Assembly: GCA_943788175.1 (NCBI GenBank)
Contig: CALSPG010000005.1
Coordinates: 288,001-352,000, forward strand
DNA from: an uncultured bacterium
GTDB taxonomy: Bacteria; Fidelibacterota; Marinisomatia; Marinisomatales; UBA1611
Direction of reading: 5' to 3'
DNA: 64,000 bases
In this document: in pieces, positions 1 through 64,000 of the stretch
Numbering within the stretch: the stretch's first letter is position 1
How the letters are laid out: each line of letters begins with the position of its first letter
The notes under the pieces: model-generated
The model's database searches: none
What the model was told of the DNA's origin: nothing
Seen by the model: the letters and a program-made list of their open reading frames with translations, nothing else
Position numbers and translations under genes: made by a program

Positions 1-2
1 TG

Positions 3-194
3 CAAGGAGCTGACTTGATTGGTGTAGGTAGAGCAGCAATACCTTACCCAGATTGGAGTCTAAACCTTAAAGATGATAACTACAATCCTCCAAAGATGCC
101 GTTTACATCAGCGCAGCTAACTAAAGCGGGGTTAAGTGATGTGTTTATTGCTTATATGAAAAATTGGAAAGGATTTGTTGAAGATGAAAAGTGA
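3..194 (+). CDS. NADH:flavin oxidoreductase (old yellow enzyme family), C-terminal fragment cut by window start
   Basis: Manual translation QGADLIGVGRAAIPYPDW...FVEDEK*; resembles the OYE C-terminal 'AD(L/F)V.xGR...PD' motif. Confidence 0.65.
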   Translation, partial: QGADLIGVGRAAIPYPDWSLNLKDDNYNPPKMPFTSAQLTKAGLSDVFIAYMKNWKGFVEDEK

Positions 195-1056
195 TAATAA
201 TCCATATGCAGATGCATTAAATGGACTTGATCTAAAAGATCCTGTATCAGCATTCTTTAAATTTTGTAGAGAACGTGAACAAATCAGAATAAAAAGGGAA
301 AAAGGAGAGCCATTCCCTTGGTCACAGGATCAAATATTCCAAAAAGGTAGATTTCTAAATGTGTTTAGAGAAGATGACCGTGTAAGTAAATCTATTATAA
401 AGTTTGCTGAGGGCCTCGAACAAAATCTGCCAGATTTAGTTCAAGCATTATTTTTTGCAAGATGGTGCAATAAAGGAGTAGTACTTGATGCTATTTCTAA
501 AGATGTTTTAGCTGATAAAGCACTAATAAAAAATAAAATGATTGCTTTTGACTCCTGGTCAAATAAAACAGCTTATCCAGTAGAAGAAATAGAATGGAAT
601 GGTAAAAAGTACTCTAGGCTAGAAGCTGCAACAACATTATTTCATGATATTAAAGATTCTTTATGTGAAATAATAAAAAGATCTGCCGGTGATGTAATAG
701 TTGCTACTCAAGCTGTAAATCATGAGTTTAAAATGAACAATGATTTTCCAATATTTATGGCAGTCATTGACATTGCTTGGTTTCGGCCAGATATTATCAA
801 GCCGACTAGCCCTGTGCCTACAGGTATTGGGGCGGTCGCATTTTTAGATAGACTTCAAAAATTTCTTGGTACTAAAAGCCATGAGGCAACATGTGATGAG
901 ATGATTAAACTTCAAAATAGATATTGGCCAAATGCAAAACGTGAGTTTTTACCTATTGATGTTGAATATTTATCTTGTGAATGTCGTAAATATTACAGCT
1001 ATGTAAATGGCACAAAAAGATTTGAAGGTAAAAATATTTTCACTCCACCTACTTAA
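184..1056 (+). CDS. aGPT-Pplase1 / amino acid:DNA transferase-like (DNA base hypermodification family) protein
   Basis: N-terminal 'F..ERE.IRI.R..G.P.PW..D.I....RF.NV.REDDRVS' and C-terminal 'DVEY.SCE.RKY' motifs; ATG at 184 overlaps the upstream gene. Confidence 0.7.
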   Translation: MKSDNNPYADALNGLDLKDPVSAFFKFCREREQIRIKREKGEPFPWSQDQIFQKGRFLNVFREDDRVSKSIIKFAEGLEQNLPDLVQALFFARWCNKGVVLDAISKDVLADKALIKNKMIAFDSWSNKTAYPVEEIEWNGKKYSRLEAATTLFHDIKDSLCEIIKRSAGDVIVATQAVNHEFKMNNDFPIFMAVIDIAWFRPDIIKPTSPVPTGIGAVAFLDRLQKFLGTKSHEATCDEMIKLQNRYWPNAKREFLPIDVEYLSCECRKYYSYVNGTKRFEGKNIFTPPT

Positions 1057-1071
1057 CTATGAAAGTGGTTT

Positions 1072-2130
1072 TTATTTAATTTTTCGAATGAAGTCAACGG
1101 CTCTTTGTGTGCTTTTTCCATCATTAAAATAAAAGCAATTATTAAGCATTTCATTATACAGGTTTACCAGGTTAGGATTATTTAAGTCCTCTGCTACCAT
1201 ATCACTAATATCAGATTTCTCACCATTATAATTTTTTGCTATAGATAGAACGCTCATTTCTTCTGGCATATTATGAAGCTGGTCGTAGTCATTATTTGCA
1301 ATGATTATAGGTTTTTTTGTAACCAAATATTCATAAATGATTGATGACGTATCACTAATCATCAAATCTGATATGGCAAAATCATTCATTGTGCTATTTT
1401 TAATTATTTTCGCTGGATTCGAAAAATAGACATTTTTATAGCCATTATATTTTGCCCAAAGCTTTAACAGCTTAATCTTCCCTCTATCATGGAAATGAGG
1501 TCTTATAATAAGATTATAATTTTTATCGAGCTCCCTGATAAATTTCTTTCCATATATTTCTAACGTGCCATTGCCCCACTTCCATGTTGGGGCATATAAT
1601 ATATTTTTTCTATCTTTATCTCTTATCTTCAAAAAATCATAATATTTTTCTCTATCAATTCGATCATTGATATAATCATCAAATTTTGGGTAACCAATTT
1701 TGATTAACTTTTCTTCTGGAATATGAATATCCATATCTTTTTGCTTGTGTATGTGTTTAGGTCCTGACACAAAATGGTAATCATATGTTTCTAAAGTATT
1801 TCCAGATCCTCCAAATTTTTTGTCTCCTGCTCCATGGCCAATAAATATTGAAATGGACTTATTTTTATCATGTTTAATTTCTGAATTTGAACCTGATATT
1901 ATTACTCCCTCTAAATCATAAACTTCATTTTTAGGTTTTTTCAATACTTTCGGTGCTTTAAATATTCCACCGCCAGTTATTTCTGTATTTCGGAGATAGT
2001 ACTTAAATCTTAGAGCTCTATTTAATTTATTTACAACAAATACCCCTCCAGTCTTATCGTAAATTGGTTTTGCATGACCATACTGATACACTTGATTGGC
2101 AAAGAAATATATATTATTCATTTCTGGCAA
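1072..2130 (-). CDS. CDP-glycerol:poly(glycerophosphate) glycerophosphotransferase family (TagB/TagF-like)
   Basis: GYPKFD, ILYAPTW, RPH, SDLMISDTSSIIYEYL, DGKS..R motifs. Confidence 0.8.
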   Translation of the reverse strand: MPEMNNIYFFANQVYQYGHAKPIYDKTGGVFVVNKLNRALRFKYYLRNTEITGGGIFKAPKVLKKPKNEVYDLEGVIISGSNSEIKHDKNKSISIFIGHGAGDKKFGGSGNTLETYDYHFVSGPKHIHKQKDMDIHIPEEKLIKIGYPKFDDYINDRIDREKYYDFLKIRDKDRKNILYAPTWKWGNGTLEIYGKKFIRELDKNYNLIIRPHFHDRGKIKLLKLWAKYNGYKNVYFSNPAKIIKNSTMNDFAISDLMISDTSSIIYEYLVTKKPIIIANNDYDQLHNMPEEMSVLSIAKNYNGEKSDISDMVAEDLNNPNLVNLYNEMLNNCFYFNDGKSTQRAVDFIRKIK

Positions 2131-2148
2131 AATTACGTTTAATCGATA

Positions 2149-2871
2149 TTAAATAAACTTTTTAGGATTTTGATTAATAAAATCAAGTGCCTCGGGAGTA
2201 TCAATATCTATCCAAGGGTAACTTTTTATATCTACACTACCCATTAAGCCCTTACTCATTAGTAAATTGCATGCATCGGACAATGAGCACTCATCTTTTT
2301 CTTTAGCTTCTTTTAAATAATCAAAGAATTCGTATTTGCATTTAAAAATACCGCAATCAATTGCATTGTAGTTTGATAATGTTTTAGACATAAAACGTAT
2401 CAAATTTGAATCTTCATCGATCTTTAATTTCATCCCGTCATCAATATCGTGGATCTCATCAATTTTATAGTCAGCCCCTACGCTTGCAATAGTATTACTA
2501 TCTGACTTGTCATTTATGATTTTTAAAATATCACTCGTATAATAATGATCACTCATAGATATCATAAAATCTTCTCCAGTAGGTATATGCTTTTGAGCAG
2601 ATAAAACGCTTACACCATTTGCAAGTTTCCAGTCTGGATTATATGCTACTTCGATTTGGATTGGGGTTTGAAGCGTTTTTAAATGATTTTCAATAATATG
2701 ATTATTGAAGCCAGTTACCACTACGATGTTTTTAATACCAGCATCTATACAATTAGATAATAATTTATTTACAAGAGGTTGCCCCATTACAGGCACCAAA
2801 AGTTTAGGCGTATTATTTGATACGGATGATAGCCTTGAGCCTAAACCTGCAGCTATGATTACTAATTTCAA
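2149..2871 (-). CDS. Nucleotidyltransferase, likely inositol-1-phosphate cytidylyltransferase (IPCT-like)
   Basis: AAGLGSRL...PK signature, MSDH, DCGIF, WIDIDTPE; directly downstream of inositol-phosphate synthase. Confidence 0.7.
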   Translation of the reverse strand: MKLVIIAAGLGSRLSSVSNNTPKLLVPVMGQPLVNKLLSNCIDAGIKNIVVVTGFNNHIIENHLKTLQTPIQIEVAYNPDWKLANGVSVLSAQKHIPTGEDFMISMSDHYYTSDILKIINDKSDSNTIASVGADYKIDEIHDIDDGMKLKIDEDSNLIRFMSKTLSNYNAIDCGIFKCKYEFFDYLKEAKEKDECSLSDACNLLMSKGLMGSVDIKSYPWIDIDTPEALDFINQNPKKFI

Positions 2872-2886
2872 TTAATACTTTTCTTA

Positions 2887-4173
2887 TTAATCTTGGTCTA
2901 AATGTGTGATAAGCTCTTCGCCCATAATATGACGGAGGGTATTTTTCAGCTTTGCTAGCTGAACAAATATATCATGTTCAGGACCAACATTAGGCCTAGT
3001 CATTGGACTTTTGAAGTAAAAGGATAGCCATTCTTGCACACCAAACATATTAGATTTTTTAGCTAAATCAAGAAATAAAACTAAATCTAAAACTATTGGA
3101 GCCGCTAAAATACTATCTCGACATAGAAAATCAACTTTGATTTGCATAGGGTATCCAAGCCAACCAAATATATCAATATTGTCCCAACCTTCTTTATCGT
3201 CTCCTCTTGGAGGGTAATAATTAATTCTCACTTTATGATAAAGGTCACTATAAAGATCAGGATTTTTTTCTGGTTCTAATATTGTGTCTAGTACACCAAG
3301 TTTACTTTCTTCTTTTGTTTTGAAAGCATCGGGGTCATCCAAGACTTCACCATCCCTGTTACCAAGAATATTAGTTGAGAACCAGCCATTTATTCCAAGT
3401 TGTCTAGCTTTCAAGCCTGGAGCTAATATGGTTTTCATTAGAGTTTGCCCAGTCTTAAAGTCTTTTCCCGCAATTGGAGTTTTTGTGGTTTCAGCTAATT
3501 CGACTAATGCTGGGATATCTGCAGATAAATTTGGTGCGCCATTTGCAAATGGAATACCTAGTTTGATAGCAGCATATGCATATATCATGCTTGGAGATAT
3601 AGCCGGACTATCATTTCGAAGGCCTTCCTCAAATTTATTAATAGATGAGTGAACATCAGATGGCTCAAAATATATTTCTGTGCTTCCACACCAAATCATC
3701 ACGTTAGATGTAATATTATTCTTTTCATTAAATGATTTTATATCATTCATTACTTGTTCAGCCAAGTCCATTTTGGAAGTTCCTGTTTTTATCCAGTTTC
3801 CATCTAAACGACGAACATACTCTTTATCGAAAACAGCTTTAAAAACATTGATATTTTCAAGCTCTGGCTTTAATTGATCTAAAAGAGTTTTGTCTAATAC
3901 TTTAGAGCGGATGCTAACATCGTAAACATTCTCGTTACTTATATCCCAACCGCCAAAAACTAGATTATTCATATCAGCAACAGGTGCAAAATCTTTAATA
4001 ATTGGAGAGCGTTTTTCAGATCTTTTTCCTAACCGGATTGAACCCATTTGGGTCATACTTCCGATTGGTTTTGATAATCCTTTATTACAAGCTAAAACAC
4101 CACAAATAAATGTGCTGGCAACTGCTCCCATTCCTGGAATTAATACTCCGACTTTTGGATTTTCATTGTTCAT
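2887..4173 (-). CDS. ino1: myo-inositol-1-phosphate synthase
   Basis: GMGAVAST, FGGWD, ANGAPN, GKDFKTGQT, NILGNRDG, RDSILAAP motifs. Confidence 0.93.
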   Translation of the reverse strand: MNNENPKVGVLIPGMGAVASTFICGVLACNKGLSKPIGSMTQMGSIRLGKRSEKRSPIIKDFAPVADMNNLVFGGWDISNENVYDVSIRSKVLDKTLLDQLKPELENINVFKAVFDKEYVRRLDGNWIKTGTSKMDLAEQVMNDIKSFNEKNNITSNVMIWCGSTEIYFEPSDVHSSINKFEEGLRNDSPAISPSMIYAYAAIKLGIPFANGAPNLSADIPALVELAETTKTPIAGKDFKTGQTLMKTILAPGLKARQLGINGWFSTNILGNRDGEVLDDPDAFKTKEESKLGVLDTILEPEKNPDLYSDLYHKVRINYYPPRGDDKEGWDNIDIFGWLGYPMQIKVDFLCRDSILAAPIVLDLVLFLDLAKKSNMFGVQEWLSFYFKSPMTRPNVGPEHDIFVQLAKLKNTLRHIMGEELITHLDQD

Positions 4174-4259
4174 ATTTTATTTCTTTATTTGTTAATTATG
4201 ATAAATTATTAATCGATTAATTTAGTAAAAAAAAGGTTAGTTTCTAACTATTCCAATCA

Positions 4260-5369
4260 CTATTTAAACCTATCTGCCCATGTTTTTGTTCTTAAAAGGT
4301 AATAATTATTATCTTGAGGTAGGTAATTTTCATAACTGTAGTCATTTATATTTTTTGGCTTTGCCGGTTCAATTTGCGACCCTTCATGCCACTCATTAAA
4401 TGAAGTTATACCTATGATGTTAGGTTTTGATTTTATCGCGGCATTAAACACGGCATCATAGTATTCCCCCGAATTTCTATCTTTATAATTTTGAGCATTC
4501 CAAGGCCTTATCCTAGTATCAGAATATCCAGGGCCAACGCAAGGTATAAATATTTTATTATTGTTTTTAGCCCAATTTGATAAAAACTGCCAATTTTTGC
4601 TACTAGACCCAAATGTGAATCCATCGCTGGCAAAATAAGTATAAATCCCATCAAAACCTCCATCGATGAAAAAGTCACTTTCATTTTCGTGTACCCATAG
4701 GCCTATTACATACGAATCTACTTTAGTGTCTCTAATTGTATTTAAGCCTTCGGGTTTCAGTATGGATGCCCAGTCATATTTCGATATATGATAGGAATCA
4801 TATACATAAAATAATGGCTTACCTTCAAAACGATAAAACGCACCATGCTTCCCATAAATTTTTATTATATAATTCATCATTTCTACGACCATTTCGGAAG
4901 ATCTGTTATTTATTGGCTCAAGGTGAAAATTGACTTTAATATTTCTAGACTCTGCTATATCCATAATGAGTCTTACATTTTTATCTTCAAATGAGTTTTT
5001 CCCCCACCAAGATAAAGTAACAACTCCAATACCTGATTGCTCAATCATTTGCATATGCTTGGATATAATAGATGTGTCGTTACTACTGTAACAACCTAGT
5101 TCAGGATAAAAGTTCGCTCCGATATCTTCATGACCTAAAAATTTAGGATAATTATCCCAAGTGGTATCAGACCAGTGAGGCAGTACTTCATGGTCCCAAT
5201 GCCTTTGTGTACCATCAATTTCATCATTACCATACCAGGCATAGTAAAACGTATGTAGATTGTAGTTTAAATTCTTTTTTTGCCGTGGCATTATATTTTT
5301 ACAACCAAAAAGAGTGATTAAAAATATAGTAGTAATCTTTAACGAATTGTTTTTTTTATATTTAATCAT
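4260..5369 (-). CDS. Glycoside hydrolase family 99 (endo-alpha-mannosidase/mannanase), lipoprotein
   Basis: FYYAWYGN, ANFYPELG.YSS, TSFNEWHEGSQIEPA catalytic motif; LFGC lipobox. Confidence 0.88.
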   Translation of the reverse strand: MIKYKKNNSLKITTIFLITLFGCKNIMPRQKKNLNYNLHTFYYAWYGNDEIDGTQRHWDHEVLPHWSDTTWDNYPKFLGHEDIGANFYPELGCYSSNDTSIISKHMQMIEQSGIGVVTLSWWGKNSFEDKNVRLIMDIAESRNIKVNFHLEPINNRSSEMVVEMMNYIIKIYGKHGAFYRFEGKPLFYVYDSYHISKYDWASILKPEGLNTIRDTKVDSYVIGLWVHENESDFFIDGGFDGIYTYFASDGFTFGSSSKNWQFLSNWAKNNNKIFIPCVGPGYSDTRIRPWNAQNYKDRNSGEYYDAVFNAAIKSKPNIIGITSFNEWHEGSQIEPAKPKNINDYSYENYLPQDNNYYLLRTKTWADRFK

Positions 5370-5448
5370 TATTGTTTAAATAGATATAATTATCATATGA
5401 ATGATAATTAAATAATATAAAAGAAATATTTTTATATACATACTAGCA

Positions 5449-6375
5449 ATGAAAAAAAGAGTATTGTCACTATTATCATCTACCACAGAAATTGTTTATG
5501 CATTAGGCTGTCAAAGTCTTTTGGTCGGTAGATCACATGAATGCGATTATCCGAAATCGGCTTTGAAATTGCCTATATGCACTCAACCTAAATTTAATGT
5601 TAATGGCTCTAGTCGAGAAGTCGATGGTGAGGTAAAGTCAATTCTTCAAAATGCCCTTTCACTTTACAATATTGATGAAAATCTACTAAAAAAGTTAAAA
5701 CCAGATATTATTCTTACACAATCTCAGTGCGAAGTATGTGCTGTTAGTGAAAAAGATGTAATAGCTGTCGTTGAAAATATTACGGGGATTTCGCCATTAA
5801 TTATTTCCGTAAAGCCAAATTGTTTAGAGGATGTTTACAACGATATAATCACAATTGCAGAAGTGCTAGAAGTAAAAAACACAGGTATGGACATAGTCTC
5901 TTCTCTTAAAATGAGGATGAAAAAAACTATAAATTTTATCAATAATGAAGTGTCATTGAGTGTTGCTACTATTGAGTGGATCGATCCATTAATGGCTGCG
6001 GGGAATTGGGTACCCGAAATGATAAAAATGACTGGTGCAAAAAATCTTTTTGGGGAGCCAGGGAAGCATTCGCCTTGGATGAAATATGGCGATCTATTAA
6101 AAAAAGACCCAGAGGTTATTATTATCATGCCTTGTGGATATGATATCCAAAAATCTATTATTGAAATAAAGATGCTATCTAAGAAAAAAGATTGGCAAAA
6201 AATCAGAGCTGTAAAAAATGATAAGGTTTTTATCACAGATGGAAATCAGTATTTTAATAGACCCGGGCCAAGATTAGTGGAAAGTCTAGAAATATTAGTA
6301 GAAATATTGAATTTTAAAGAAAGTAATTTCAAACATAATAACACCGGCTGGATCAAATTCAACACTATTAACTAA
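5449..6375 (+). CDS. ABC-type periplasmic binding protein, cobalamin/Fe-siderophore (BtuF-like) family
   Basis: RVLSLL.STTEI, GRSHECDYP, TQSQCEVCAV, FNRPGPRL. Confidence 0.8.
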   Translation: MKKRVLSLLSSTTEIVYALGCQSLLVGRSHECDYPKSALKLPICTQPKFNVNGSSREVDGEVKSILQNALSLYNIDENLLKKLKPDIILTQSQCEVCAVSEKDVIAVVENITGISPLIISVKPNCLEDVYNDIITIAEVLEVKNTGMDIVSSLKMRMKKTINFINNEVSLSVATIEWIDPLMAAGNWVPEMIKMTGAKNLFGEPGKHSPWMKYGDLLKKDPEVIIIMPCGYDIQKSIIEIKMLSKKKDWQKIRAVKNDKVFITDGNQYFNRPGPRLVESLEILVEILNFKESNFKHNNTGWIKFNTIN

Positions 6376-6379
6376 TTAT

Positions 6380-7216
6380 ATGGGCATAGAAAAAAAAATA
6401 TCTTCAAAAGAAGTAGGTTTAGAGATCGGGCTAGTTTTAAGCAAGTTCTTTTTTAAGACTGAACATCTACATTTTGGTTTTTGGCCTGATGATTTGGAAA
6501 TATCTATAGATAATCTTAAAAAATCTCAAGATTACCACTCCGCAAAAATAATAGATTCAATTCCAGACGGCGTTCAAACTATCCTTGATGTTGGAAGTGG
6601 CTCTGGTGGACTAGCAAAAAAATTAGTTAATAGAGGCTATGAGGTAGAGTGTGTTTCCCCAAGTGATTATCTATCAGAAGCCATTGAAAAAAAACTTAAA
6701 TCAAGTGTTAAAGTTCATAGAAATACTTTTGAAAATTTAGAAGTTAAAAAATCGTTTGACCTAATTCTTTTTAGTGAAAGTTTTCAATATGTAAATATTG
6801 AAAAAGCGCTTAATAAAATCCCGGGATTAGTAAATGAAAATGGATATCTTTTAATTTGTGACTTTTTTCGGCAGCCTGGCACTGGTACAAAGCCACTAGG
6901 CGGAGGGCATGATTGGAAAGTTTTTCTAGAACACTTAAGCAACCATTCTTTTCTTAATTCTCTTGATATTGATATTACAAAAGAAACAGCTCGAACTTTT
7001 GATTTAATTAATAAAATAGTCGAAGAGGTGGCAAACCCAATTCGTGAACTTTCTTCAAAGTATTTAGGCAGTCACTATCCAAGGGGGATGAAAATCTTAA
7101 ATTGGTATTTTGACAAAAAGATAAGAAGATTGAACCGAATTTATTTTTCAGGAAATATGACAGGAGAAATGTTTAACAAACTAAAAACATATCGAATTTT
7201 AGTTTATAAACTATGA
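6380..7216 (+). CDS. Class I SAM-dependent methyltransferase
   Basis: HLHFGFW, ILDVGSGSG motif I, FDLILFSES. Confidence 0.85.
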   Translation: MGIEKKISSKEVGLEIGLVLSKFFFKTEHLHFGFWPDDLEISIDNLKKSQDYHSAKIIDSIPDGVQTILDVGSGSGGLAKKLVNRGYEVECVSPSDYLSEAIEKKLKSSVKVHRNTFENLEVKKSFDLILFSESFQYVNIEKALNKIPGLVNENGYLLICDFFRQPGTGTKPLGGGHDWKVFLEHLSNHSFLNSLDIDITKETARTFDLINKIVEEVANPIRELSSKYLGSHYPRGMKILNWYFDKKIRRLNRIYFSGNMTGEMFNKLKTYRILVYKL

Positions 7217-9683
7217 TAGCTCATTTCTTAAAAAATGGTTTTATTCGACAAATTATTTTTTATGGAGTATTAATACTAATATGCACGTATAATAATTTAT
7301 TTTCTCAATCCGTCAACGGGTTTGTCAGAGAATCTTCTTCCGGGGAACCAATTTCTTACGCGAATGTTTTTTTAAGTAATACTGTATTAGGGGCAGCGAC
7401 CACCAGAGATGGATATTTTGTATTATCAGATATCCCACCTGGGAAATATGTAATAAATGTTACAATGATTGGTTACAGCATTTTTAAAGAAGACATTGAA
7501 ATTAATGACTCAACTTCTCTCAGGTTAGATATTCGATTGAAAGAAGAAGTGCAATTAAGGCTTCAGAGGTCGTTGTTACTGCTGAAAGGCAAAAGTTTGA
7601 AAGAGCTATTGAAAGTAGTCAAATATCATTAGACCTGAGAGAAATAAATTCAGCCCCCGCGTTTATAGAGCCTGATGTCTTTAGAACTCTACAGATGCTT
7701 GCCAGGGGTGCAAGCGTCAAGTGACTTTTCCAGTGCGCTATATGTTAGAGGTAGCACTCCTGATCAAAATTTAATTATGTTAGATGGAATAGCGATTTAC
7801 AACCCTTATCACCTGGGAGGTATTTTTTCTACGTTTAATACAGATGCAATTAAGGAAGCGGATTTCCATGCTGGTGGTTTCCCTGCTCGCTATGGAGGAA
7901 GAATGGGCGCTATCTTAAACATTATAAACAGGGAAGGGAATGTAAATGAAATTAAAGGTGCGGCAAATATCTCTCTAATCTCCAGTAAAATCTTATTGGA
8001 AGGCCCAGTCCCAAAGTACAAAGGGATGAAAGGATCTTGGATGATATCTGGGCGCAGAACATATTTTGATAGAATAATTAAAGCATTAAAAATACCTCTA
8101 AGTAAAAATGAAGATGGCTCGAATAATTATTTCGAATTTCCTTATTACTTCTATGATTATCAATTAAAAGCGAATTTGGACATCAATGCGAACCATCGCC
8201 TCACCTACTCGCGTTTTTATGGCGATGATGTATTATATTATGACTTTGATGAAACCGACAACTATAGTGATTCAAATGTTAATGTTAATCAGGATTTTCA
8301 ATTTGGTATAGATTGGCCATGGGGCAACAAAACTAACGGCTTGACATGGAGGTGGATTATGTCTCCAGAGCTTATATCCAAGACCTTCATTTCTAATAGC
8401 TACTATAGATTTAATTTTAACTTAGGCTTCGATCAAAAGAACACATATACTTATTCAGACTCTGCAATTGCTGTATTTCAAAATATTGATTATAGTGTTT
8501 TTGATAAAATCAATGACAACACTATTGAAACAGAAATCACCTGGAAGGCTGATGATCGTCATGAAATTACTGGTGGTTTCCAGTTTAAAGATGTTAGCTA
8601 TGATTTAGGCATAGGCATCGGTATTGAAACACAGGATACGGTTTTTAATTTTTCCCCATTAGGTTTAAAAAACAAAACGCGCGAAACTTCACTATATGCG
8701 CAGGATAAGATTAGTTATTCTGACAAATTAAAACTTCAATTAGGGTTTAGAGCTACAGATTATAATCTCCACAATAAAATTTATATGGACCCAAGAATAG
8801 GTATTAAGTATCATTATAATTCAGACTTAGCATTGAAATTAAATTGGGGTATCTATCATCAATTTCTAACCACTGCCAATAACCAAGATGAAAACCTTAG
8901 ACTTGTTGAATTATGGATGGGGATTCCTGCAGACAAAGATGCTAGTGTATCGCAACATTTTATAAGCGGCATTGAATACATGTCTCCAAAAAATATATTT
9001 TATCGTTTAGAGCTATACAGTAAATCATTTGATAATCTTCTAACTGTTAAGCAAGATAATCCGAATACTATTGAAGAAGGTATCTTCTGACTCTACGATA
9101 AATGAATTTTGGGATACAAAAGGAAATAGCTGGGGGGTTGAATTTCTACTTAAAAAATCTTCGGGTAAATTAAATGGATGGTTAGGATATACCTACGCAG
9201 AAGCTAACTATTTTAATGAACCCAGCGGTTGGCATCATCCTAATTTTGATAGAACCCACACCGTTAATATCGTTGCTAACTACGATTTAACTCCTGAAAT
9301 ACAAACTAACTTTGGGTTAACAATGTCAAGTGGGAATCCATATACAAAAATAATGGGTAGAGTTTATGACTGGCAGCAGAAGCCTTGATAGTGATACATA
9401 TTGGTACCCTGTTGATAGTTATATTATTGGTGAGAAAAACACTGAAAGGTATGATGATTATTTTAGAATAGATATTGGGATGACTCGCAAAAAAGGTAAT
9501 TTATTTGGGGTCAACTATGATACATATTGGCAAATTATGAATGTAACTAGACATTTGAATATTCTTAGTTATGCATACAGAACTAAAATTGACCCTTGGA
9601 CTGGTAATCGTACGGGAGTGGAACGCAGGGCTATTCCAATGTTTCCTCTAATCATCACATTTGGAATTAAGTTTGACTTTTAA
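7213..9683 (+). CDS. TonB-dependent receptor with N-terminal carboxypeptidase-regulatory-like domain, split by several frameshifts (~7555, ~7697, ~9085, ~9380)
   Basis: GEPISYANV domain; EVVVTAER in a shifted frame; LPGV, LYVRG..DQNLIMLDG plug, GFPARYGGR; C-terminal Phe; four ORF pieces join into one gene. Confidence 0.85.
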
Positions 9684-9706
9684 GCGAATATATCACCCGA
9701 GCTTTA

Positions 9707-10770
9707 ATGGTTTTTTTACTACTCATGATAAGTTGTATTGGAGTTAATAGACAATGGGAAGAAGTAGAATCCGACTACGATCATGTATTAAATGTCTTCG
9801 GGATCTTGAACCTAGACCCTGGTTATTCAAGTTTCATAGGCCTTTATAGAACAACCAATTTGAACGAAGTTTCACAAAAGTTTTCAAGAGTTGACACGCT
9901 ATATTATTGTGATTGCGCGAGCGATGAAGGTAAAGAAGGCGATAACTGCTGGTGTGAAGATGAAAACGGTTATTGGGTTGTAGATTCCATTTTCGAACCA
10001 GCTGCAATTATAAAAGATGCTTCTATACACATTACCGACGACTTAGGTCAAAGTTTTGAATTTAATTTCATGGAGAATTTGACTAGAATTGATTCTTTGA
10101 ATATTGACACGACACTTAACATTGATGGTTATGTTATAGAATTAGATACAACTATTTTTGATACGAATAATATAAGATTAAATTTTTATGTTGACACTAC
10201 AGGTTATTTTAAGCCAGAACCTGGAAGGGAGTATGGTCTTAGTATAACAGCTCCTGGTTATAACTCTATATCGGGTAATCTTAAAACGCCACTCAGAACA
10301 AAGATTAATTCGGTTTATCAAAGGGGCAATTTGATTGATACAGTCCTTGTTAATGAGCCTTTTGAAATTAGCTATGATTATCAGGAAATTGGAAGAGCAC
10401 TCGTATCAGGCCAAGTATTGTTAGGCGACGTGCGCGGACTGAAATAGCACTAGTTCAGGCTGGTGTGGGGGAGAGTTCGACCCTTTTATGGTAGACTTAG
10501 ATGACGGGGAGCTTTATAAACAGACAATTGATCCATGGATTTGTTTAGAGCAAAGTGAGCTAGGGAAGGCAAAAGATTACGTTCTTGCGTCTGACTTCAA
10601 TGGATAATAATTATTATGATTATTTCGTCGTTGGGGAATCAGGTGAGTATTCAAATGCACTTCTTAATTATCCTACGACAAAAGGGCGGTCTGTTGGTCT
10701 AGAAGGCGGGTTTGGTTTGTTTGGTTCAATCGCTTCTGACTGGAAAGTTGTAAAAATAATTAGACGTTAG
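9707..10770 (+). CDS. Lipoprotein partner of the TonB receptor (DUF4249-like), frameshifted near 10440 and 10580
   Basis: ISC lipobox; C-terminal piece 'SMD.NYY.Y...GGFGLFGS' typical of this family; position after the receptor. Confidence 0.6.
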
Positions 10771-10775
10771 GCTTT

Positions 10776-10970
10776 CTAATTATCATACAGCCATTCAAAG
10801 AGTCCTTGTATCAGCATTGACCCTATTAATACGGATAATGAAAGACCTGCAGATTTCATCGGGTCCCCTGTCCAGAACCAAGAGCAAAAGAGTACCCAAG
10901 TAAAAGTGGCAGCTCGAATTTTTATAGATTTTGGACTAAAAATATGATATAAAAATCTTCTTTTTTTCAT
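10776..10970 (-). CDS. Small membrane protein, hypothetical
   Basis: 64-aa ORF with two hydrophobic stretches filling an intergenic gap. Confidence 0.5.
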   Translation of the reverse strand: MKKRRFLYHIFSPKSIKIRAATFTWVLFCSWFWTGDPMKSAGLSLSVLIGSMLIQGLFEWLYDN

Positions 10971-11081
10971 TTAATATTTAGCATTAATGGTTGATTAAAT
11001 AGATTCAATCAAAAATGTAGATCTTATTATAGATAATCTAAAAAAAAGTATTTTAAAATTAAAATCAAATAAGAGAGAGAA

Positions 11082-11849
11082 ATGATGAAACTATTTTCTT
11101 GGAATGTAAATGGTGTAAGGGCTGCTACAAAAAAGGGCCTGTTTCAATGGTTAGAATATGAAGCTCCTGATGTTTTGTGTATTCAAGAAACAAAAGCCCA
11201 TGTCGATCAATTAACTGCTGAAATATTAACGGATCATGGTTATCATGCATCATGGCACTCAGGTGAGAGGCGCGGTTATAGCGGAGTCGCGACTTTTAGT
11301 AAGAAAGAACCTCTTTTTGTGCAGGAAGGTCTTGGTATTGATAAATATGATGTCGAGGGCAGAGTTTTATTAACAGAGCATGAAGATTTTTTATTATATA
11401 ATATTTATTTTCCAAATGGTCAAAAAGATGAAACGCGGCTAAAGTATAAATTGGATTTTTATGATGATTTACTTCCGATAATAAATGAGCAAGTTGAATC
11501 TGGTAGTAATGTGATTGTTGCTGGTGATTGGAATACTGCTCACTATCCAATTGATTTAGCAAGGCCGAAAGAAAATATAAAAACTTCTGGTTTTATGCCA
11601 ATAGAGAGAGAAAAACTAGATGATTATGTGAATGATGGATGGACGGATACTTTCAGGCTTTTTAATAATGAGCCTGAGAAATATTCATGGTGGTCATACA
11701 GAATGGGTGCAAGAGCGAGAAATGTTGGTTGGCGCATCGATTATTTTTTTGTTAATTCTGACTTTTCAGATTTATGTAAAAATGCAGATATTCACCAAGA
11801 TGTTATGGGCTCAGACCATTGCCCTGTTTCGCTAGAGCTTGATCTATAA
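11082..11849 (+). CDS. xth: Exodeoxyribonuclease III / AP endonuclease
   Basis: SWNVNG, QETK, GYSGVA, YFPNG, GDWN.AH, GWRIDYF, SDHCP. Confidence 0.95.
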   Translation: MMKLFSWNVNGVRAATKKGLFQWLEYEAPDVLCIQETKAHVDQLTAEILTDHGYHASWHSGERRGYSGVATFSKKEPLFVQEGLGIDKYDVEGRVLLTEHEDFLLYNIYFPNGQKDETRLKYKLDFYDDLLPIINEQVESGSNVIVAGDWNTAHYPIDLARPKENIKTSGFMPIEREKLDDYVNDGWTDTFRLFNNEPEKYSWWSYRMGARARNVGWRIDYFFVNSDFSDLCKNADIHQDVMGSDHCPVSLELDL

Positions 11850-11896
11850 TTATTAATTAAACTATAAAATAACTCATTTCATTTAAATAAATCTTA

Positions 11897-13726
11897 ATGA
11901 ATAAATCGATTTATAAACGACTTTACAGCCTGGTTTCTGGATATTGGCCATTTTTAGTAATGTCCTCATTATCAGCATTTATTTATGTTGCATTCAATGG
12001 ACTATCTGTGTGGCTAACAGCTACTTTATTTAATAATATTTTAACTGATTTTGATGAGTTGCTCAAGAGTCAAATTTTATTATCTGAATCAAAAGACAGT
12101 TTAAATGGACAGTTAAAATTCTGGACAAATGAATTAATTCTTAGAGATACCGCGATTGAATCTCTTCGTGTTTTGTGTTACACATTAATTGGTTCATTTT
12201 TGATTAAAAACTTTTTTCTTTATATAAAGAATATCGCTCTTACATATATTCAGTTTAACCTTATCAAAAAGTTACGAGCTCAATTATATGCTCATTTACA
12301 ATCCATGTCATTATCTTTTTTTGATAAAAGGCAAACGGGCGAGCTTTCATCTATTGTTATTAACGATGTCTCAAATATGCGAGTAGCATTTGGGACTAGT
12401 TTCCATAAACTGTTCGTTGAGCCGATTAATATTATTGTTTTTATAGCGTTGCTATTTATAATCAATGTTAAACTAGCATTGTTATCAATTGTTATCGTTC
12501 CTCTAACAGGCGTAGTGGTAGTAATAATAGGTAAGAGTATCCGAAGGCGATCAAAAAGAACCGCTGAAAAAATTGCAAGAATAATGGGTATAATGAGTGA
12601 AAATCTTAATTCAATTAGAATCGTAAAGTCTTTCGCTATGGAAGCCTTTGAAACTAATCGATTTGAGAAAGAACAAGACCGGCATTATGCTCTAGATTTG
12701 AGGCAAGCGAAACTCCGTCTAATTTCATCTCCTATTACCGAAATGATTGGCGCTTTCATTGCTGTTATTCTTCTTTGGATTGGTGGTCATGATGTCCTGG
12801 TATCTAATGATATGAGTTCAGAAGACTTTATTCGATTTATTTTAATCCTTTTTAGCGTATTGCAGCCTATACGCTCTCTGAGTAATGTGAGTATTAATTT
12901 ACAAAAGGGCTTCGCTTCAGCTGATAGAGTATTTGATGTGTTAGATACGCAACCTTCAATAGTATCAAAACCCAATGCAATGAAAATCGATGATGTGAAT
13001 GAACAGATTACGTTTAAAAACGTTGGTTTTAATTATGAAGGAACTAAAAATATTTTGGAAAATATTTCTTTTTCTTTGAAAAAAGGAACAGTTACTGCTT
13101 TAGTTGGTGCTAGTGGAGCAGGTAAATCAACTATCGCTGATTTGATACCAAGGTTTTACGACGTTGTTGATGGTAAAATAGAAATTGATGGAATTGATAT
13201 CAAAAATCTGGATATTAATGCTCTGCGAAAAATGATGGGTATTGTTTCTCAGGAGACAATACTTTTTAATGATACCATTGGTGGAAATATTAAATACGGC
13301 CTCCGGAATGTAAATGACCAGCAATTAAAAAATGCTGCTAAAAATGCAAATGCCTTAGATTTTATTTTAGAGCAACCTAATGGTTTTGAAACGATGATAG
13401 GTGAAAAAGGTGTCAGGCTTTCTGGTGGTCAAAGGCAACGAATTGCTATTGCTAGAGCTATTTTAAAAAATCCTTCTATACTCATTTTAGATGAAGCTAC
13501 ATCCTCTTTAGATACTGAGTCTGAATATTTAGTTCAAAAAGCTATAGATAATCTTCTGGTTGATAGAACGGTATTGGTCATTGCTCATAGGCTTACTACT
13601 GTAGAGAATGCCGATACTATTATTGTGATGAAAGATGGCCAAATAGTAGATCTTGGTTCTCATGACGACTTGCTTAAAAAAGATGGATTGTACACCCGAT
13701 TATATAAAAAACAGTTCAAAAAATAA
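11897..13726 (+). CDS. ABC exporter, fused permease/ATPase, MsbA-like
   Basis: TM domain plus GASGAGKST, LSGGQRQR, LDEATS; adjacent to LPS genes. Confidence 0.88.
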   Translation: MNKSIYKRLYSLVSGYWPFLVMSSLSAFIYVAFNGLSVWLTATLFNNILTDFDELLKSQILLSESKDSLNGQLKFWTNELILRDTAIESLRVLCYTLIGSFLIKNFFLYIKNIALTYIQFNLIKKLRAQLYAHLQSMSLSFFDKRQTGELSSIVINDVSNMRVAFGTSFHKLFVEPINIIVFIALLFIINVKLALLSIVIVPLTGVVVVIIGKSIRRRSKRTAEKIARIMGIMSENLNSIRIVKSFAMEAFETNRFEKEQDRHYALDLRQAKLRLISSPITEMIGAFIAVILLWIGGHDVLVSNDMSSEDFIRFILILFSVLQPIRSLSNVSINLQKGFASADRVFDVLDTQPSIVSKPNAMKIDDVNEQITFKNVGFNYEGTKNILENISFSLKKGTVTALVGASGAGKSTIADLIPRFYDVVDGKIEIDGIDIKNLDINALRKMMGIVSQETILFNDTIGGNIKYGLRNVNDQQLKNAAKNANALDFILEQPNGFETMIGEKGVRLSGGQRQRIAIARAILKNPSILILDEATSSLDTESEYLVQKAIDNLLVDRTVLVIAHRLTTVENADTIIVMKDGQIVDLGSHDDLLKKDGLYTRLYKKQFKK

Positions 13727-13732
13727 TATTAA

Positions 13733-14857
13733 ATGAAGCCTCAAATTTCCATTTTGTTTGATGCTTATCATTTATATCATCTTGCCCAATTTGAGCCTTT
13801 AATGACTCTATTAGAAAAAGATGATAGGTTCGATGTTTATTATTCTACTTCAAGTGAAAACAGGAAAGATGAAATTGAACTATGCTCGTCTATTTTATTA
13901 AAGAGGAAAGGCCAGTTTGTTTTTCATAAAGATGAAAATATTCGGTGTGAGAAAATAAAAGATATTGGGCTCGATGTTTTTATTTGTGGTTGGTCTAGAT
14001 ATGATATTCATAATTATGTTAATGATAATACTCTTGTTGCAATGATCTACCATGGAATAGGTGTAAAACCTTCTTATTGGAATGATAATCATTCGAGGCT
14101 AGACCTTAGGTTTGTTGAAGGTGAATACAGGATAAATCAACTGAGAGAAAATGGGGTTAGTACAGATCTTTCATTGACAGGATATATAAAACTTGATCCA
14201 TTATTCAACAATGAAGCTTCTTCTTTTGAAGATAAAAAAAAAATGCTTGGTTTAAATAAATCTAGACCAACTATTTTATATGCTCCCACTTTTTACCCTA
14301 GCTCATTAGAAAAATTGGGAATGCAATTGGGTCATCTCACTAAAGAATATAATTTAATTATTAAACCACACATGTGGACCTATTATCTTGATAGCTTTGG
14401 AGGGGTAAATCTTAAAGGGCAAAGAAAATTAATTTATAATTTATCGGAAAAATTTGATCATGTAAAATTGTTGAGCCCGGATGAACATAATATTATACCC
14501 TATTATTCAATTTCAGATCTTTTATTAACCGAAGCGAGCAGTACCATATATGAGATGATTGCATTATCCAAACCAGTAGTAGTAAATAGGTTTTATCATT
14601 TAAAATTATCACACAGAATTTTTCAAAAAAGATTATATAAGCGAAGATTAAATCAAGAAATGAATGATGAAGTCAAAAACTTTTGCTTCTTGGCTGATAA
14701 TATCAAGCAATTGCCGTTTGTCTTAGATGAGGCCATAAAGCATAAGCATAAAGATATTGTTTCAATGCGAGAATATCAGAAAAAGATGCTATATAAGCTT
14801 GACGGTCAAGCCTCTAATAGGGCGAGAGATGAAATATTAAGAAGGTTAAAAAATTAA
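13733..14857 (+). CDS. CDP-glycerol glycerophosphotransferase family protein
   Basis: YHGIG.K, GYIKLD, ILYAPTFYP, KPH, SDLLLTEASS, DGQAS.R. Confidence 0.78.
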   Translation: MKPQISILFDAYHLYHLAQFEPLMTLLEKDDRFDVYYSTSSENRKDEIELCSSILLKRKGQFVFHKDENIRCEKIKDIGLDVFICGWSRYDIHNYVNDNTLVAMIYHGIGVKPSYWNDNHSRLDLRFVEGEYRINQLRENGVSTDLSLTGYIKLDPLFNNEASSFEDKKKMLGLNKSRPTILYAPTFYPSSLEKLGMQLGHLTKEYNLIIKPHMWTYYLDSFGGVNLKGQRKLIYNLSEKFDHVKLLSPDEHNIIPYYSISDLLLTEASSTIYEMIALSKPVVVNRFYHLKLSHRIFQKRLYKRRLNQEMNDEVKNFCFLADNIKQLPFVLDEAIKHKHKDIVSMREYQKKMLYKLDGQASNRARDEILRRLKN

Positions 14858-14862
14858 TATTT

Positions 14863-15948
14863 ATGATAAAAATACTCTTCGAAACACATCACCTTTATTA
14901 TTTACCAAACTTTGAACCAATTATTAATGAATTAAAAAAGAGAGGTAATTATGATGTCAATATATCTATGCCTCAATATATTAATGAAAGTGAAAAGGTC
15001 TTATTCCAATCCGCATGTAAGCTGTTGAAATTAAATATTATTTCTAGTCAAGATGAAGAATCAAGAATCGAGAAAATCATTTCCTCTAAATTTGATGTTA
15101 TTATTGTGGGTAACGTAGGTCAATTAAATAAGATAGTTTCAGAATCAACAATTGCTGTTATGGTCTACCACGGTATTGGCCTTAAACAATCTTACTACAA
15201 AGATATTGACGATAGGATTAATATTAGAGCTGTTGAGTCAAAGTCCAGACTAAATAAACTAATTGAGCAAGGACAAAAAAATCTTGCTCTTACTGGCTTT
15301 ACCAAGTTAGATCCGCTTTATTTATCAAGTGAAAAAGAAGACCATCATCTAAAAAGTGAACTTGGTATAAATAATGATTTTCCAATTATTCTTTATGCCC
15401 CGACATTCTATCCGACATCATTCGAAAATATATATCAAGAATTAGAGTTTATATCTTCTGAATATAATATATTGATTAAACTTCATAATTTTTCGTGGTT
15501 CCAGAGCCGTTATTCTTATCAGAGTAATCTTGCAACTAAAATAGCATTAAAAAATGAAAATATACATTTACTACCCAGCAATGTCTTTAACATTATTCCA
15601 TATTATAAAATTTCAGATGTTTTAATAAGTGATATATCGTCCACAATATTCGAGTTCTTGCCTTTAAATAGACCAATAATTCAGGTTGAATGTTTAAAGC
15701 TCCGATTCAGGCACAGAATTTTTAATAAAAGGTTTAAAAGAAAGTTGGATCTTAACAGGATGCAAGAGTTAGATTTTGTCTACAAAGTAGAATCGCCTTC
15801 AGAACTTCATAGATGTATTGTTTTTTCTTCAGATCATCCTGAAGAGATGTCAAAGTTAAGAGAAGAGGCTCATGATTATTACCTACTTAATAATAATGGA
15901 AAGTCATCAATAATGCTAATTGAAGAAATAGAAAAATCCTTGGCATAA
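14863..15948 (+). CDS. CDP-glycerol glycerophosphotransferase family protein (tandem paralog)
   Basis: YHGIGLK, GFTKLD, ILYAPTFYP, SDVLISDISS; clearly paralogous to the upstream ORF. Confidence 0.78.
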   Translation: MIKILFETHHLYYLPNFEPIINELKKRGNYDVNISMPQYINESEKVLFQSACKLLKLNIISSQDEESRIEKIISSKFDVIIVGNVGQLNKIVSESTIAVMVYHGIGLKQSYYKDIDDRINIRAVESKSRLNKLIEQGQKNLALTGFTKLDPLYLSSEKEDHHLKSELGINNDFPIILYAPTFYPTSFENIYQELEFISSEYNILIKLHNFSWFQSRYSYQSNLATKIALKNENIHLLPSNVFNIIPYYKISDVLISDISSTIFEFLPLNRPIIQVECLKLRFRHRIFNKRFKRKLDLNRMQELDFVYKVESPSELHRCIVFSSDHPEEMSKLREEAHDYYLLNNNGKSSIMLIEEIEKSLA

Positions 15949-15949
15949 A

Positions 15950-16909
15950 ATGAAAATTGCAGTCTATAGTCCGAATTGGGTTGGCGATGCGGCCTTATCT
16001 CTTCCTTTTGTTTACCATATTAAACAAAAATATCCAAACTCTGAATTGATTATTATTTGTAAAGAATGGGTGCAGTCTGTTTATCAAAATAACCCAAATA
16101 TTGATAAAATCATTAGTATTGCGGTTACTGAATCTCGTGGAATAACTAATACATTTCGGTTAGGTTTTTTGTTGCGTAAAGAAAAAATTGAAATTTTTTA
16201 TACCCTCACAGATTCATTTAGAAGTTCTTTTGTGCTTTGGCTGTCAAAATCAAAAAAGCGGATTGGATATAACTCTCAAGGACGAGGGTTTTTTTTGACT
16301 TCAAAAGTAAAATTACCTTTAAAAAAAATCCATCGATATAAAAAATATTTAAAACTAATTGAAAAAGATGATATACCAATTGAACAGACTCTAATTTATT
16401 TTAAGAAAGAAGAAGTTGAATGGGCCAAACATGAAATCGAGGAAATTGGAATTAAAAATCCGGTTGGCCTTTTCCCATTCAGTGTTTCTGAAACAAGGAC
16501 GTTTCCAAATGAAAAAATTTCTGAATGGTTAAATGGTTCAAAAGAGAATTTTTTAATATTTGGAGCAAAAAATGATGGACAAAAAGCTAATGTAATAATA
16601 AATGAAAATAAAAATATTTCTATAGTGTCACTTTGTGGTAAGTACAGCTTAAGGCAAAGTATGGCTTTGATTTCTCTATGTAAATATGCTTTAGCCGCTG
16701 ATAGTGGTTTGGGACATATTTCATCAATAATAAAAGTCCCGACGATATCTTTTTTTGGCGCGAATAGAGCTTTTGTAACCAAGCCTCTTGGTAAGAGTTG
16801 TGTAGTCATAGATCAAAGTAATCGATGCAGTCCATGTAAAAAAAATATTTGTTGTCTTAAATCAATCCATAAGGATGATGTAAATTCGAGCATTAATTCG
16901 TTGATATAA
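15950..16909 (+). CDS. waaF: Lipopolysaccharide heptosyltransferase II-like (GT9)
   Basis: PNWVGD, SFRS, DSGLGH..., PTIS.FG. Confidence 0.75.
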   Translation: MKIAVYSPNWVGDAALSLPFVYHIKQKYPNSELIIICKEWVQSVYQNNPNIDKIISIAVTESRGITNTFRLGFLLRKEKIEIFYTLTDSFRSSFVLWLSKSKKRIGYNSQGRGFFLTSKVKLPLKKIHRYKKYLKLIEKDDIPIEQTLIYFKKEEVEWAKHEIEEIGIKNPVGLFPFSVSETRTFPNEKISEWLNGSKENFLIFGAKNDGQKANVIINENKNISIVSLCGKYSLRQSMALISLCKYALAADSGLGHISSIIKVPTISFFGANRAFVTKPLGKSCVVIDQSNRCSPCKKNICCLKSIHKDDVNSSINSLI

Positions 16910-16929
16910 GACTTATAATTTGAGGTGAT

Positions 16930-17640
16930 ATGAAAGCATTTATTTTAGCAGCAGGTGTATCCAGGAGACTTTATCCTGAAACGTATAATACTCCAAAATG
17001 TCTTTTAGATGTTGGAGGGAAGCCAATTATTAATTATCAATTAGAAGCGCTTGAAAATATTGGAATTCAAGATGTGACAATGATTATAGGATATCATCGT
17101 GAAATGTTAGTCAACCACGTAACAAAGCAATTTCCAAAACTGAAGTTTGATTTTATTGTAAACAATCATTATTTTGAAACAAACACTGCTTATTCAGTCT
17201 ACCTAGGTCGGAAAAAACTTGTTACTGATAATCATATTTTAATGAACGCCGATGTAATATACCCACCTGAACTCATAACGAGAATTAATGACTCTTCACA
17301 TGAAACAGTCCTTGCCGTGGACATTAAAAAATGCGGAAGAGAAGAAGTCAAAGTGATTGAAGGGAGTAACTTTAAAATAAGAGCCATAGGAAAAGAACTA
17401 ATTGAAGAACAATGTTTAGGTGAATTTCTTGGCGTGGCTAAATTCTCTTTAGCGTTTAATCATTTATTTTCTGAGTCATTGTCAAAATTAATAAATGCTG
17501 GAGGAAAGTCTGATTATTTTGAGGCTGGTATTGAATCTCTTTTAAGTAAAACGGATGTCTTTTATAGTGATGTGTCTGACCTACCATGCCTTGAAATTGA
17601 TTTTTTAGAGGATTTAAATGAAGCTCGTAAATTATTTTAA
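16930..17640 (+). CDS. Phosphocholine/sugar-phosphate cytidylyltransferase family (LicC-like)
   Basis: ILAAG.SRRL...PKCLL, TNTAYS, EEVKV, GEFLG, EIDF.EDL. Confidence 0.75.
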   Translation: MKAFILAAGVSRRLYPETYNTPKCLLDVGGKPIINYQLEALENIGIQDVTMIIGYHREMLVNHVTKQFPKLKFDFIVNNHYFETNTAYSVYLGRKKLVTDNHILMNADVIYPPELITRINDSSHETVLAVDIKKCGREEVKVIEGSNFKIRAIGKELIEEQCLGEFLGVAKFSLAFNHLFSESLSKLINAGGKSDYFEAGIESLLSKTDVFYSDVSDLPCLEIDFLEDLNEARKLF

Positions 17641-17661
17641 ACTAAATAATAGAACATAATA

Positions 17662-18912
17662 ATGGCAAAAGTTTTCCCATTCAAAGGTTGGCGATATAAT
17701 GAAGACAATATTAATCTTTTTGAAGATGTAATTGTCCCCCCATATGATGTAATCACTCGTGAAGAGCAAGAAGAGTATTATAATAAATCTCCTTATAACT
17801 ACATTCGCATTAATTTGAACAATACAATAGGTGAAGAAAAATACGTATCTGCTGAGAACACATTAAATATGTGGATTGGAAGTGGCATATTAGTTGAAGA
17901 ACGTAAGCCTGCAATTTATATTTTATCTCAATCTTTTTTAGTGGATAACGCTAGAGTTGAAAGGATTAGTTGTATATGCGCTTTAACGTTATCTGAGCTA
18001 GGGGATGATGTTCTTGCTCATGAACAAACAATCGATAAGCATTTAGATGACCGTTATAAGTTAATGAGTTCAACTTCTGCAAATACGGGACAAATATTTA
18101 TGAGTTATAAAGATCAAAAAATGACCTTAGAGGAGCTACATCAGAATTTGAAAAGTGACCCATCAATGGAAGCTGATCTTGATGGCGTCTATTATAAATT
18201 ATGGCCCATTACAGATACAGATTCTATAAATAAGTTTGTAGTTAGTTTAAGAGATAAAAAATTAGTTATTGCTGATGGTCATCATCGTTATAAAACTGCT
18301 TTAAAATATTCAAAAAATCATGAAGGTGCTCAATCTGATAAGGTCATGGTAACATTGGTTAACAGTGAAAACCCCGGAATGCAAATTTTACCTACCCATC
18401 GAATTGTAAAAAAATCTAATATTGATATTCAGGAAATTAAAAAAAAAGTAATTGAAAATTTTAATTATAAAGAATTTGATGGGGTTGAACAATTATTAAT
18501 AAGTATGGAAAAATTTAAAACAGATAAAGGATTTTTAGGTTTATTCCATAAGCCCTCAAACATAGGATTCTTGTTAGAGTTTAATGCCTGGGAATTACTT
18601 AAAAATAATAAGAAAGAGAAAAGTAGAGCTTTAGACGAATTGGATACAAATATTTTGCATCAATTTTTATTGAAAGATATCTTTGGAATAGATACAAATA
18701 ATCAAGAAGATTTAGAAAACTTGGCTTATTTAAGAGGGAACAATTCTCCAATAGAAATGTTAGCAAAAGAAGAATATGATGTCGTTTGCTTCGTTAATCC
18801 TCCTTCACTTGATGACGTTTTCACGATTGCAGAAAGCGGTGAGGTGATGCCTCAAAAGTCTACATATTTTTTCCCAAAAGTATATTCTGGTCTAGTGACT
18901 AGGAATTTTTAA
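17662..18912 (+). CDS. DUF1015 family protein
   Basis: PPYDVI, HEQT, IADGHHRY, MPQKSTYFFPK. Confidence 0.88.
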   Translation: MAKVFPFKGWRYNEDNINLFEDVIVPPYDVITREEQEEYYNKSPYNYIRINLNNTIGEEKYVSAENTLNMWIGSGILVEERKPAIYILSQSFLVDNARVERISCICALTLSELGDDVLAHEQTIDKHLDDRYKLMSSTSANTGQIFMSYKDQKMTLEELHQNLKSDPSMEADLDGVYYKLWPITDTDSINKFVVSLRDKKLVIADGHHRYKTALKYSKNHEGAQSDKVMVTLVNSENPGMQILPTHRIVKKSNIDIQEIKKKVIENFNYKEFDGVEQLLISMEKFKTDKGFLGLFHKPSNIGFLLEFNAWELLKNNKKEKSRALDELDTNILHQFLLKDIFGIDTNNQEDLENLAYLRGNNSPIEMLAKEEYDVVCFVNPPSLDDVFTIAESGEVMPQKSTYFFPKVYSGLVTRNF

Positions 18913-18931
18913 AAAACAGGAACACATAAAT

Positions 18932-20204
18932 ATGAATTTATTAAAAAAAGAGCTTGAAAAACTGATACCGGAGACTAAGCAAGATATTAAAACCTTAATA
19001 AAAAATAAGGGCGAAAGTCAAATAAGCACAGTTTCTGTTGCTCAAGCATATTCTGGGTTAAGAGGAATAAAAGCTTTTGTTTGTGATACCTCATCTGTTT
19101 CTGCAGATAAAGGGTTAATTATTCGTGGGTATCCACTTCTCGATATTGTCAATATTCTTCCAGAAGAAGTGTTTTATTTACTTTTAACTGGACGCCTTCC
19201 AAATTCAGAAGAGCTTTCAGATTTGCAAGGGCAGTATCTAATGCATTCTAAAGTTCCAAGCTACGTATGGTCTGTGCTTGAAAAATTACCTAAGGACACT
19301 CATCCAATGACAATGTTTAACCTTGGCATATTGGCGATGCAAAACGAAAGCATCTTTCAAAAAAAGTATGATGAAGGCATGCATAAAAATGAGTTTTGGG
19401 AGTACATCCTTGAAGATGGAATCCAATTGATAGCAAAACTTCCTGAATTAGGAGCAGGTATTTATAGGATGAGATTTAATAAAGGTGACAGAATTGAATC
19501 TAACAAAGATTTAGATTGGTCTGGCAACTTTGTTCATATGATGGGTATGTCTGATCAAGGAAAAGATTTCCAAAAATTAATGCAATTATATTTTATGTTA
19601 CATTGTGACCACGAAGGCGGAAATGTAAGCGCATTTGCTTCGCACACTGTCGCTTCAGCGCTGTCAGATCCTTTTTATTCTGTTTCTGCAGGATTGAATG
19701 GTTTAGCTGGGCCTTTACATGGCTTAGCAAATCAAGAGTGCCTTAAATTCGTTCTAGATATTCAAAAGCATTTTGATGGAGCTCCTACAAAAGAAGAGCT
19801 GAGAAGTTTTTGCTGGGACAGGCTCGAATCAGGTCAGGTCATTCCTGGATATGGGCACGCAGTTTTACGTTGCCCTGATCCTAGGTTTACTGCATTTATT
19901 AATTTTGGTAGAGAACATATTAAAGATGATGATGTTTTTCATATTGTAAATTCTTTATTTGATGTTGCTCCTAAGGTATTAACGGAACAAGGGAAAGCTA
20001 AGAACCCTTGGCCAAATGTTGATGCAGCATCGGGGGTCGCTGCTTTATCATTATGGTTTGAAGGAATTCAATTTTTATACGGTATTATTCAGCATCTCAA
20101 GAAGTATGGGGATGATAGCGCAAATGGTTTGGGAAAGAGCACTTGGGATTCCTATAACACGTCCAAAATCGGTTACGACAGATTGGATAAAAGAAAATTC
20201 CTAA
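18932..20204 (+). CDS. gltA: Citrate (Si)-synthase, eukaryote-like type; one frameshift at G-run 20032-20036
   Basis: [35 protein letters not shown]; true C-terminus ([10 protein letters not shown]...RPKS) lies in ORF 20016..20204. Confidence 0.92.
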
Positions 20205-22450
20205 TTCACTTTTTTAAAAAAGGTTTAGTCCTTTTTTTTGTCAACATAAGTTTATTTGCATCAGATAATACTTTCTCCTCGATAAGAGTATGGTATCCAA
20301 GCTCAGAAACTATTAGTGCTATTCAACAAGCTGGTGTTGCTCTAGACCATAGTAGTTCTAGGTCTGATGTGTACATAGATTTTGTAGCATCGAATTATGA
20401 AAAAAAGATTTTATCGAAGATTGGAATTTCATTTGAAATTTTAATTGATGATTTATCAGCATTTTATAAAGAAAGAAGTATTCCCGCAATGAGTAGAAAT
20501 TTTCCTTTAGGTTCTATGCAAGGCAACTATACATGGGATGAATTAAACCAAAGGTTCGATGAGTTAAAAAGTTTATATCCCGAAATTATTTCTGATAAAG
20601 TTGTTTTAGGACAGTCAATTGAGGGGAATGATATATGGGCATTTAAATTGTCAGATAATGCTAATGTTGATGAAGACGAGCCTGAGATTCTTTACACTGG
20701 TCTCACTCATTCTAGAGAACCATTAAGCATGATGAATTTATTTTATTTTGTTCAAAATTTGTGCGAAGGTTATCAATCAAACTCTAGCCTTGAAGCTAAT
20801 TATTTAATTAATGAAAGAGAAATGTGGTTTATCCCTGTAATCAACCCCGATGGTTATATATACAATGAGCAAATTGAGCCTGATGGTGGGGGTATGCATA
20901 GAAAAAATAGAAAAGACACAGGTTGCGGACAGGGCACCCAAAGAGGTGTAGACTTAAATAGAAATTTTAGTTTTGGATGGGGGATAAACGACACAGGTTC
21001 TAGTCCTGACCCTTGCTATGCAACATACAGAGGCGAAGGTGGTTTTTCGGAACCTGAAACTCAAGTTGTTCGAGACTTTATTAATACTAGAGAATTTGTG
21101 AATGTTTTACATTATCATAGTTATGGTAATATGTATATCCATCCTTTCGGAGATGGGTCTTATCCTGATAGTCTAAGCCTCTTGACTTTTCGTGGTTTGG
21201 CTAATGAAATGTCTGATTATAATAATTTTATATTTGGAACAGGTTACGAAACTGTTGGCTACACTGTAAATGGAGATGCTGTTGATTGGGCATACGGAGT
21301 TAAAAATATAATAGCTTATACTCCAGAAGTTGGATTAGCTAGTCAAGGGTTTTGGCCATCTGCTGATGAGGTTGAGTCAATATGTATAAATCAGTTTGAG
21401 CCTAATAAAGTTTTTGCTTTTGTTGCGGGGAGTGATTTTATTCTAGATGAATTTTCTCTTTCGAATGAATTCCAGGCTGGCATTGACAATGAACTTTTAT
21501 TAAATATTAAAAATAGGGGACTCGTTAATTCCTCAGGTCCGGTAGTTGTCTTAATTGAATCATTGACAAATTTAATTGTCATAGATGATTCATTAAAAGA
21601 GATCAGCAGCTTAAGCAGTTGGGAAAATCAAACTTTGGGTTTTGATTTAAGCGTACAAGAACAAATACCCTATTTTTCTGAAGCATCAATTCGACTTGTA
21701 ATTTATGATTCAGAAAGTTATCAATATGAAGATACAATTAACTTTTTTATAGGAACGCCAATATCTATTTACGAAGAAAGTTTTGATTTAGGTTTGGGAG
21801 AATGGGTAGTTGATGGAGACTGGGGTCTAACCGATGAACCTGCAATAGGTTCATACGCATTAACAGATAGTCCGAATGGTGATTATGGCGCGGAACTGAC
21901 TTCAGTTGCGAGGTTAAATGTGGATCTTAATCTAGATTTTATAGCAAACCCTTATGTATCTTTCTCAGCACAATGGGATATTGAAGATGGTTATGATTTC
22001 ATTCGCTTTCAAGCATATTCGGAAGACACTGGATGGATAAGTATGCAAGGTGCATATACAAACACAGGTAATGGAGCATCTGCTCAGCCAATAGGAGAGT
22101 TTGGATATGATGGTATTCAAAGCAATTGGGTAGAAGAGAAGTTCTACCTTGCTCAATTAGGTGGCATTAAACCATCGGCTTTTAGATTTATTCAAAATTC
22201 AGATCAATTTGTTGAAGGCGATGGTTTTGTGGTGGATGCATTTTCAATTAATGGTTATTCAATAGGTAAGCTAGGTGATTATTTCCCTGATGGCGATGTT
22301 AATATATTTGATATTGTGGGTTTGGCTGACCTTATATCTTATGGCACAGAGCCGAGTGAATACACTTTAAGTTTTTGCGACATAGATAGCAATGGGGAAA
22401 TAAATATTTATGATTTGCTTACAATTATTAATTTGGTTTCAAATCAATAA
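20183..22450 (+). CDS. Secreted M14 zinc carboxypeptidase (carboxypeptidase T-like) with C-terminal beta domains and dockerin-like repeat
   Basis: [23 protein letters not shown] motifs; signal-like segment after putative TTG 20183; C-terminal DxxxDGxVNIxD duplicated. Confidence 0.82.
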
Positions 22451-24103
22451 ATGAATCTTATTTTTAATATTCTTTTATTTTCATTCCTTGGAGCTCAAAA
22501 TTTTGTATCCTTGGATTTTGAAGCAGGGCGGAGAGGTAAAGAGTATCGAGTCTGGGTATATTTTGATAAAAAAGACAAATCTAAAGTTACTAAATTGGAC
22601 CCAGCTGCAATAAAAAGAAGGGTAAAACACAATATTTTTACCGCGACGAAGTATGACTATAATATCCAAGAGGAATATATAAGAAAGCTTGTAGAAGTTG
22701 GAGCAGAAATAAAAAATCAAAGTCGTTGGCTCAATGCTGTATCCTTAATTGTCGATAGCAATGAACTTGAGCTAATTCAAAAGCTTTCATTTGTAAAAAA
22801 AATCGAACCTGTCAGACAACACAAAAAAAAGAAAGCTATACAAACTGTTGAAAATCAGATATTGGTTAATAGAGATATTGATTATGGTTCGAGTTTTAAT
22901 CAAATAGAACAAATTAATTGTCGCATACCTCACATCGCGGGGTATTATGGGCAGGGTGTAAGAGTTTTATATATAGATACTGGATTCGAACTAAATCATG
23001 AAGCTTATGATTCACTTAATCTCATAGGTCAATATGACTTTATTAATAATGATCAAAATGCTGCAAATGAAACTGATCAAGAAATTCTTGAGAATCAAGA
23101 CGATCACGGTACGCTATGCCTTAGTGTTATGGCTGGCTATTCTCCAGGTAGCCTTATAGGCCCAGCATTTAAATCTGAATATCTATTAGCAAAAACAGAA
23201 ATTATGGCTGAAGAAATCCAGCAAGAAGAGGATAATTATATTGCTGCGCTAGAATGGGGTGAATCTCTGGGAGCGGATATTGCATGTGCTTCATTAGGCT
23301 ATTTAGATTGGTATTCTTATGAAGATTTAGATGGCAATACTGCTGCTACCACCAAAGCGATTGATATAGCTTCAGGGCTTGGAGTTTTATGTGTTAATTC
23401 CGCAGGAAATGAAGGTAATGATCCTTGGTATCATATTATAACGCCAGCGGATGCTGATTCAGTTTTATCTGTCGGAGCCGTAGACGCAAATGATATCATC
23501 GCTAATTTTAGCAGTAGAGGTCCAACTTTTGATGGCAGAATTAAACCTGAAGTTTGTGCCATGGGTGTGAGTACATATTGTGTTAGGTCAAATACGGAAA
23601 ATATATATAGGAATGCCTCAGGTACTTCTTTTTCTGCTCCTTTAGCAGCAGGTGCTGCAGCTGTAGTCATGAGTGCAAACCCAGAATGGACAAATATGCA
23701 AGTAAGGGAGGCTCTTATGATGACAGCTTCACAATTTAATAGTCCAGATAATGAATATGGTTATGGCATTCTAAACGCCTGGGCTGCAATCAATTATCAG
23801 TTCACAACGAGTATAAAAGATGAAACCTTTTTACCAGATGTTATATCTGTAGAAAATGCTTACCCGAACCCTTTTAATCCAGAGGTATCAATAAAAATTA
23901 ATGGGTTATCAAACTCTCAACATGTTTCTGTGGGGGTATATGATCTTCACGGAACATTAGTTACGTCTTTGCATAATCAAAAAGTAAGACATAATGTGCT
24001 TATGTTAACTTGGAATGCGGAGATATTTAGTAGTGGTATATATTTGCTACGTACAGATTGGCAATATGGTAATGATACTCAAAAAATCACATTGCTTAAG
24101 TAA
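22451..24103 (+). CDS. S8 subtilisin-like serine peptidase with C-terminal secretion sorting domain
   Basis: IDTG, HGT, SAGNEG, GTSFSAP catalytic motifs; AYPNPFNP...SSGIY...KITLLK tail. Confidence 0.9.
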   Translation: MNLIFNILLFSFLGAQNFVSLDFEAGRRGKEYRVWVYFDKKDKSKVTKLDPAAIKRRVKHNIFTATKYDYNIQEEYIRKLVEVGAEIKNQSRWLNAVSLIVDSNELELIQKLSFVKKIEPVRQHKKKKAIQTVENQILVNRDIDYGSSFNQIEQINCRIPHIAGYYGQGVRVLYIDTGFELNHEAYDSLNLIGQYDFINNDQNAANETDQEILENQDDHGTLCLSVMAGYSPGSLIGPAFKSEYLLAKTEIMAEEIQQEEDNYIAALEWGESLGADIACASLGYLDWYSYEDLDGNTAATTKAIDIASGLGVLCVNSAGNEGNDPWYHIITPADADSVLSVGAVDANDIIANFSSRGPTFDGRIKPEVCAMGVSTYCVRSNTENIYRNASGTSFSAPLAAGAAAVVMSANPEWTNMQVREALMMTASQFNSPDNEYGYGILNAWAAINYQFTTSIKDETFLPDVISVENAYPNPFNPEVSIKINGLSNSQHVSVGVYDLHGTLVTSLHNQKVRHNVLMLTWNAEIFSSGIYLLRTDWQYGNDTQKITLLK

Positions 24104-24177
24104 AATCCCTTAAAAATTAAATACTTGCCATATCATTAATTAAGGTCCAAATTTTAGGTATAAACCTATAAATATTC

Positions 24178-25965
24178 ATGGTTAAAAAATTATTCATATA
24201 CATACTATTCTATTTTGGATTGATATGCGGTCTCTGCTCGGAAACGATCTATTCAAGTAATGCCAAAACCAACTCCATTGATTTAAACATCTATGATGGT
24301 CCCAAATCATTACTATTAAATTGGATTGCTTCTGATACAATTCAATCAAAAAGAATTAAAATATTTAGAAAATCTGGTATTGATGGTGAGTTTGAACTAG
24401 TCGCAAATATTCTAGAAAGTAAAAGCATGAATAATAGATATTTGGATGATTCCTGCAAAAATTCAATAAGGTACTTCTACTATGTTGAGATTGTTGATGG
24501 CCTAGGGAATATTTATAAAAGTGATAATTTAAGACCTAGCTTTGGTGCGCTTACAAAGCCTCCTAAGGTTTTATTGAAATCATACAATAATCTATGGGAA
24601 CTTTTTGTGACCGTGTTAAGAAATTCTATATTGAAATCAAATCCTGAAGCAAACTATGATCACATCCATGCTATCACGAACTTATTATCTAAGCAAGGCA
24701 GTAATAAAAACACATGGGTTGATAATTTTCCTATACAGTATTTAAATGGTGCCAAGAGCATTATTGAAAATCAAGAAATCAATTATTTTGGAAATAATTT
24801 CTTTGATCAATTTCAAAAATATGAAGAATTACATCGTAATCAATTTTTTCTAACCCCTTCAGAATGGGACTCTGAGTTAAAAAATAATTTTATATTTGCC
24901 AAGGAAAAATGGTTTTTATTAAAAGACTCTTTTGAAGATTATAAAAATATTATAGGTAGTTTACCTTCAGTATTTATTTTAGCTGCTGAAAAAGGGTTTG
25001 AAGATAGGAACGAAGTTAAATTGTTGGTTGTTGATTTTGAAATGCTCACTCAGCAAAAAGTTAACTTATCACATTTTGAGGAAAGTATTGAAGTCGACCT
25101 TTCTAATATGCTTGATTCAAAAACTATTATTTCTATAAATACGCCAAGCGATTGGGACTTCGTAAAACTAAATATTGATGATCTAGAAGTTGATAGAATT
25201 GATTTTATCAACAATAAGAAAGTTATGAAAACCTTGGCTCAAGAAATAGTGTTGACTGATAAGCCGCATCTTACAATGTCCAAAGAAAATTCAGAAATCT
25301 GGCTGAATGAATTTTATTGGAATCCTATTACTTCAAATATCACCGTAGAAGTTGCTGGTATTTATACAGGATTAAATAGCTATATTATTTCTATAGATGG
25401 GGAAGAAATCTGGAGTCTCGATCTAGATCCTTCATTTGACATGCAGTATATAGATTCTACTTTCAATCTTAAACTTGATAGTATGATTGATAATGTTATG
25501 GAATTTAAAATCAAAGGTGAAAATAACACTTCTCGCTCATTAGAAGTTGTTAAGCTATCAAAAGCAGAGTCTATTAGTAATCATCGTTTTCCTGACGGTG
25601 AAGCTTGGCGAAAATCAAGCAAAAATTCTTTTGGTTCTAAAAACATTGATAAAAAAACCATGATGGATTCTAGTTTAATACCCGAGCTTTTTGTTTTATA
25701 TCAGAATTACCCGAACCCATTTAACAGTAATACAAGAATTTCATTTGATTTGCTTCAGGATGCCACACTATCTCTCTATGTAACAGACGCGACGGGGCGA
25801 ATTAAAACAATATTCTCTGATCGAGAATTTTATAATAGTGGAAAATATAGTTTTGATTGGAATGCGGAAATTTTTTCAACGGGTGTTTATTTTTTCACTA
25901 TAAATGCTGAAGTAGATGGTTATGCCTCAGTCATTTTTAGCCGAAAAATGATATACCTTAAGTAG
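24178..25965 (+). CDS. Secreted protein with C-terminal sorting domain (T9SS type A-like)
   Basis: Signal peptide; LYQNYPNPFN...STGVYF...KMIYLK tail. Confidence 0.72.
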   Translation: MVKKLFIYILFYFGLICGLCSETIYSSNAKTNSIDLNIYDGPKSLLLNWIASDTIQSKRIKIFRKSGIDGEFELVANILESKSMNNRYLDDSCKNSIRYFYYVEIVDGLGNIYKSDNLRPSFGALTKPPKVLLKSYNNLWELFVTVLRNSILKSNPEANYDHIHAITNLLSKQGSNKNTWVDNFPIQYLNGAKSIIENQEINYFGNNFFDQFQKYEELHRNQFFLTPSEWDSELKNNFIFAKEKWFLLKDSFEDYKNIIGSLPSVFILAAEKGFEDRNEVKLLVVDFEMLTQQKVNLSHFEESIEVDLSNMLDSKTIISINTPSDWDFVKLNIDDLEVDRIDFINNKKVMKTLAQEIVLTDKPHLTMSKENSEIWLNEFYWNPITSNITVEVAGIYTGLNSYIISIDGEEIWSLDLDPSFDMQYIDSTFNLKLDSMIDNVMEFKIKGENNTSRSLEVVKLSKAESISNHRFPDGEAWRKSSKNSFGSKNIDKKTMMDSSLIPELFVLYQNYPNPFNSNTRISFDLLQDATLSLYVTDATGRIKTIFSDREFYNSGKYSFDWNAEIFSTGVYFFTINAEVDGYASVIFSRKMIYLK

Positions 25966-26003
25966 TAATATTTGTTTTTTTTAGATAAATATTTTTTATT
26001 TGA

Positions 26004-26756
26004 ATGAAAAAATTATCCGTAATTATATTATTAGCAGTCTTGTTTTTTATTGTTGGTTGTGCTTCTCACCCTGTTGTACATCCTGGGACTTTAAAAAAAA
26101 ATGAACAAGTTTGGGGTTATTCCTTAGCTGCAGAAAATGTTTTGCCAGTTGTTTGGTTCAGAAAAGGCTTAGATGCGAAAACAGAAATAGGTTACAGGGT
26201 CGGATTACCGATATATGGTACGGGAGTTGATCTCAGTAGAGTGGTAATGCGTCGAGAAAAATCATGGGACGTAATGAATTTTTCATGGAGTTATAATCCA
26301 AATCGCAATATCGATATCACGTATTATCGGTTTAAAGAAAAATCGGGTGGCCTCTTTTCAAAAATGAAAAAGAAAAAACAAGAAACGCCTTCTATTTCAT
26401 GGAAAGGGACTCGGTTTATGCTCATTCCAGAGGGGATTACACCTGATGGAAAATCAAGTATGCGTCTAGGGTTTTTGAGGGGTGGTAAAATTTCTGAAAA
26501 ATTTGGATACGAGATTGGTTATTACCACGATTTTAATGCGATGCCATTGTCAAAAGTTTTTGACTCGAAGTGGAATGTCACTGGCGAGGATTGGCAGACT
26601 TCCACTCGTTTAGATTCATCATATGACGGGAGGTATAATGATTATGACCCGATGTTCCCTGGAAAAGGTTCTGGTGCTCCTTCAGAGTATTCAAGAGCAA
26701 CGGGTTTTTCACTACAGTTATTTTATTATCTAGGCCGTTATAAAAAGAAGTCATAG
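26004..26756 (+). CDS. Hypothetical lipoprotein
   Basis: IVGC lipobox; no family recognised. Confidence 0.6.
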   Translation: MKKLSVIILLAVLFFIVGCASHPVVHPGTLKKNEQVWGYSLAAENVLPVVWFRKGLDAKTEIGYRVGLPIYGTGVDLSRVVMRREKSWDVMNFSWSYNPNRNIDITYYRFKEKSGGLFSKMKKKKQETPSISWKGTRFMLIPEGITPDGKSSMRLGFLRGGKISEKFGYEIGYYHDFNAMPLSKVFDSKWNVTGEDWQTSTRLDSSYDGRYNDYDPMFPGKGSGAPSEYSRATGFSLQLFYYLGRYKKKS

Positions 26757-26761
26757 TCTAG

Positions 26762-27745
26762 ATGGGTCATGATTCCTTGTTTAGCCACTTGCTTAAAGGT
26801 GATGCCGAAAAATCTTTTTCATATTTAGAAGATGCCTTAAAGGGAGGGAAAGACCTTATATATTTTTTAGATGAAGTATTATTCACAGCTGCATCTATAA
26901 AATACAAAAACGAGAAGCAGTCACACCCAATAATGACTATAAATTCCATAAAAAATATTATTGGGGATAATAAGTCAACACCCTCCAAAATTTTACTAAA
27001 ATATTGTTTAGATATATGTTTAGAAAATGAAATTGTAGATTACAATAAAAAATTAGATGTAACGTACAGTGAGAGTATTATTCCATCAGTTTTTGTTGGT
27101 GCCTTTGAAGATGCTATTCAATCTGGTAGTTGGGATGAGGTTGAAGAAATGATGTTGAAAATATATTATGCTTCCGATAGGTCGCATTCAATTATTGAAA
27201 CAATAGCAGACCTTGGACTTCAAAATATTGATATAAATGGATTAATGATATTCCATTTATTAAGAGCCTTTAATTTCAAACAAAATAAATCCCATGTTTG
27301 GACATATGCCTCCTGTTTAATCAGTTTTTTAAAAAAAGACGCTCTTCCAAGACCGAGCAAAAGAAAAACTATAAACCCCATGAATTTGATAAAAATAATT
27401 TTAAATCATGATAATATTGATGATATAATAAAATATTCTGCAATGATAAGAATTTGGGAAGGTGACTATGTGCGAATTAGTAGCTATCAAAGAGAAATTT
27501 CTTCGTGGCTTGATATAAAATTTTTAGATCAGAGTATAATTGATGAAAAAAATAAACAGATTTTTTTAAAGGATAGAGTTCAATATAATGATTTTGTGAA
27601 GATTGCTGAATCAATTATTATAAATAAGAGTTCAGTTGAAAAAAAATCAAGAGATATTATTACATTAGATGCTTTAAGATATTTAAAGAATAAAAGTGGT
27701 AATGAAGCGTTTAATTTTTACATAAAGGATTTGTTATCATCATGA
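26762..27745 (+). CDS. Hypothetical protein
   Basis: 327-aa ORF tightly packed in the operon. Confidence 0.55.
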   Translation: MGHDSLFSHLLKGDAEKSFSYLEDALKGGKDLIYFLDEVLFTAASIKYKNEKQSHPIMTINSIKNIIGDNKSTPSKILLKYCLDICLENEIVDYNKKLDVTYSESIIPSVFVGAFEDAIQSGSWDEVEEMMLKIYYASDRSHSIIETIADLGLQNIDINGLMIFHLLRAFNFKQNKSHVWTYASCLISFLKKDALPRPSKRKTINPMNLIKIILNHDNIDDIIKYSAMIRIWEGDYVRISSYQREISSWLDIKFLDQSIIDEKNKQIFLKDRVQYNDFVKIAESIIINKSSVEKKSRDIITLDALRYLKNKSGNEAFNFYIKDLLSS

Positions 27746-28584
27746 AGATAGGTCAGTATGATTTATACAGTATTGAGACAAGCGAGTTTAGCTTAGATGG
27801 GGGTGCGATGTTTGGTATTATCCCAAAAACTTTATGGAAAGAAAAATTATCGCCTGATAGACTAAACAGAGTAGATATGGTAACGAGATCTTTATTAATG
27901 GTTACTGATAATAGAAAAGTATTAATCGACACTGGCAATGGTTCTAAATGGGCAAAAAAGTACCTAGATATGTATAATATAGATTTTAGTAAGTATAATA
28001 TTTTATCATCTTTAAAAAAAAGCGGTTTTGAAACGGATGATATCACAGACGTAATCTGTACTCATCTGCATTTTGACCATATTGGTGGGAATACATTTTA
28101 TCAAAACGATATTATAGAACCAACTTTTCCAAATGCGACATACTGGATAAGTAAAGATAATTGGGCTCTTGCGAATCAGCCAAGTGTAAAAGATCAGGGT
28201 AGTTTCATTAGCAAAGACTGGGAAGTATTAGAAAAAAATAATATGATTAAATTAGTAGATGAACAATTCTTAGATGGTATTGATATTTTTTTTACATATG
28301 GACATACGAATGGATTGATGCATCCTATAATTTCAGATAGTAATAAAAAGTTATTTTATGGCGCTGATATTTTTCCAACACATGCTCATTTACCCGTTCC
28401 TTGGGTTATGGCTTATGATTTGCATCCAGCAAAAACGATGTCAGAGAAAAGTAAGTTGTTAAAAAAAATGTATGAGGAAGAATGGATATTATTTTTTGAA
28501 CACGACCCCTTTTATCAAGCTTGTACAATTGATATGAAAGGGAAATATTACTGCATCAAAAACATTGTGAAAATAAGTGAGTGA
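27742..28584 (+). CDS. MBL-fold metallo-hydrolase
   Basis: LDGGAMFGIIPK, THLHFDH.GG, GHT, WVMAYD. Confidence 0.88.
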   Translation: MKIGQYDLYSIETSEFSLDGGAMFGIIPKTLWKEKLSPDRLNRVDMVTRSLLMVTDNRKVLIDTGNGSKWAKKYLDMYNIDFSKYNILSSLKKSGFETDDITDVICTHLHFDHIGGNTFYQNDIIEPTFPNATYWISKDNWALANQPSVKDQGSFISKDWEVLEKNNMIKLVDEQFLDGIDIFFTYGHTNGLMHPIISDSNKKLFYGADIFPTHAHLPVPWVMAYDLHPAKTMSEKSKLLKKMYEEEWILFFEHDPFYQACTIDMKGKYYCIKNIVKISE

Positions 28585-28939
28585 TCAAGAAAAAATAGAA
28601 AGCCTATTTAACGAAGGTCTTCAGCATTATAGGTCTGGTGATTATTTTGAAGCACATGAGTCTTGGGAGGAATTGTGGTCAGACTTTTACCTTGAGGATC
28701 GAAAATTCATTCAAGGTTTAATCCAACTGAGCGTTAGCTTTGTTCATCTAGAAAATAATAATTTAAAAGGTGCTAAGAGTTTACTTAACAAGTGCAAAGA
28801 AAAATTTATGGATTTTAAAAATATCCATCGTGGTATAGATGCAAGTAAACTGTTATTAGAATTAGATATAGTTGAAAAAGAGTATGGTGGACTAAATTCT
28901 AATAATGAATTCAATTGGGAAATAATCCCAAAAATTTAA
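28577..28939 (+). CDS. DUF309 domain protein
   Basis: YFEAHE.WE..W, QGLIQ. Confidence 0.85.
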   Translation: MSDQEKIESLFNEGLQHYRSGDYFEAHESWEELWSDFYLEDRKFIQGLIQLSVSFVHLENNNLKGAKSLLNKCKEKFMDFKNIHRGIDASKLLLELDIVEKEYGGLNSNNEFNWEIIPKI

Positions 28940-28944
28940 ATTTT

Positions 28945-29289
28945 ATGAAAAATATTTTATTATTTATTAAAGATTTCGAATTAGGGTCAAAAGTTTCTAG
29001 CGCGTGTGTAGACGCTGAAATGAATGTTGAGTTTTGCGATGAAAATACTAGCCCTGATGATTTTTTAGAAGAATCATTATTAGCTATTATTGATTTAGAT
29101 CAAGATGTCTTTTTTTCTGTCGGTTTAGTATCTGAATTAAAGCGACATGGGTTAAAAATTATTGCCTCTATGGAAGAGTTAAAAGCGCGGGACTTAAAAA
29201 AAATAAAGACAGCTGGTTGTGACCTGGTACTTACAAAATCAAGTTTGGTAAAGAATTTACCGAAGTTGATTAATGAATTAACTAGTTAG
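28945..29289 (+). CDS. Receiver-fold-like hypothetical protein
   Basis: AIIDL and AGCD.VL.KS pattern; ATG at 28945. Confidence 0.5.
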   Translation: MKNILLFIKDFELGSKVSSACVDAEMNVEFCDENTSPDDFLEESLLAIIDLDQDVFFSVGLVSELKRHGLKIIASMEELKARDLKKIKTAGCDLVLTKSSLVKNLPKLINELTS

Positions 29290-29386
29290 TTGTATTTTAT
29301 AAAAAAAATAAACTTAAATTTAGTTTTGGCCTATTTTAGCTAAAAAAGTTAGATTTAGACAATAAATATTTGCATAATACAAGTAT

Positions 29387-29818
29387 ATGGAAGGCAAAAA
29401 TAAAAATATGAGTCACCCAGTTTTAACAAAAAAATATCACTTCTGTGCTTCTCATAAGTATGGAAATGATTCTTGGAGTGAAGAAAAAAATCTTGAGGTC
29501 TTTGGCAAGGACTACAACACGCATGGACACAATTATATACTTGAAATCTCTGTAACGGGTCCTATTGATTCTGGTTCTGGTTGGTTGGTTGATTTGCAGA
29601 ATCTCAGCAAGGTAGTTAAAAAAAAAGTAATTAATGTTTTAGACCACTCTCAAATTGAAATAGATGTTGAGTGGTTTAAAGATAAGCAACCTTCCTCCGA
29701 AAATATTTTATTGTGGATATGGCAAGAAATATGCGATGACATTACTGATTGCACTTTACATCGATTAAGGTTAGTAGAGACTCATTCCATTCACACAGAT
29801 TACTATGGACCTGCATAA
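29387..29818 (+). CDS. 6-carboxytetrahydropterin/6-pyruvoyltetrahydropterin synthase family (QueD/PTPS)
   Basis: HGHNY, LDH, PSSEN, LVET; adjacent to folE and a preQ transporter. Confidence 0.85.
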   Translation: MEGKNKNMSHPVLTKKYHFCASHKYGNDSWSEEKNLEVFGKDYNTHGHNYILEISVTGPIDSGSGWLVDLQNLSKVVKKKVINVLDHSQIEIDVEWFKDKQPSSENILLWIWQEICDDITDCTLHRLRLVETHSIHTDYYGPA

Positions 29819-30473
29819 CAATAATTTCAAAGATCAATTCTATTTAGTTTTAACCGGGATTTTTATTGCTTCTCTCGTAGCAAGCAATCTGATTTTTCAA
29901 AAGTTTTTTACATGGAATTTTCTAGGCATAAATTTTGAGCTTTCCGTAGGGATCATTGCATATCCAGTAACTTTTTTAGTTACAGATTTAATCTCTGAGC
30001 TTTATGGTCAGAAGCGTGCTAATCAAGTAGTAGTATCTGGGTTTTTTGCAAGCGTTTTTACGACTTTATTGGTACTTGTTTCTGTGAATGCTTCTGCTGT
30101 GGAATGGTCTCCGATAGATGACATGACATTTACAAAAGTTTTTGGCCTTACTGGCCCTGCTTTTTTTGCATCTATGGTAGCATATTTAACTGCACAATTA
30201 ATAGATGTGAGAATATTCCATTTTTGGAAGCGTCTTACTAAAGGCAAGCATTTATGGCTTAGAAATAATGCTTCTACCATTTTTTCTCAGCTTGTGGACA
30301 CATCTGTTATTTTGGTAATTCTCTGTTTAGCTGGAGTAATTGAATGGGAGCGATTTTATGGTTTATGGATGATGGGATGGCTTTTCAAAGTATTGGTTGC
30401 CTTAATTGATACGCCAATAATTTATGGAATTATTTATCTTCTTAAGGGCAAGATAGATATTGCAAAAGAGTGA
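29805..30473 (+). CDS. Queuosine precursor transporter (YhhQ/Vut_1 family)
   Basis: YPVTFLVTD.ISE.YG, ASMVAYL.AQ..DV, LWLRNN.ST..SQ..DT. Confidence 0.9.
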   Translation: MDLHNNNFKDQFYLVLTGIFIASLVASNLIFQKFFTWNFLGINFELSVGIIAYPVTFLVTDLISELYGQKRANQVVVSGFFASVFTTLLVLVSVNASAVEWSPIDDMTFTKVFGLTGPAFFASMVAYLTAQLIDVRIFHFWKRLTKGKHLWLRNNASTIFSQLVDTSVILVILCLAGVIEWERFYGLWMMGWLFKVLVALIDTPIIYGIIYLLKGKIDIAKE

Positions 30474-30489
30474 TGAAAGGAATTAGAAA

Positions 30490-31056
30490 GTGCAAAATAA
30501 AAATATTGAAGATCTTACTCACGAACTTTTAAAACAGATAGGAGAAAACCCATTGAGAGAGGGTCTAGTTAGGACTCCGTCTCGAGTTGCCAAGGCTTGG
30601 GAATTTTTTTCTAAAGGCTATAATCAAGATATCCATAGTATTATAAATAATGCTATATTTAATGAAGAGGCTAAAGACATGGTTGTTGTCCTAGACGTTG
30701 AATTCTTTAGTTTATGTGAGCATCATTTATTACCCTTTTTTGGAAGAGCTCACGTAGCTTATTTACCTAGTGGCAAAGTAGTAGGGCTTTCAAAGATACC
30801 TAGAATAATAGATATGTTTTCAAGACGATTGCAAGTTCAAGAACGATTGACTAGACAAATAGCAGAAACTGTTATGAATATTTTAGATCCAGTTGGTGCT
30901 GCAGTTATCATGGAGGGTCAGCACATGTGTATGCAAATGCGGGGTGTTGAAAAACAAAATAGTTTAACGACTACGTCTTCGATGCTTGGAAAATTTAGAG
31001 AATCTGACAGGACCAGAACAGAATTTTTATCAATTATTGGTTTGAATAGAAAATAA
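30490..31056 (+). CDS. folE: GTP cyclohydrolase I
   Basis: [35 protein letters not shown]. Confidence 0.96.
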
Positions 31057-31058
31057 AA

Positions 31059-31694
31059 TTGGCAATTGCATACAACATAATTGATCTTGGTACTTCAGAA
31101 TTTAAAGACACTTGGAACCTTCAAAAAGAACTCCAAGAAAAAAGAATTTTGGGTGAAATTGAAGATCAATTAATATTAGTTGAGCATCCGGCTGTTTATA
31201 CATTAGGAAAAAATGCTTCTAGGGAGCACATACTTAAAAAAAGGGAAGGTGTTTCGGTCATTCAAACTGACCGAGGAGGAAATATTACTTTCCATGGTCC
31301 CGGGCAACTCGTTGGGTACCCCATAGTAGATTTAAGCTTTTATAAACGTAGCATAACATGGTACATGCGAGAATTAGAGCAGCTTATGATTGATGTTCTT
31401 AAAGAATATGGAATAGAAGGATCGACCAAAAAAGGACTTACTGGGACATGGGTTAAAAACCATAAAATAGCTGCCTTGGGTGTTCGAATAAGCAGATGGG
31501 TCACCATGCATGGTTTTTCCCTAAATATTAATCCCGACTTAAAGTACTACCAAGATATAGTCCCATGTGGAATTGAAGGGTATGGTGTGACATCTATGGC
31601 TATGATAATGGGAGAAGAAGTTCCAAGCATGGCGGAAGTAAAAATAAAAATGGTTGATTATTTTAAAAACAGATTTGTGGGCTTTAAAAACTAA
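31059..31694 (+). CDS. lipB: Lipoyl(octanoyl) transferase
   Basis: EHPAVYTLG, RGGNITFHGPGQ, KIAALG, HGFSLN, PCG. Confidence 0.95.
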   Translation: MAIAYNIIDLGTSEFKDTWNLQKELQEKRILGEIEDQLILVEHPAVYTLGKNASREHILKKREGVSVIQTDRGGNITFHGPGQLVGYPIVDLSFYKRSITWYMRELEQLMIDVLKEYGIEGSTKKGLTGTWVKNHKIAALGVRISRWVTMHGFSLNINPDLKYYQDIVPCGIEGYGVTSMAMIMGEEVPSMAEVKIKMVDYFKNRFVGFKN

Positions 31695-33697
31695 TGGCTA
31701 GGTTAAACGGGTTTACAAAAAAACAATTAATGGACATATATGGCCTTATGGTTTTAGCGAGGGAACTCGACAATAAGATGCTTATTTTATTAAAGCAGGG
31801 GAAAGGCTTTTTTCATATGGGTTGTTCCGGGCACGAAGCTGCTCAAGTTGCGGCAGGATTAACGTTCAAAAAAGAAAAAGATTGGTCTTATCCTTATTAT
31901 AGAGATGGTGCATATACACTTACGCTCGGAGTAACTATAAAAGAGCATTTATTATCATTTCTTGCTAGGGCAGATGACCCAGCATCTGGTGGAAGGCAAA
32001 TGCCGATGCATTACAGCAATAAGAAATTAAGAATTGTTTCTCAGTCTAGTGCGACAGGAACACAATATCTTCAAGCTGTTGGGTGTGCTTTATCTAGAAA
32101 ATTAGACAATTCAAAAGAAGTGGTATACGTCTCATCAGGCGAGGGGACTACTAGTCAAGGTGATTTCCATGAAGCTCTTAATTGGGCTGGGAGGGAAAAA
32201 GCTCCTGTCATATTTCATATCCAAGATAATGAATATGCGATAAGTACCCACCGTTCAGAACAGACTGCGGGCTCGGTGTACTCACTGGTAAGTGGTTATG
32301 AAAATTTATCAAAATATGAAGTAGATGGCACTAATTTCTTTGAATCACATCTTGCATTTAAACAAGCAGTTGAAAGGGCTAAAAGAGGAAAAGGCCCGTC
32401 AGTCATTGTATCAAATGTGGTTAGGCTGCTGCCTCACTCAAGTTCTGATGACCAAAGAAAGTATAGAAGCGATAAAGCCTTGAAAAAAGACCTTGATCGT
32501 GACCCTATTATCTTATTCAAGAAAAATTGTATTGATGAAGGTATTTTTTCATTAAAAGATGCAGAAAAAATTGAAGCAAAAGCAAAAGAACAAATTGCTT
32601 TAGACGCATCTTGGGCTGAGCTACAAAGTCACCCAGATAAAAAAACAGCCCTGAGGTATGTTTTTAGCGAAGATACGATAAAATCGGAAACTAAATTAAC
32701 AAAGATATCCGATAGTGTAGTTATAGTGGACGCAATTAACCACGCTCTTCATGAAGAAATGGAAAAAAATAATCGTATGGTCATTTTTGGACAAGATATT
32801 GCTGATCCTAAGGGAGGTGTTTTTACGGCAACTAAAGGCCTTTCAACTAAATTTGGCAAAAAAAGAGTTTTTAACTCACCGTTAGCTGAGTCTAGCATCA
32901 TTGGTACAGCGGTTGGGATGGCCGTCACTGGATATAAGCCTGTTGTTGAAATTCAGTTTGGAGATTATATATGGACGGCTATGATGCAGATTCGCAATGA
33001 AGTCTCTGTCATGAGGTACAGGTCAAACAACAATTGGAGTGCTCCCATAGTTATTAGAGTGCCGGTGGGTGGATATATTCATGGTGCATTGTGTCATAGT
33101 CAATCAATTGATGGGTATTTTATACACATGCCAGGTATTTACATAGCTTATCCTTCAAATGCTCGAGATGCTAAAGGATTATTGAAGATGGCTTGCAGAA
33201 TGAAAGATCCAGTAATATTCATGGAACACAAAGGATTATATCGTCAGCCCTACGCCTCTACAGAAGAACCTGGTAAAAACTATATTTTGCCGTTTGGTAA
33301 AGCTAGTTACATTTCTAAAGGGGCTCACATAACTTTAATATGTTGGGGGGCAATGGTTCAAAAAAGTTTAGATGCGATTCAAAGCCTCGAGTTGAGTGAA
33401 GATATTGTAGAAATTATTGATCTTCGAACCCTTAATCCCATTGATTATGATATGATCAAAGAATCAATTACCAAAACAGGTAAAGCACTAGTTGTCTATG
33501 AGGATAATATCACAAATGGTCCGGGTTCAGAAATATGTTCAATCATTGCAGATAAATATTTTGAGTATTTAGATGGTCCTGTTCGAAGGGTAGCTTCAAA
33601 AGATAGTCCAGTGCCATATAATTGGTTTTTAGAAGAAAATGTTTTAGTTCAAACTGAAGATATAGCAAGTGCTATCAAAGAATTGTTGGAGTATTAG
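31694..33697 (+). CDS. 2-oxoacid dehydrogenase E1, fused alpha/beta (branched-chain type likely)
   Basis: GEGTTSQGDFHE TPP motif, PHSSSDD, FNSPLAE, EIQF.DY, HSQS. Confidence 0.9.
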   Translation: MARLNGFTKKQLMDIYGLMVLARELDNKMLILLKQGKGFFHMGCSGHEAAQVAAGLTFKKEKDWSYPYYRDGAYTLTLGVTIKEHLLSFLARADDPASGGRQMPMHYSNKKLRIVSQSSATGTQYLQAVGCALSRKLDNSKEVVYVSSGEGTTSQGDFHEALNWAGREKAPVIFHIQDNEYAISTHRSEQTAGSVYSLVSGYENLSKYEVDGTNFFESHLAFKQAVERAKRGKGPSVIVSNVVRLLPHSSSDDQRKYRSDKALKKDLDRDPIILFKKNCIDEGIFSLKDAEKIEAKAKEQIALDASWAELQSHPDKKTALRYVFSEDTIKSETKLTKISDSVVIVDAINHALHEEMEKNNRMVIFGQDIADPKGGVFTATKGLSTKFGKKRVFNSPLAESSIIGTAVGMAVTGYKPVVEIQFGDYIWTAMMQIRNEVSVMRYRSNNNWSAPIVIRVPVGGYIHGALCHSQSIDGYFIHMPGIYIAYPSNARDAKGLLKMACRMKDPVIFMEHKGLYRQPYASTEEPGKNYILPFGKASYISKGAHITLICWGAMVQKSLDAIQSLELSEDIVEIIDLRTLNPIDYDMIKESITKTGKALVVYEDNITNGPGSEICSIIADKYFEYLDGPVRRVASKDSPVPYNWFLEENVLVQTEDIASAIKELLEY

Positions 33698-34987
33698 ATG
33701 GTTATTGATGTAGTGATGCCTAAAATGGGTGAAAGTATTACTGAGGGTACGATACTTGAGTGGTATAAAAAAATTGGGGATGAAATTGAGCAAGATGAAA
33801 CATTGCTTGAGATAGGAACTGATAAAGTTGACTCTGAGATCCCATCTCCAAGCAGTGGTGTCATTACGATGATAATGGCAGAGCCGAATGATGTTGTAGA
33901 TGTTGGAGAAGTGATTGCCAGAATAGAAACAGATTCCAAGTCAGTAAATTTAGAAAAAAGTTCAGAAGTCCCCAAAGATCAAAAGCCTATTGAAAAGCCT
34001 GAAAAAGTAGTAAAAGAAAAAGATGTTCAAATTCAAAATGAACAAAAATCTTTTAATATATCAAGCTCAACTAAAGGGCCTATCCTTTCTCCGGCAGTCA
34101 CTAAATTGGCGAACCAAGAAGGTATTAGCTTTAGTGAACTGGCATTAATTAAGGGTACTGGGAAGTTAAATCGAATTACAAAAAAAGATTTAGAAATGTA
34201 CTTATCCTCTGGTAATAGATCGATCGACAAAAGTTCAATGCAATTGCCAAAAGAGTCTTCATTAAGTTTTGAATTTGCTTCAAACAGTAAAACAGATAAA
34301 CTAGATAATATGAGGAAAAGAATATCAGAGCATATGCGTTATAGTTTGAATACTTCTGCGCATGTACATATTATGAATGAAGTAGATATGACGGACATAG
34401 TTAATTTTGTCAAGAGAGAGGAGGCTTCTTTTCGCTCTAAAGAAGGGTTTAACCTTACTATAACACCATTTATAATTTTTTCATTAGCAAAAGTTTTAAA
34501 TGAAATGCCTGAATTAAATTCATCTCTTGATGGCGATTTAGTCATTCAACATCCACAAATAAATATGGGCATAGCTGTTTCAGTTGATGGTGGTTTAATG
34601 GTCCCTAGCATTAATAATTGTGGTGAGAAAAATTTGCTGGGTATATGTCGTGATTTAAATGCTATTGTGCAAAAAACTCGAGAGAGAGCTATTAATCCTG
34701 ATGATTTACAAGGCTCAACTTTTACCTTATCTAACTTTGGGGTATTTGGTGCGACAATAGGAACTCCTATCATAAACCAACCTAATGTTGGTATCTTAGG
34801 TACTGGGGTAATTAAAAAGCAACCTGTAGTAATAGAGAAAAATGATTTAGATGTTATAGCTATTAGGCAGATGATGATGCTTTCTCTGGGTTTTGACCAT
34901 CGATTAATTGATGGTGCAGGAGGAGCTTTATTTTTGTCAAAAATTAAAAATATTTTAGAAAATTTTAACTTTGAAAATATTCTTTAA
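33698..34987 (+). CDS. Dihydrolipoamide acyltransferase E2
   Basis: MPKMGES, TDKVDSE lipoyl site, GTG...RITK.D, FDHRLIDG. Confidence 0.92.
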   Translation: MVIDVVMPKMGESITEGTILEWYKKIGDEIEQDETLLEIGTDKVDSEIPSPSSGVITMIMAEPNDVVDVGEVIARIETDSKSVNLEKSSEVPKDQKPIEKPEKVVKEKDVQIQNEQKSFNISSSTKGPILSPAVTKLANQEGISFSELALIKGTGKLNRITKKDLEMYLSSGNRSIDKSSMQLPKESSLSFEFASNSKTDKLDNMRKRISEHMRYSLNTSAHVHIMNEVDMTDIVNFVKREEASFRSKEGFNLTITPFIIFSLAKVLNEMPELNSSLDGDLVIQHPQINMGIAVSVDGGLMVPSINNCGEKNLLGICRDLNAIVQKTRERAINPDDLQGSTFTLSNFGVFGATIGTPIINQPNVGILGTGVIKKQPVVIEKNDLDVIAIRQMMMLSLGFDHRLIDGAGGALFLSKIKNILENFNFENIL

Positions 34988-35850
34988 TGTCAGAATTAAT
35001 ACAAAAACCTCACAAACCAAAGATTAAGCTCCAAATAGGAGAGAATTATAAATTTGTCAATAATGTTGTTAAAAATTATAATTTAAATACTGTATGCGCT
35101 GAAGCCAATTGTCCAAATATATACGAGTGTTGGAATAGAGGAACAGCTACGGTTATGATACTTGGAGATACTTGCACAAGAGCTTGTGGATTTTGTGCTG
35201 TTAAAACTGGTAAACCATCTTGGGATGATCCATTAGAGCCATATAGGACTGCGATGGCAGTCAAAAAGATGGATTTAAATCATGTCGTTATTACTAGTGT
35301 AGACAGAGATGATATAAAAAATGATTATGGTTCATCAATTTGGGCTAAAACAATTGAAGAAATACATAAGAATGTTCCAGGGTGTACGGTTGAAGTCCTG
35401 ACACCTGATTTTCAAGGTCACAGTGCTTCATTGGAAAAAGTTTTTCGCGCTAATCCTGAAATATTTAGTCATAATGTAGAATGCGTTGAAAGAATAAGTA
35501 AAGAGGTAAGAACCCAATCTAATTGGCAAAGAAGTTTAAATGTGCTTAGAAGTTCGGCAAACTATGGATTACGAACAAAAACGGGTATTATGGTTGGTCT
35601 AGGTGAAACTTTTGATGAAGTTCTAAAAACAATGGAAGAAACATATTATGCTGGGGTCTCTATCTTTACAATTGGGCAGTATTTACAACCAACTGGAAAG
35701 CATCTTAAAGTACAGCGGTACGTCTCTGATACAGAGTTTAAAAATTATAAAAATTTTGGTTTGAAAATAGGCTTTGATGTTATCGAGTCTGGGCCTCTAG
35801 TTCGTAGCTCTTATCACGCAGATGAACAAGCTCGAATCATAAGAAGATAA
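34987..35850 (+). CDS. lipA: Lipoyl synthase
   Basis: CxxxxCxxxxxC plus CxxxCxxC, GQYLQP, RSSYHA. Confidence 0.96.
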   Translation: MSELIQKPHKPKIKLQIGENYKFVNNVVKNYNLNTVCAEANCPNIYECWNRGTATVMILGDTCTRACGFCAVKTGKPSWDDPLEPYRTAMAVKKMDLNHVVITSVDRDDIKNDYGSSIWAKTIEEIHKNVPGCTVEVLTPDFQGHSASLEKVFRANPEIFSHNVECVERISKEVRTQSNWQRSLNVLRSSANYGLRTKTGIMVGLGETFDEVLKTMEETYYAGVSIFTIGQYLQPTGKHLKVQRYVSDTEFKNYKNFGLKIGFDVIESGPLVRSSYHADEQARIIRR

Positions 35851-35945
35851 TTCGGAAAGCTCTTTCAGACAATATGATTATGTTTTATACGCCATAATTG
35901 CATAGTTAGTTATATTAAATGACTAAAATTAAATACATTATATCA

Positions 35946-35961
35946 TGGCATAATGATTGTC
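35946..35961 (+). promoter_or_regulatory. Possible sigma-54-like promoter of lon
   Basis: tggcataatgattgtc: GG and GT at -24/-12 spacing, imperfect -12 (TTGT for TTGC). Confidence 0.3.
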
Positions 35962-35991
35962 AAATGATAGTAACAAAAATATAGGATTATC

Positions 35992-38397
35992 ATGGCTGAT
36001 AAATTATCAGAAAAAGACATCGAAAACATAAATATTGAAGGCTCCGAGGAGTATGCTGTTATGCCATTGCGTAATACGGTATTATTTCCCCAGCAGGTTA
36101 TTCCGATTTATATTGGAAGAGAAAAATCACTAAAACTCATATCTGACATTGAGCTTGAAAAGAAAAAATATATAATTGTTGTTGCGCAGGAAGATGGTTC
36201 AATCGAAGATCCAAATACTGAGGACCTCTACTCATATGGAACCTTAGCGACTGTTCTTAAGGTTTTTGCGATGCCTGATAATAGTAAATCAGCTATTGTT
36301 CAGGGTATCGCCCGTGTTAAAATTTTAGATTACTTGAGTAAAGAACCATACTTTAAAGCTGTTGCAAGTAAAGTAAATGACGATCCAATAGTAGATGAAT
36401 TAGAAATTGATGGTATTACTGAAAACTTTAGAAAATCTTTTTCAGACCTTATTAAAGTTGCTCCGAACCTAACGGAAGAACATACAGGCATGTTATCTAA
36501 TATAAAAAAGGCGAACAGATTAGTTGATCGAGCTATTTCTCTTATGACTTTATCGAACCAAGAGAAGCAAGAAATTCTTGAGGAAGTCAATATAAAAAGT
36601 AGATTAGAAAAAGCAAATTCGATTATTAATAGAGAGACACAAAGAATTAAGCTTGGCGAAGAGATTCAAACTGAAGTTCATGATGAAATTGCGAAAACTC
36701 AGAGAGAGTATTATCTCAGAGAGCAAATGAAAGCAATTCAAAAAGAACTCGGTGAAGACGAAGGGACAGTAGAAACTAAAGAATTAGAGGAGCGAATTAA
36801 AGCTGCGAAAATGCCAGAAGCTTCTGAATCTGTGGCTATGAAAGAATTAGATAGGTTGTCCCGAATTCCTACCCAGTCTCCTGAGTACAATGTTTCAAGA
36901 ACCTATATAGAATGGATTGTAGATCTCCCATGGAGTAAATCATCAGAGGATAGAGTAGATTTAGAAGAGGCCTTAAAAATTCTTGACCATGATCATTATG
37001 GATTAGGAAAAGTTAAAGATAGAATTATTGAATATTTAGCTGTTAGAAACTTAAAACAGAAAAGAAACCCGGATGGTAGTGTTAGAGGTCCTATATTATG
37101 TTTTGGTGGTCCTCCTGGAGTAGGTAAAACATCATTAGGTAAATCTATAGCTAGGGCAATGGGGAGAGAGTTTATAAGGTTATCTTTAGGTGGTGTAAGA
37201 GACGAAGCAGAAATTAGAGGGCATAGGAGAACTTATATTGGCGCTCTTCCAGGAAGAATAATTCAAAACATTAAAAAAGCAGGAACAAATAATCCCGTAT
37301 TTATGTTGGATGAAGTGGATAAATTAGGATCAGATTATAGGGGTGATCCATCCTCAGCGATGTTAGAAGTTCTAGACCCTGAGCAAAATCATTCTTTTAA
37401 TGATCACTATCTTGAGCTTGATTTTGATTTGAGTAAAGTTATGTTTATTGCGACTGCAAATAATTATGGGAATATTCCACCTGCTTTACGAGATAGAATG
37501 GAAATGCTAGAATTTTCAGGATATATTCAGGATGAAAAGCTTCAAATAGCAAAAAAGCATTTAATACCGAAACAGGTAAAAGAAAACGGACTTACTAAGT
37601 CAGAAGTATCAATGGATAATAACTCGATTAAGGAATTAATTAGTTCTTACACTAGAGAAGCAGGTGTTAGACAGCTCGAGAGGGAAATAGCAAATGTGTT
37701 GAGAAAAGTTGCTAGGGATATTGTTGAAGATAAAGAAAAAAATATAAAGGTAACTAAATCGAAAGTTCAAGACTATTTAGGAGCCTCTAAATTTTATTCT
37801 GATCTAGCAGAAAGAGCGACAGAACCAGGAGTCGTCACAGGTTTAGCTTGGACTGCTGCTGGGGGCGATATTCTCTTTATTGAGTCTTCAAAAATGAAGG
37901 GTAAGGGTAAGTTAACCCTGACAGGTCAATTAGGAGATGTAATGAAAGAGTCAGCAACTGCAGGCATGACATATGTTAGAGCGCATGCGAATGATTTTGG
38001 AATTGAGTCAAATTTTAACGAAGAACTTGATTTGCATGTCCATGTTCCAGCAGGAGCTATTCCGAAAGATGGTCCCTCAGCAGGTGTTAGCATGATAACA
38101 TCATTAGTCTCTCTTATAACTGGTGTCCCTGTTAAAAGCAAAGTGGCAATGACTGGTGAAATAACACTTAGAGGTAATGTCTTGCCGATTGGTGGGGTAA
38201 AAGAAAAAGTTACCGCTGCTCATAGGGCTGGTATTAAAGAGGTCATATTACCTTACTTAAATCAAAAAGACATTGAAGATGTACCTGAAAACGTATCTAA
38301 AGATATTAAATTTCATTTTGCGAAAGAAATCTGGGATGTTTTAAAGGTCGCATTGCCAAAGATTGCAAAGAACAGGAAAAATACTAAAGCTAAATAG
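35992..38397 (+). CDS. lon: ATP-dependent protease La
   Basis: GPPGVGKTS, GHRRTYIGA, PKDGPSAG, IGGVKEK. Confidence 0.97.
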   Translation: MADKLSEKDIENINIEGSEEYAVMPLRNTVLFPQQVIPIYIGREKSLKLISDIELEKKKYIIVVAQEDGSIEDPNTEDLYSYGTLATVLKVFAMPDNSKSAIVQGIARVKILDYLSKEPYFKAVASKVNDDPIVDELEIDGITENFRKSFSDLIKVAPNLTEEHTGMLSNIKKANRLVDRAISLMTLSNQEKQEILEEVNIKSRLEKANSIINRETQRIKLGEEIQTEVHDEIAKTQREYYLREQMKAIQKELGEDEGTVETKELEERIKAAKMPEASESVAMKELDRLSRIPTQSPEYNVSRTYIEWIVDLPWSKSSEDRVDLEEALKILDHDHYGLGKVKDRIIEYLAVRNLKQKRNPDGSVRGPILCFGGPPGVGKTSLGKSIARAMGREFIRLSLGGVRDEAEIRGHRRTYIGALPGRIIQNIKKAGTNNPVFMLDEVDKLGSDYRGDPSSAMLEVLDPEQNHSFNDHYLELDFDLSKVMFIATANNYGNIPPALRDRMEMLEFSGYIQDEKLQIAKKHLIPKQVKENGLTKSEVSMDNNSIKELISSYTREAGVRQLEREIANVLRKVARDIVEDKEKNIKVTKSKVQDYLGASKFYSDLAERATEPGVVTGLAWTAAGGDILFIESSKMKGKGKLTLTGQLGDVMKESATAGMTYVRAHANDFGIESNFNEELDLHVHVPAGAIPKDGPSAGVSMITSLVSLITGVPVKSKVAMTGEITLRGNVLPIGGVKEKVTAAHRAGIKEVILPYLNQKDIEDVPENVSKDIKFHFAKEIWDVLKVALPKIAKNRKNTKAK

Positions 38398-38428
38398 AGT
38401 AATATTTCTTAATATTATCGTACATATT

Positions 38429-38502
38429 GGGCGTTTAGCTCAGCTGGTCAGAGCGCTGCCCTTACAAGGCAGATGTCGGGAGTTCGAATCTCTCAACGCC
38501 CA
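38429..38502 (+). tRNA. tRNA-Val (anticodon TAC); CCA not encoded
   Basis: Acceptor GGGCGTT/AACGCCC, D-arm AGCTCAGCTGGTCAGAGC, anticodon arm CTGCC-ctTACaa-GGCAG, T-loop GTTCGAATC. Confidence 0.96.
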
Positions 38503-38510
38503 CTTCTCAG

Positions 38511-38540
38511 AAACCCTCGTTTATTGACGGGGGTTTTTGT
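38511..38540 (+). terminator. Intrinsic terminator after tRNA-Val (repeated after the right att copy at ~48477-48506)
   Basis: aaaccctcgt-ttattg-acgggggttt followed by T-rich tract. Confidence 0.75.
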
Positions 38541-38739
38541 TTTTATATAAGTCTGTCAAAGTTATCATTCCTTATCATTGTATGACATTTATAATAATTG
38601 GACACATATTTGGAGGACACAACCTAATTCAATTCTTATCTCAACCAAAGTAGGGGGGCATACCCCGTTTGATAGGGGGGGTAGGTATGTGTATATAAGA
38701 CGCTCACACATTGAAGGGTAATTTTTTGTAGGTTTAGAT

Positions 38740-38892
38740 ATGGAAATAATTAAGAAATTCTTTGATGGTATTGCTAAGTTTAATTTGAGGAAGTTGAAAG
38801 ATGCTTTTCCATCAATAGCAGATAAGATTGATGTAAGACTAACTCCACCCGATGATGATGCATATTTTACTAACCTTTTAAAGGTCATATAA
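38740..38892 (+). pseudogene. Remnant of a paralogous integrase C-terminus
   Basis: AKFNLRKLKDAFPSIADKIDVRLTPPDDDAYFTNLLKVI* aligns to AKFNLRKLRDDFPSLKERINLRLTPPSEDSYFTTLLNAI* ending at 48316. Confidence 0.8.
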
Positions 38893-39070
38893 GGAATCCT
38901 TTTTACTACATACTCGGTTTTAAAGAGGGGACGTACTTACCCATATGATAGTTAAGTGATTGGGTATTTATATAACCAAAATATTCTACAAATTTAATTC
39001 TATCAATATTAAGTTTTCCCTCTGTTTAAACCTTTTTAATTAACATACCTATCATAAATATTTTTAGAAA

Positions 39071-40993
39071 ATGAATGAAGACATTAAACTTGCTATAAAA
39101 ATTCGTTCCATTGAGGAAAATTTTCTTGAAATGTTTTCCGAGGGTTTATTAAATGGTACAGTTCATACATGCATAGGACAAGAGCTGTCAGGCGTAGGGA
39201 TATCAAAATTTTTAAATAGAGACGATTTTGTTTTTAGTAACCATAGGTGCCATGGTCATTATATTTCATTTACTAAAAAATATAAAAACTTAATAGATGA
39301 ACTAATGGGGAAAGAATCTGGAGTATGTGGTGGCATTGGTGGTAGTCAGCATATAGCGAGTGATAATTTCTTTTCTAATGGGCCTCAGGGGTCTTTGGCA
39401 CCTGTTGCAGTTGGCGTAGCTGAAGGTTTAAAACGCAAAAAAAATAACTCTGTTTCTGTTTGCTTCATCGGTGATGGCACAATGGGTGAAGGTATAATCT
39501 ATGAATCTATGAACTTGATGTCCCTTTATGAATTGCCGATGATTTTGGTATGCGAAAATAACATGTATGCACAATCAACTAGTATAAAAAGTAATTTATC
39601 GGGCGATATCAATTTAAGAGCATCTTCATTTGGAATAAAAGTTTATGAACTTAATACTTGGGATTATGAGGGTCTAATAAAATCCTCTCAAGAGGCAATA
39701 TCAAACGCAAGAAAAAATATCCCATCTTTCATTCATATTAATACTTACAGGTTAAAGGCTCATTCAAAAGGAGATGATAACAGAGATGGAAATGAAATTA
39801 AAGAATTCGAAAAAAAGATTTAATAAATAATTTTATCTTAAACAATGATGAATACGCTAAATATTATAAAGAAATAAAAGATAAAATTAGAGCTTATTCT
39901 AATTCAGTTAGTGAAAATTCTCAAATGGACAAAAATAAATATGTGGACGGTGAGAAGCTTAAACTATATAAAAAAATATTCATTATGTGATGTGAGAATT
40001 GAAAAAAAGCAATCAGATTTAATTAATAATTATTTTCATGAAAGCATAAATGATGATAAAAATATTTTATTGATTGGTGAAGATATTAAAGATCCTTATG
40101 GCGGAGCTTTTAAAATAACAAAAGGGTTATCTGATAGATATAATGAAAATGTTATTTCCACCCCTATTTCTGAAGCTGCAATAGTAGGCATGGGTATTGG
40201 ACTATCCATTCTAGGCTTTAAGCCTTACGTAGAAATCATGTTTGGAGACTTTATCACATATGCGTTTGATCAAATAGTTTCTAATGCTTCTAAGTTTTAT
40301 CATATGTACAATAAAAAGTACAATGTCCCTCTAGTTATAAGGACTCCCATGGGTGGAAATAGAGGCTATGGGCCAACACATTCACAAAGTATTGAAAAAT
40401 TCTTCATTGGCGTAAATAACATTCAAATAGTCGCGCTTAATACATTATTGAAGCCAAAAGAAATATATGAATCAATTAAAAATTTTAAACATCTTACACT
40501 TTTAATCGAAAATAAAGTTGATTATGGAAGATTAATCAATTATTCGCCTAAATCTATTAATTATGAATTCAAAAAATCCGACTCTGATTATCCGATAATT
40601 ACTGGAGAGCCTGTCAGTGCTAAAGCAAAAATAAGTGTTATTACTTATGGTGGTTCTATCCATCCTGTATTAGAAAGCATAGACGATATATTTTTTGAGT
40701 TTGAAGAATTTATTAAAGTAATTGTAATTACTAAACTGTATCCACTCGACATGGAAGAATTATCATTACTAACAAAGGATTCTTATTTTATAATTACGGT
40801 AGAAGAGAGTAATATTGAAGGTGGGTTTGGTTCAGAAATAATCTCTGGTCTTTCAGAAATAGAAAATGAAAAACAAAAAAAATACTTAAGGATTGGTTCG
40901 GAAAATGTACCTATACCATCAACAAAAAAACTTGAAAGTGAGATTTTAGTTTCTAAAGATTTAATTGTCCGAAAAATGAAAGAAATGTTATGA
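39071..40993 (+). CDS. Divergent PDH-like E1 alpha/beta (probably one fused ORF broken by two compensating A-run indels at ~39815 and ~39972)
   Basis: HTCIGQE, HRCHGH, GDGTMGEG TPP motif, TYR..AHS; beta part STPISEA, EIMFGDF, GPTHSQS; ORFs 39071 and 39911 share a frame, bridged by an open shifted frame. Confidence 0.8.
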
Positions 40994-42189
40994 GCGTAAT
41001 TGAAACTTTGAAAATCCCTCAAGATAATGTAAACGATAATGATGTGACTATATCAAGCATTTTCATTGAAAAGAATGATTATGTTGATGTAAATACTCTT
41101 GTTTTAGATTATGAGACATCAAAAGCAAATTTTGAATTATTTATTACAAAGTCAGGCTATGTGCAGCTTAATTGCAAAGAGGGGGAGATTGTTAAAATTG
41201 GACAAACTATTGGTATTGTTTCAGATGACAAAGATTACGTCCATCAATTTGAAGAAAATATAAATGAGAAAGAATTTTCTAAACAAACATTCAGCAAAAA
41301 AGCAGAAATTTTAATTAATGAAATGTCAATTGATAAGAGTGTCTTTAAGTATGAACAATTTGTCACTGAGGAAATTGTTAGAAATTTTTTAAATGATTCA
41401 AATGACATTATACCAAGTGGTGACATAATTAAAATTTCTCCACGAAAATATTTTGAGATAAAAAACTTAACTAATGTTAGTAGGAACGGGCTCGTTTCTA
41501 CAATTGAAAAAACAATCAATAGTTCTATAGTTGATACGGACTCAATTTATGAAAAAAATGAGTTTAAAGGGTCATTATCTATTTTGCTCATTAAAGTAAT
41601 ATCAGACTTACTTAAAATAGAAAAATATAAACATTTAAATAGTTATTGCGACGGGGAAAATATCTATATTAATAATGATGTAAATTTTGGTCTAGCGCTC
41701 AATTTAGGTTCTGGTCTAAAAATAGGAGTTATAAAAAAATCTAATTCTTTATCAATTAATGAAATAGAATCAAAAACAATACAGTTAATAGATAAATACA
41801 TTGATGATAAACTTCAAAAAGAAGATATTGAGGATTTTTCAATTGTATTGACTGATTTAACAGAAAAAGAGATTGATAACTTTACACCTCTCATTACTTC
41901 TTCAAATACAATAATGATTGGTTTATGTGGAGTAAAAGGTTCAACCCAAAGATTAATAATCTCATTTGATCACAGAGTTTCAGATGGATTAGAAATTGCA
42001 AATTTTATGAATGATATTATATCAACTTTAAAAAATGAATATCCCAATTTTATTGATGAAAATAGTTGTTCATCGTGTTTAAAAACTATTGAAGAAGATA
42101 AAGAGCTTGATACTCCGGGTCTAATAAGAATACTAGGTCATGATAAAACATTAAAATTCATTTGTAGAAATTGTTTAGAAGGATTTTAA
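40990..42189 (+). CDS. Divergent E2-like acyltransferase with lipoyl domain and C-terminal CxxC...CxxC extension
   Basis: ETSKA lipoyl-lysine motif, SFDHRVSDG catalytic motif, CSSC...CRNC tail. Confidence 0.78.
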   Translation: MSVIETLKIPQDNVNDNDVTISSIFIEKNDYVDVNTLVLDYETSKANFELFITKSGYVQLNCKEGEIVKIGQTIGIVSDDKDYVHQFEENINEKEFSKQTFSKKAEILINEMSIDKSVFKYEQFVTEEIVRNFLNDSNDIIPSGDIIKISPRKYFEIKNLTNVSRNGLVSTIEKTINSSIVDTDSIYEKNEFKGSLSILLIKVISDLLKIEKYKHLNSYCDGENIYINNDVNFGLALNLGSGLKIGVIKKSNSLSINEIESKTIQLIDKYIDDKLQKEDIEDFSIVLTDLTEKEIDNFTPLITSSNTIMIGLCGVKGSTQRLIISFDHRVSDGLEIANFMNDIISTLKNEYPNFIDENSCSSCLKTIEEDKELDTPGLIRILGHDKTLKFICRNCLEGF

Positions 42190-42191
42190 AC

Positions 42192-42413
42192 ATGAGCGAT
42201 CTAATAATAAAAAAAATAGTTTCAGTATTTCTTAAAACTAAACCGAATAAAATTACAAATGATACCATAATTGACACCTCGGTAATACAGGGGAGTGTGT
42301 TGTTTCATAGAATGATTGCACGTATAAATGATTATTGTAATATTGAAATTGAAAATTATGATAAAATTCATACTTTCCAAGATTTATTAGATCAAATTAA
42401 ATTAAAGCAATGA
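42192..42413 (+). CDS. Acyl carrier protein-like (atypical)
   Basis: ~73 aa; Ser in 'QGSV' at the expected helix-2 position, TFQDL C-terminal pattern; followed by PPTase. Confidence 0.55.
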   Translation: MSDLIIKKIVSVFLKTKPNKITNDTIIDTSVIQGSVLFHRMIARINDYCNIEIENYDKIHTFQDLLDQIKLKQ

Positions 42414-42417
42414 GTTT

Positions 42418-42738
42418 TTGTTAAGATTTGGTGTTGATATTATTGAAATTGATTCATTCCCATCTTTTATTAAAGGTAAGGATGATTCTTTCTTTTTGTA
42501 TAATTATACAAAAAGCGAAATAGAATTTGCTAAAAACAAACTCAACCCGGATATTGAGTTTGTTAAAATGTTTTCAATTAAAGAGTCTCTTGTCAAGTCA
42601 GACAATTTATTAGTAGGAAAGAATTTTAATAAAATAGAATTGTCATTTGTTGGGGATTGTTATATTTATAATGATTACAAGATAACTACATCAACTGCGA
42701 ACAATAATTGCATATCATTTGTTTTAAGCACTACGTAA
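42418..42738 (+). CDS. 4'-phosphopantetheinyl transferase (AcpS-like)
   Basis: GVDIIEI, YT..EI, FSIKES..K. Confidence 0.75.
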   Translation: MLRFGVDIIEIDSFPSFIKGKDDSFFLYNYTKSEIEFAKNKLNPDIEFVKMFSIKESLVKSDNLLVGKNFNKIELSFVGDCYIYNDYKITTSTANNNCISFVLSTT

Positions 42739-42873
42739 TCTTTTGTAGGCATAATAATTGGTTTAATGTTATGGAGGTGTAAGTAGGGTATGCTTTAAAA
42801 CGGAGGATGAACAGATGAACACTTATTACATATACTACCTACACTATTGAGATGTATGGATTTATATATAAAC

Positions 42874-43773
42874 CTAATTAAGGAGTTCGGGGTAGTCATC
42901 AATATCATCTAAACTATCACTTAAATATTTGGCATCATCGTTACGAAGTAAGTGAGGTGCATATAGAACTAATAGATTAAGAATAGTTTTATCAGTACAT
43001 CCATAGTGTTCAGATAATTTCTTCTTATTGATGTTTCCATTCTTTTTAAATCTGATCGAGTCTACAACCTTTTCTAATCTTCCACTTTCTAAGTCTTCTT
43101 GAAATGCAACTTCGTATCTTTTATTTTTGTATTTCTTTTTTAACTCACGCTCTTTTAATAAGGCTTGTGTTGTTACCCTTAATTGATTTTCTAAAACACT
43201 TGCAGAAGTATGTACCACGGGTTTTTCTGTTTCAGATAAATTTGGTAAAGTATTTGCATCAAGTAAGGTAGGGGCAAAGTCTATCATAACACCCTTTACT
43301 TGAAACCAATTTTCAAATTCTAATTTAGGTTTATAAAGAATATGTTCATCAGATATGAACTTGCTTCTGCCGTCATTAAAACTTTTAGGTAACATATTAA
43401 TTATCCAAGTGTATATCATTTTATTAAAGGCTATACAAAAGTTCTTATTATCAAGATTCAAACCTTTGATGTAAGAATATTGATTATCAAGAGTAACTTG
43501 ATGAACTAATTTTTCTCCTTGCTTATATTTCCAAGTAGTTGGCTGATTGAAATAAACATTAAAAGAATACAATGGGAACTCATATTCTTCACCATAACCC
43601 CATTTCTGATAATTCGCTTCGATACCTAATTCATTTTGTTGCTCATTATAGAACTGATTGAAGTCTTGAATCTTTTTATTGATTCTTGTTAAAACTCTTA
43701 ATCTGTCTTTCTCATCTCCCCTTATCCATTCATCGGTATAGGGTTTTGTTATCTCTCCTATCAGTAAACTCAA
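42874..43773 (-). CDS. Element-encoded hypothetical protein with possible C-terminal HTH
   Basis: NKKKLSEHYGCTDKTILN HTH-like segment; divergent from the excisionase-like gene. Confidence 0.5.
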   Translation of the reverse strand: MSLLIGEITKPYTDEWIRGDEKDRLRVLTRINKKIQDFNQFYNEQQNELGIEANYQKWGYGEEYEFPLYSFNVYFNQPTTWKYKQGEKLVHQVTLDNQYSYIKGLNLDNKNFCIAFNKMIYTWIINMLPKSFNDGRSKFISDEHILYKPKLEFENWFQVKGVMIDFAPTLLDANTLPNLSETEKPVVHTSASVLENQLRVTTQALLKERELKKKYKNKRYEVAFQEDLESGRLEKVVDSIRFKKNGNINKKKLSEHYGCTDKTILNLLVLYAPHLLRNDDAKYLSDSLDDIDDYPELLN

Positions 43774-43949
43774 CCTTGTTTGTTATATACCCCACCCCAA
43801 GCAAAATTAATAGGGAGTAGTTCTTTTAGTTTATCATTATCGATATAATCTGAATTAATCTTATTAGCCTCACACATTTTGTAGATCATTTCTATCAATC
43901 CTATTTGTTCATAGGCATCTTGTAATGTAGGTGTTTTCTTTTCTTCCAT
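43770..43949 (-). CDS. Small hypothetical protein (likely start MEEKKTP)
   Basis: Stop overlaps the start of the 42874..43773 ORF. Confidence 0.45.
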   Translation of the reverse strand: MEEKKTPTLQDAYEQIGLIEMIYKMCEANKINSDYIDNDKLKELLPINFAWGGVYNKQG

Positions 43950-44066
43950 ATTTCTTTTTTCGGAGTAATTCCGAAATAATTCGGATTTCGGATGGCGCGA
44001 ATTTATGATGTAATAGGGTATGGCACAACTAATCAAGGTTGGTCATAAACCAATAGGAAATGAATA

Positions 44067-44285
44067 ATGGAAATAAGAATAGTTGAATTATTAAATGAAA
44101 TAAGAACTCTAATACTTGGCAAGGTAAATGAGAGATGGTTGAATCTCAGAGATGTATCTGAATACACATCTGTTTCAGAAAGTACAATTCGTAGGGCAAT
44201 CAAAAAAGGTGTCCTTAAATCATCAAACAAAACGGGAAGATTACTTTTTAAAGTATCTGATGTTGATAGGTGGCTGAACTCATAA
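44067..44285 (+). CDS. Excisionase/AlpA-like helix-turn-helix protein
   Basis: WLNLRDVSEYTSVSESTIRRAIKKG.L...GRLLF..SDVDRWL. Confidence 0.82.
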   Translation: MEIRIVELLNEIRTLILGKVNERWLNLRDVSEYTSVSESTIRRAIKKGVLKSSNKTGRLLFKVSDVDRWLNS

Positions 44286-46206
44286 TGGATTACACCCATA
44301 TCTTTGAAAGAGACTTCAAATAGAAGTTAATAAGCGAAGTGGGATTCAATGGCAAGGTAGATGTCCATTACCAAGCCACGAAGATAGAAAAGCATCCTTT
44401 TCTTGGAATATAGATAACGGACTATGGAAATGTCACGGGTGCTTTGAATCGGGGAATGCTTATCAATTAGCAGAAATATTAGGTATAGCAAACCCATCCC
44501 AATATATAGAAAAAGAAACGGGGGGATATAGGAACAACCCCCCTCCAATACAGAAAGTTAATGTAATGAGTAGTGAAGAACTCGATGCACTTAAAAAAAA
44601 GTATCACTCAAATCTAACTGAACAAGATACCACATTTACCAATCCATATACAATACACGGAAGACGGGATGATGGGAATTTAGTTTTCTTTCTACCCGAT
44701 GCAATTAAGCATCACAAGTCTCAACCATATTGGGAGGGCAACAATAAGAAGTGTCAAATATTTGGTAGTGAATATCTTGCTGAGATAGATGCGAATGATA
44801 CTCTATACATATTCGAGGGAGAAAAAGAAGTATGTTACTCTCCATACAAGGGAATCAGTTTCACGGCTGGTGCTGGAAATGTTCCCGAAGACTTATCTCA
44901 ATTATACGCCTATAAAGATATTTGCATCATTCCCGATAATGATGATGCTGGATATAAGGGTGCTGATAAATGGGCAAAGGTCTGTTCAAGTAAATGGGGT
45001 GCATCCGTAAGGATTGCACAATGGGATGAGACACTCCCAAAAGGTTACGATGTGTATGATGATTATGTCCGTTCAACAAATGGAGATGAAGATTACATAT
45101 TTGATGAAACCGATAAGGCAATCAGCAAAGCAATCCCCTTTAAAGAAAATAACCACAAAACTGAAATTGGAGGTTTCAATACAATGGCAATAAACAACTA
45201 CATACAAACATATCAAGATGAAGAAGTAAGTCATATCATAGATGGATTATTAGTTAAAGGAGGTGTGACAATCCTTGCTGGTTCTGATGGAGTTGGTAAG
45301 TCTTGGTTAGGTTTACAAATGGGATTCTGTATCTCAAATGGAAATGAGTTCTTAGGTTGGGAAACAAAGAAGATGCCCGTTCTGCTTATTCAATTTGAAT
45401 TAGGTACGGCTCAACTGAAAGATAGATTACAGATACTATCTAAATCCTATGATATGAATACTGATTTCAATGTGGTAGACCTATCAGATGAAGACCTCAT
45501 CTTTACAGATGCTTGGGATAAGATAGAACAGACTATTGATAATCAATCTTTTACGGATGGAGTTATCATTGTAGATAATCTATATGCAAGTACTGATAAG
45601 GATGTATCTCAAAATCACGAACTCAAACCTATCTTAAAAAAGATAAGAAAGTTGTGTGTGGAGTATGACAATGCTTTTGTCTTGATTGCTCATCACAATA
45701 AGAACGAAAAAGATGATGAGCCGATCCTGACAAAAAAACTGATAACGGGAGGGAAGACACTTACAAATTTCCCCAACAATGTTATTCAAGTTGGCAGTAG
45801 CAGTTTAGGTAATGACATCTTTAGAGGCAAGATTACAAAGATAAGAGATAAAGGTAGTGATTTAATAAACATTCCTTTTATCCTCAACTTTGACCAAGAC
45901 ACTTGTGTTTTTTCAAGGGGTGTAATCATTGTATCTGAGATACTTCATTGCCAACCCATTAAAAAGAGATGGGAATATGAATTGCTTATAGACTTCCTTG
46001 CCTATCAATCTAATGAGGCGTTTACTCGTTCAAGGTTATGGCAATTCCTATCTACAAAAGACGGATGGGAAAAGACTCCATCAAATCAAACTAAGGTTAC
46101 AAGGTTTCTAAGTAGAATGAAAACTTGGGGATTCATTATAGAGCGTGAATACAATCTGTATGAATTAAGCCTTGAAGATATAAGGAGGCTGGAAGAAGAA
46201 AGATGA
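44285..46206 (+). CDS. Primase-helicase: CHC2 zinc finger + Toprim + AAA (RepA/AAA_25-like); frameshift near 44320
   Basis: In frame upstream of 44566: CPLPSHEDRKASF...WKCHGC; EGEKE and PDNDDAG Toprim; GSDGVGKS Walker A; IIVDN, AHHNK. Confidence 0.82.
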
Positions 46207-46662
46207 TTTACGGGGGGTGAATATAGTGTTTAAGTGTTCATCTTAGGTGCTTATGTATTCCCCTCTCAAATGAACAGATAAACAGACTTAACCATACATA
46301 GCAAGAGGATTTAAAGATAATGGAATATAAAGTAATGGACTTTCAAAAATATACAGACTACTTAGGTGATAGGTGGGATGATACTATTGAAATGGGAAAG
46401 TTTGATACCTATGAAATGGCATTGGAATCGAATGAGTATCATTGAGCAAGACCTTGCAAACGGGTAAGAATGGATTGCCTAAAGATAGTACTTTAGAACT
46501 AATTCAATTCGTAACAGAGTCACATCATACGGGTGGTAATAAGTCTTAATGAAGATGGCTGGATTGTGGTACTACACAAACCCGATATTGTTACAGATGT
46601 TACAAATGTTACAGATGGCTCAGAAGTAGGTACTCAAGCACACGCTGAACAGGAGGTAAACT

Positions 46663-47058
46663 AGGGCTATCTCTCACTCAGAACAGAGAGACATCGACTT
46701 GTCAAAACTTGACATTGAAGATGATATTTTCCCCCCTAAAAAAGGTGCAGATGAGGATAGTAACTCCCCCAATTTTGGCAGAGGTCAGCATCCTAATTCA
46801 AAGAAGAATCTGAAGCCATTATGAGAAAGGTGTTAGTGGTAATCCATCGGGTAAACCAAAAAAGGTAGCACAATTAAAAGAGGTCTTAGATTGGTGGGGT
46901 AGGCTTAACTGAATATGATAATTGGTCTTGGGATAAATACACCAATAGAGCAAATGGTAGTCAAAGGTATATGGAAAAGAGCAACCTCATGGTAATAGAC
47001 AAGACTTAGATATTTGCTATCACTTGGATTACTTGATTCAGACAAGTTTAAAGACTAA
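46663..47058 (+). pseudogene. Degraded small-terminase-like (DUF5681-type) gene
   Basis: GRGQHPNSKKNLKP / YEKGVSGNPSGKPK across a frameshift; AGGAGG RBS at 46651 before a non-ATG codon; further indels downstream. Confidence 0.55.
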
Positions 47059-47200
47059 TTTAGGAACGCTTAAATCAACATGTTAAATATACCTAAATAC
47101 AATTCCCCCTATGAGATGTGGTCAGCAGTAATGCCCCAAACGATTTCAACATGTTATCGTAAGCCATCTTTGGGGGGATGTAGGTAATAGGAGTCAGCAT

Positions 47201-48316
47201 ATGGCTACATATATAAAACAAAGAAAACGTCAGTACTCATCCCGTATTCAATGGAGAGACTGAGAATGGTAATAAGAGAGAACGAAAAATACCTCTTAAA
47301 ACTTCTTCTAAATCTGTTGCAGTAGTCAGAAACAATGAAGTAACGAAAGTTGAAGATACTATTATCGATGGAGATAATTGGTCTTTTGCTTGGATGAATG
47401 ATGATGGTAAAAGTTAAACTAATTAGATTATCTATTAGCGAGGCTTATGAAGAATATAGGATTGTCCAAAACATAGATGGAGTGAGAGCGTCTACGCTCG
47501 ATCGAGTTGATAACTCTATGAAGACACTATATAAAGTCTTTGGAGAGAACTATCCAATAGCATCATTAACATACTCGCATATAGAACAATTCAAAGAGTA
47601 TTGGCACGGAACACATCAACCAACTACAATGAATATTAATCTATCAAAGATTAAAGCGTTTCATAATTGGTGTCTTAAAAAAAGATATACTATAAAAGAT
47701 GTAGAGTTTAAGATGGTTAAGGAAGATGAAAAGCCTCCACAATATCTAACAGATGCTGAGTTTAAAAGCATAATGAAATGTGATATAATAGATGACCATT
47801 TCAAGAAAGCATTTGTATTCTATTTGTATACGGGTTGTAGAAAAACAGAACCATTTATTGCAGACTTAAATGGTAATTGGCTTACAATCAAATCAACAGA
47901 TGCTAAGTCTCACAGAACTCGTGATATTGAATTAAATGAAGTAACTAAGGGCATAGTTCAAGATATGAGAGATAGGTATCATTACTATATGGATGAATAT
48001 GCACAGAAACCAAGAAATGTGATTATGAACTATGGTAAGCAGTTCAAAAAGGCTTGTAGATACTTAGGTATCAAGGGCAAGACCTTACATTCATTGAGAC
48101 ATACTTATGCAGTTAGACGCTGGGCAATCACGGGAGACATTAAGATGGTATCTCAAGAGATTGGTCATAGTCTCAGTAGTGATGACAGAGAAGTATGCTA
48201 AGTTCAATCTTAGAAAGTTAAGAGATGATTTCCCCTCATTAAAAGAGCGTATCAATCTTAGACTTACTCCACCAAGTGAAGACTCATATTTTACTACGCT
48301 TTTAAATGCTATTTAG
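47201..48316 (+). CDS. Tyrosine recombinase/integrase, three frameshifts (~47261, ~47410, ~48172)
   Basis: YTGCRKTE (R), HSLRHTYA (HxxR), GHS / MTEKYA (H, Y) across frames; AGGAG RBS before ATG 47201; next to the att repeat. Confidence 0.88.
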
Positions 48317-48415
48317 AGGCATAAAATGGCAAAGAGGACACGTTTTGGAGGATACACCTAATAGACCTAAAATGCTAAGTGTAGTAATATATGTAGTTAG
48401 GAGTTAAAAACGCTG

Positions 48416-48650
48416 AGAGCGTTGCCCTTACAAGGCAGATGTCGGGAGTTCGAATCTCTCAACGCCCACTCCTCAGAAACCCTCGTTTATTGACGGGGGT
48501 TTTTGTTTTTCTACAAGTCTGTCAAAGTCGTCATTCCTTATCATTGTATGACATTTATAATAGGAACTTTGGAGGCTACCAAGCCCTAATTCAATTACTT
48601 ATTTCAACCAAAGTAGGGGGGCATACCCCGTTTGATAGGTCGGTAGGTAT
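48416..48650 (+). repeat. Right att copy plus ~180-bp extended direct repeat of 38450-38688
   Basis: Partial tRNA copy, terminator and downstream sequence, including a 36-bp identical block (38641-38676 = 48604-48639). Confidence 0.9.
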
Positions 48651-48714
48651 CTTTGATTTAAAATTTTATGTTTTTATTGAAAAGAACTATCGGAAGAAAT
48701 AACTATAAATGTAA

Positions 48715-48759
48715 ATATTTTGAGGTTCAAACTTTGAATAAATTCAAACCTCAAAATAT
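48715..48759 (-). terminator. Inverted repeat downstream of the cold-shock gene
   Basis: atattttgaggtt...aacctcaaaatat, 13-bp perfect arms. Confidence 0.5.
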
Positions 48760-48789
48760 CATTTTTAATAAAAAAGTTACTAGAGTAGT

Positions 48790-49002
48790 CTATTTAGGTA
48801 CTACGTTTGTTGCGCAAGGACCTTTATCAGAAGAACCTTCTTCATAATCAACTTCCTGCCCGTCTCTTAAGGTTTTGTACCCATCCATTTGAATCTCATT
48901 CATATGAACAAATAAGTCTTTATCACCATCTTTTGGTGCTATAAATCCAAATCCTTTTTTATCATTGAACCATTTTACGGTTCCTTCTTTTACATCACTC
49001 AT
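48790..49002 (-). CDS. Cold-shock protein (CspA family)
   Basis: GTVKWFN..KGFGFI, DLFVH, KGP.A.NV. Confidence 0.95.
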
Positions 49003-49159
49003 TTTATTATTTTCCTACTTTTGTTTATTTATTCAATTATTACTTATTTAATTGAATACTGCAATTTAATACTGTTATTACATAAATAAATTTAATTATT
49101 ATTTAAGTCTATAAAAAAATATATTGCATAGTTTAATCACATTATCACAATTTTTGATA

Positions 49160-49483
49160 ATGAAAAAATCGATAAATAAATTCATTTTAACTGGGATAGC
49201 TCTTTTATTTTTTAGCTCGATTTTTCATTTAGATCATACTCCGGCGCACGAGCATCAAAATGGATACAACATATGCAATATAGGATGTAAGGATATTGAG
49301 CATCATTCTTATTCTCATCAATGTGAAAAGTGTTTAAGCAAAACCCAAAGATATGTAAGTGTAAATCTTTTTGATTTATCACTTCATAACAACTCAACAT
49401 CATTTGACAATCCTAAAGACATTACTTTTTCTAAATTCATAAATTTTAATTCAAATAAAAGAGCCCCACCCATTATCCTTTAG
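49160..49483 (+). CDS. His/Cys-rich leader protein ending in RAPP (DUF2946-like), copy 1
   Basis: N-terminal hydrophobic helix, HxH, GYNICNIGC-x4-HH-x5-CEKC, KRAPPIIL*. Confidence 0.75.
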   Translation: MKKSINKFILTGIALLFFSSIFHLDHTPAHEHQNGYNICNIGCKDIEHHSYSHQCEKCLSKTQRYVSVNLFDLSLHNNSTSFDNPKDITFSKFINFNSNKRAPPIIL

Positions 49484-49673
49484 ATTTTATTAAAGGAGCA
49501 ACAGTTTCAGTAAAAATACATTTTGTATGCAATGAGTGCATGCCAGTTTCGTATTTGTCGTAAACATCTATCATCAATTTTTCAGTAATGATTATAATTG
49601 AATTATGATTGAGAAATTTGATGCTCCTAAATCTTTGTTCAAAAATATCTTTTGAAAATCATAAAGGAAACAA

Positions 49674-50087
49674 ATGATGTTAAATTCAATAAATATTTCG
49701 ATAAAAAATATTAAAGTAGATAGTCTTGGCGCTTTGGTAAGCGGCTTATGCATGTTGCATTGTCTTGCAACGCCAATCTTTTTTATTGCTTCAGCTTGTT
49801 CAGCAGCATGTTGTAACTTTGCTCCAACTTGGTGGCAATCATTAGATTATATTTTTCTAGTTATTTCTCTTTTTGCTGTAATCCAAGCATCTAGAAATTC
49901 AAATAGTTCATTGGTTCCTAGGGGGCTACTAGCTAGTTGGTTAGGGTTAGGTTTTTTTATATTGAACGCTAAGTTTGGTTGGATTAGCGTTCATCAGAAT
50001 ATTAAGTTTATTCCTGCGTTTCTTCTTATTGGATTTCATCTATACAATATGAAGTACTGTCAATGTGAGAGCAATGAATGTTGCTAA
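49674..50087 (+). CDS. MerC domain-containing membrane protein
   Basis: DSLG..VS.LC.LHCLATP, several TM helices, Cys-rich tail. Confidence 0.8.
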   Translation: MMLNSINISIKNIKVDSLGALVSGLCMLHCLATPIFFIASACSAACCNFAPTWWQSLDYIFLVISLFAVIQASRNSNSSLVPRGLLASWLGLGFFILNAKFGWISVHQNIKFIPAFLLIGFHLYNMKYCQCESNECC

Positions 50088-50121
50088 ATTATTTAATGTT
50101 TTTTTAATGAGAGGATGAAGA

Positions 50122-50370
50122 ATGAAAGAAAATGAATTTCCACTTCTAAAGATTACAAATATTGATTGGGATCCAGATCATGAAGAATTTGAAAAATTAC
50201 CCAAAAAATTAGAGCTTAAATGGGATAAAAAAAATTGGACCATCGATGATGTTTCAAACTGGTTAAGTCTTGAATTTGACTGGGTTTTTAACAGTCTTAA
50301 TATTAATCAAGTTGGAATTTGGGAGAATGGTGGTTGTAGTTGCTGCGCTGGCGGATGTAGTTGCTGCTAA
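50122..50370 (+). CDS. Small protein with Cys-rich tail
   Basis: GAGG RBS; C-terminus GGCSCCAGGCSCC. Confidence 0.6.
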   Translation: MKENEFPLLKITNIDWDPDHEEFEKLPKKLELKWDKKNWTIDDVSNWLSLEFDWVFNSLNINQVGIWENGGCSCCAGGCSCC

Positions 50371-50374
50371 ATTT

Positions 50375-52603
50375 TTAAATACGAAACCTGTAATTAATAT
50401 TGAATCCTAGCCCGGGTTCAGGCATTATCATTTTAATTTTAGATAAATGATTATAATAGGTTTCATTTAATATATTAGATACTTGAAATATTAATTGATG
50501 CATGCTATTATTTTTACTAAAAGTATACGTACAGTTATAATTAAAAAGTTTGTATCCATTTGTTGGCGTTTCAAACTCACCAAGTTTATCTTGATTAGAA
50601 ACTAACAAAAATTCAAAAGTGTTATTTAAAAACAGAATATTTTTTTCTATTTGAAATCGAATCAAATCTGGAGGAATGTATGCCAGTGACATATCGTTCT
50701 GTAAATCTAAACCTCGACATATTGAGGCATTTCCTAATAGGTTAAAATATTTTAGATTAATCTTAAAATTTGGCTCAAACCCATAAATCAAGGTTTCAAG
50801 GCCAAATATTTTATATTTATATAACCAACCTGAAGACCCACTACCCCACTCAATCCAATCGGCCCCAGTTTCGTAACCATCTCCCATTTTTTGAAAAATG
50901 TGAAAATTAGAGCTATAGTTTATATAACTGGTAAGATTGAATTCATTTTTATCATTAAAAAAAGAAAAAGTATTTTCAAATCCTAATGTATTCTCCTGAT
51001 CAAGCTTTGGTTCGCCAATCTCATACGAATAGCTTCCTAGATGGGGACCATCAGAATATAGATCTTCGATTTTTGGAGCGCGGCTTGTGTACAGAATATG
51101 ATTGTATATTGAATAATTTTTTCTCTTATTTAGTGCTGATATACCAAAAGAAAACAATATAAAATCACGTTTTTTTACATCTTCGGGTTCAATATTAGAA
51201 AAGAAAGTATCTTCAACACTAGGGTTGATTGATCGGTATTCAATCCTTCCAGAAAATTGCAATTTAAGGTTATCATACTTTCTATTATTTATGCCAAATA
51301 CAGCTAATTTTGTTTCATTGGAATTTGGAGTCCATATAAAACCGCGTGTAAGGTAGTCTCTATTTTGATAGTTAATACCAATTTTTAATGTTTCTCCGCT
51401 CAGTAAAGCATTCAAATAAATAATATTTTGTCTCAAATCAACAGATGCATAATTAGCATCCTTAACAAATTCCTTGTGCCCATATCTAATGTATCCTTGT
51501 TCAATATCTAAAATATTAAATGAAAAAAGTTTAATATCGCTGTGATACATTAATTTTTGGCTTTGATTTTTTAGTTCTAAGTCAACTCCATTAATATGTC
51601 CCTCTGGACTTCCTGGGATTCCATAATCCATTGAAAAATCTTTTATTTGAAGGGAAGTGAAATTTTTGGCACCAAACTTTGTTACAGCTATTGAAAGGTC
51701 GTTTTTTATTAATGCTGTATTTTTTAGAGAACCCAAGGGAGAAGATTGATCATTAGATTTTCTATTAGTTATTGACGTAAAAAGTTGATAGGTGTTTAAT
51801 GGAATACTAATATTTGTTCCTAAAAGCTTTGACTGGTTCGAGCTCTCATGTCCAAAAAATACATTATATAAAGCTCGTTCTATCTTTTTTTGACTATTCA
51901 TTGGAGATAGTATGTTAATTATACCAGCAATAGTGTTTGACCCATAGGCTAAGGTCTCTGGTCCTCGCATTACTTCTATACCTTCTGCAGAAGAAATTTC
52001 CATGCTCACCGCGTGGTCGGCAGTAGTGTTAGATAAATCACCAAGTTCAAAACCATCAGAGGTAATTAGGAATCTATCCCCTGAGTATCCTCTTAGAATA
52101 GGTCTTTGGGTTGCTTGCCCGGATGATCTCATCGCAACACCAGACTCCCCAGTAAGAGTGGTCGCAAGGTCGCTATTAATGTTTTTTTTCAATCTACTAC
52201 CAATCATCGATATTGAAGATGGGGCTTTATTCTTATTGCTCTCTTCATGTGAATGGACTGTTACTCCGCTCATTTGGATTGTTTTAGGAGTCAAAAAAAC
52301 TTTGTATTTATTCTTTATATTTTTGTGACTTACAAATAAGGTTGTATCCTTGAACCCAATCATCGAAATCTTTATTTCATTTTTCTTTAAATTATCTAAA
52401 GAGAGTGAAAAAGTTCCTAATTCACTGGAGACTGTACCAAGATCACTATCTACAATATAAACATTAGCACCAGATATAGGTTTCAGATTACTATTGTCAA
52501 ATATTACTCCTTTAATTGATGCTACTTCTTGAGCAGAAAGTGAGTTGATAAAAAATAGAGCTATATATAGAGGTAGATAACGCACGAAAAGAAGGAGTAT
52601 CAT
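50375..52603 (-). CDS. TonB-dependent receptor, ZnuD-like metal uptake type
   Basis: RPILRG..GDR, ADHAVS, RGP..L.YGSN.IAGIIN plug; RAP...LYSDGPH; NILN..Y.NHLS. Confidence 0.85.
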   Translation of the reverse strand: MILLLFVRYLPLYIALFFINSLSAQEVASIKGVIFDNSNLKPISGANVYIVDSDLGTVSSELGTFSLSLDNLKKNEIKISMIGFKDTTLFVSHKNIKNKYKVFLTPKTIQMSGVTVHSHEESNKNKAPSSISMIGSRLKKNINSDLATTLTGESGVAMRSSGQATQRPILRGYSGDRFLITSDGFELGDLSNTTADHAVSMEISSAEGIEVMRGPETLAYGSNTIAGIINILSPMNSQKKIERALYNVFFGHESSNQSKLLGTNISIPLNTYQLFTSITNRKSNDQSSPLGSLKNTALIKNDLSIAVTKFGAKNFTSLQIKDFSMDYGIPGSPEGHINGVDLELKNQSQKLMYHSDIKLFSFNILDIEQGYIRYGHKEFVKDANYASVDLRQNIIYLNALLSGETLKIGINYQNRDYLTRGFIWTPNSNETKLAVFGINNRKYDNLKLQFSGRIEYRSINPSVEDTFFSNIEPEDVKKRDFILFSFGISALNKRKNYSIYNHILYTSRAPKIEDLYSDGPHLGSYSYEIGEPKLDQENTLGFENTFSFFNDKNEFNLTSYINYSSNFHIFQKMGDGYETGADWIEWGSGSSGWLYKYKIFGLETLIYGFEPNFKINLKYFNLLGNASICRGLDLQNDMSLAYIPPDLIRFQIEKNILFLNNTFEFLLVSNQDKLGEFETPTNGYKLFNYNCTYTFSKNNSMHQLIFQVSNILNETYYNHLSKIKMIMPEPGLGFNINYRFRI

Positions 52604-52644
52604 AAAAAAACTAAAAGCTGCCCAGACATTGATCTAGGCAGCTT
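52604..52644 (-). terminator. Hairpin plus T-tract between lipoprotein and TonB receptor
   Basis: Minus strand aagctgcctaga-tcaatg-tctgggcagctt then ttagttttttt. Confidence 0.6.
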
Positions 52645-52662
52645 CTTGTCTAATTACTACGA

Positions 52663-53188
52663 TTAATTAACAGTTACTGTTACGTTATTTGTAGAGGTGT
52701 AGTCTGCATGACCATCGTGCATTAATTGGATTTGAAAGCTAGTGCTTCCTGAGCTCACCCCAATAATGTGTAAAGCAGCTCCATGTTCTTCTTCATGATC
52801 ATGATCGTGGCTCTTCTTCTTCATGTTCTACTTCGACTATAGCAATACTTGCATCAGAACCAGATACCTCGAGTTCGCCTTCTTCGTGTCCTTCTTCCTC
52901 TTCTTCTTCCTCATCATGTTCAATTTCATTTCCATCATGATCAAGAAAATGGACAGATAATTCAAGAGTGTCGCCGACACTTAAAGCGACAGAACCAGTT
53001 ACGGCGCCTTCAAACTCTCTATAAACTTCAGTTCCGCTTTCATTCTCTAAAATGAAACCATCTGCATCGGTATGTCCGTCATCGTTGTTATCATGGTCGT
53101 CGTCTTCACAACCAGTTATAAATAACATGGCACATGTAAGTGAAAAAATAGTATACGCTTTTAATGAACGTAAGAATAGTGTTTGCAT
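52663..53188 (-). CDS. His/Glu-rich metal-binding lipoprotein, frameshift at ~52810
   Basis: ITGC lipobox; HDEEEEEEGHEE; shifted frame continues HDHDHEEEHG...LMHDGHADY...TVN*. Confidence 0.72.
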
Positions 53189-53254
53189 AAAATGCTCCTT
53201 TAAAATTTTAAAATAGAATTGTACTAATTTATTAGTACGAGTGTAATACTGTTT

Positions 53255-53602
53255 TTAGTTAAAGGATGAGGGGGGTGCCCTTGAGGGGATATTTAATTGG
53301 TTTAAAAGATTTTTGAAAACATGCTCATCAAAATAATACGAATTTTTTGTTTTTACATAGGTATTGATTTTATATGTGTCATTATATATTTTCTGGTTAT
53401 TCTGATTTCTTGTACACTTATCGCAATCAGCCTTTAAAACATGGTGATCTGATGAGTTACATTCAGGGTTACAGATACTGTATCCTTCTTCTTTTGTGTG
53501 GTCATGCTCAGAAATATGAAGACTACCAGAAAGGAGTAGAAATGATAACGTAATTTGGCAAAGTCCTTGCAAGATGTTTTTTATGTTATTTTTCTTATGC
53601 AT
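53255..53602 (-). CDS. His/Cys-rich leader protein ending in RAPP (DUF2946-like), copy 2
   Basis: Hydrophobic helix, HDH, GYSICNPEC-x4-HH-x5-CDKC, SRAPPSSFN*. Confidence 0.75.
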   Translation of the reverse strand: MHKKNNIKNILQGLCQITLSFLLLSGSLHISEHDHTKEEGYSICNPECNSSDHHVLKADCDKCTRNQNNQKIYNDTYKINTYVKTKNSYYFDEHVFKNLLNQLNIPSRAPPSSFN

Positions 53603-53690
53603 AAAAAGAGAGAACTAATTTAGTAATTAATACAAATAGAGTTACTATTCAAATTTTCACATTATAAAAATTAATTGCATTGTTTTAATA

Positions 53691-53715
53691 ATTGATATTG
53701 AGACTAAATATCAAT
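53691..53715. promoter_or_regulatory. Fur-box-like inverted repeat
   Basis: attgatatt-gagacta-aatatcaat, perfect 9-7-9 inverted repeat between divergent flavodoxin and metal-uptake genes. Confidence 0.5.
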
Positions 53716-53858
53716 ATGTGTATATTCACCTATTGGTTATTAAAATACAAAAATAAAAACAAATGGGTTCTGTTCTAAATTATAAGTAATACTTAAAATT
53801 GGTTCCAAAACTATGAATGGGACCCGTTTTGTTTTTTTAAATATTTAAAGGATAAAAA

Positions 53859-54374
53859 ATGGAAAAAATAGGTTTATTTTGGGGTAGTAATACTGGGAAT
53901 CAAGAAGAAGCGACAAACTTTCTTGCTGATTATTTAAAGTCATAACGCTGTCAGTTAGATTTGTATAATATTGTTGATACACCACCTTCAAAAATGTTGG
54001 AATATAAAAAACTATTAGTAGGTTGTCCGACTTGGCACATTGGGGAACTGCAAGACGATTGGGATGCAATATACGAAGAGTATAAAAAATTAGATTTTTC
54101 AAATGTTAAAGCTGCTTTTTTTGGATGCGGAGATTAAGTAGGCTACAGCGATAATTTCTTAGATGCTATCGGATTACTCGCGAAACCTTTTATTGGTAAT
54201 GGTGGAACATTAATTGGTCGTTGGCCAACAGAGGGTTATGAATTTGAGCATTCCTTAGCTTTAGATGGCGATGATTTTCTTGGTCTTGGATTGGATAATG
54301 ATAATGAAGAAGAATTAACAGAAGAGCGTTTAATTATTTGGGCTGAATTAATTAGAGATGAATTCGAATCATAG
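53859..54374 (+). pseudogene. fldA: Long-chain flavodoxin with two in-frame TAA stops (53943, 54135)
   Basis: MEKIGLFWGSNTGN, GCPTWHIGELQDDW, FGCGD*VGYSDNF.DA.G, GRWPTEGYEF, FLGLGLD. Confidence 0.88.
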
Positions 54375-54526
54375 CCAGCATATTTAAACCTCCTTTAAAC
54401 AAATCTTTTAATTACTCTTCATTAAAATGCTCTTTTAAAGAGTTAAGATTATAATATTTAGAAATGGGAAATATCATTATTCGTTAACCTTTTTGTGGCT
54501 TTTTTCTTTTTACGGTATATTCGACA

Positions 54527-55930
54527 ATGCGCCAATATGATCTGAAGAAATTTTATCCTTTAATACTAATATTTGTTTTTTGGTTTTTAAAACCACCTGA
54601 AGAATTAGATATAAATGGCTATCGCGTGTTTATCGTTTTTGTTTCTGTCATTTTTTCGATTTTATTGCAATCTATTCCGACAGCGGTGAGTGTCCTAACC
54701 GGTTTAACTTTTTCTGTTTTAACCGGATTAATGCCTTTAAAGTCTGCTTTGAAAGGCTATAGTGATTCAACAACATGGCTTGTCGTAATTGCATTTTTGA
54801 TTGCTGGTGCAATAATTAACTCAGGACTAGGTAACAGAATATCCCTTCTAAGTATATATTATCTTGGCCGGTCTATCACTGGTTTAGGTTATGCTATATG
54901 TTGTGCTGAGCTTATTTTAGGGCCAGTTGTGCCTTCAAATACAGCAAGGGGAGGTGGTATATTGGCACCAATCGTTGACTCGATTTCAAGGACGCTAGGA
55001 TCTTCACCAAATAGTAACCCTCGAAAAGCAGGGCAGTATCTCAATCTAGTTGGAGCTCACGCAAACTTAATCACGGCTGCTATGTTTTTGACTGGAATGG
55101 CAGCAAATCCTCTAGTATCCAGAGCAGCCTTAGAGGTTTTTGAAATTGAATTTGGCTGGCTAAAATGGGCGTTAGGAGCTATAGTCCCAGGACTAATTGG
55201 GTTAGCTGGGTTACCATTATTAATGAAGTATTTGTCTCCTCCAAGTATTGAATCAATCGAACCAGTTCGGATTAGAATAAATAAAGAGCTCCAAACGCTT
55301 GGTTCTTGGACTAGAGCTGAGATAATCACTGGAATTATAATGGTTCTGATGGTTTTTTTATGGTTGAGTAAAAGTTTTCATGGCTTTGGTACTACGATAG
55401 TAGCTCTAAGTGGACTTATGTTGATTCTATTTTTCAAAGTAGTCTCCTGGGATAACATGGTAAAAAATCATAAAGCCTGGGATACTCTAATCTGGCTAGG
55501 CGGACTATTAACGATAGCAACAAGTTTAAAAGAAGCTGGGTTTATTTTTTGGTTTTCTGGAATACTTGAAAATAGTTTATTAGATTTTTCTCCAATTTTA
55601 ATCACACTATCCTTAGCACTTATTTATTTCTATTCAATGTATTTATTTTCAATGTTAACAGCTCATATTGTTGCATTATCTGGTGCAATGTTTTTAATTG
55701 TACATAACTTGGGGTTTGAACCAATAATTATAATCTGTTTAATTGCATATTTTTCTAACTTGAGTGGTTGTCTAACTAATTATTCAACTGGGCCAATGAT
55801 TATTTATTTTGGGAATGGCTATGTCATGCCATCTGCATGGTTTAAGATTGGATTTATAGTTTCAATATACCACATAGTTGTCTGGCTTGGTATTGGTTCT
55901 ATCTGGTGGAAATTTCTTGGCTGGTGGTAA
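54527..55930 (+). CDS. DASS family anion transporter (2-oxoglutarate/malate translocator-like)
   Basis: SGLG.RI, PSNTARGGGI, MFLTGMAANP, AWDTLIW, WWKFLGWW. Confidence 0.9.
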   Translation: MRQYDLKKFYPLILIFVFWFLKPPEELDINGYRVFIVFVSVIFSILLQSIPTAVSVLTGLTFSVLTGLMPLKSALKGYSDSTTWLVVIAFLIAGAIINSGLGNRISLLSIYYLGRSITGLGYAICCAELILGPVVPSNTARGGGILAPIVDSISRTLGSSPNSNPRKAGQYLNLVGAHANLITAAMFLTGMAANPLVSRAALEVFEIEFGWLKWALGAIVPGLIGLAGLPLLMKYLSPPSIESIEPVRIRINKELQTLGSWTRAEIITGIIMVLMVFLWLSKSFHGFGTTIVALSGLMLILFFKVVSWDNMVKNHKAWDTLIWLGGLLTIATSLKEAGFIFWFSGILENSLLDFSPILITLSLALIYFYSMYLFSMLTAHIVALSGAMFLIVHNLGFEPIIIICLIAYFSNLSGCLTNYSTGPMIIYFGNGYVMPSAWFKIGFIVSIYHIVVWLGIGSIWWKFLGWW

Positions 55931-56117
55931 AAAATTCAATGGTGCATTTTGGATTATTTTAGATATGAAGAGCAATCTTAACGATTTAAATAATCAAAAA
56001 GATAGATATATATCTAATATAAATAGTTTTATGTAATAAAATTTTAAAAAGGGTTAATTAGTTCTCTTTATTAGAGAAAACAATTTTTAATTTGAGCGAT
56101 AATAATTTTAGAGAATA

Positions 56118-56795
56118 ATGATGGTTGATGTATTCGAGTTTATAAAAGAAAAAAGAGCAGATTTAAAAGATAATACAGATCGTTACCGCGTTATGATTGA
56201 ACCAAAATTCAAAGCATTATCTCAAAAATTGAATAGTAGTATCAGTAACACTTTGAATAACCCTTGGATGCTCAATTTACCATCGATTGATAAATCAAAT
56301 ATTTTTAAGAAAAAAGAGCCTATTTCAAATGAAAATATTAAAAAGGCCTACGATAAAATTAAAAACCGAGTAGGGGAAGAGATTTTAGTGGGGCAATGGG
56401 AAACGGTAAATCAAGATCAAATAAATAGGTTTGCGGATTTAACAGGAGACAATCAGTGGATTCACACGGATGTCGAAAAAGCCAAGATTGAATCGCCATT
56501 TAAATCAACAATAGCCCATGGGTTTTTGACTTTGTCACTAATTCCAAAATTAACAGAAAATTTTGACTTTGAAAGTATCCACCCCGGATTAAAAATGATC
56601 GTTAATTGTGGATTAAATCAAGTCCGCTTTCCATATCCTGTAAAGTCAGGCTCGAAAATAAGAGGAAGAGTAAAGATTACTAATTTGACTCCAAAAAAAA
56701 ATAATATTGAGCTAGTGAATGAAGTTAGTATAGAGGTTGAAGGAAGAAAACGATTCGGTTGTGTCGCTGAAACAGTCTTGAGATTATATTATTGA
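56118..56795 (+). CDS. MaoC family dehydratase with N-terminal extension
   Basis: FADLTGDNQWIH.D, TIAHGFLTLSL, VRFP.PV..GS. Confidence 0.88.
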   Translation: MMVDVFEFIKEKRADLKDNTDRYRVMIEPKFKALSQKLNSSISNTLNNPWMLNLPSIDKSNIFKKKEPISNENIKKAYDKIKNRVGEEILVGQWETVNQDQINRFADLTGDNQWIHTDVEKAKIESPFKSTIAHGFLTLSLIPKLTENFDFESIHPGLKMIVNCGLNQVRFPYPVKSGSKIRGRVKITNLTPKKNNIELVNEVSIEVEGRKRFGCVAETVLRLYY

Positions 56796-57022
56796 ACTAA
56801 GTTCGTTATTTAAGTGATATTAACAATTTTAGAAGAAGAATAAATATTAAATCCTCTATTTTCAAAATTTTTGCTAGTTATAAAAATCTTCCTAAAAATG
56901 TACATCTATTATTTTTTTTAGAATTTAGCTTAAGCCTTATTCATGTCGCGTTTATCCTAATCCTTAACATTTATTTAAGAAAGAAGGGTTTCTCTGATCC
57001 TGAGATTGCTTCTTTTAATTCC

Positions 57023-58156
57023 TTGCGATTTGTTGGCGCGCTTACCTTTGCCTTACCACTAGGCATATATATCAGAGGGAAAAAATTAAAACCTTTCTTT
57101 GTTTTGTCTTCAATAGCGGTGCCTCTAACTAGTATAATGATTATTGAGTCAATTAGACTGTCTATTATACCTTTAATTCAGCTAGCATTCATCCTTTGGG
57201 GAATAGGCATGATGGTAATGCGAGTATGTTCATTGCCATTTATTATTAGAAGTACATCTGAAAAGAATAGCACTGAAGCTTTATCGCTAAGCGCATCGAC
57301 ATGGTCTCTTTCGACGATTTTTTCAGGCTTGATGATATCTGGTCTCGATTGGATTTCTAGTTTAGAAATAGTTGACAATAAATTTTCATTTTCAGAATAC
57401 AATATTTTATGGATTATTACAATAATTGGATTATCATCTTATTCTTTTGCAATGAAAATTGATGAAAGTGGAGAGGGTAAACCGATAAAAAAAAGTGGTA
57501 TTTTTTCATTACATAAAAATTATGATTGGAAAATAATATTTAGAGCACTTTCGCCTTTGATTCTTATTTCCATTGGAGCTGGATTAACAATACCATTTGT
57601 TAATTTATTTTTTAATTCAGTTTTTGGTCTTAGTTCAAGCAATTTTAGTTTGCTAGGTAGTATCACAGCTATTTTAGTTTTTATATTTTCTTTATTAGTC
57701 CCAACTCTGAGAAAAAAATATGGTTATTGGGCAACAATTGTTGTTGTCCAAAGCTTTGCTATAATATTTTTAATCATTATGTCGCTGACAGAATTATACG
57801 CGAATCATAGCTATGCTTTATTTGTCGCTATTTCAGCTTATATATTGAGGCAACCTTTAATGCATATGGCTCACCCTGCTTCTAATGAGCTAATGATGAA
57901 CTTTGTGGGTAAAAAAAATCAAGAATTAATTAGTGCATTAAGTTCAAGTTTATGGAGCGCTTCATGGTTCATTAGTGCCAAAATATTTGAATGGCTAAGA
58001 CTACTGGACTTCAGATATTATGAAATATTTTCAATAACGGCTGCTTTTTATATAGCGGGTGTTATTCTTTTTGGTTTTATTATAAATGAATATGAAAAAA
58101 ACAAAAATAAGTCTAAACCTGTCTTGCCAATTGCTGAAGAGTTATCAATCGATTAG
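57023..58156 (+). CDS. MFS transporter (frame open upstream to ~56850; true start likely earlier)
   Basis: Multiple TM segments; GAGLTIPFVNLFF; LRQPLM.MA.P. Confidence 0.78.
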   Translation: MRFVGALTFALPLGIYIRGKKLKPFFVLSSIAVPLTSIMIIESIRLSIIPLIQLAFILWGIGMMVMRVCSLPFIIRSTSEKNSTEALSLSASTWSLSTIFSGLMISGLDWISSLEIVDNKFSFSEYNILWIITIIGLSSYSFAMKIDESGEGKPIKKSGIFSLHKNYDWKIIFRALSPLILISIGAGLTIPFVNLFFNSVFGLSSSNFSLLGSITAILVFIFSLLVPTLRKKYGYWATIVVVQSFAIIFLIIMSLTELYANHSYALFVAISAYILRQPLMHMAHPASNELMMNFVGKKNQELISALSSSLWSASWFISAKIFEWLRLLDFRYYEIFSITAAFYIAGVILFGFIINEYEKNKNKSKPVLPIAEELSID

Positions 58157-58219
58157 AAAATAATGTTGGATAAGTTCTACTTGAGAATCATATATTTTAT
58201 AAACACTTAGGAGTTAATT

Positions 58220-58519
58220 ATGAAAAATCTGTTATTACCCATATTATTATTCTCATTCTTATTTGCTGAAGGTAATAAAGTTAATTTAAAAATTGATGGT
58301 ATGAAGTGCGCATACAGTTGTGCAGGAAAAGTATCCAAAGTTGTTCAAAATATAAAAGGTGTAGAAGAGTGTAAGGTAGATTTTGCCTCTGGTACAGCTG
58401 AGGTGGTTTATGATGATAAGAAAATTAATTCAAAGAAAATTGTAAATTTTTTGAACAACGAAACATATTACAAAGCATCAATTCAAGACAAAAAAGATTC
58501 GAAAGATAATTCAATTTAA
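58220..58519 (+). CDS. Exported heavy-metal-associated (HMA) domain protein
   Basis: Signal peptide; LKIDGMKCAYSC (CxxxC variant); GV....VDF. Confidence 0.82.
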   Translation: MKNLLLPILLFSFLFAEGNKVNLKIDGMKCAYSCAGKVSKVVQNIKGVEECKVDFASGTAEVVYDDKKINSKKIVNFLNNETYYKASIQDKKDSKDNSI

Positions 58520-58538
58520 TGTTGAATGTTTAATTTTT

Positions 58539-58565
58539 AAAACCCCGCTTTAAGCGGGGTTTTTT
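58539..58565 (+). terminator. Intrinsic terminator
   Basis: aaaaccccgctt-t-aagcggggtttttt. Confidence 0.85.
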
Positions 58566-58591
58566 GTTTAAAACTTAGCCATGGAATCAAA

Positions 58592-59236
58592 GTGTGTGGT
58601 AGATACGTAAATAAAAACACTAAGGAAGAAATAATCGAGTTTTTTGGTTCAGAAATTGAGCTTAATGAACCAAATACACTTAAACCCAGTTACAATATCT
58701 GCCCTACTCAGCTTGCTCCGATTTTAAGGGTTGCTTCTAGTGGTATGAAATTAGAAAATATGCATTGGGGTTTGATTCCTTCATGGTCTAAAGATAAAAA
58801 GTATGCATCTAATTTAATTAATGCTCGGTTGGAAACTCTAAATGATAAACCTAGTTTTAAAGGTTTAGTGAAAAATCATAGGTGCATAGTCGTCGCTAGT
58901 GGATATTATGAGTGGGTAAATACACAAAATGGAAAGCAACCTATGTACATACATTCAAATCAATCTGTTTTGCCTTTAGCTGGCCTATGGACTCGTTGGG
59001 GAAATGTGAACTCATTCACTATAGTCACACAGAATTCTTTTAGTCACCTAAAAACACTTCACCATAGAATGCCTTTAATATTAAATAATTCAAGTATCTT
59101 AACATATCTAGATGATAGTATTGAATTTAAGAACTCGTATAAATTGTCCATAGATGGAATTCAATATCACAAAGTTTCAAAAATAGTTAATTCGGTTAAG
59201 TATAATAATGATGCTTGCATAAAAAGTATAGATTAA
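58592..59236 (+). CDS. SOS response-associated peptidase (SRAP/YedK family)
   Basis: MCGRY, YNI.PT, WGLIPSW, INAR.ET, GYYEW, HHRMP. Confidence 0.93.
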   Translation: MCGRYVNKNTKEEIIEFFGSEIELNEPNTLKPSYNICPTQLAPILRVASSGMKLENMHWGLIPSWSKDKKYASNLINARLETLNDKPSFKGLVKNHRCIVVASGYYEWVNTQNGKQPMYIHSNQSVLPLAGLWTRWGNVNSFTIVTQNSFSHLKTLHHRMPLILNNSSILTYLDDSIEFKNSYKLSIDGIQYHKVSKIVNSVKYNNDACIKSID

Positions 59237-59326
59237 CATTTTTATAATGATTATTCTTTAGGAATAAAATTAAAGAAAATTCTACTTTTTTTGAACTTCA
59301 CATTTTAGATAATTATTGGAGGTTTT

Positions 59327-60019
59327 ATGTATAAATATTTATCAGCTATTTTAGTTTTATTTTTTATTTCATGTTCTGGATCAAAACCAAAAATGTTATT
59401 ACCAGAGAAGGTTTCTCCTGATGTCTATGAGGTTCTATTAGATAATGAAACAGTAAAAGTCATGAAAGTTAGTTTTGCACCTGGGCAGAGTGACAGTATG
59501 CATGATCACTACCCATTTACATTTCACCTCTTAGACGGTGGTAAAGCTCAGGTCACAATGCCAGATGGTACAATAAATGAAAGACAAATTCCTGGGGGAT
59601 TTACAGGACACAACGGGCAGGGTGTTCGTCATCAAGTTAAAAATATTGGATCAGAAGAAATTAACATTATTTTGATTGAACATAAAAAATTAGGCTCTAT
59701 GCCATCTTTTAATACTGATGAAAGCTTTGCTCCTCAAAAAGTATCTCCCGAAATTTATGAGGTAGTTCATGAAGATGAAAAAATTAAAATATATTTAGCT
59801 TCATTTGCTGCAGGTAAAAGTGATAAAGTGCATGAGCATGGTCCAAATACCGCCTATATAATAAACGGAGGGATTGTAAAAGTAGTAGGAGCAGATGGTT
59901 CTATTAGCGAACGATCATTCCAGGATGGTGCAGTTTCTTTTTCAGATAATGTAGTTAGACATCAGGTTGAAAATATTGGAAGTACGAACATAAAAGTATT
60001 AATTGCAGAATATAAATAA
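59327..60019 (+). CDS. Lipoprotein with two tandem cupin domains
   Basis: ISC lipobox; duplicated P.KVSP..YEV...H.H...RHQV.NIG. Confidence 0.78.
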   Translation: MYKYLSAILVLFFISCSGSKPKMLLPEKVSPDVYEVLLDNETVKVMKVSFAPGQSDSMHDHYPFTFHLLDGGKAQVTMPDGTINERQIPGGFTGHNGQGVRHQVKNIGSEEINIILIEHKKLGSMPSFNTDESFAPQKVSPEIYEVVHEDEKIKIYLASFAAGKSDKVHEHGPNTAYIINGGIVKVVGADGSISERSFQDGAVSFSDNVVRHQVENIGSTNIKVLIAEYK

Positions 60020-60110
60020 TGTTATTTTTAATGATTTATACCTTAAAAATAAAAATCAATCATTTGAATCTTTCGCTTTTGATTTTTAAATATTTCTAAT
60101 AATATCCAGC

Positions 60111-60512
60111 ATGCGTACACAAATAATTGCTTTCATTGTGCTTATCGGGTTCGTCTTCTCTCAAGATGGCAGGCCTTTTGAAATAACAGTGACACCTAGA
60201 TATGTTGATGAGAAAAGAATTGTAGTTAATGTTCAATTAACTAATCTCACAAATAAACCCTTAGATTACCTAGAAGGCTTTCTTTTAGAAAGGAATTCCT
60301 CTAGGAAACTTCTTGATGAAAAAAGAGTCGTACTAACTGCTGGTTATGAACCTTCGCTCGAGACTGGCTTTGCTTCAACAAAAAGTATGTCATACCAAGT
60401 AAGTAAAGGTAAACCTAATACATATGAGTTTGTTATTTCTAAATGTAAGTTTTTTGGAGAGTCCAAAATATTTACCTGGCATCCAAAAGCAGGTTACATT
60501 CGAATCGAGTAA
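60111..60512 (+). CDS. Secreted hypothetical protein
   Basis: Signal peptide; followed by terminator. Confidence 0.6.
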   Translation: MRTQIIAFIVLIGFVFSQDGRPFEITVTPRYVDEKRIVVNVQLTNLTNKPLDYLEGFLLERNSSRKLLDEKRVVLTAGYEPSLETGFASTKSMSYQVSKGKPNTYEFVISKCKFFGESKIFTWHPKAGYIRIE

Positions 60513-60534
60513 TAGACAAAAACAAATTGATTTT

Positions 60535-60566
60535 AAAAAGCCCCTGGATTTTTTCAGGGGCTTTTT
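60535..60566 (+). terminator. Intrinsic terminator
   Basis: aaaaagcccctgg-attttt-tcaggggcttttt. Confidence 0.8.
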
Positions 60567-60766
60567 GTTTTATTAGGTTCCAATGAACATATATTAATGA
60601 AACAAAAACACTGGCAAAGAATAAAAAATATTCATGATATGTCATGGATGGAATCAATTAAGATAGGACTCTTTAATTCTAATTTTAAAAAAGCATTAAA
60701 TAATAAAGTTATAATTTCTGCTATAAATTTTTCAAATTATCAACGAAATAAAAATAGAGGTCAAGA

Positions 60767-61141
60767 ATGAATAAATTTTTTGTTTTTTTTATCTTAACTT
60801 TTTTACAGGGAAATAATTTGAGGCTTGCTCATGATTTTTATGATAACAGGATACCAAAGAGTATATACACTTATAAAGAGACATCATCAGAAATTATTTT
60901 AAAAGAGAGCACTTCTTATTACAAAAATGGTAATATTAGTTATAAAGTTGAATATGATGCTAATGGGCTGAATAGTAGAAAAACTTGGTGGCATAATAAT
61001 GGTAACAAAAGTAAAATGATTACATTCGATGCTGGAAAAATTGATGGCATATGGATCACTTGGTCTTATGAAGGTTTAAAAATAAGCGAGAGATTTTATA
61101 AGGATGGCCTTATGATTAAAGAACGATTTCATCAGAAATAA
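60767..61141 (+). CDS. MORN-variant repeat protein (YwqK-like), secreted
   Basis: YY.NG, WWH.NG.K, G..DG.W..W repeats. Confidence 0.65.
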   Translation: MNKFFVFFILTFLQGNNLRLAHDFYDNRIPKSIYTYKETSSEIILKESTSYYKNGNISYKVEYDANGLNSRKTWWHNNGNKSKMITFDAGKIDGIWITWSYEGLKISERFYKDGLMIKERFHQK

Positions 61142-61225
61142 AACTTTTATAGATTCTGTTAAACTATTCAATTTAGATGTATATTTTTTTAGTAGTATAA
61201 TTATAATTATAAACAATTTTAATAT

Positions 61226-61741
61226 ATGGAATTATTTAAAATAAAATCCAATATTGATGAAATAGCTAATGCACTTACTTATCAAGTCACATTGGTTAGT
61301 ACGGTATTTTCAGGACATATTGTTGAAAATTATAATCTCACTTATAAGCAGCATTTAAGATTAATACTTATTTCTACTGCGCAACAAATTCATTTAATTG
61401 ATAGATTGCTGTTGAATAATAATTTGACATCCCGTAAGGCTATTATACATCGTATCTTCATTGGGCAGGCTAGGATGGTTGCAGGATTATGGCCTAATTT
61501 ATATGAAGAAGGCTCTTTAGAGTTTTTTTCAGATAAGCAATTAGAATATACCCAGTATCCTGGAAAAATAAAAAATGATGATATTAACTATCCAGCAGGT
61601 TCACTATTATGGGAGTTTGGTGAGGAAATAGCTTTTAATAGCCGCATGCAAAAAAATCACAAAATTATTTTAACAACAATAGGCACTTATAAATTTTATT
61701 ATATCAATAATGATGAAATAATGTCCTTCATCAGAAATTAA
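61226..61741 (+). CDS. Hypothetical protein
   Basis: 171-aa ORF between MORN genes. Confidence 0.5.
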   Translation: MELFKIKSNIDEIANALTYQVTLVSTVFSGHIVENYNLTYKQHLRLILISTAQQIHLIDRLLLNNNLTSRKAIIHRIFIGQARMVAGLWPNLYEEGSLEFFSDKQLEYTQYPGKIKNDDINYPAGSLLWEFGEEIAFNSRMQKNHKIILTTIGTYKFYYINNDEIMSFIRN

Positions 61742-61761
61742 TATCTAATCAGGGAATACAA

Positions 61762-62949
61762 ATGAACAACTTCTTTTTAAGAAATGCAATTATTCTTGCT
61801 TTGTCAATATCTTCACTTTTCTCACAGCAAAAAAGAGTAATGTGGAAAGAGTTAATAGATAAAAAGGGTGTAAAGTATGTATATGGTTCAAAAAAACCAT
61901 TCTCTGGTAGAGTCTTTGATAACTATAGAAATAAGGGAAGAAAACTCACTGGAGAATTAAAAAATGGTAAAATGCATGGTGACTGGACATTCTGGAATGA
62001 AGATGGTAAGACAGATAGAGAAGAATCATATTTGCTAGACCAAAAAAATGGAGAATGGACTTATTACGATGATAAAGGAAATAAAAAAAAATCAGAAAGA
62101 TATATAAAAGGAAAGAAAACTGGTTCAGTTAGTTATTATCATGCGAACGGTAATAAATCTAAAGAAGAAATATACATTAATGATAAGCGGGAAGGGAAAT
62201 GGACGGCCTGGTACTCAAATAGTAAAAAAGAGAAAGAGGAGTTTTATAAAAAAGGTAAAAAAGTTGGTAAATGGAATTATTTTAATGAAAGTGGTAAAAA
62301 GGAAAGTGTTATATCATATAAGAATGATTTTAAAGATGGCAAGTCGATCTATTATTTCGAAACTAATGGTAATAAAAATCGTGAAGAAAGTTGGAAAAGA
62401 GGTGTCGAAAATGGATTGTGGCTATGGCTAGATCAAAATGGGGAAAAAATTAAAGAGGGAAGTTACAGAGCAGGGCAAAAACATGGCTTATGGATGAGCT
62501 TCAATGATGCAGGAAAAAAAATTGAAGACAGTCAATGGAAAGATGGAGAGCTCTTTGGTAAAACTACATTATGGAACGGCGATGGAATTAAGACGGCTAT
62601 GAAAAGTTTTAAATTAGATGAAAAAGATGGTTTATGGGTTTGGTGGGGACCAAAAGGTCGAAAAATTAAAGAAGGTAATTACAAACTTGGAAAGAAAAAT
62701 GGAACATGGACATACTATCATGAAAATGGGTCGAAGAAGCGGATTGAGAATTATGTAAAAGATAAAAAGCATGGGAAACTCATTAAATGGTTTGAGAATG
62801 GGCAAAAATCTCAAGAAGAAGTATATAAAAATGATAAAAAAAATGGGAAATTCATTTACTGGTTTGAAAATGGAAAACTTGAGAAAGAAGAGAAATATTC
62901 AAATGATGTTCAAACAGATGGTAAACATTATGATTATTTTGATAATTAA
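61762..62949 (+). CDS. Long MORN-variant repeat protein (YwqK-like), secreted
   Basis: Many ~24-aa G.K.G.W..(W/Y)..NG.K..E..Y repeats; signal peptide. Confidence 0.82.
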   Translation: MNNFFLRNAIILALSISSLFSQQKRVMWKELIDKKGVKYVYGSKKPFSGRVFDNYRNKGRKLTGELKNGKMHGDWTFWNEDGKTDREESYLLDQKNGEWTYYDDKGNKKKSERYIKGKKTGSVSYYHANGNKSKEEIYINDKREGKWTAWYSNSKKEKEEFYKKGKKVGKWNYFNESGKKESVISYKNDFKDGKSIYYFETNGNKNREESWKRGVENGLWLWLDQNGEKIKEGSYRAGQKHGLWMSFNDAGKKIEDSQWKDGELFGKTTLWNGDGIKTAMKSFKLDEKDGLWVWWGPKGRKIKEGNYKLGKKNGTWTYYHENGSKKRIENYVKDKKHGKLIKWFENGQKSQEEVYKNDKKNGKFIYWFENGKLEKEEKYSNDVQTDGKHYDYFDN

Positions 62950-63238
62950 ATCGAAGATATCGTTGATAATAAATGCTTAGATATGCTTATCTTTATAAAG
63001 AAAAAGTCTTTTTTTAATTTGTAGGTTTTTAGTTTATGGTTTTAGTTTGTGGCCTAATATAAATACCAAGCGATTAGTCATATTAAATGTTTATACTAAA
63101 AATTTATTCTTAAAGACAACTTCAAAAAATTACGTGAAAAAATATTTAATTCGGATGTCAATTATTTCCATAATCGGGTTTTTGGTATATTACTATTTAA
63201 TAATTTGGTCTACTCATTTTTAACTTTCTTTCAGATAA

Positions 63239-63409
63239 ATGAAAATAACACCAAAGATACTATTCGTAATGATATTTTGGATGACAGTTATTACGGGAGT
63301 TATTTTTAGTATAAATGCAGCTTTTGATATACCGGATGAAATAACAGGGCCTGCTTTTTTTTTATCGATTGGAATGACAATATCTTCAACTATTAACTAT
63401 TATAAATAA
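63239..63409 (+). CDS. Small two-TM membrane protein
   Basis: Manual translation MKITPKILFVMIFWMTVITG...INYYK*; abuts the next ATG. Confidence 0.5.
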   Translation: MKITPKILFVMIFWMTVITGVIFSINAAFDIPDEITGPAFFLSIGMTISSTINYYK

Positions 63410-64000
63410 ATGAAATATAAATTATATATATCAATGCTTTTATTGTCTTCAACAATTTTTTCAGTAGGGGATAAAGAATTAATTTTTATTTATAATGCTA
63501 AAAGTGGTTTAGTTAATGAAATGATTGATTTTGCTCATAAAATAGTCAGTCCCCGGAACTTACGACTGTAATCTTTGTGCTATGTCGTATGGTACATTTA
63601 CGAAAAAAAAAAGATGGTCAGACTATATTAATTCTTTACCAATCAAATCGACATTTACATATAAAGATAAGGTCTCGGCTTTGGAAAAAGAGTTAAGTAA
63701 TTTAAAGTTTCCAACTATAATAATTCGTGACGGTGTGGAGTTAAATGAGATAATTTCTAGGGATGAAATAAATAGTATTAAAAATTTAAATCAATTAATT
63801 AGTCTTTTAAATGAAAGGTTAGATGAAAACGGAATGAAATTAAAAAAGGGTAAAGACAAATATGTTACTGAACAGGAATGGGAAAAAAAATTAACGCCAG
63901 AGGAATTTCATATATTAAGGGAAAAGGGAACTGAAAAACCTTTTACGGGCGAGTATGATAAGTTTGATAAAGAAGGCATGTATAAATGCGCTGGTTGCGG
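63410..64000 (+). CDS. msrB: Peptide-methionine (R)-S-oxide reductase with N-terminal CxxC domain; frameshift at ~63553; cut by window end
   Basis: WEKKLTPEEFHILREKGTEKPFTGEY...GMYKCAGC in frame with upstream TYDCNLC...FPTI domain. Confidence 0.8.

Follow-up and report, generated by a model that had tools for sequence, protein, structure and literature searches.

A conserved gene triad of Marinimicrobia is predicted to make CDP-inositol and to pass inositol phosphate to an envelope glycan

Which enzyme would consume CDP-inositol at a locus where the gene for a myo-inositol-3-phosphate synthase (MIPS) and that for a COG1213-type cytidylyltransferase (NTPt) are followed by a gene of the TagF family of CDP-alcohol-dependent phosphotransferases (TagF1)? 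The three genes lie on the minus strand of the window, by which we mean the whole 64,000-nucleotide stretch of DNA that was analysed, and encode 428, 240 and 352 aa, respectively (Table 1). The open reading frames are separated by 15 and 18 bp, in agreement with a sequence-only reading of this DNA that had described three co-oriented genes with gaps of 15-18 bp. All three products are predicted to be small and soluble or peripheral proteins. In marine RNA libraries from two studies, three contigs span the gene junctions (positions 1099-3597, 2121-4420 and 1813-3552), a bridging that counts as weak evidence because carry-over of DNA is possible.

Table 1. Genes of the triad and of the neighbouring envelope cluster in the window.
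Feature	Positions	Strand	Domain match
MIPS, myo-inositol-3-phosphate synthase, first triad gene	2887..4173	-	PF07994 6.3e-98 + PF01658 2.9e-32
NTPt, COG1213-type cytidylyltransferase, predicted CTP:inositol-phosphate cytidylyltransferase (IPCT-like)	2149..2871	-	PF00483 2.4e-18
TagF1, TagF-family CDP-alcohol-dependent phosphotransferase, predicted CDP-inositol:acceptor inositol-phosphotransferase (single addition)	1072..2130	-	PF04464 3.7e-23
MsbA-like ABC exporter, probable partner	11897..13726	+	ABC_membrane + ABC_tran
TagF2, second TagF-like phosphotransferase, different clade	13733..14857	+	PF04464 7.5e-08
TagF3, third TagF-like phosphotransferase, different clade	14863..15948	+	PF04464 5.3e-16
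GT9 heptosyltransferase-like glycosyltransferase (LPS core type)	15950..16909	+	PF01075 5.8e-26
NTPt3, second COG1213-like NTP transferase	16930..17640	+	PF12804 1.1e-14, PF00483 7.5e-14

Judging from its domains, the first protein is a MIPS, because both NAD_binding_5 (328.6 bits against a Pfam cut-off of 25, residues 8-414) and Inos-1-P_synth (111.5 bits against 27) match. It is 72-99% identical among the triad-bearing relatives, and it falls below the cut-off of the NCBIfam equivalog for mycothiol INO1 (19.8 bits against 638), a model specific to Actinobacteria. NTPt matches the Pfam NTP_transferase family (67 bits against a cut-off of 21.2) and has the corresponding fold, with its G-x-G-x-R loop, active-site lysine and aspartate: A8-G9-x-G11-x-R13, K23 and D108 do not vary among 22 orthologues and align with GAGKR, K and GD of 4jd0 and 2xme. 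It matches the N-domain of the NCBIfam IPCT/DIPPS model (7.4e-24) and stays below the equivalog cut-off of this model (NF041135, bifunctional IPCT/DIPPS; 84.5 bits against 580), which describes a fused Thermococcales protein of which only the N-domain, 1-211 of 419, is able to match NTPt. A profile of the 22 orthologues had as its best three PDB matches 2xme (6.4e-25), 4mnd (4.7e-24) and 4jd0 (2.6e-20), all of them solved inositol-1-phosphate cytidylyltransferases aligned over the full length, substrate lobe included; the single-sequence search placed ST0452-like sugar-1-P enzymes slightly above IPCT. In a fold search with the structure model of NTPt (pLDDT 93.9), PntC (Z 28.9), the Thermotoga maritima IPCT (Z 28.0) and the Archaeoglobus fulgidus IPCT-DIPPS (Z 27.6) tied, with many sugar-1-P enzymes at Z 25-27, so that fold comparison of the model cannot tell the substrates apart. 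We infer that NTPt makes CDP-inositol from inositol phosphate and CTP.

The triad arrangement is conserved far beyond chance, because the genes are contiguous in relatives from the genus to the phylum level and in Cloacimonadota as well. Contiguous triads were found in eight genomes, and at the order level the same 12 of 41 genomes carry all three genes, 28 carry none and one, which is 84% complete, has MIPS alone. In a phylum sample of 201 genomes, MIPS is present in 17 of the 18 that have the NTPt-TagF1 pair, the exception being 95% complete, and it adjoins NTPt directly upstream in 16 of these 18. It is present in none of the 18 genomes that have a TagF1-family gene but no stand-alone NTPt, and in 31 of the 165 that have neither NTPt nor TagF1. 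Of 71 public loci that contain a TagF1-family gene, 57 also have NTPt and 33 have both NTPt and MIPS, the latter comprising 28/39 loci of Marinimicrobia/Fidelibacterota and 5/5 of the Cloacimonadota group. Conservation of the triad across genomes had been put forward as a check on the sequence-only reading; the three genes are conserved, and they are gained and lost together. As an accessory module, the triad is confined to certain lineages, a pattern resembling that of a variable surface decoration.

The same distribution bears on the alternative that survives best, although we consider it unlikely: NTPt might activate another phospho-compound (phosphoglycerate, a phospho-amino acid or another polyol phosphate) that TagF1 then transfers, with MIPS linked otherwise, for example through inositol in the acceptor or by a regulatory link. 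The placement of MIPS directly upstream of NTPt in the pair-bearing genomes and its absence from the TagF1-only genomes argue against this, as do the full-length IPCT matches that head the NTPt profile search and the lack of any family match to PEP mutase or choline kinase in the genome. What speaks for it, and is the main caveat to the CDP-inositol reading, comes from Fermentibacteria, where NTPt and TagF1 are adjacent in 12 of 12 loci, MIPS is present in none of these 12, and PF07994 had no match in any of eight genomes (completeness not given). Conservation of the pair is nearly complete there: of the 52 positions with at least 90% conservation among MIPS-linked NTPt proteins, NTPt retains 51, and TagF1 retains 79 of 85 such positions of MIPS-linked TagF1. 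Among the switched residues are L165 of NTPt, which is Y or F, and D117 of TagF1, which is Q. Such conservation without MIPS implies that in Fermentibacteria either the pair is independent of MIPS, or inositol phosphate comes from another source, or the switched residues alter the substrate. A different substrate would also be in keeping with the cytidylyltransferase family of NTPt, various members of which use inositol-1-P, phosphocholine, phosphoglutamine or phosphoglycerate (PMC12275187, in the part available), with the tie between IPCTs and the phosphonate enzyme PntC in the fold search, and with TagF1-clade genes of Desulfobacterales and Gammaproteobacteria MAGs, which adjoin an NTPt3-like gene instead of NTPt.

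To our knowledge, the only enzymes known or proposed to use CDP-inositol as a donor are CDP-alcohol phosphotransferases that make solutes and lipids. The sequence-only reading had noted that no such enzyme lies in the window, and this was borne out: PF01066 had no match in the window or on its contig, C5, and the three matches in the whole genome (92% complete) are on contigs C1, C1 and C3. A search of the genome for DIPPS or PIPS, which that reading had suggested, returned these same three genes: PgsA (124.1 bits against 109.1, adjoining PgpA), PssA (112.6 bits against 107, adjoining Psd) and a PgsA-like gene (96.7 bits against 109.1) that adjoins WaaA. None of them is tied to MIPS by position or distribution; the PgsA-like gene occurs in 35 of 41 relatives, whether these carry MIPS or not, and MIPS is found in 13 of 41. 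In genomes of the phylum that have MIPS without the pair, MIPS adjoins a CDP-alcohol phosphotransferase in all five loci examined, so that the two arrangements look like alternative fates of inositol phosphate.

This pairing in other families of the phylum means that TagF1 could be a functional replacement for such an enzyme, transferring inositol phosphate to diacylglycerol, ceramide or some other lipid alcohol of the membrane and yielding a Kennedy-like phosphoinositol lipid without a CDP-alcohol phosphotransferase, a route that we regard as improbable. The MIPS-bearing genomes of the window's order, in which no CDP-alcohol phosphotransferase is linked to MIPS, would fit it, and for Bacteroides vulgatus and Prevotella a CDP-inositol lipid route that employs a CDP-alcohol transferase has been put forward (available part of PMC9246714). 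However, the characterised TagF-family acceptors described in the accessible portion of PMC10901376 are glycan- or polyol-phosphate-terminated lipid-linked intermediates and not bare lipid alcohols, the position of the triad in relatives, between MsbA and further TagF-like and GT9 genes, fits stepwise building on a glycolipid better, and one genome combines the NTPt-TagF1 pair with a MIPS that is accompanied by a CDP-alcohol transferase, which suggests non-redundant functions.

TagF1 matches Glyphos_transf (PF04464; 82.5 bits against a Pfam cut-off of 22.1) with residues 114-349 over model positions 133-366. Its structure model (pLDDT 91.5) shows the TagF-type GT-B fold across both Rossmann domains; residues 3-352 align with TagF 351-718 (Z 26.2, rmsd 3.1, 312 aligned) and with TarL 209-561 (Z 22.4); Cps3D (Z 23.6) and Bcs3 (Z 23.0) also match, and the UDP-GlcNAc 2-epimerases, as the next fold family, stay at or below Z 20.8. 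Identity to the solved family members is only 16-20%. Two histidines, H99 and H212, are conserved in every one of 51 orthologues. Counted on the HMMER alignment, H212 (R-P-H motif) aligns with TarL H433, the second invariant histidine of the family, which contacts the alpha-phosphate. By its offset within the aligned ranges, H99 (G-H-G-x-G-D-K) would correspond to the first invariant histidine of the family, the catalytic base (TagF H444 / TarL H300). The adjoining cytidylyltransferase and MIPS point to CDP-inositol as the donor.

The sequence-only reading had allowed for an inositol teichoic-acid-like polymer, and this variant is disfavoured by the architecture of TagF1. Polymerases of the TagF family bear an additional N-terminal domain, according to the available text of PMC10901376; the extra domain of TagF, TarL and TarK is absent from TagF1, which resembles the non-polymerising members because all of its 352 residues form the GT-B domain in the model. 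Among the annotated genes adjoining the triad there are also no capsule export genes of the KpsMT/Wzx/Wzy type. Polyol-phosphate capsules of Gram-negative bacteria are built by TagF-like enzymes (PMC5974469, in part), and several clusters hold two or three TagF1-clade paralogues, which would suit a polymerase; even so, it is very doubtful that TagF1 builds poly(inositol phosphate) as a teichoic-acid-like capsule or O-chain.

The neighbourhood of the triad points to the envelope. In this genome, the triad lies approximately 7.7 kb from the MsbA-TagF2-TagF3-GT9-NTPt3 cluster and on the opposite strand, a point against this reading, and in several relatives it is found inside a cluster of MsbA, TagF-like, GT9 heptosyltransferase-like and second NTP transferase genes. 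The MsbA-like gene directly precedes the triad in L027, L029, L030 and other loci, the full order in L027 being MsbA-MIPS-NTPt-TagF1-TagF3-GT9-NTPt3, and TagF3 follows TagF1 directly in four loci, L027 among them. In other phyla the triad adjoins LpxL, and in Fermentibacteria and Calditrichaeota an LpxL-type acyltransferase and GT9 stand beside the TagF cluster. The best NCBIfam matches of the exporter (MsbA_lipidA, 497 bits) and of the GT9 protein (heptosyltransferase II, 128.4 bits) are under their cut-offs of 602 and 134.6, respectively, which weakens the case for the acceptor. The MsbA-TagF2-TagF3-GT9-NTPt3 cluster is more widespread than the triad; its TagF2 falls in a clade separate from TagF1 in the tree, and NTPt3, only 24-31% identical to NTPt (tblastn) and an outgroup in the NTPt tree, probably supplies the donor for TagF2 and TagF3. 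The description of the host as a diderm is consistent with the Kdo transferase WaaA encoded in the genome, the MsbA-like exporter, the GT9 protein, a TonB-receptor N-terminal domain and a type-9 secretion sorting domain. Synteny makes lipid A-core, or a different lipid-linked glycan of the envelope, the most probable acceptor. A soluble inositol-phosphodiester solute (di-myo-inositol phosphate or glycero-phospho-inositol), with TagF1 in place of DIPP synthase, is highly unlikely given this lipid A/core-type synteny, the action of the TagF family at the membrane on lipid-linked acceptors (PMC10901376, in the part available) and the NTPt and CDP-alcohol transferase fusions of 440-485 aa in other families, a canonical solution that exists in the phylum, even though di-myo-inositol-phosphate synthesis classically begins with MIPS and IPCT (PMC12275187 and PMC9246714, both in part) and the triad of this genome has no linked DIPPS-type partner.

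Together, these results lead us to favour, with some reserve, the reading that CDP-inositol is made and that one inositol phosphate is passed to a lipid-linked glycan of the envelope, which is probably lipid A-core. MIPS would convert glucose-6-phosphate to L-myo-inositol-1-phosphate, the established chemistry of its family, and NTPt would join this product with CTP to give CDP-inositol. In a mechanism borrowed from TagF and TarL, with the donor predicted, TagF1 would act as a peripheral-membrane GT-B enzyme in which H99 deprotonates a hydroxyl of the lipid-linked acceptor; the hydroxyl would attack the beta-phosphorus of CDP-inositol, CMP would leave, and one inositol phosphate would stay in phosphodiester linkage. 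Synteny suggests that the acceptor would be modified on the cytoplasmic face of the inner membrane and then flipped by the MsbA-like exporter. Every comparative test that was run supports the route from MIPS and an IPCT-like enzyme through CDP-inositol to TagF-like decoration, with substrate specificity as its predicted part. The sequence-only proposal of CDP-inositol as donor for TagF-type transfer thus gains from the conservation of the triad, from the lack of a MIPS-linked PF01066 gene and from the lipid A/core-type synteny; it loses its polymer variant and is weakened by the Fermentibacteria without MIPS.

A broader and more tentative possibility is that the lipid A-core of Marinimicrobia and of neighbouring FCB candidate phyla is completed not just with sugars but by a set of three to five TagF-like phosphotransferases that add alcohol-phosphate units from CDP-activated donors, giving a "teichoic-acid-like" LPS core to which the triad supplies one such unit, inositol phosphate, from CDP-inositol. 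If the proposed pathway is true, CDP-inositol would have a hitherto undescribed use and bacterial inositol a new fate, and TagF1 would be the first enzyme of the TagF family to draw on a cyclitol donor, adding a donor class to the family. Inositol phosphate would then be a variable surface epitope in one of the most abundant deep-ocean bacterial groups, and an anionic cyclitol phosphate on LPS would alter surface charge, metal binding, and recognition by phages and grazers. It would also be the first concrete, testable statement on envelope chemistry for the uncultured SAR406/Marinimicrobia, Cloacimonadota and relatives. In the literature outside subscription journals, we found no paper tying CDP-inositol or IPCT to a TagF-like enzyme, or Marinimicrobia to inositol synthesis.

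Among known systems, the putative inositol-lipid cluster of Bacteroides vulgatus and Prevotella (Heaver et al. [quoted passage not shown] The Caulobacter proteins CpgD and CpgA, which the accessible text of PMC12275187 connects with CDP-glycerate for ceramide diphosphoglycerate (the activity of CpgA still to be determined, according to that source), resemble the triad in an IPCT-like COG1213 cytidylyltransferase, an unusual CDP-activated donor and an anionic lipid of a diderm envelope, and differ from it in a phosphoglycerate substrate, a sphingolipid acceptor and the lack of involvement of MIPS. The IPCT/DIPPS pathway of (hyper)thermophiles has its first two steps in common with the triad, MIPS followed by a COG1213-type cytidylyltransferase, and the solved IPCTs of A. 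fulgidus and T. maritima are the best PDB relatives of NTPt. Its consumer, however, is a membrane-integral CDP-alcohol phosphotransferase (PF01066), whereas that of the triad is a TagF-type GT-B enzyme; moreover, NTPt stands alone, unfused, in a lipid A/core gene context, and the triad hosts are, going by record titles, mesophile MAGs from marine and sediment samples. TagB/TarF, TagF/TarL, Cps3D and Bcs3 have the fold in common with TagF1 across the whole protein (Z 22-26) along with the histidine H212, H99 being a candidate for the other family histidine, and in wall teichoic acid systems the cytidylyltransferase gene adjoins the transferase gene, as in the triad. The known donors of the TagF family, including the teichoic acid enzymes, are CDP-glycerol and CDP-ribitol, whereas that of TagF1 is predicted to be CDP-inositol, and in contrast to the teichoic acid polymerases, TagF1 has no N-terminal polymerase domain and is found in a diderm host, in the context of lipid A/core genes.

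The genes for MIPS, for a COG1213-type NTP transferase (NTPt) predicted to resemble CTP:inositol-1-phosphate cytidylyltransferase (IPCT), and for a TagF-like protein (TagF1) follow one another head to tail on the same strand, with intergenic gaps of 15 and 18 bp. The sequence-only reading had described three co-oriented genes 15-18 bp apart, and both ORF positions and Pfam assignments bear this out. It had also noted the absence of a CDP-alcohol phosphotransferase, which holds for the whole contig, where no gene of that family (PF01066) was found. The window (C5:288001-352000) belongs to a 2.27-Mb genome of 12 contigs, 92% complete, from Candidatus Neomarinimicrobiota, which NCBI equates with the phylum Fidelibacterota (FCB group). 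In the reading that we favour, with a confidence only a little above even, CDP-inositol would be made and one inositol phosphate would be moved to a lipid-linked envelope glycan, probably lipid A-core.

Features of the window discussed in the text
Feature	Coordinates	Strand	Length	Assignment
MIPS	4173..2887	-	428 aa	PF07994 6.3e-98, PF01658 2.9e-32
NTPt	2871..2149	-	240 aa	Pfam NTP_transferase 2.4e-18
TagF1	2130..1072	-	352 aa	Pfam Glyphos_transf (TagF family) 3.7e-23
MsbA-like	11897-13726	+		best match MsbA model, below cut-off
TagF2	13733-14857	+		PF04464 gene
TagF3	14863-15948	+		PF04464 gene
GT9	15950-16909	+		best match heptosyltransferase II model, below cut-off
NTPt3	16930-17640	+		end of TagF2/TagF3 cluster
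HMUDK_hel protein	175-1056	+	293 aa	PF18723 4.2e-18, match confined to helical domain of phage 5-hmdU DNA kinases
GH99	4260-5369	-	369 aa	PF16317 7.7e-137, endo-alpha-mannosidase type
TonB-dependent receptor	7213-9683	+	139, 471, 105, 105 aa	broken into at least 3 ORFs
DUF1015 protein	17662-18912	+		PF06245 3.7e-70
Citrate synthase-M14 ORF	18932-22450	+	1172 aa	single ORF: citrate synthase domain (profile 1-318 of 357) and M14 carboxypeptidase with MAM and dockerin domains

The three genes are inherited largely as a unit. Around the TagF1 orthologues of 11 close relatives they are contiguous as far as the contigs reach. Among the 41 closest genomes, including that of the window (cut-offs E ≤1e-90 for TagF1 and ≤1e-20 for NTPt), the same 12 carry TagF1, NTPt and MIPS, and 28 lack all three; G010 (84% complete) has MIPS only, and the MIPS of G006 is a C-terminal remnant. 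At the phylum level we used 201 evenly drawn genomes, and no statistic is given for the co-occurrence because related genomes are not independent. A stand-alone NTPt together with a TagF1-family gene was found in 18 of them, 17 of which also have MIPS; the triad lies within about 3.5 kb in 16 of the 18, while G146 carries MIPS on a different contig and G194 has the pair without MIPS. None of the 18 genomes with a TagF1-family gene lacking NTPt has MIPS, which is present in 31 of the remaining 165. With each species represented by a single genome, a wider scan gave 71 loci with a TagF1-family gene, of which 57 have NTPt, 34 MIPS and 33 both, including all five loci of the Cloacimonadota group. 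Short contigs account for some of the Marinimicrobia absences, and the seven loci classed as others carry an NTPt3-like gene in place of NTPt.

Gene content of the 71 TagF1-family loci, with groups assigned from record titles and tree position
Group	Loci	NTPt+MIPS	NTPt	MIPS
Marinimicrobia/Fidelibacterota	39	28	32	29
Cloacimonadota group	5	5	5	5
Fermentibacteria/Sabulitectum	12	0	12	0
Calditrichaeota/KSB1 group	8	0	8	0
Others (Desulfobacterales, Gammaproteobacteria, Spirochaetota MAGs)	7	0	0	0

Several further observations concern the triad and its borders. Marine RNA-library contigs from two studies span the triad junctions (X1 1099-3597, X2 2121-4420, X8 1813-3552), showing the presence of the triad in RNA libraries; DNA carry-over is possible, and they leave a single transcript unproven. 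A scan of 800-5600 for promoters and terminators did not exceed what shuffled sequence gives: there were 20 promoter-like sites, where shuffling gave 26.8 on average, and 1 terminator-like site, where it gave 2.2. The GH99 gene, 86 bp upstream of MIPS, was rejected as a fourth member because its synteny is confined to the genus (L022-L024, L032-L034, L045) and it is missing at the other triad loci; the N-terminus of its product, by reading of the sequence, looks like a lipoprotein signal, and the family is unexpected for a free-living marine bacterium. At the other end, a gene for the HMUDK_hel protein, which had no match in a PDB sequence search, adjoins TagF1 in 10 of the 71 loci, convergently within the genus and, in L036 and L038-L041, co-directionally and just a few bp downstream. 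A contig end (G000:C4:3-326) repeats 109 aa of the MIPS N-terminus with 100% identity to the gene in the window, most likely through assembly redundancy rather than as a second gene. On a single-cell genome contig (L025/L035), a 668-aa ORF (298-2304) joins a TonB receptor gene to the last ~76-100 MIPS residues, followed by NTPt and TagF1, through either loss of most of MIPS or chimeric assembly.

Homology alone is insufficient to name the substrate of NTPt, because its cytidylyltransferase family is diverse, with inositol-1-phosphate, phosphocholine, phosphoglutamine and phosphoglycerate among the substrates in the accessible text of PMC12275187. As a single sequence NTPt matches many nucleotidyltransferases, the NCBIfam IPCT/DIPPS N-domain being second best (7.4e-24); the corresponding PDB search placed Archaeoglobus fulgidus IPCT third (1.5e-11), after ST0452-like enzymes, and so gave IPCT no special place. 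When 22 MIPS-linked orthologues were combined in a profile, three solved inositol-1-phosphate cytidylyltransferases came out at the top, all aligned over the full length (2xme 6.4e-25, 4mnd 4.7e-24 and 4jd0 2.6e-20, the last being the Thermotoga maritima enzyme according to both that same text and the fold-search listing), followed by a fourth match at 2.7e-17; the alignment to LicC was confined to the N-terminal half. R13 of the G-x-G-x-R loop, K23 and D108 are invariant among the orthologues. The AlphaFold model (pLDDT 93.9) cannot discriminate between substrates, since the top fold matches differ by about 1-2 Z (PntC 28.9, T. maritima IPCT 28.0, A. fulgidus IPCT-DIPPS 27.6, then a continuum). 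Close homologues are mostly unnamed, and their source names, from 'choline kinase' up to one '1L-myo-inositol 1-phosphate cytidylyltransferase', range too widely to be informative. Phosphonate and phosphocholine routes were considered for NTPt as well, and the 92%-complete genome gave no match to the PEP mutase or choline kinase families.

The model of TagF1, built from 51 orthologues (pLDDT 91.5), aligned residues 3-352 to residues 351-718 of Staphylococcus epidermidis TagF (Z 26.2, rmsd 3.1 over 312 residues), ahead of Cps3D (Z 23.6), Bcs3 (Z 23.0), TarL 209-561 (Z 22.4) and UDP-GlcNAc 2-epimerases (Z ≤20.8), and Foldseek also placed TagF at the top (1.1e-14). H99 (in G-H-G-x-G-D-K), H212 (in R-P-H) and an S-D-x-S-S...Y-E motif are invariant across the orthologues. 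In the sequence alignment H212 matches H433 of TarL, which together with H300 is essential there; the polymerases of the family have an extra N-terminal domain (both from the available part of PMC10901376). TagF1 is without this domain and so resembles a TagB/TarF-type enzyme that adds one unit more than it does a polymerase. In a midpoint-rooted FastTree phylogeny of the 162 TagF-like ORFs of the fetched loci, TagF1 and every NTPt-adjacent TagF gene form one clade (72 rows, support 99), with TagF2 and TagF3 outside. The sequence-only reading had offered inositol-phosphate transfer either onto LPS or a glycan or into a teichoic-acid-like polymer; this finds partial support, in that conservation and synteny favour decoration of an envelope glycolipid, whereas a polymer is disfavoured by the domain content of TagF1.

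The acceptor is suggested by gene neighbourhoods. All three PF04464 genes of the genome lie within the window, where the triad is ~7.7 kb from the MsbA cluster and on the opposite strand; several relatives carry the triad inside an MsbA-TagF-GT9 cluster. The order is MsbA, UDP-GlcNAc 2-epimerase, MIPS, NTPt, TagF1, TagF3, GT9, NTPt3 in L027, and MsbA-MIPS-NTPt-TagF1 in L029 and L030, followed in L030 by GT4 and GT2 glycosyltransferases, two TagF-like genes and NTPt3. The NTPt-TagF1 pair is flanked by LpxL and GT9 in a Calditrichaeota locus, and in a Fermentibacteria locus it is found with a TagD-like cytidylyltransferase, three more TagF-like genes, a CDP-alcohol transferase and an LpxL-type acyltransferase. 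This synteny, with the Kdo transferase WaaA encoded in the window's genome, suggests that the acceptor is lipid A-core or a comparable lipid-linked glycan, which TagF1 would modify on the cytoplasmic face, before flipping.

Other genes near this cluster deserve mention. The DUF1015 gene immediately after NTPt3, also near NTPt3 in L029, L066 and L092, had no match in a PDB sequence search; such proteins were proposed as serine kinases, 'SerBK', in the accessible part of a 2026 preprint (10.1101/2024.10.14.618325), and phosphoserine as an NTPt3 substrate would be pure speculation. The citrate synthase-M14 ORF is a probable fusion through frameshift or assembly error; the relative's locus L030 encodes a 423-aa citrate synthase and the M14 peptidase in two genes side by side. 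The broken TonB receptor, a single ORF of 791-821 aa in relatives (L022 14141-16606, L031 2168-4543), reflects either frameshifts or assembly errors.

Competing consumers of CDP-inositol were sought throughout the genome, as the earlier reading had proposed, and PF01066 matched only three of its genes: PgsA, adjacent to PgpA; PssA, adjacent to Psd; and a PgsA-like gene with WaaA on one side and FtsY on the other. The last lies immediately 3' of WaaA (L002, G000:C1:135392-138856, ORFs 115-1431 and 1444-2028), scores 96.7 bits where the pgsA model requires 109.1, and possibly has a lipid A or core-related role. As the real consumer it was ruled out by its distribution: it is present in 35/41 relatives against 13/41 for MIPS, and so does not track MIPS. 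Elsewhere in the phylum, all five genomes examined (G146 and the MIPS-only G124, G051, G075 and G063) have a CDP-alcohol phosphotransferase gene as the immediate neighbour of MIPS. Thus MIPS has two alternative partners in the phylum, and the window's order uses the TagF type. One Calditrichaeota and one KSB1 genome likewise have MIPS elsewhere, beside a CDP-alcohol phosphotransferase and a MatE gene. IPCT/DIPPS-like fusions of an NTPt-like domain to a CDP-alcohol phosphotransferase (440-485 aa) were seen in G064, G071, G133, G194, G214 and G226 and at L109 3668-4957; G133, G194, G214 and G226 gave no MIPS match at E ≤1e-40.

Fermentibacteria are the weak point of this interpretation. PF07994 was found in none of eight genomes searched, whose completeness was not reported, and four ORFs flanking the cluster at their locus L047 (84-1919, 2634-3413, 3946-4710, 4707-5597) had no Pfam match at E <0.05. 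Their NTPt is nevertheless sister to that of the MIPS-linked Cloacimonadota group (support 99), and of the 52 positions ≥90% conserved among MIPS-linked NTPt it has retained 51. These bacteria may have lost MIPS and obtain inositol phosphate by another way. It is also possible that a few residue changes retuned the pair toward a different donor: the one NTPt position not retained is L165, changed to Y/F and lying two residues past the invariant K163, at a position occupied by L and I in two solved IPCTs, and TagF1 keeps 79 of 85 such positions, with D117 to Q as the clearest switch. Finally, the pair may never have used inositol phosphate. Because these three possibilities remain, we regard transfer of inositol phosphate to an envelope glycan as just somewhat probable.

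Together, comparative genomics gives good support to the predicted TagF-type use of CDP-inositol, and the triad would give a known enzyme family a new donor and a known metabolite a new fate. Literature searches, with most subscription journals and supplementary tables outside their reach, found among the papers listed nothing joining CDP-inositol or inositol-1-phosphate cytidylyltransferase with TagF-like enzymes, capsule polymerases or glycerophosphotransferase, nothing relevant on teichoic acids, capsules or O-antigens that bear inositol phosphate, and, by titles and abstract openings, no Marinimicrobia paper pointing to inositol synthesis. Among known systems, the first two steps of the triad are like those of the IPCT/DIPPS pathway and, going by the accessible part of PMC9246714, of the 'alternative' cluster for inositol lipids in Bacteroides vulgatus and Prevotella, itself unconfirmed, while its last step is like the phosphotransfer of teichoic-acid synthesis.

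Follow-up and report, generated by a model that had tools for sequence, protein, structure and literature searches.

Gene content and boundaries of the island

The window (the whole 64,000-nucleotide stretch of DNA that was analysed) carries an island at a tRNA-Val gene, delimited by direct repeats and composed of a cargo operon, a backbone of five protein genes and a structured RNA (Table 1). The first-pass annotation had described 53-bp att repeats 9,966 bp apart; the spacing is correct, with repeats starting at 38450 and 48416, while the length is not, as the 53 bp contain one mismatch and the repeat extends over ~240 bp. Exact identity extends for at most 48 bp (38457-38504), ungapped similarity of 96% covers 147 nt, and with gaps the repeat continues to 38688/48650 at ~90% over 243 nt. 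The promoter-like element behind attL is also repeated in this genome, after a tRNA-Lys gene on contig C7 and on contig C8 (blastn), and in L030, an intact relative of 7,569 bp with 91% nucleotide identity over 43636-48650, it likewise follows attP, directly 5' of the first cargo ORF. Fused behind this element, the remnant of a second integrase forms a 50-amino-acid (aa) ORF (38740-38892). Neither this remnant nor the c4-2-like RNA had been noted in the first-pass annotation.

Table 1. Features of the island, in window coordinates
Feature	Position	Strand	Evidence
tRNA-Val(TAC), integration target; 3' part is the att core	38429..38503	+	ARAGORN; Rfam tRNA 73.4 bits
attL: tRNA 3' 54 nt plus ~185 nt downstream, including tRNA terminator	38450..38688	+	Direct repeat with 48416-48650
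Promoter-like element facing the cargo slot	38690..38745	+	blastn repeats; position in L030; promoter function inferred
C-terminal tail remnant of a second, related integrase	38772..38891	+	73% nt identity to 48196-48315; tblastn 64% aa identity
Cargo: TPP-dependent E1 alpha + E1 beta	39071..40993	+	PF00676 E 8e-44; PF02779; PF02780
Cargo: E2-like acyltransferase	40990..42189	+	PF00198 E 1.3e-23; PF00364 17.5 bits, below cut-off
Cargo: small carrier protein, ACP-like (weak call)	42171..42413	+	NF002150 E 1e-4, below cut-off
Cargo: 4'-phosphopantetheinyl transferase, AcpS type	42418..42738	+	PF01648 32.5 bits, cut-off 25; TIGR00556
orf360, backbone gene divergent from HTH	42874..43949	-	ORF reading; relatives' alignments
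HTH_17/excisionase-family DNA-binding protein (AlpA-like)	44067..44285	+	PF12728 E 4e-11; phrog_66; TIGR01764
Primase-helicase (CHC2 zinc finger, Toprim, AAA_25)	44285..46206	+	Profile matches; family alignment
DUF5681 backbone gene, broken copy	46320..47052	+	PF18932 in L030, L101 and L038; indels; pairwise distances
c4-2-like structured RNA	47098..47186	+	RF02944 35.1 bits, gathering score 41
Tyrosine integrase, facing attR	47201..48316	+	phrog_1 E 4.8e-28; PF13102; PF00589 in L030
attR: displaced copy, tRNA 3' 54 nt plus downstream extension	48416..48650	+	Direct repeat; Rfam partial tRNA 29.1 bits (48399-48468)

The divergent gene pair, the excisionase/AlpA HTH, the CHC2-Toprim-AAA primase-helicase and the tyrosine integrase of the first-pass annotation were all recovered, and the last three match phage families. 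The minus-strand partner of the pair, orf360, is a single ORF of ~356 aa in relatives and is split here by +1 changes at two homopolymers, the G-run at 43741 and the C-run at 43790; Pfam, PHROGs, NCBIfam and PADLOC gave no family match for it, and only nine relatives were found. The HTH protein scores 29.0 bits against TIGR01764 (cut-off, 28.8), its stop codon overlaps the primase-helicase start (TAATG), and its gene is the sole backbone gene without a frame break in this assembly. The primase-helicase, 640 aa long in relatives, has AAA at ~44318-44320 where relatives have four A, which shifts the frame after codon 12, and its CHC2 zinc finger was found in the upstream frame; across the family alignment, the Glu and DxD residues of Toprim do not vary. 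The integrase (371 aa in L030) is broken at ~47265, ~47413 and 48172, the last position lying just 5' of the catalytic Tyr (MTEKY). Capsid, tail and conjugation families gave no match on the island in Pfam, PHROGs or NCBIfam, in agreement with the earlier reading.

What had been taken for a small-terminase-like remnant is a broken DUF5681 gene, with nine one-base insertions and one deletion, and its terminase identity was not confirmed. The 243-aa protein of L030 scores 32.4 bits against PF18932 (cut-off, 27.5), and the DUF5681 HMM matches 24 (plus 2 weakly) of 167 loci, all of island type. Searches against PDB gave no Foldseek match at E <= 0.001 (best E 3.3) and a best hmmsearch E of 0.36, and hhalign against the TerS of a related ~36-kb phage, L127, returned a probability of 0.3, with no profile similarity. 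None of the 120 relatives listed, among 437 at E <= 0.001, bears a functional name. The family is nonetheless one of phages: 44 of 60 members are matched by phrog_26239, and in BFVD the top hits (E 6.5e-3 and 2e-2) are DUF5681 proteins from phages. The sole hint of a terminase link is positional and comes from Pseudomonas phage PS24, in which a DUF5681 gene opens the operon carrying TerL and portal genes.

Between the end of the c4-2-like RNA and the start codon of the integrase lie ~15 nt. A subset of the island family carries it at the same position, just upstream of int, and covariation was seen. It has the multi-stem fold described for the c4 antisense RNA of phages P1/P7 (Rfam clan CL00128; part of PMC2864571) and aligns full-length to RF02944, a model of the c4 family, although the island RNAs score 31.5-39.5 bits, below the gathering score of 41. 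Both occur in a mobile-element context; however, the host phylum differs, and the island RNA, unlike c4 of P1/P7, lies directly before the integrase ribosome-binding site; no target sites were identified for it.

A family of small elements with swappable cargo

The island belongs to a widespread family of 6.7-10 kb elements that have a common backbone and exchange their cargo, in a lineage rightly described before as understudied. The conserved order is orf360 (divergent), HTH, primase-helicase, DUF5681, the c4-like RNA in a subset, int and attP; HTH, primase-helicase, DUF5681 and int were found in order at 11 of 160 loci (L030-L189), many of the others being cut by contig ends. In attP, a host tRNA 3' end is followed by ~190 nt of host-like sequence from downstream of the tRNA and then by the promoter-like element, with the variable cargo behind it. 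L030 reads int, attP, promoter-like element, another cargo and orf360, and nearly closes on itself (~83 bp missing), while L054 has a 38-bp terminal overlap that corresponds to a 6.67-kb circle or a tandem array; this circular contig could come instead from tandem chromosomal copies. Another relative, L031, shows 94 substitutions in 3,463 aligned backbone bases yet a different cargo. Fragments of attP in relatives match the tRNA-Val (98%), tRNA-Lys (43/43), tRNA-Asp (43/43) and tRNA-Pro (96%) genes of this genome. Sequence words of the island were detected in 20 runs from 13 marine studies, and near-identical metagenome contigs hold intact backbone genes.

At the tRNA-Val site itself, one contig of run X4 contains a back-joint from 48630 to 38677, and contigs of runs X3 and X4 have an integrase body joined to the 38772-38891 stretch; among the joints listed, none was an empty attB contig with both flanks. 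The first-pass annotation had expected empty tRNA-Val sites in relatives. No clean site with both flanks was found in the related genomes, although in one of them (G004) non-island genes directly follow tRNA-Val; in the closest genome (G003), contig breaks end both flanks. In sister species, tRNA-Val is a hot spot at which att-flanked cassettes stand in arrays, and in G004 (C27) and G007 (C63/C64) the att-flanked cargo is accompanied by C-terminal integrase remnants only.

Island-type loci were not found in IMG/VR, whose contigs hold the nearest non-island primase-helicases (38-41% identity). One of these contigs, L127, carries TerS, TerL, portal and capsid genes, and several bear fragments of this genome's tRNA genes. 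The islands and the phage loci compared have no non-coding sequence in common.

The cargo operon

As proposed earlier, the accessory slot holds an acyl-transfer module and no recognisable defence gene in Pfam, NCBIfam or PADLOC, the last giving no match beyond two generic domain matches. The E1alpha/beta region is read here as two ORFs (39071-39823 and 39911-40993), with frame switches at two A7 runs (39810-39816 and 39970-39976; three-frame reading); in the sister species G007 it is a single fused gene of 640 aa (L200:1282-3204). In the E2-like protein, a lipoyl-type domain with an ETSKA lysine occupies the N-terminus, the catalytic motif reads DHRVSDG, and a CxxC...CxxC tail forms the C-terminus. 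Of 301 genomes sampled from this phylum, two were found to have the E2 gene. The putative carrier protein, which aligns to positions 10-78 of the 80 of NF002150 (acyl carrier protein) and has no Pfam match, has a homologue in G007 that is 55% identical and lies next to the same cargo genes. All cargo proteins score far under NCBIfam equivalog cut-offs.

The probable task of the module is to charge the carrier protein with a small acyl group, the most likely conversion, by analogy, being that of a 2-oxo acid or ketose phosphate to a C2 acyl-S-carrier protein. Its component list resembles those of the glycolicacyl-carrier-protein systems Qnc and Scl (QncN/QncL/QncM, SclQ1-4 plus SclP), as far as these are described in the part of PMC6335953 considered: a ThDP-binding E1alpha-like part, a pyrimidine-binding and transketolase-C E1beta-like part, a lipoyl and acyltransferase E2-like part, and a small ACP with a dedicated PPTase. 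Qnc/Scl feed non-ribosomal peptide lines in Streptomyces, whereas the island has no NRPS. Unlike these NRPS-linked systems, the cargo genes in G007 adjoin MBOAT, DltD-like, glycosyltransferase and sulfotransferase genes, and because the MBOAT/DltD-like pair lies beside them in this sister species, acylation of a surface polymer is suggested as their role. No MBOAT/DltD-like partner was found in G000 (tblastn E <= 1e-5; genome 92% complete).

Nature of the element

We propose, with a probability of about 0.7, that the island is a small site-specific integrative element in its integrated form, also able to replicate alone and of the tycheposon/VEIME/PICI-like kind. The integrase would recombine attP with the 3' part of tRNA-Val inside the 48-bp identical core, the HTH protein would direct excision, the excised circle would be replicated by the primase-helicase, and the att-borne promoter would read into the cargo. 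The element encodes no machinery for cell-to-cell transfer, for which a ride in phage capsids is our leading guess.

By description and gene content, the island fits the tycheposons of Prochlorococcus as presented in the sections considered of bioRxiv 10.1101/2020.12.28.424599: both have an inward-facing tyrosine integrase at one end, integration in tRNA genes (several different ones for the island family), a small primase/helicase replication module with an excisionase, swappable cargo of metabolic type, hot spots where partial tRNAs and degraded elements form arrays, and circular or tandem junctions. The host phylum differs, and the DUF5681 gene and c4-like RNA of the island backbone do not appear in that description; the island also unites a phage-family gene with cargo, a pairing that the study states it did not observe. 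VEIMEs, on the portions considered of PMC9618062, are similarly marine, integrated in bacterioplankton genomes and devoid of capsid genes, with monomers of under 5 to 16.8 kb, a range that includes the island, and with an integrase, an AlpA-type regulator, a primase/helicase and sometimes a small-terminase homologue. VEIMEs, however, are defined by virion-recovered concatemers. The main text names neither SAR406 nor Marinimicrobia (0 occurrences); the island family may already be among the VEIME sequences (Dataset S3). PICIs and PICMIs, in the parts of PMC10085698 and PMC10803314 drawn on here, share with the island a core of Int, AlpA-like and primase/replicase genes, a small genome without structural genes and a divergent regulator pair, but PICMIs integrate beside fis in Vibrionaceae and not in tRNA genes, and the island has no confirmed terS, capsid-size or interference gene. 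Of the PICI-type core of int, AlpA, pri/rep and terS claimed before, the first three stand and terS was not confirmed, DUF5681 being its only candidate. The element can be matched equally well to the descriptions of cargo-carrying tycheposons and of PICIs.

Alternative readings

The strongest alternative, to which we give somewhat less than even odds, is that this copy is a decaying, immobile relic whose frame breaks are real mutations, on its way to the integrase-less cassettes seen in sister species. The ~19 single-base indels in this assembly affect all backbone genes except HTH, plus E1alpha/beta; 13 private ones lie between 44319 and 48172, besides the two in orf360 and the switches at the A7 runs. 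No relative comes closer than 9.7% divergence to the DUF5681 gene, which gives a substitution-to-indel ratio of ~7:1, whereas the primase-helicase half next to it differs from L030 by 0.1%. Indels of the DUF5681 and integrase genes fall mostly outside homopolymers, and a deletion is absent from part of the contig depth at 46819 (X3), 46989 (X1) and 48172 (X3, X4). The genome as a whole is not full of breaks: ORFs of 70 codons or more cover 96% of it, and it has 11 deserts of 600 bp or longer; this test, however, is blind to single frameshifts. Moreover, since contigs of runs X1 and X2 show no substitution against the window and differ from it only by 1-2 gaps exactly over the A7 and orf360 runs, the homopolymer breaks are probably consensus or assembly errors. 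Indels are usually biased toward deletions, yet 11 of the 13 in the backbone are insertions of one base. Across 45959-46722, where one X2 contig has diverged by 2.2%, its alignment to the window contains nine gap letters, and these equal the window's excess of letters over L030 in that interval, including four one-base DUF5681 insertions. Still, genuine mutations may underlie the indels of the DUF5681 and integrase genes, and this copy would then be locked in.

A helper-dependent satellite of PICI or VEIME type, the reading put forward in the first-pass annotation, is plausible, though we hold it more tentatively still: a helper would induce excision, the primase-helicase would make concatemers, and DUF5681 would act as a small-terminase-like factor directing these into helper capsids. 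The lack of transfer genes of its own, an int, AlpA-like HTH and primase-helicase set in common with VEIMEs and PICMIs, the phage affiliations of DUF5681 and of the c4-like RNA, the PS24 operon, the kinship of the primase-helicase with those of IMG/VR contigs such as phage L127 and the tRNA gene fragments on several of these contigs all point this way, as do units of 6.7-10 kb, whose length lies between one fifth and one quarter that of such phages, in the manner reported for VEIME concatemers. Against it stand the structural, profile and name searches with DUF5681 and the IMG/VR comparisons given above; in addition, the parts considered of the tycheposon study describe most elements as carrying cargo without a packaging gene and PICI-like ones as never carrying cargo.

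An integrase, an excisionase-type HTH and a primase-helicase are also known from prophages and some mobilisable islands (PHROG matches), but a remnant of a prophage or of an integrative mobilisable or conjugative element is very improbable, as intact relatives are complete at 6.7-7.6 kb without structural, lysis, relaxase or coupling-protein families and many contigs share this compact backbone.

A small integrative island in tRNA-Val

The island stands at the only tRNA gene of the window. A direct repeat begins inside tRNA-Val and returns 9,966 bp further on, leaving an intact tRNA at one end and a copy of its 3' part at the other, with a tyrosine integrase gene 100 bp from attR (see table). 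The repeat comprises the last 54 nt of the tRNA, the tRNA terminator and ~130 nt more; its two copies show ~90% gapped similarity over 243 nt and 96% ungapped identity over 147 nt, their longest identical run being a 48-bp core at 38457-38504. The left edge is sharp, since only 7 of the 34 nt directly before the repeat agree at the same offset. The first-pass annotation had described 53-bp att repeats at this spacing; the repeat and spacing hold, but the 53-bp stretch has one mismatch and the repeat extends over ~243 nt. G+C is ~0.36 in the flanks versus 0.25 to 0.29 in the cargo.

Features of the tRNA-Val island (window positions)
Feature	Position	Family match or remark
tRNA-Val(TAC)	38429-38503	ARAGORN
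attL	38450-38688	
Promoter-like element, 55 nt	38690-38745	directly right of the attL extension
50-aa ORF	38772-38891	position is that of its final 40 residues, which repeat the C-terminal end of the island integrase (48196-48315, 73% nt identity)
E1alpha, E1beta		PF00676; PF02779/PF02780; right of the 50-aa ORF
E2-like acyltransferase		PF00198; lipoyl-type domain below the Pfam cut-off (17.5 vs 22.1)
Carrier protein, 80 aa		only match NF002150, E 1e-4 (weak)
AcpS-type PPTase		PF01648
orf360		opposite strand to neighbours, between cargo and HTH
HTH_17/excisionase-family protein		TIGR01764 at its cut-off
Primase-helicase		AAA_25; phrog_239
Stretch with no ORF >43 aa (1.2 kb)	46206-47398	
Three 9-bp repeats	46589-46617	
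c4-like RNA	47103-47181	c4-2 (RF02944), full length
Integrase	47201-48316	phrog_1, PF13102; HxxR and Tyr motifs
attR	48416-48650	

The divergent gene, excisionase-type HTH, primase-helicase and tyrosine integrase noted earlier are all present, as seen from family matches; orf360 itself matched no family, and its best Atlas score (0.77) lies below the meaningful range. None of the island genes matched a family for capsid, tail, lysis, relaxase or coupling protein, in agreement with the earlier statement that structural and conjugation genes are missing. The accessory slot was also rightly read as an acyl-transfer module rather than a recognisable defence gene: it holds E1, E2, carrier protein and PPTase families, and PADLOC gave only two generic domain matches in the island. 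The translation of the E2-like gene shows an ETSKA lysine and a DHRVSDG motif. A second att copy behind the integrase remnant (38892-39071) was looked for, and none was found.

The ~55-nt promoter-like element recurs in the same genome (G000) at G000:C7:276432-276550 and G000:C8:11308-11359, ahead of unrelated genes. The C7 copy lies directly after tRNA-Lys, the gene that the circular relative L054 uses as its att target.

Intact relatives and the original form of the broken genes

What the broken genes were can be read from intact relatives among the compared loci. The relative L030 (7,569 bp) is 91% identical to window 43636-48650 and carries, all intact, an orf360 homologue, the HTH gene, a primase-helicase of 645 aa, a protein of 243 aa whose C-terminal part is a DUF5681 domain (PF18932, 32.4 bits, cut-off 27.5) and an integrase of 371 aa. 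Because L030 has two intact genes there, the ORF-free stretch of the window corresponds to the DUF5681 gene, the intergenic space and the integrase start; for the same reason its reading as a non-coding origin region was dropped, and the three 9-bp repeats fall inside coding sequence. Compared with L030 and L035, the window copy of the DUF5681 gene shows nine +1 insertions plus a single deletion, and the integrase gene has three frame breaks by +1 insertions at ~47265, ~47413 and 48172, the last directly preceding the catalytic Tyr. In L033 and L031, orf360 is a single ORF of ~356 aa, split in the window by a +1 in a G-run and a +1 in a C-run. In the sister species G007, E1alpha and E1beta form a single fused gene of 640 aa; in the window the frame exits and returns at two A7 runs (39810-39816 and 39970-39976).

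The 63 relatives of the primase-helicase at E <= 0.001 are mostly ~640 aa long with a CHC2 zinc finger (PF01807), which is missing from the window ORF. The 94 absent codons were found upstream, from a true start at ATG 44285 that overlaps the HTH stop, the frame being lost after codon 12 at a run of three A's against four in relatives. Across the family alignment, the Toprim Glu and DxD residues do not vary. Metagenome contigs yielded 80 loci in an alignment-based scan; single-protein scans for the primase-helicase in viral contigs and genome contigs gave no match, whereas alignment-based scans found loci.

Consensus error is the probable cause of the breaks at homopolymers in E1alpha/beta, orf360 and the primase-helicase. 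Contigs from the metagenome runs X1 and X2 show zero substitutions against the window, yet carry one or two gaps exactly over the A7 runs and orf360. For the breaks in general, assembly error is also favoured by the window's extra bases at 46819, 46900, 46989 and 48172, which contigs lack in at least three of the four runs (X1 to X4, Logan contigs of metagenomes whose library type is not stated), and by the share of insertions among the backbone indels, 11 of 13. The breaks in the DUF5681 and integrase genes may instead be genuine mutations. Divergence of the DUF5681 gene from all relatives is 9.7% or more while the neighbouring primase-helicase half is 0.1% from L030, which makes it a mosaic with a normal substitution-to-indel ratio of ~7:1; DUF5681 indels lie mostly outside homopolymers, and at some of the break sites a share of the contig depth supports the window reading. 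G000 as a whole is not full of breaks by an ORF-desert test, although this test is blind to single frameshifts. In a codon-position test, private substitutions were too few to separate decay from error. Contig depth in flanks versus island does not represent copy number, and the same caution applies to island stretches lacking contig cover.

A family of small, probably replicative elements with swappable cargo

Small integrative elements with "plug-in" metabolic cassettes are regarded as drivers of the flexible genome in streamlined ocean bacteria, and have been documented mainly in Prochlorococcus and as host-less virion sequences. The island belongs to a well-defined and hitherto unnamed family of small integrative replicative elements whose cargo can be swapped, and the locus ties this family to a chromosome, on a 583-kb contig of a little-studied marine lineage. 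Since such elements are rarely binned, this chromosomal copy is a useful host link; a scan of 185,579 species-representative genomes gave only 7 loci, none of them close, and island words are present in 20 runs from 13 marine studies. A literature search on Marinimicrobia/SAR406 mobile elements returned nothing specific among the matches listed.

Together with its relatives, the locus gives the full backbone of the family. The order HTH, primase-helicase, DUF5681 protein, integrase was found in 11 of the 160 loci (L030 to L189) scanned with the L030 proteins, many others being cut by contig ends. A DUF5681 HMM matched 24 of 167 loci (plus two weakly), all island-type and always directly after the primase-helicase. 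Four tRNA targets are represented: the attP behind the integrase matches G000 tRNA-Val in L030 and L034 (98%), tRNA-Lys in L038 and L054 (43/43), tRNA-Asp in L042 (43/43) and tRNA-Pro in L043 and L100 (96%). L054 (6,710 bp) is essentially backbone alone with no recognisable cargo, and its 38-bp terminal overlap indicates a 6.67-kb circle or a tandem array; L030 almost closes on itself, running through integrase, attP, the promoter-like element, other cargo and orf360 with ~83 bp missing; and one X4 contig provides a back-joint linking 48630 to 38677. The L054 overlap and the X4 back-joint come from ordinary assemblies. L031 differs from the window backbone by 94 substitutions in 3,463 aligned bases and carries different cargo (173-1839; secreted-type proteins of 420 and 132 aa), and this pairing of near-identical backbones with different cargo shows recent cargo exchange.

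The tRNA-Val hot spot

Genomes of the same genus share the left flank (Lon protease) and tRNA-Val. In G004:C7, tRNA-Val, the extension and the promoter-like element are followed, without an island, by a 71-aa ORF and gltB, and these downstream genes are neither syntenic with G000 nor present in it. In G003, contigs break on both sides of the site. No clean empty site with both G000 flanks was found in the related genomes, and no island-skipping contig among the joints listed for X1 to X4. The extension is native to G004, so some 240 nt of attP are host-like sequence.

The site collects cassettes and loses backbones, as contigs from two related genomes hold att-flanked cargo with integrase remnants only. 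Copies of att bound and subdivide the 7.8-kb contig G004:C27 (L024, 1-7758), which holds a gene of carbamoyltransferase type and a large one resembling outer-membrane receptors (both named from their translations). All that it keeps of an integrase is a C-terminal remnant immediately ahead of the final att copy. The same att-cassette pattern occurs in G007:C63 (L025, 1-5030) and G007:C64 (L026, 5350-11400), with an MBOAT pair as cargo. The hot spot is thus seen degrading into integrase-less cassettes in sister species. The integrase remnant right of attL in the window (38772-38891) is likewise such a scar, and in X3 and X4 contigs its sequence is the tail of full integrase genes. Cassette shuffling could also proceed by homologous recombination between att repeats. 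In the sister-species arrays, an integrase C-terminal remnant of 40 to 50 codons stands before an att copy each time, with a breakpoint recurring right after the catalytic Tyr.

A c4-like RNA before the integrase gene

A full-length match to the RNA family c4-2 lies between the DUF5681 gene and the integrase, scoring 35.1 bits in the window and 31.5 to 39.5 in relatives, below the Rfam gathering score of 41. It occurs at the same place in L030, L035, L034, L101 and L103; our own model also finds the RNA in L105, L107, L100 and L043, and it always ends ~15 nt before the integrase start. Over seven distinct sequences, the fold is conserved and backed by compensatory changes (pairing in 90.4% of cells, both partners altered in 10 of 24 pairs, covariation of 0.415 versus <= 0.147 for slid partners), in a model-fitted alignment that favours structure. 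L054 and some other members have a small ribbon-helix-helix-like ORF, named from sequence reading, in place of the RNA. The idea that the RNA loop pairs with 47075-47085 through a palindrome was dropped, as this pairing is not conserved in L030. The c4 family is described from phages in passages of an earlier study (PMC2864571), and the RNA may control the integrase gene or immunity.

Cargo function

All five cargo proteins score far below NCBIfam equivalog cut-offs, so the set is not a housekeeping pyruvate dehydrogenase. Of 301 genomes sampled across the phylum, two were found to have the E2 gene, G000 and G007, and the five genes occur together in G007 too. According to excerpts of PMC6335953, Qnc/Scl systems make glycolicacyl-S-ACP from ketose phosphate. 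The island encodes the same list together: a ThDP part (E1alpha-like), a pyrimidine/transketolase-C part (E1beta-like), a lipoyl-E2-like acyltransferase, an ACP (weak, E 1e-4) and a PPTase. By analogy with this component list, the most likely cargo function is C2 acyl-carrier protein formation, suggesting an unusual route to acyl-carrier protein for surface modification. In G007, where the homologues (L200, G007:C2 44-10135) lie between a glycosyltransferase gene and MBOAT, DltD/AlgJ-like and sulfotransferase genes (names from translations), the C2 acyl-carrier protein would pass to MBOAT for surface-polymer acylation. No MBOAT or DltD-like gene was found in G000 (92% complete). The L200 homologues show 49 to 68% identity (PPTase 39%) in a surface-polysaccharide-type cluster, and the L200 E2 is without the C-terminal CxxC tail of the window E2.

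Relation to tycheposons, VEIMEs and phage satellites

In kind, the island matches tycheposons, VEIMEs and PICI-like islands. It resembles tycheposons in its integrase facing inward from one end, small replication module, cargo and tRNA hot spots, a likeness resting on architecture, the four tRNA targets of the family and the att arrays of the genus; in excerpts of the tycheposon study (bioRxiv 10.1101/2020.12.28.424599), elements built in this way mostly shuttle cargo and lack packaging genes. VEIMEs are defined by virion concatemers, whereas the island family is known from ordinary-assembly contigs. The family may already be among VEIME or tycheposon sequences. PICMIs, by contrast, integrate next to fis in Vibrionaceae according to the abstract of PMC10803314, and the island lies in tRNA-Val.

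We give satellite status a probability of roughly 0.35. In its favour are (i) the lack of transfer machinery, (ii) a PICI/VEIME-like core of integrase, AlpA-like regulator and primase/replicase without structural genes, (iii) the phage ties of DUF5681 (phrog_26239 in 44 of 60 members, BFVD phage DUF5681 proteins at E 6.5e-3 and 2e-2, and a DUF5681 gene opening the operon that holds TerL and portal in Pseudomonas phage PS24), (iv) the nearest non-island primase-helicases (38 to 41% identity), which are found on IMG/VR contigs as long as 38 kb, one of which, L127, was examined and has TerS, TerL, portal and major head genes, and (v) fragments of G000 tRNA genes on related phage-type loci, ten of which carry a fragment 89 to 98% identical to the 5' 44 to 57 nt of G000 tRNA-Ser(TGA). 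These loci probably infect the same hosts and supply candidate phages. The DUF5681 protein and the c4-like RNA are two parts of the family with possible roles in packaging and control.

Against satellite status, the searches gave the DUF5681 protein no clear terminase match. The first-pass annotation was largely right in what it observed, and the island is real; of its proposed core, the integrase, AlpA-like HTH and primase-helicase stand, but its small-terminase remnant proved to be the broken DUF5681 gene, and the terS identity is unconfirmed. PF18932 and phrog_26239 are both of "unknown function". The DUF5681 model (pLDDT 69) found nothing in the PDB below E 3 with Foldseek, the profile nothing among PDB sequences below E 0.36, and hhalign with the L127 TerS gave a probability of 0.3, with no profile similarity; in BFVD, a "terminase small subunit" row appears at E 0.4 only. 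Among the matches listed, none of 120 relatives (of 437) has a functional name. A tblastn search of GenBank phages matched neither the L030 243-aa protein nor the primase-helicase (P0001), the short form reaching E 0.08 only. Moreover, no island-type locus was found in IMG/VR, and the island and the phage-type loci compared share no pac- or cos-like DNA, only primase-helicase coding similarity.

A joint reading, in which the family is a new phage-satellite lineage of SAR406-like marine bacteria, is less probable still, and we consider it unlikely. In it, the DUF5681 protein would be a previously unrecognised small-terminase-like specificity factor, and the c4-like RNA in front of the integrase gene a P1/P4-style RNA immunity switch. 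Concatemers of 4 to 5 units would be packaged by ~36-kb tailed phages that share primase-helicase ancestry and carry tRNA fragments of the same host. Such satellites would also ferry metabolic cargo, e.g., an acyl-carrier-protein module for surface-polymer acylation, unlike PICI-like tycheposons.

The tRNA-Ser(TGA) fragment (5' 44 nt, ending in the anticodon loop) is found in L143 (5163-5219), L055, L075, L082, L085, L099, L124, L131, L141 and L144; no integrase was seen near it in L143. Other phage-type loci carry pieces of G000 tRNA-Cys (L149, L053, L112), tRNA-Leu(TAA) plus flank (L159, L171, L175) and tRNA-Arg(CCG) (L161, L167). In the loci with such fragments, the primase-helicase is 27 to 41% identical to that of the island.

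Other islands in the genome

Two more pairs of an HTH_17-like gene and an integrase, likely other islands, lie at G000:C8:5275-8168 and G000:C2:40327-42350. Their integrases are 33% and 27% identical, respectively, the C2 one being in two pieces; a tRNA-3'-half-like fragment is near the C8 pair (C8:27504-27608) and a 40-nt tRNA-Arg 3' fragment near the C2 pair (C2:51438-51477). Beside tRNA-Leu(TAA) and tRNA-Cys on C1, a ~200-bp repeat (G000:C1:312656-312860 and 313920-314171) surrounds ~1.1 kb, overlaps the ORF-free C1:313387-314098 and matches the phage loci L159 and L175 at 80 to 91%; it is possibly another att pair or an island scar. Other long G000 stretches without an ORF of at least 70 codons are C6:9982-11411, C1:5815-6959, C1:413071-414207 and C5:449-2451, of which some may be rRNA and others decayed genes.

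Follow-up and report, generated by a model that had tools for sequence, protein, structure and literature searches.

To our knowledge, only a few secondary-metabolite pathways are documented in which PDH-like E1 and lipoyl-E2 enzymes load a carrier protein directly. Loading of a glycolyl unit onto an acyl carrier protein (ACP) in Qnc/Nap-type pathways was reportedly described by Peng and colleagues in 2012. A dedicated small carrier is also found in the Dlt system (DltA/DltC/DltB/DltD), in which it hands its acyl group to an MBOAT protein in the D-alanylation of teichoic acids. The donor for several MBOAT-type polysaccharide acyltransferase systems is, as far as we know, not settled.

According to the parts of PMC6335953 drawn on here, the Qnc, Nap, and Scl E1/lipoyl-E2 systems put a glycolyl unit on an ACP and have no E3 in the cluster, and SclQ1-4 and SclP, of scleric acid biosynthesis, share the domain set of QncN/L/M. 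PMC9570651 contains nothing on the Qnc/Nap loading step. In the sections of PMC5384830 used here, which concern pepteridine of Photorhabdus, a PDH-like E1 works alongside an E2 that carries an NRPS T and C domain as fusion partners (plu2796); the acyl group, derived from a 2-oxoacid, is proposed to go straight onto the carrier instead of CoA, and E3 is absent and borrowed from the host.

Here we describe a cassette encoding E1, lipoyl-E2, ACP, and an AcpS-type phosphopantetheinyl transferase (PPTase) in a 64,000-nt stretch of DNA from an uncultured bacterium (the window). Judged by domain description, as far as the excerpts of PMC6335953 go, the cassette resembles the Qnc/Nap/Scl systems in its ThDP, pyrimidine-binding, transketolase-C, lipoyl, and acyltransferase domains, in its free-standing ACP, and in the absence of E3, and a PPTase is present both in scl and here; the comparison with quinocarcin and naphthyridinomycin loading made in an earlier, sequence-only reading of the window is borne out at the level of the domain set. 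Compared with what those excerpts describe, E1 is here a single alpha-beta fusion, the tail of the separate E2 is a zinc ribbon, most relatives of the cassette have ACP and PPTase fused, and there is no NRPS hand-over. In addition, the cassette neighbours are glycosyltransferases and a WcaF-family acetyltransferase or an MBOAT, and the cassette occurs in Bacteroidota and further Gram-negative phyla, not in actinomycetes, the hosts of Qnc/Scl. In the pepteridine system, as those sections present it, E2 and the carrier form one protein and a condensation domain acylates a pterin, whereas the present ACP is either free or joined to the PPTase and is found in a setting of glycan synthesis. The cassette shares with Dlt the dedicated small carrier and, in two related loci, an MBOAT with DltB as best match, but Dlt is loaded by an adenylating ligase, whereas loading here would be by E1 and lipoyl-E2, and the window has no MBOAT partner in its island or genome. 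No description of a glycan-linked cassette was found in the open-access literature searched.

A compact E1-E2-ACP-PPTase cassette

Motifs, Pfam matches, homologue alignments, and a structural model of the ACP place all four genes at 39071-42738:

39071..40993, plus strand: fused ThDP-dependent E1 (alpha+beta; 640 aa in relatives), from Pfam E1_dh, Transket_pyr, and Transketolase_C
40990..42189, plus strand: divergent E2 with lipoyl domain (Lys45), degenerate linker, acyltransferase domain (DHRxxDG), and CxxC...CxxC tail, from Pfam 2-oxoacid_dh, alignment, and PDB profiles
42192..42413, plus strand: private acyl carrier protein, 73 aa, with Ser35 as likely phosphopantetheine site, from homologues, model, and Foldseek
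42418..42738, plus strand: AcpS-type 4'-phosphopantetheinyl transferase, 106 aa (PF01648, 32.5 bits against a cut-off of 25)

The junctions are 4-nt overlaps or spacings of 2-4 nt, and the GC fraction is 0.27-0.30, against 0.32-0.38 for the upstream host genes. The E1 translation carries the GDG...NN ThDP motif, with E1_dh (PF00676) matched on the first open reading frame (ORF) and Transket_pyr (PF02779) and Transketolase_C (PF02780) on the second. In E2, the lipoyl Lys45 lies in ETSKA, the catalytic domain matches PF00198 and contains FDHRVSDG at residues 326-333, and the zinc-ribbon tail reads CSSC...CRNC; PDB profiles match the catalytic and lipoyl domains of E2p. Across an alignment of 22 E2 sequences, Lys45, His328, and Gly333 are invariant, while Asp332 is present here and not invariant.

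The ACP matches no Pfam family, PP-binding included, and scores 22.5 bits with NCBIfam NF002150 against a cut-off of 66, but its predicted structure (pLDDT 91) has the ACP fold: all matches listed by Foldseek contain an ACP, with TMq of 0.69-0.83 (0.77-0.83 for the first ten). Ser35, which is invariant in 22/22 homologues and sits at the start of helix 2 (residues 35-49) in the model, is the likely phosphopantetheine attachment site. The sequence-only reading had described an AT-rich, tight operon, an E2 with one lipoyl Lys, an intact HxxxDG, and a CxxC/CxxC tail, and an atypical ACP with its own AcpS; each of these descriptions stands.

A predicted complex of the E2(150-399) trimer with the ACP scores 0.58 (runs at 0.58, 0.58, and 0.53; best of three controls, 0.00), with at least 84% of contacts agreeing among runs and a partner pLDDT of at least 84. 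In the calibration, the mark was reached by 116/157 solved complexes and 2/215 mismatches, and scores of at most 0.60 occurred in only 18/157 solved complexes and in both mismatches reaching the mark. The prediction weakly supports a hand-over from E2 to the ACP.

Relatives of the cassette lie in polysaccharide loci

A survey of E2 and ACP gene neighbourhoods, which the earlier reading had called for, found 343 genome loci, of which 80 were retained. Wherever 2 kb or more is available upstream of E2 (67 loci), both E1 halves are present, in one open frame in 63 cases, and where the sequence extends 800 nt or more beyond E2 (73 loci), an ACP or AcpS match follows in 64; these linkage counts are not independent, because the counted loci are mostly from Chitinophagaceae. 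By gene order, E1-E2-ACP-PPTase is a fixed cassette among the 80 loci. Furthermore, ACP and AcpS matches fall within one open frame in 38/58 loci, and in 52/58 the open frame that holds the ACP has 235 codons or more; in most relatives the ACP and PPTase are fused into a single protein.

The neighbours of the cassette are genes of glycan synthesis. Specifically, all 11 relative loci that were annotated belong to polysaccharide synthesis, their genes including GT1/GT4, GT2, Wzx, GDP-mannose dehydratase, and CpsB, and the phylum-level groups with such loci, as named in the records, number at least six (Bacteroidota, Omnitrophota, Ignavibacteria, Planctomycetes, Proteobacteria, and delta-proteobacteria). 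A conserved hexapeptide protein is encoded within 2.5 kb upstream of E1 in 45 of the 58 loci having at least 2.5 kb there, and all three of those proteins tested pass the NCBIfam WcaF-family cut-off. A DltB-like MBOAT occurs in 3/80 loci (L001, L012, and L063); DltB is the best NCBIfam match in L001 and L063, with 156 against a cut-off of 375. In L001, which belongs to the same genus as the window, the MBOAT gene directly follows AcpS within a glycosyltransferase/sulfotransferase locus. In proteins P0074 and P0092 a lipoyl domain is fused to a hexapeptide acyltransferase domain, and P0074 also has a PglD N-terminal domain.

The island that carries the cassette encodes no transferase recognisable by Pfam, PADLOC, or PHROGs, as the sequence-only reading had stated, and the same is true of the genome, a 92% complete assembly, for MBOAT, Acyl_transf_3, and an orthologue of the cassette-linked WcaF-type protein. 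Searched by tblastn with the MBOAT found in relatives, the gene that follows it there, WcaF-type proteins, and one glycosyltransferase, that genome gave nothing at E < 1e-3, while the window's own proteins, the positive control, were recovered. The inference that the acyl-ACP serves surface-glycan modification has the polysaccharide loci of the relatives in its favour and is, overall, partly supported.

The missing partner speaks for a lipid destination, such as a fatty-acid starter or lipid A acylation by LpxA/LpxD, which are hexapeptide enzymes using acyl-ACP. For such a purpose the island could do without a transferase of its own; its copies are under selection without one adjoining, and contig C7 has hexapeptide genes of LpxA/LpxD size, putatively lpxA and lpxD. 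However, neither ketosynthase nor other fatty-acid genes lie beside the cassette in the 11 annotated loci, all of them polysaccharide loci, and the closest relative, in the same genus, pairs the cassette with an MBOAT amid glycosyltransferases and sulfotransferases. We regard a lipid destination as distinctly unlikely.

The cassette is carried by an island at tRNA-Val

The cassette lies inside an island of ~10 kb at tRNA-Val, flanked by direct repeats of ~230 nt:

38429..38503, plus strand: tRNA-Val (TAC), integration target, from ARAGORN
38450..38676, no strand: left direct repeat, attL-like (3' part of tRNA-Val and ~170 nt beyond), 96-100% identical to 48416-48639
38740..38892, plus strand: integrase 3'-end remnant, 73% DNA identity to 48196-48315, from a repeat search and ORF translations
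42874..44036, minus strand: island gene without assigned function, two ORFs as assembled (299 and 88 aa)
44067..44285, plus strand: HTH_17 excisionase/AlpA-like regulator, from Pfam HTH_17 and phrog_66
44326..46206, plus strand: primase-helicase (CHC2 zinc finger and AAA_25), from Pfam and PHROGs
47398..48316, plus strand: tyrosine integrase, from Pfam Phage_int_SAM_5 and phrog_1
48416..48639, no strand: right direct repeat, attR-like, from a repeat search

The repeats with the tRNA 3' end, the integrase, the HTH excisionase, and the primase-helicase give the island a P4-like layout in its genes and repeats, in line with the mobile module of the sequence-only reading. A search of the genus for an empty tRNA-Val site returned one good match (G045), which stops at its contig end. 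The minus-strand gene belongs to no Pfam, PHROGs, or PADLOC family, and its 299-aa ORF has no usable match in the protein atlas; its homologues are single proteins of 329-358 aa, and the model of one full-length homologue, P0121, has a mean pLDDT of 53. In other strains (L081 and the loose ends of X2 contigs), an integrase 3' end lies immediately upstream of the cassette.

Several island genes are interrupted as assembled. The integrase frame is broken in its N-terminal part and before the catalytic Tyr, the primase-helicase has no start codon upstream of 44566 (an X2 contig has an extra A behind 44317), and E1 forms more than one ORF, with a stop at 39821-39823. The 155 nt after this stop encode the homologous linker in a different frame, and the original frame returns after the A-run at 39970-39976; aligned to L001, L081, and L083, the E1 interruptions sit at this A-run and at that of 39810-39816. 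All public contigs that cover both sites (from X1, X2, X5, and X15; three DNA runs from three studies and one RNA run) have an extra A after 39809 and lack one base at 39970, and the E1 frame is intact in every one of them; one X1 contig shows no further difference over 401 nt. The close relatives L083 (97% DNA identity) and L081 (88%) likewise have a single E1 ORF of 640 aa. The assembly differs from public contigs by six more single-base indels within 38.4-44.4 kb, and elsewhere in the genome a TonB receptor is split into five pieces, so that the two 1-nt breaks in E1 are most likely assembly errors; were they real in the source strain, this copy of the cassette would be inactive. The fused E1 of the earlier reading therefore holds for the organism, as the public contigs, L081, and L083 have one frame, but not for the assembly, in which the frame is cut.

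The interruptions of E1 and the integrase, the missing transferase, and a 1.2-kb stretch at 46.2-47.4 kb without an ORF of at least 80 codons (the longest has 46) would speak for a cassette in decay and no longer functional, left over from a polysaccharide locus and picked up by a mobile element. Besides the evidence for assembly errors, dN/dS values of 0.06-0.25 in all five gene segments, relative to the island-context copies L081 and L082, argue against decay and indicate that the island copies are under purifying selection. We consider decay very unlikely, and because of the dN/dS values and the absence of the E1 breaks from public contigs, the truncated cargo that the sequence-only reading had offered as an option is unlikely too. 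Metatranscriptome contigs of X15 map to E1-E2 (39181-42172), with no such contig at 43023-44400, a weak hint of cassette transcription, with DNA carry-over possible.

Relation to canonical dehydrogenase complexes and to conflict systems

In the folds and catalytic motifs of E1 and E2, the cassette resembles canonical PDH/BCKDH complexes. PDH E1 (alpha and beta) and E2p are its best family and PDB matches, and the best-matching structures come from human and bacterial enzymes. A divergent but ordinary catabolic 2-oxoacid dehydrogenase (for pyruvate, acetoin, or branched-chain substrates) making acyl-CoA, with ACP and AcpS as unrelated neighbours, would fit these matches, and the host has an E3. 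However, the NCBIfam equivalog scores are far under cut-off for E1 (alpha 194 against 394; beta 140 against 321) and E2 (all matches under, e.g. 64 against 449), the island has no E3 gene, as had been read from the sequence, and Pfam does not detect the E3/E1-binding domain (PF02817) in the cassette E2, whereas it finds it in the host E2 at 33698-34987. Moreover, the host already has canonical 2-oxoacid dehydrogenase complexes at 31694-34987 and on contig C7, and in the cassette family the partner is an ACP-PPTase, linked as above and mostly fused, in a setting of glycan synthesis. An ordinary catabolic complex is thus highly improbable, and the conserved linkage supports the dedicated module that had been claimed. 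The genome has a single Lpd (E3) above cut-off, outside the island, and because the cassette E2 lacks a Pfam-detectable E3/E1-binding domain, use of this host E3 is an assumption. The host lipA (34987-35850) and lipB (31059-31694) do lie 3-8 kb upstream of the cassette, as had been noted, but since the island integrated at tRNA-Val, this closeness is probably a coincidence.

An anti-phage or other conflict system acting by a mechanism unrelated to glycan decoration might be suspected from the cargo position between integrase, excisionase, and primase-helicase genes at a tRNA and from the patchy spread (2/54 genomes of the family and 4/233 of the order, two of these four being weak partial matches), but it is scarcely credible, as no PADLOC model matches any cassette protein, a viral contig collection scanned with the E2 alignment gave 37 pattern matches and no relative, and the family is chromosomal in the 343 genome loci, which are glycan loci where annotated. 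PHROGs has no match for E2, ACP, AcpS, or the minus-strand gene, and NRPS domains are found neither in the island nor in the 11 annotated loci. The cassette or part of it is present in 20 seawater metagenome runs from 14 studies; the metagenome scan yielded only three close loci, all short.

Discussion

By analogy with the carrier-loading systems, we favour with moderate confidence the reading that E1 and E2 load a short acyl group on the private ACP, not on CoA, for acylation of a glycan. In this scheme, whose acyl group, individual chemical steps, and acceptor we infer, the fused ThDP enzyme E1 would accept a small 2-oxoacid or perhaps a ketose phosphate and transfer the acyl unit reductively to the lipoyl-lysine of E2. 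The CAT-like domain of E2 would then give the acyl group to the phosphopantetheine thiol of the ACP rather than to CoA, the ACP would have been primed by the neighbouring AcpS, and the lipoyl arm would be re-oxidised by the host's sole lipoamide dehydrogenase. The acyl-ACP would be the donor for acylating a surface or extracellular polysaccharide, and in the relatives the taker would most likely be the adjacent WcaF-family hexapeptide acyltransferase or the DltB-like MBOAT. Because no taker is encoded on the island, the island cassette may be a donor-only cartridge working with a resident transferase. Against this glycan-acylation reading, acetyl-CoA might be expected to serve were the unit acetyl, and it is unclear why it would not.

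A more far-reaching version, which we think unlikely, has a mobile supply-side cartridge of E1, lipoyl-E2, ACP, and PPTase moving between marine flavobacteria and providing a resident sugar acyltransferase with an unusual acyl-ACP, whose acyl might be glycolyl or some other non-CoA group. A candidate for this taker is the hexapeptide enzyme encoded beside a DegT aminotransferase in a polysaccharide locus on contig C10. Such a cartridge would rewrite surface-glycan acylation and could bring about serotype or phage-receptor conversion without a transferase of its own.

If confirmed, glycan acylation from the cassette would be a new way to supply acyl groups to glycans and might bear on the donor of MBOAT-type polysaccharide acyltransferases. 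The carrier-loading logic would here be embodied in a fixed cassette whose ACP-PPTase is self-priming. What the window contributes is a supply module that is mobile by itself, kept under selection, and widespread in seawater metagenomes.

The cassette is cargo of a tRNA-integrated island

Direct repeats of 96–100% identity (38450–38676, comprising the 3′ part of tRNA-Val and ~170 nt downstream, versus 48416–48639) flank the cassette, which is therefore the cargo of a tRNA-integrated island. The GC content of the cassette is 0.27–0.30, versus 0.32–0.38 for the upstream host genes. The layout is as follows.

Host genes, island and flanking features of the window
31059–31694, lipB, host gene
31694–33697, canonical fused E1, host gene
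33698–34987, canonical E2 with E3-binding domain, host gene
34987–35850, lipA, host gene
35992–38397, Lon, host gene
38429–38503, tRNA-Val
38740–38892, integrase 3′ remnant, between the repeats, before the cassette
39071–42738, cassette E1-E2-ACP-AcpS, between the repeats
42874–44036, minus strand, gene without assigned family, between the repeats
44067–44285, HTH_17 excisionase-like gene, between the repeats
44326–46206, primase-helicase (CHC2 zinc finger/AAA_25), between the repeats
47398–48316, tyrosine integrase, between the repeats, last island gene

The 1.2 kb between the primase-helicase and the integrase contains no ORF of at least 80 codons, the longest having 46. The CHC2 zinc finger of the primase-helicase (44326–44565) is encoded in frame 5′ of the called start, where no start codon is present; since a contig of X2, a public marine DNA run, carries an extra A behind 44317, the true start probably lies further upstream. 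A MerC-family gene (49674–50087) sits ~1 kb past the right repeat and adjoins a cold-shock-like gene (48790–53188 region) and a TonB-dependent receptor. Relatives of the island excisionase (48–50% identity) and integrase (28–33%) are found on two other contigs of the same genome (C8, 5275–8168; C2, 40327–42350), so related islands are probably present elsewhere in it.

The frame breaks in E1 are most likely assembly errors

In the assembly a stop at 39821–39823 interrupts E1; the 155 nt that follow code for the homologous linker in a different frame, and beyond the A-run 39970–39976 the first frame is restored. The close metagenome loci L083 (97% identical DNA) and L081 (88%) each have a single 640-aa E1 ORF, and the differences fall exactly at both A-runs. 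We aligned contigs from X1, X2 and X5 (marine metagenome runs, each of a different study) and from the metatranscriptome X15 to 38400–44400. All contigs over the first E1 site carry an extra A behind 39809 (depth with extra A/total: X1, 3.8/3.8; X2, 23.4/23.4; X5, 7.84/7.84; X15, 2.7/2.7), and at the second site one base is missing at 39970 in all DNA contigs covering it. The X1 contig over 39734–40134 is otherwise identical to the window; X1 alone is not independent, as this best-matching run may be the sample behind the genome assembly, while X2 and X5 are independent. Assembly errors most likely account for the E1 frame breaks.

Comparison with otherwise identical or near-identical public contigs reveals eight single-base indels at homopolymers in 6 kb (38674, 39028, 39809, 39970, 42794, 43741, 43790 and 44317). 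The two assembled ORFs (299 and 88 aa) of the minus-strand island gene represent one gene: its homologues, which form only eight clusters, are single proteins of 329–358 aa, and correcting three of the six indels outside E1 joins the ORFs into one of 386 codons. This gene matches no family in Pfam, PHROGs or PADLOC, and its structure model is of low confidence, the helical C-terminal part being predicted better; it is transcribed divergently from the excisionase and primase genes and is unlinked to the cassette in L081. On contig C6 (L096, 3709–6560), a TonB-dependent receptor is split into five ORFs as assembled. Until the assembly is polished, its apparent pseudogenes should not be relied on; the contig comparison ends short of the integrase, whose interruptions may be either real or artefactual.

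The cassette encodes divergent PDH-like enzymes and a carrier protein

E1 contains the Pfam domains E1_dh, Transket_pyr and Transketolase_C. Among solved structures it is nearest to PDH E1 alpha and beta, and PDB and NCBIfam scores place it closer to pyruvate-type than to branched-chain E1. E2 carries the lipoyl residue Lys45 in the motif ETSKA, the motif FDHRVSDG, and a CxxC...CxxC tail; Lys45, His328 and Gly333 are invariant across a 22-member alignment of the E2 family, and the tail is kept by most members. The Pfam search found no E3_binding domain in the cassette E2, and every NCBIfam score for E1 and E2 is far under the equivalog cut-offs.

The 73-aa ORF assigned as ACP matches no Pfam family and has only a weak NCBIfam ACP match. 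Its residue Ser35 is invariant in 22/22 homologues, helix 2 begins at residue 35 in its structure model (pLDDT 91), and the top Foldseek matches of the model are all acyl carrier proteins (TM 0.77–0.83). The 106-aa ORF assigned as AcpS scores above the PF01648 cut-off.

Linkage of the carrier to E1 and E2 is conserved in relatives

Searching with E2 returned ~70 clusters of this divergent family, with marine metagenomes as the source of many. A scan with one genome per species gave 343 loci; the counts below come from a retained set of 80. Both E1 halves are present in all 67 loci with room upstream, in one open frame in 63. The sequence-only reading had tied E1 and E2 to a dedicated carrier, and the gene-neighbourhood survey bears this out: an ACP or AcpS match is found in 64 of the 73 loci with room downstream of E2, although such counts overstate the support because kin are not independent. 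Among the nine exceptions, L078 at least shows a Pfam ACPS domain in the ORF that follows E2.

Most relatives (e.g. L002, L016 and L051) encode ACP and AcpS as one protein of 245–285 aa just after E2, a self-priming carrier. In 38/58 loci a single open frame contains both the ACP and the AcpS match, and in 52/58 the open frame around ACP spans at least 235 codons; of the remainder, four reach a contig end and two (L001 and L068) have an intervening stop. Separate genes occur only in the window's lineage (the window, L081, L082 and L001) and in L068. The fusion provides strong evidence that the small protein serves as the substrate of the PPTase. Taxa in the record titles are mostly Chitinophagaceae, together with Omnitrophota, Ignavibacteria, Planctomycetes, Geobacteraceae, Magnetococcales and Polynucleobacter. 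Among the Chitinophagaceae, L051 and L016 come from isolates of Niastella caeni and Pinibacter aurantiacus, respectively.

Relatives reside in glycan loci with candidate acyltransferase partners

In 11 Pfam-annotated loci, the neighbours include glycosyltransferases (GT1/GT4 and GT2), Wzx flippases, GDP-mannose dehydratase, CpsB, methyltransferases and sugar aminotransferases. Of the 58 loci with room, 45 encode a conserved hexapeptide protein (~185 aa) within the 2.5 kb preceding E1, two more encode it elsewhere in the locus, and 11 lack it; all three tested proteins score above the cut-off of the NCBIfam 'WcaF family extracellular polysaccharide biosynthesis acetyltransferase'. An MBOAT, with DltB as best match (under cut-off), is present in 3/80 loci; in L001 (genome G049, of the window's own genus) it directly follows AcpS within a glycosyltransferase/sulfotransferase locus. 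Furthermore, in two E2 search matches (P0074 and P0092) a lipoyl domain resembling the one in the cassette E2 is fused to a hexapeptide sugar acyltransferase domain; P0074 has a PglD N-terminal domain as well. These fusions suggest a variant whose lipoyl arm would feed the transferase without an E2 catalytic domain or ACP.

A proposed PDH-like relay ending on a carrier protein

The reading with the best support is a PDH-like relay whose end point would be a carrier protein. Specifically, E1 would make an acyl-ThDP-derived unit and pass it on, in a reductive step, to the E2 lipoyl arm; the E2 catalytic domain would then acylate holo-ACP, and the lipoyl arm would be re-oxidised by host Lpd, of which the genome encodes one. 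PMC6335953 describes such a relay for QncN/L/M and proposes one for SclQ1-4 and SclP, and PMC5384830 proposes one for the pepteridine E1/E2-T-C enzymes, with E3 likewise missing. A search of the open-access literature found no paper on a glycan-linked cassette.

Complex prediction for an E2(150–399) trimer with ACP scored 0.58, versus 0.00 for the best of three controls; the mark is reached by 116/157 solved complexes and 2/215 mismatches, and a score ≤0.60 is seen in only 18 of the 157 solved complexes and in both passing mismatches. At least 84% of contacts agree between runs, and partner pLDDT is at least 84. The predicted complex lends the relay weak support. O-methyltransferase genes adjoin E1 in two loci (L023 and L052); they would fit a hydroxy-acyl unit, e.g. 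glycolyl, as a hint only.

Island-type copies are conserved on an island without a recognisable transferase

Pfam, PADLOC and PHROGs searches revealed no recognisable transferase on the island. The genome (92% complete) yielded no MBOAT and no Acyl_transf_3, and tblastn with the partners of relatives gave no match; other small hexapeptide genes exist in it. A host polysaccharide locus on contig C10 (L097, 2853–12453) encodes Wzx, a methyltransferase, GT56, a hexapeptide acyltransferase (assembled as two pieces of 81 and 91 aa) adjoining a DegT aminotransferase, GT4 and two GT2; this locus might use the acyl-ACP of the island in trans.

The cassette is uncommon in kin, occurring in 2/54 genomes of the family and 4/233 of the order, two of the latter being weak partial matches. 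Twenty public runs (14 studies), all marine or seawater, contain the stretch or part of it, and 13 of these runs have half of its words or more. In both the window and L083 (3–640) the cassette comes after an integrase 3′ remnant; L083 has an additional integrase end and att copy upstream, in a tandem arrangement. In L081 the cassette again directly follows an integrase 3′ end (523–705, 92% identical to the end of the window's full integrase), beside a LamG-like host gene, and the visible 1 kb downstream contains no transferase. Relative to L081 and the close metagenome locus L082, dN/dS is 0.06–0.25 for E1, E2, ACP and AcpS (dS 0.3–0.7). Island-type copies are conserved at the protein level although no transferase is recognisable on the island; what is new here is a supply module that stands alone on a mobile island and is kept there by selection without a transferase.

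Follow-up and report, generated by a model that had tools for sequence, protein, structure and literature searches.

The exported leader peptide CruR (Bp2923) of Bordetella pertussis is encoded by the first gene of an operon for a TonB-dependent transporter that also encodes a PepSY_TM protein. It carries a CxxC motif 45 residues before a C-terminal R-x-P-P motif, itself about 3 residues from the stop codon, and both the motif and its spacing are reported to be required for regulation (PMC9426467). Toeprinting of CruR places the third and fourth motif codons in the P and A sites (PMC12992588). In Rhodobacter capsulatus, CutF, also exported co-translationally, is described as stalling at a C-terminal polyproline sequence; stalling opens an mRNA structure in which the ribosome-binding site of the next gene, coding for a detoxifying copper oxidase, is sequestered (bioRxiv 10.1101/2025.02.05.636593). 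According to the discussion of that preprint, the metal strengthens the stall. ApdA, ApdP, ApcA and SecM likewise carry R-x-P-P near the stop codon of a small exported uORF product; these peptides monitor Sec/YidC and precede sec or yidC genes (PMC12992588, PMC10951233, PMC7897499). In saturation mutagenesis of ApdA and ApdP, the arginine was irreplaceable, and position x was fully permissive for G and partly for S, D and P (PMC12992588). In E. coli, RPPP is reported as the strongest of the XPPP stallers (PMC4176338). Finally, a survey of 52,895 genomes reported small uORFs ending in RAPP or RGPP, including some upstream of TonB-related and metal-related genes (PMC12992588).

The window analysed here is a stretch of 64,000 nucleotides from an uncultured marine bacterium of the SAR406 group. 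An initial annotation had described in it two paralogous leader peptides, A and B; both reading frames are present with the described features (Table 1), and their paralogy is supported by BLASTP (29% identity over 86 residues, E=3e-7). Their alignment has in common M-K-K, the hydrophobic segment, H23/H30, GYxICNxxC, HH, CxKC and RAPP. The leader was thought to be used twice, but the genome holds three copies, the third paralogue ending in RPPP and lying upstream of an ABC transporter on another contig (genome G000, contig C2:3125-3445, minus strand). In this 2.27-Mb genome, R[AGPSD]PP occurs in 12 of the 5244 six-frame ORFs of at least 50 aa and falls within the last 12 residues in four, three of which are the paralogous leaders. 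RAPP, RGPP, RPPP and RSPP are absent from all ORFs of at least 150 aa in the same genome. Thus, the pattern of the leaders exceeds chance. AF2 modelling of the leader gave a confident helix only at residues 2-22 (pLDDT about 90), the remainder being disordered, and predicted no compact metal site.

Table 1. Features of the leader locus (positions in the window)
Feature	Position	Strand	Description or basis
Leader A, 107 aa	49160..49483	+	hydrophobic N-helix, His cluster, Cx3C-x4-HH-x5-CxxC (GYNICNIGC-KDIE-HH-SYSHQ-CEKC), 42-residue spacer, RAPP-IIL-stop
R-A-P-P codons of leader A (AGA GCC CCA CCC), predicted arrest site	49460..49471	+	sequence; family motif conservation; permissive-residue data (PMC12992588)
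Last three codons, stop and 5 further nt of leader A	49472..49488	+	pyrimidine-rich; complementary around the merC Shine-Dalgarno, 49654-49668
Intergenic region A, 190 nt	49484..49673	+	SD-like UAAAGGAG right after the stop; AUGCAA remnant resembling a lipoprotein-type leader region
MerC-family inner-membrane metal transporter, 137 aa	49674..50087	+	PF03203, E=2.5e-17, 63.8 bits against a cut-off of 27.6
82-aa protein with Cys-rich tail (GGCSCCAGGCSCC)	50122..50370	+	ORF; no Pfam match
TonB-dependent receptor, 742 aa, ZnuD-like	50375..52603	-	CarbopepD_reg_2, Plug and barrel
Terminator-like 15-bp G+C-rich hairpin, then U-run, between lipoprotein and receptor genes	52613..52646	-	terminator scan
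His/Glu/Asp-rich lipoprotein gene, split into 129-aa and 53-aa ORFs	52663..53188	-	frameshift in GAA run near 52799-52824
Shine-Dalgarno UAAAGGAG of lipoprotein gene	53195..53202	-	sequence
Intergenic hairpin between anti-SD and SD	53221..53238	-	compensatory changes in 7/7 pairs, 22 loci
Leader B, 115 aa	53255..53602	-	architecture as leader A (GYSICNPEC-NSSD-HH-VLKAD-CDKC), 44-residue spacer, RAPP-SSFN-stop
Codons S-S-F-N after RAPP of leader B	53258..53269	-	AUCCUUUAA complementary to SD; paired with SD in MFE fold, z=-2.53
R-A-P-P codons of leader B (AGG GCA CCC CCC), predicted arrest site	53270..53281	-	sequence; family motif conservation

The two leaders belong to a wider family, as had been supposed. 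There are 19 close hits, and an HMM built from the two leaders recovered 103 representatives at 50% identity; the family is present in 26 of 61 related genomes and, phylum-wide, in 31 of 201 genomes and 18 of 78 genera, and the only named records among its clusters are from Marinimicrobia (SAR406). All 89 full-length members, on which the following statistics are based, have [R/K]xPP 1-8 residues from the C-terminus, with 3 or 4 residues after the motif in 77. Arginine opens the motif in 87 members and is thus almost invariant. RAPP, taken at first as the motif, holds for leaders A and B but is a minority form family-wide (18/89), where RPPP is the rule (64/89; the others are RSPP 4, KSPP 2 and RGPP 1); RGPP, RDPP and KGPP also occur among close relatives. 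Across the family, residue x of RxPP is restricted to P, A, S, G and D, which corresponds to the set reported as permissive in RAPP-type arrest peptides (PMC12992588). The CxxC motif stands 42-45 residues before the arginine in 79 of the 89 members (exactly 42 in 55 of them), and the family consensus shows this spacer to be conserved in length, not in sequence. The expected constancy of motif and spacer length is therefore borne out. The four-cysteine site, present in A and B, is not universal: CxxC is missing from 10 of the 89 members, and Cx3C, found in 64 of the 79 with CxxC, is missing from 15. The sensor region otherwise consists of Cx3C-x11-CxxC plus His (median 6). At the N-terminus, a hydrophobic 15-mer (median Kyte-Doolittle 2.1) follows a net charge of +2, both being observed in 66/89.

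This architecture resembles that of CruR, an exported leader of about 100-145 aa with a similar position in its operon, and the motif and spacing on which CruR regulation depends (PMC9426467) are both conserved in the SAR406 leaders. The leaders differ from CruR in phylum, in the Cx3C and HH added to the sensor, in ending mostly in RPPP rather than RAPP, and in their likely metal, zinc instead of copper. Their partners are a His/Glu lipoprotein, ABC-2/DUF3526 and MerC proteins, as opposed to the PepSY_TM protein of CruR. Being small and exported, with the motif close to the C-terminal end, they are of the same class as the surveyed uORFs; the survey sought only RAPP and RGPP, and would thus miss the RPPP majority, and neither zinc nor the names Marinimicrobia, Marinisomatota or Fidelibacterota appear in its main text (PMC12992588). 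In contrast with the monitors of Sec/YidC, the leaders have a Cys/His site and are followed by metal-transport genes. The regulatory principle is already known from CruR and CutF; the family itself was not previously known.

Metal-transport genes follow the family leaders, as the initial annotation had anticipated. The downstream gene could be read for 30 distinct leaders. Of these, 22 stand directly before a lipoprotein gene, four before an ABC ATPase gene, two before merC, and one each before a TonB receptor gene and a gene of another kind. A Pfam-confirmed TonB receptor comes next after the lipoprotein in 20 of these 22 cases; in all, 21 of the 30 operons contain a TonB-dependent receptor, 7 an ABC ATPase with a DUF3526 permease and 7 MerC. 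In the window, the assignments of MerC after leader A and of a His/Glu lipoprotein and ZnuD-like receptor after leader B were confirmed. The closest solved relative of the receptor is ZnuD of Neisseria meningitidis (4rdr, E=4.3e-27), the sole strong one (next best 2e-6). The match spans chiefly the plug and early barrel, the ZnuD model NF038289 gives 122 bits, far under its cut-off of 950, and ZnuD-type models lack the N-terminal CarbopepD_reg_2 domain. ORFs of 82 aa also follow MerC in two relatives (L071 and L049). In relatives, a long operon under one leader comprises the lipoprotein, the TonB receptor, an ABC-2 transporter, MerC and a Cys-rich protein; an operon of this type has been divided into three in the present genome, a leader copy being kept on each part. 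Moreover, a divergent family member precedes a ZnuA/ABC-3 operon, and neither ZnuA nor a ZIP transporter was found in the present genome, which is 92% complete. The case for zinc is circumstantial, and the downstream genes probably form a zinc-uptake system. It should be noted that, because of the terminator-like hairpin between the lipoprotein and receptor genes, leader B may not directly control the receptor. The locus is represented among RNA-library contigs; these also run across convergent genes, however, and do not demonstrate a transcript.

The last codons of the leaders, typically CUC-CUU-UAG, are complementary to the downstream Shine-Dalgarno sequence. In leader B, the duplex has an energy of -8.2 kcal/mol, equalled in 3 of 82 control gene pairs from the same genome. 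Over 26 loci the mean is -7.9 kcal/mol, and at 14 of them no more than 10% of dinucleotide shuffles attain the observed value. At 17 of the 26 loci the duplex energy is no higher than -7.5, which is the 5th percentile of the controls (mean -4.0); the complementarity is weak at 9. At variant loci the two sides co-vary (CCUUUUG with CAAAAGG; CCUAUAA with UUAUAGG). In an alignment of 22 loci, 83.6% of the cells are paired under the named structure; sliding it lowers this to 40-52%, and none of 500 shuffles comes up to it. The anti-SD helix is chiefly conserved in sequence, with changes on both sides in only 2 of 8 pairs. For leader A, the tail and the merC SD region are paired in the MFE fold (z=-2.19), with a duplex energy of -12.2 kcal/mol that 1% of dinucleotide shuffles attain; this long-range pairing is not seen in the orthologue from the same genus, and intergenic region A matched no Rfam family. 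More generally, folds of the MerC-type and ABC-type intergenic regions are unconvincing, and the tail can pair instead with a vestigial SD just after the stop.

Taken with the conservation of the motif, these data make it likely that the three leaders are regulatory nascent-chain metal sensors that stall the ribosome, and the initial interpretation is partly supported, each of the computational tests proposed with it having given a favourable result. The N-terminal signal-anchor helix would thread the chain towards the periplasm during translation, and the ribosome would arrest at R-x-P-P when the third motif codon occupies the P site and the fourth the A site. CxxC would then lie 42-45 residues back, about the length of the exit tunnel plus translocon, with the His residues and Cx3C further out. 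The mRNA positions about +8 to +17, counted from the P site, lie inside the usual footprint of a ribosome. With the arrest register toeprinted for CruR (PMC12992588), this is where the anti-SD would fall. The arrested ribosome would thus cover the next 3-4 codons and the stop, which form the SD complement, so stalling should unmask the downstream start, as described for CutF. On departure of the ribosome, the anti-SD:SD helix would re-form over the small covarying hairpin, stopping translation of the next gene. A metal at the Cys/His site, most likely zinc, which is probably the one sensed, would release the arrest, and the operons would be on when it is scarce and off when it is sufficient.

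A stalled ribosome could instead act on transcription, by blocking Rho or an intergenic terminator, SD masking being secondary or absent. For CruR, the reported mechanism is Rho-dependent termination within an intergenic region of 162 bp (PMC9426467). Leader A is followed by a structured region of 190 nt where the SD pairing is not conserved, and the lipoprotein gene has a terminator-like hairpin after it. However, lipoprotein-type intergenic regions, with their anti-SD, span only 63-84 nt, the scan found no terminator-like site in the intergenic region of either leader, no U-run comes after the covarying hairpin, and tail:SD complementarity in lipoprotein-type regions is well over the genome background; such a mechanism is considered unlikely. 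The same arrest device could also work with the opposite sign, metal prolonging the stall and the operons being on in metal excess for sequestration or detoxification. ABC-2 transporters are usually exporters, four cysteines could form two disulfides, and the His/Glu lipoprotein and the Cys-rich protein are possible metal sinks. Most members end in RPPP, which contains the PPP at which copper induces stalling of CutF, a metal-free disulfide being proposed to release it (bioRxiv 10.1101/2025.02.05.636593). Yet CutF controls detoxification and the leader operons are of uptake type, so a sign opposite to that of CutF is expected. The core partners are importers (the outer-membrane TonB-dependent receptor and the MerC family), a divergent member heads ZnuA/ABC-3 uptake genes, no canonical zinc importer was found elsewhere in the genome, and CruR, which heads a TonB receptor, is reported to be released by its metal (PMC9426467). 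Activation by metal excess is thus rather improbable.

The ORFs might also encode secreted small metal-binding proteins, such as a periplasmic metallochaperone or metallophore precursor, with RxPP as a structural or sorting feature; the chain does have Cys/His-rich ligands and an export signal, and CutF and CruR are described as exported too. This is very improbable in view of a spacer kept in length and not in sequence, the lack of a fold beyond the N-terminal helix in AF2, the near absence of RxPP from the rest of the proteome, the arrest-permissive residues at x (PMC12992588) and the match between the last codons and the downstream SD; no maturation enzymes were seen in the leader operons. 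As to origin, the chances are not far from even, though slightly against, that the leaders are very divergent true members of DUF2946, sharing descent with CruR and CutF rather than being an independent invention. The order of parts is identical, the ruler nearly so (44-45 residues from CxxC to the motif in 10 bona fide DUF2946 proteins), and the H...H..C-E-x-C-x-L context is similar. Among Atlas clusters that carry a Pfam family, the nearest is DUF2946 (score 0.95, the family being found in 36% of members), although with 160 shared features this score is within the range that the tool calls compatible with chance. On the other hand, PF11162 matches none of the 89 members at E<=10 and none of the 201 phylum genomes, cross-HMM scores are at most 8 bits, and hhalign against the 10 proteins gives a probability of 0.6% (E=0.099) over 12 columns around CxxC, its only aligned stretch. 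The family is therefore related in design but distinct, as first stated, and since Pfam, hhalign and cross-HMM comparisons detect no homology, the analogy with CruR and CutF is one of architecture.

The lipoprotein ORF of the initial annotation has to be corrected, its gene being frameshifted in the present assembly. The gene is intact (176 aa) in a same-genus genome, and two RNA-library contigs are 1 nt shorter across the frameshift site. AF2 models its product as an Ig-like beta-sandwich (pLDDT 78), whose structural matches are generic Ig-like folds only.

Leader A and leader B, the two open reading frames (ORFs) singled out by the initial annotation (coordinates in the table), are both found with the features ascribed to them and are paralogous, pairwise alignment giving 29% identity (E = 3e-7). 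Each runs, in the same order, from a basic N-terminus through a hydrophobic segment, His residues and the motif GYxICNxxC-x4-HH-x5-CxKC to a non-conserved stretch of 42 (A) or 44 (B) residues and RAPP, which lies three (A) or four (B) residues before the stop. The downstream genes are likewise as described. After 190 nt, leader A is followed by a MerC-family gene (PF03203, 63.8 bits, above the gathering score of 27.6) and an ORF of 82 aa whose tail is Cys-rich; after 66 nt, leader B is followed by the gene of a His/Glu/Asp-rich lipoprotein and that of a 742-aa, ZnuD-like TonB-dependent receptor. The two operons are convergent, with stops 4 nt apart. Two copies of the leader had been counted, and there are three: a profile search of this uncultured Marinisomatales (SAR406) genome (2.27 Mb in 12 contigs, 92% complete) yielded a third paralogue, leader C, on another contig, C2. 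An R[AGPSD]PP motif falls in the last 12 residues of four of the 5244 six-frame ORFs with 50 or more residues, three of the four being leaders A, B and C, and RAPP, RGPP, RPPP or RSPP occurs in no ORF of at least 150 aa of the genome.

Positions of the leader ORFs and of features discussed in the text (L-numbers, loci of relatives; G-numbers, their genomes)
Feature	Sequence	Position	Strand	Description
Leader A	window	49160-49483	+	
Leader B	window	53255-53602	-	
Leader C	C2	3125-3445	-	ends RPPP-NLS; has CxxC; before ABC ATPase and DUF3526/ABC-2 permease
Most divergent leader	L069 (G054)	496-831		CNENC, single Cys in place of CxxC; ends RASP-SC
First leader of two	L050 (G033)	530-850		before lipoprotein
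Second leader of two	L050 (G033)	1542-1862		between lipoprotein and TonB receptor
First leader of two	L056 (G028)	583-897		before lipoprotein and receptor
Second leader of two	L056 (G028)	3745-4071		after receptor, at contig end
82-aa ORF	window	50122-50370	+	ends in GGCSCCAGGCSCC; no Pfam family
Split lipoprotein gene	window	52663-53188	-	129-aa and 53-aa ORFs
Break in lipoprotein gene	window	near 52799-52824	-	frameshift inside GAA/GAG run; exact place approximate
Hairpin	window	52613-52646	-	15 bp, G+C-rich, with U-run
Extra G/C in RNA-library contig	window	53266	-	run X4, depth 7
MerC-/ABC-type intergenic region	window	49484-49560		
MerC-/ABC-type intergenic region	L070	3027-3124	-	
MerC-/ABC-type intergenic region	L049	457-600		
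Putative integrated element	window	44067-48468		
Integrase-like ORF	window	47398-48201		267 aa
tRNA gene	window	48399-48468		Rfam, 29.1 bits

As the initial annotation anticipated, a profile built from the two ORFs defines a family. A word-indexed search returned 19 close relatives, and an exhaustive profile search 103 representatives at 50% identity (E≤1e-3; 58 of them at E≤1e-10). Profile matches were obtained in 26 of 61 related genomes, in 22 of 36 from the window's own taxonomic family, and in 31 of 201 genomes (18 of 78 genera) sampled across the phylum. Named records carrying the family are Candidatus Marinimicrobia/Neomarinimicrobiota MAGs or "uncultured bacterium", plus one 502-nt contig binned as an archaeon, and the Atlas cluster nearest to the family has the taxon Fidelibacterota. 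A degenerate DNA pattern for HxCEKCLNK gave 15 loci, ten with a family ORF and five, without one, that are counted as chance matches.

In an alignment of 89 full-length members, [R/K]xPP is found 1-8 residues from the C-terminus in every one, and three or four residues follow it in 77. The predicted conservation of RAPP thus holds for the type of motif and for the spacer rather than for RAPP itself, which is present in 18 members, as against 64 with RPPP, four with RSPP, two with KSPP and one with RGPP. At position x, Pro therefore occurs 64 times, Ala 18, Ser six and Gly once, while Arg is kept in 87 of the 89; close relatives of leader A add RGPP, RDPP and KGPP. The CxxC pair, present in 79 members, always lies 42-45 residues from the Arg (79/79; 42 in 55 cases). 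Since the consensus of this spacer consists entirely of "x", its length is kept and its sequence is not. The four-Cys site that had been put forward stands for 64 of the 79 CxxC members, where a Cx3C lies 10-11 residues further upstream, and is not universal. The N-terminus combines a positive start (net charge +2) with a hydrophobic helix (median Kyte-Doolittle value 2.1 over 15 residues), and the hydropathy and charge expected of an export signal or Nin-Cout anchor are found together in 66 of the 89 sequences. An AlphaFold2 (AF2) model of leader A computed with the 89 sequences (pLDDT 62) is confident for helix 2-22 only, the remainder being unstructured, and contains no metal-site fold.

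The R-x-P-P element looks like an arrest site, as judged from its sequence. In experiments that mutated the RAP motif in the arrest peptides ApdA and ApdP, the Arg is described as irreplaceable, replacement of Ala by Gly as fully permissive, and replacement by Ser, Asp or Pro as partly so; earlier screens cited in the same paper yielded RxPP with x = G, A, S or P (PMC12992588). The residues permitted at x in these laboratory experiments are those used naturally by the family (P, A, S, G and D). This match to the mutagenesis of unrelated arrest peptides is also a useful independent check on those experiments. Among XPPP contexts in Escherichia coli, RPPP is reported to be the strongest staller and to be under-represented there (PMC4176338).

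The closest functional parallels are two published leaders of the DUF2946 family (PF11162). CruR of Bordetella, the first gene product of a TonB-transporter operon, is described as an exported DUF2946 protein whose CxxC stands 45 residues before RAPP, with RAPP in turn three residues from the C-terminus; when copper relieves the arrest, Rho terminates transcription (PMC9426467). For CutF of Rhodobacter, also a DUF2946 protein, a copper-induced stall at PPP is reported to open a stem-loop hiding the next gene's Shine-Dalgarno (SD) sequence (bioRxiv 10.1101/2025.02.05.636593). In the SAR406 leaders the parts and their order are the same and the ruler nearly so, the distance from CxxC to the motif being 42-45 residues in the family, 45 in CruR and 44-45 in a DUF2946 sample. 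That sample came from a positive control, in which PF11162 gave 12 genes above cut-off in seven of 61 genomes of a proteobacterial order; RGPP forms the end of the ten that were aligned, and CxxC precedes it by 44-45 residues.

Sequence comparison does not link the two families, in agreement with the proposal of a distinct family. PF11162 matches neither leader A nor leader B at E≤1, none of the 89 members and nothing in the genome at E≤10, and none of the 201 genomes of the phylum. Profile-profile alignment of the 89 members with the ten DUF2946 proteins gives a probability of 0.6% (hhalign, E=0.099), the aligned part being limited to 12 columns at CxxC, and reciprocal HMM searches remain at or below 8.4 bits. 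The nearest Pfam-bearing Atlas cluster is 36% DUF2946 (score 0.95, 160 shared features), which is to be taken as a lead only. The architecture is thus the same but sequence methods reveal no connection, and the family is therefore filed as working like CruR and CutF, not as a demonstrated member of DUF2946. A bolder reading, which we consider rather unlikely, is that the family is an independently evolved zinc-sensing nascent-chain switch that converged on the CruR/CutF ruler instead of diverging from DUF2946, and that the three SAR406 copies form a purely translational regulon coordinating outer-membrane, periplasmic and inner-membrane zinc acquisition. Convergence of this kind would mean that the distance of 42-45 residues is set by physics, namely the length of exit tunnel plus translocon, and not by ancestry, and the three-leader regulon would do the job of the Zur regulon elsewhere.

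The expected linkage to metal transporters is borne out by the genes downstream. Loci were extended, ORFs called and 91 downstream proteins scanned against Pfam, and 30 distinct leaders were tallied; the leaders of G030 and G019, kept apart from these tallies, precede ORFs of 164 aa and 156 aa (open-ended), of lipoprotein-like size and spacing. Transport genes follow all 30 leaders, and a TonB receptor is present in 21 of the operons. The first downstream gene encodes a His/Glu lipoprotein of about 170 aa, without Pfam family, in 22 cases (alignments A8 and A9), an ABC ATPase in four, MerC in two and a TonB receptor directly in one; the remaining leader, the most divergent member, which ends in RASP, precedes an unrelated 343-aa protein, then ZnuA, an ABC-3 permease and a DsrE-like protein. 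After the lipoprotein, a Pfam-confirmed TonB receptor follows in 20 of the 22; one operon continues to ABC genes, and one is cut by the contig end and was left unscanned. Four operons carry lipoprotein, receptor, ABC ATPase, DUF3526 permease and a second permease, to which three of them add MerC, and another runs leader, ABC, permease, permease, MerC and an 82-aa protein. From this order of modules it follows that the three operons of the present genome correspond to three modules of what elsewhere is a single leader-headed operon. Every other genome searched has at most two leader copies; in two loci, L050 and L056, a second leader lies within or after the operon.

Several smaller observations concern the operon genes themselves. 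An 82-aa ORF also follows MerC in two other genomes (L071 and L049), and its product may be a cytoplasmic metal acceptor. The AF2 model of the lipoprotein is an Ig-like beta-sandwich (pLDDT 78), for which a fold search returned generic Ig-like sandwiches only (S-layer and filamin domains) and nothing metal-specific. The lipoprotein gene behind leader B is split by a frameshift; its same-genus orthologue is intact (176 aa), and two RNA-library contigs (X1 record 4 and X4 record 29) contain 1 nt less than the window across the break, so that an assembly error or a variant of the strain may account for it. Between the lipoprotein and receptor genes, and so within the operon, a hairpin and the U-run after it resemble an intrinsic terminator or attenuator.

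For the metal sensed, zinc is our best guess, copper, nickel, cobalt and cadmium being possible and the evidence not decisive. It derives from the ZnuD-like receptor, the divergent member placed before znuA-type genes, the four Cys plus His ligands, and the result that neither ZnuA (PF01297) nor ZIP (PF02535) was found in the 92% complete genome. The receptor's only strong relative of solved structure is the zinc receptor ZnuD (4rdr, E=4.3e-27; next best 2e-6); it falls short of the cut-off of the ZnuD model NF038289 (122 bits vs 950). The genome has two Fur-family genes.

At the RNA level, the tail of the leader is complementary to the SD region of the next gene. In a fold that spans leader B's end and the lipoprotein start, AUCCUUUAA, the codons S-S-F-N directly after RAPP, pairs with the lipoprotein's UUAAAGGAG (z=-2.5), and in one from the end of leader A through merC, AUUAUCCUUUAGAUUUU pairs with the stretch around the merC SD (z=-2.2). 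The commonest tail among relatives, CUC-CUU-UAG/UAA, is exactly complementary to the downstream UAAAGGAG. Duplex energies for a 24-nt window of the tail against a 23-nt SD/start window were computed at 26 loci; stored duplicates were set aside, as were three ABC-type loci, a locus containing Ns, another at the end of a contig and an ORF that is open-ended. These energies average -7.9 kcal/mol, compared with -5.3 for dinucleotide-shuffled tails, and in 14 of the 26 no more than 10% of shuffles attain the observed energy. For 82 same-strand gene pairs of the genome taken as controls, the mean is -4.0 and the 5th percentile -7.5, a value that 17 of the 26 family loci reach or pass; seven family loci and none of the 82 controls reach -10.6 kcal/mol. 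Tail and SD also co-vary, CCUUUUG occurring with CAAAAGG (two loci) and CCUAUAA with UUAUAGG (one locus). When the 22 lipoprotein-type loci are aligned, an anti-SD:SD helix encloses a hairpin, with 83.6% of cells paired against 40-52% when slid by 1-3 columns, and no shuffle out of 500 attains 83.6%. All seven pairs of the inner hairpin show compensatory changes, and the anti-SD helix is mostly conserved, both sides having changed in two of its eight pairs.

At lipoprotein-type loci, the predicted stall site is so placed that the ribosome would disrupt the structure masking the downstream start. Were the arrest register that of CruR, the anti-SD would lie at about +8 to +17 from the P-site codon and, the length of the ribosome's mRNA footprint being a textbook value, within the mRNA channel of the arrested ribosome. 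Such a position would explain why the motif stands three to four codons before the stop, and perhaps also why an "xLL" ending is conserved. Intergenic folds of ABC-type and same-genus MerC-type loci are weaker (z of -1.3 and -0.4), with inconsistent SD pairing. MerC- and ABC-type intergenic regions (table) keep an SD-like UAAAGGAG or AAGAGA, as well as an AUG with a short ORF resembling the first lipoprotein codons; they look like remnants of the lipoprotein-type SD and AUGCAA start. Such relics suggest that, as the operon split, leader and intergenic region were copied as one. Rfam detected no known cis-regulatory RNA at E≤0.1 in positions 48000-54600 of the window, nor in four related loci. 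Metatranscriptome contigs from four runs of a single study cover the locus (90-100% identity); one contig of 4244 nt bridges both convergent operons, so that DNA carry-over or merged transcripts are possible, and these contigs are not counted as evidence of expression. One of them has an extra G/C in the C6 run encoding both Pro of leader B's RAPP, which may be an error or a relative's variant.

SAR406 (Marinimicrobia) abound in the dark and low-oxygen ocean, which is poor in zinc and other trace metals, and to our knowledge almost nothing is known of their gene regulation. The reading of the initial annotation was supported wherever computation could address it, with the corrections made here, and its mechanism is one that we infer. 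If it holds, a cheap ribosome-based sensor, without regulatory protein, governs metal acquisition in SAR406. The principle is already published, for CruR in 2022 and for CutF in 2022-2025. It would now extend to a phylum and a sequence family beyond the reach of the Pfam model, to RPPP as a natural arrest core, probably to a second metal, and to a natural case of a leader copied at an operon split; the conserved ruler of 42-45 residues offers a concrete handle on the reach that a nascent chain needs to sense the periplasm. A 2025 survey of 52,895 genomes describes RAPP/RGPP small ORFs upstream of TonB- and metal-related genes across Gram-negative phyla; it is restricted to RAPP and RGPP, and its main text mentions neither this phylum nor zinc (PMC12992588). 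Our literature searches found nothing on this leader family, on DUF3526 or on arrest peptides in Marinimicrobia, and a search for CruR-type upstream ORFs with zinc and TonB-dependent returned only the copper papers. New are the SAR406 family as such and RPPP as the core it usually carries, together with the extended Cys/His sensor, a probable zinc link and the triplicated leader on a split operon.

Upstream of the leaders, no shared operator was found by alignment of five regions or by 8-mer counts over 29, only A/T-rich words recurring, and the palindromes upstream of leaders A and B are unlike each other. In four loci (L048, L035, L044 and L039), a conserved stretch of some 45 nt that includes ...AAAATAGAA.AG..TACGTGAGTCTCATAACC... 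recurs roughly 100-130 nt upstream of the leader and has no Rfam match. Three ORFs adjoining a tRNA gene, judged from their translations to be excisionase-like (a small ORF), primase/helicase-like (546 aa) and integrase-like, may together form a small integrated element immediately upstream of the cold-shock gene and leader A.
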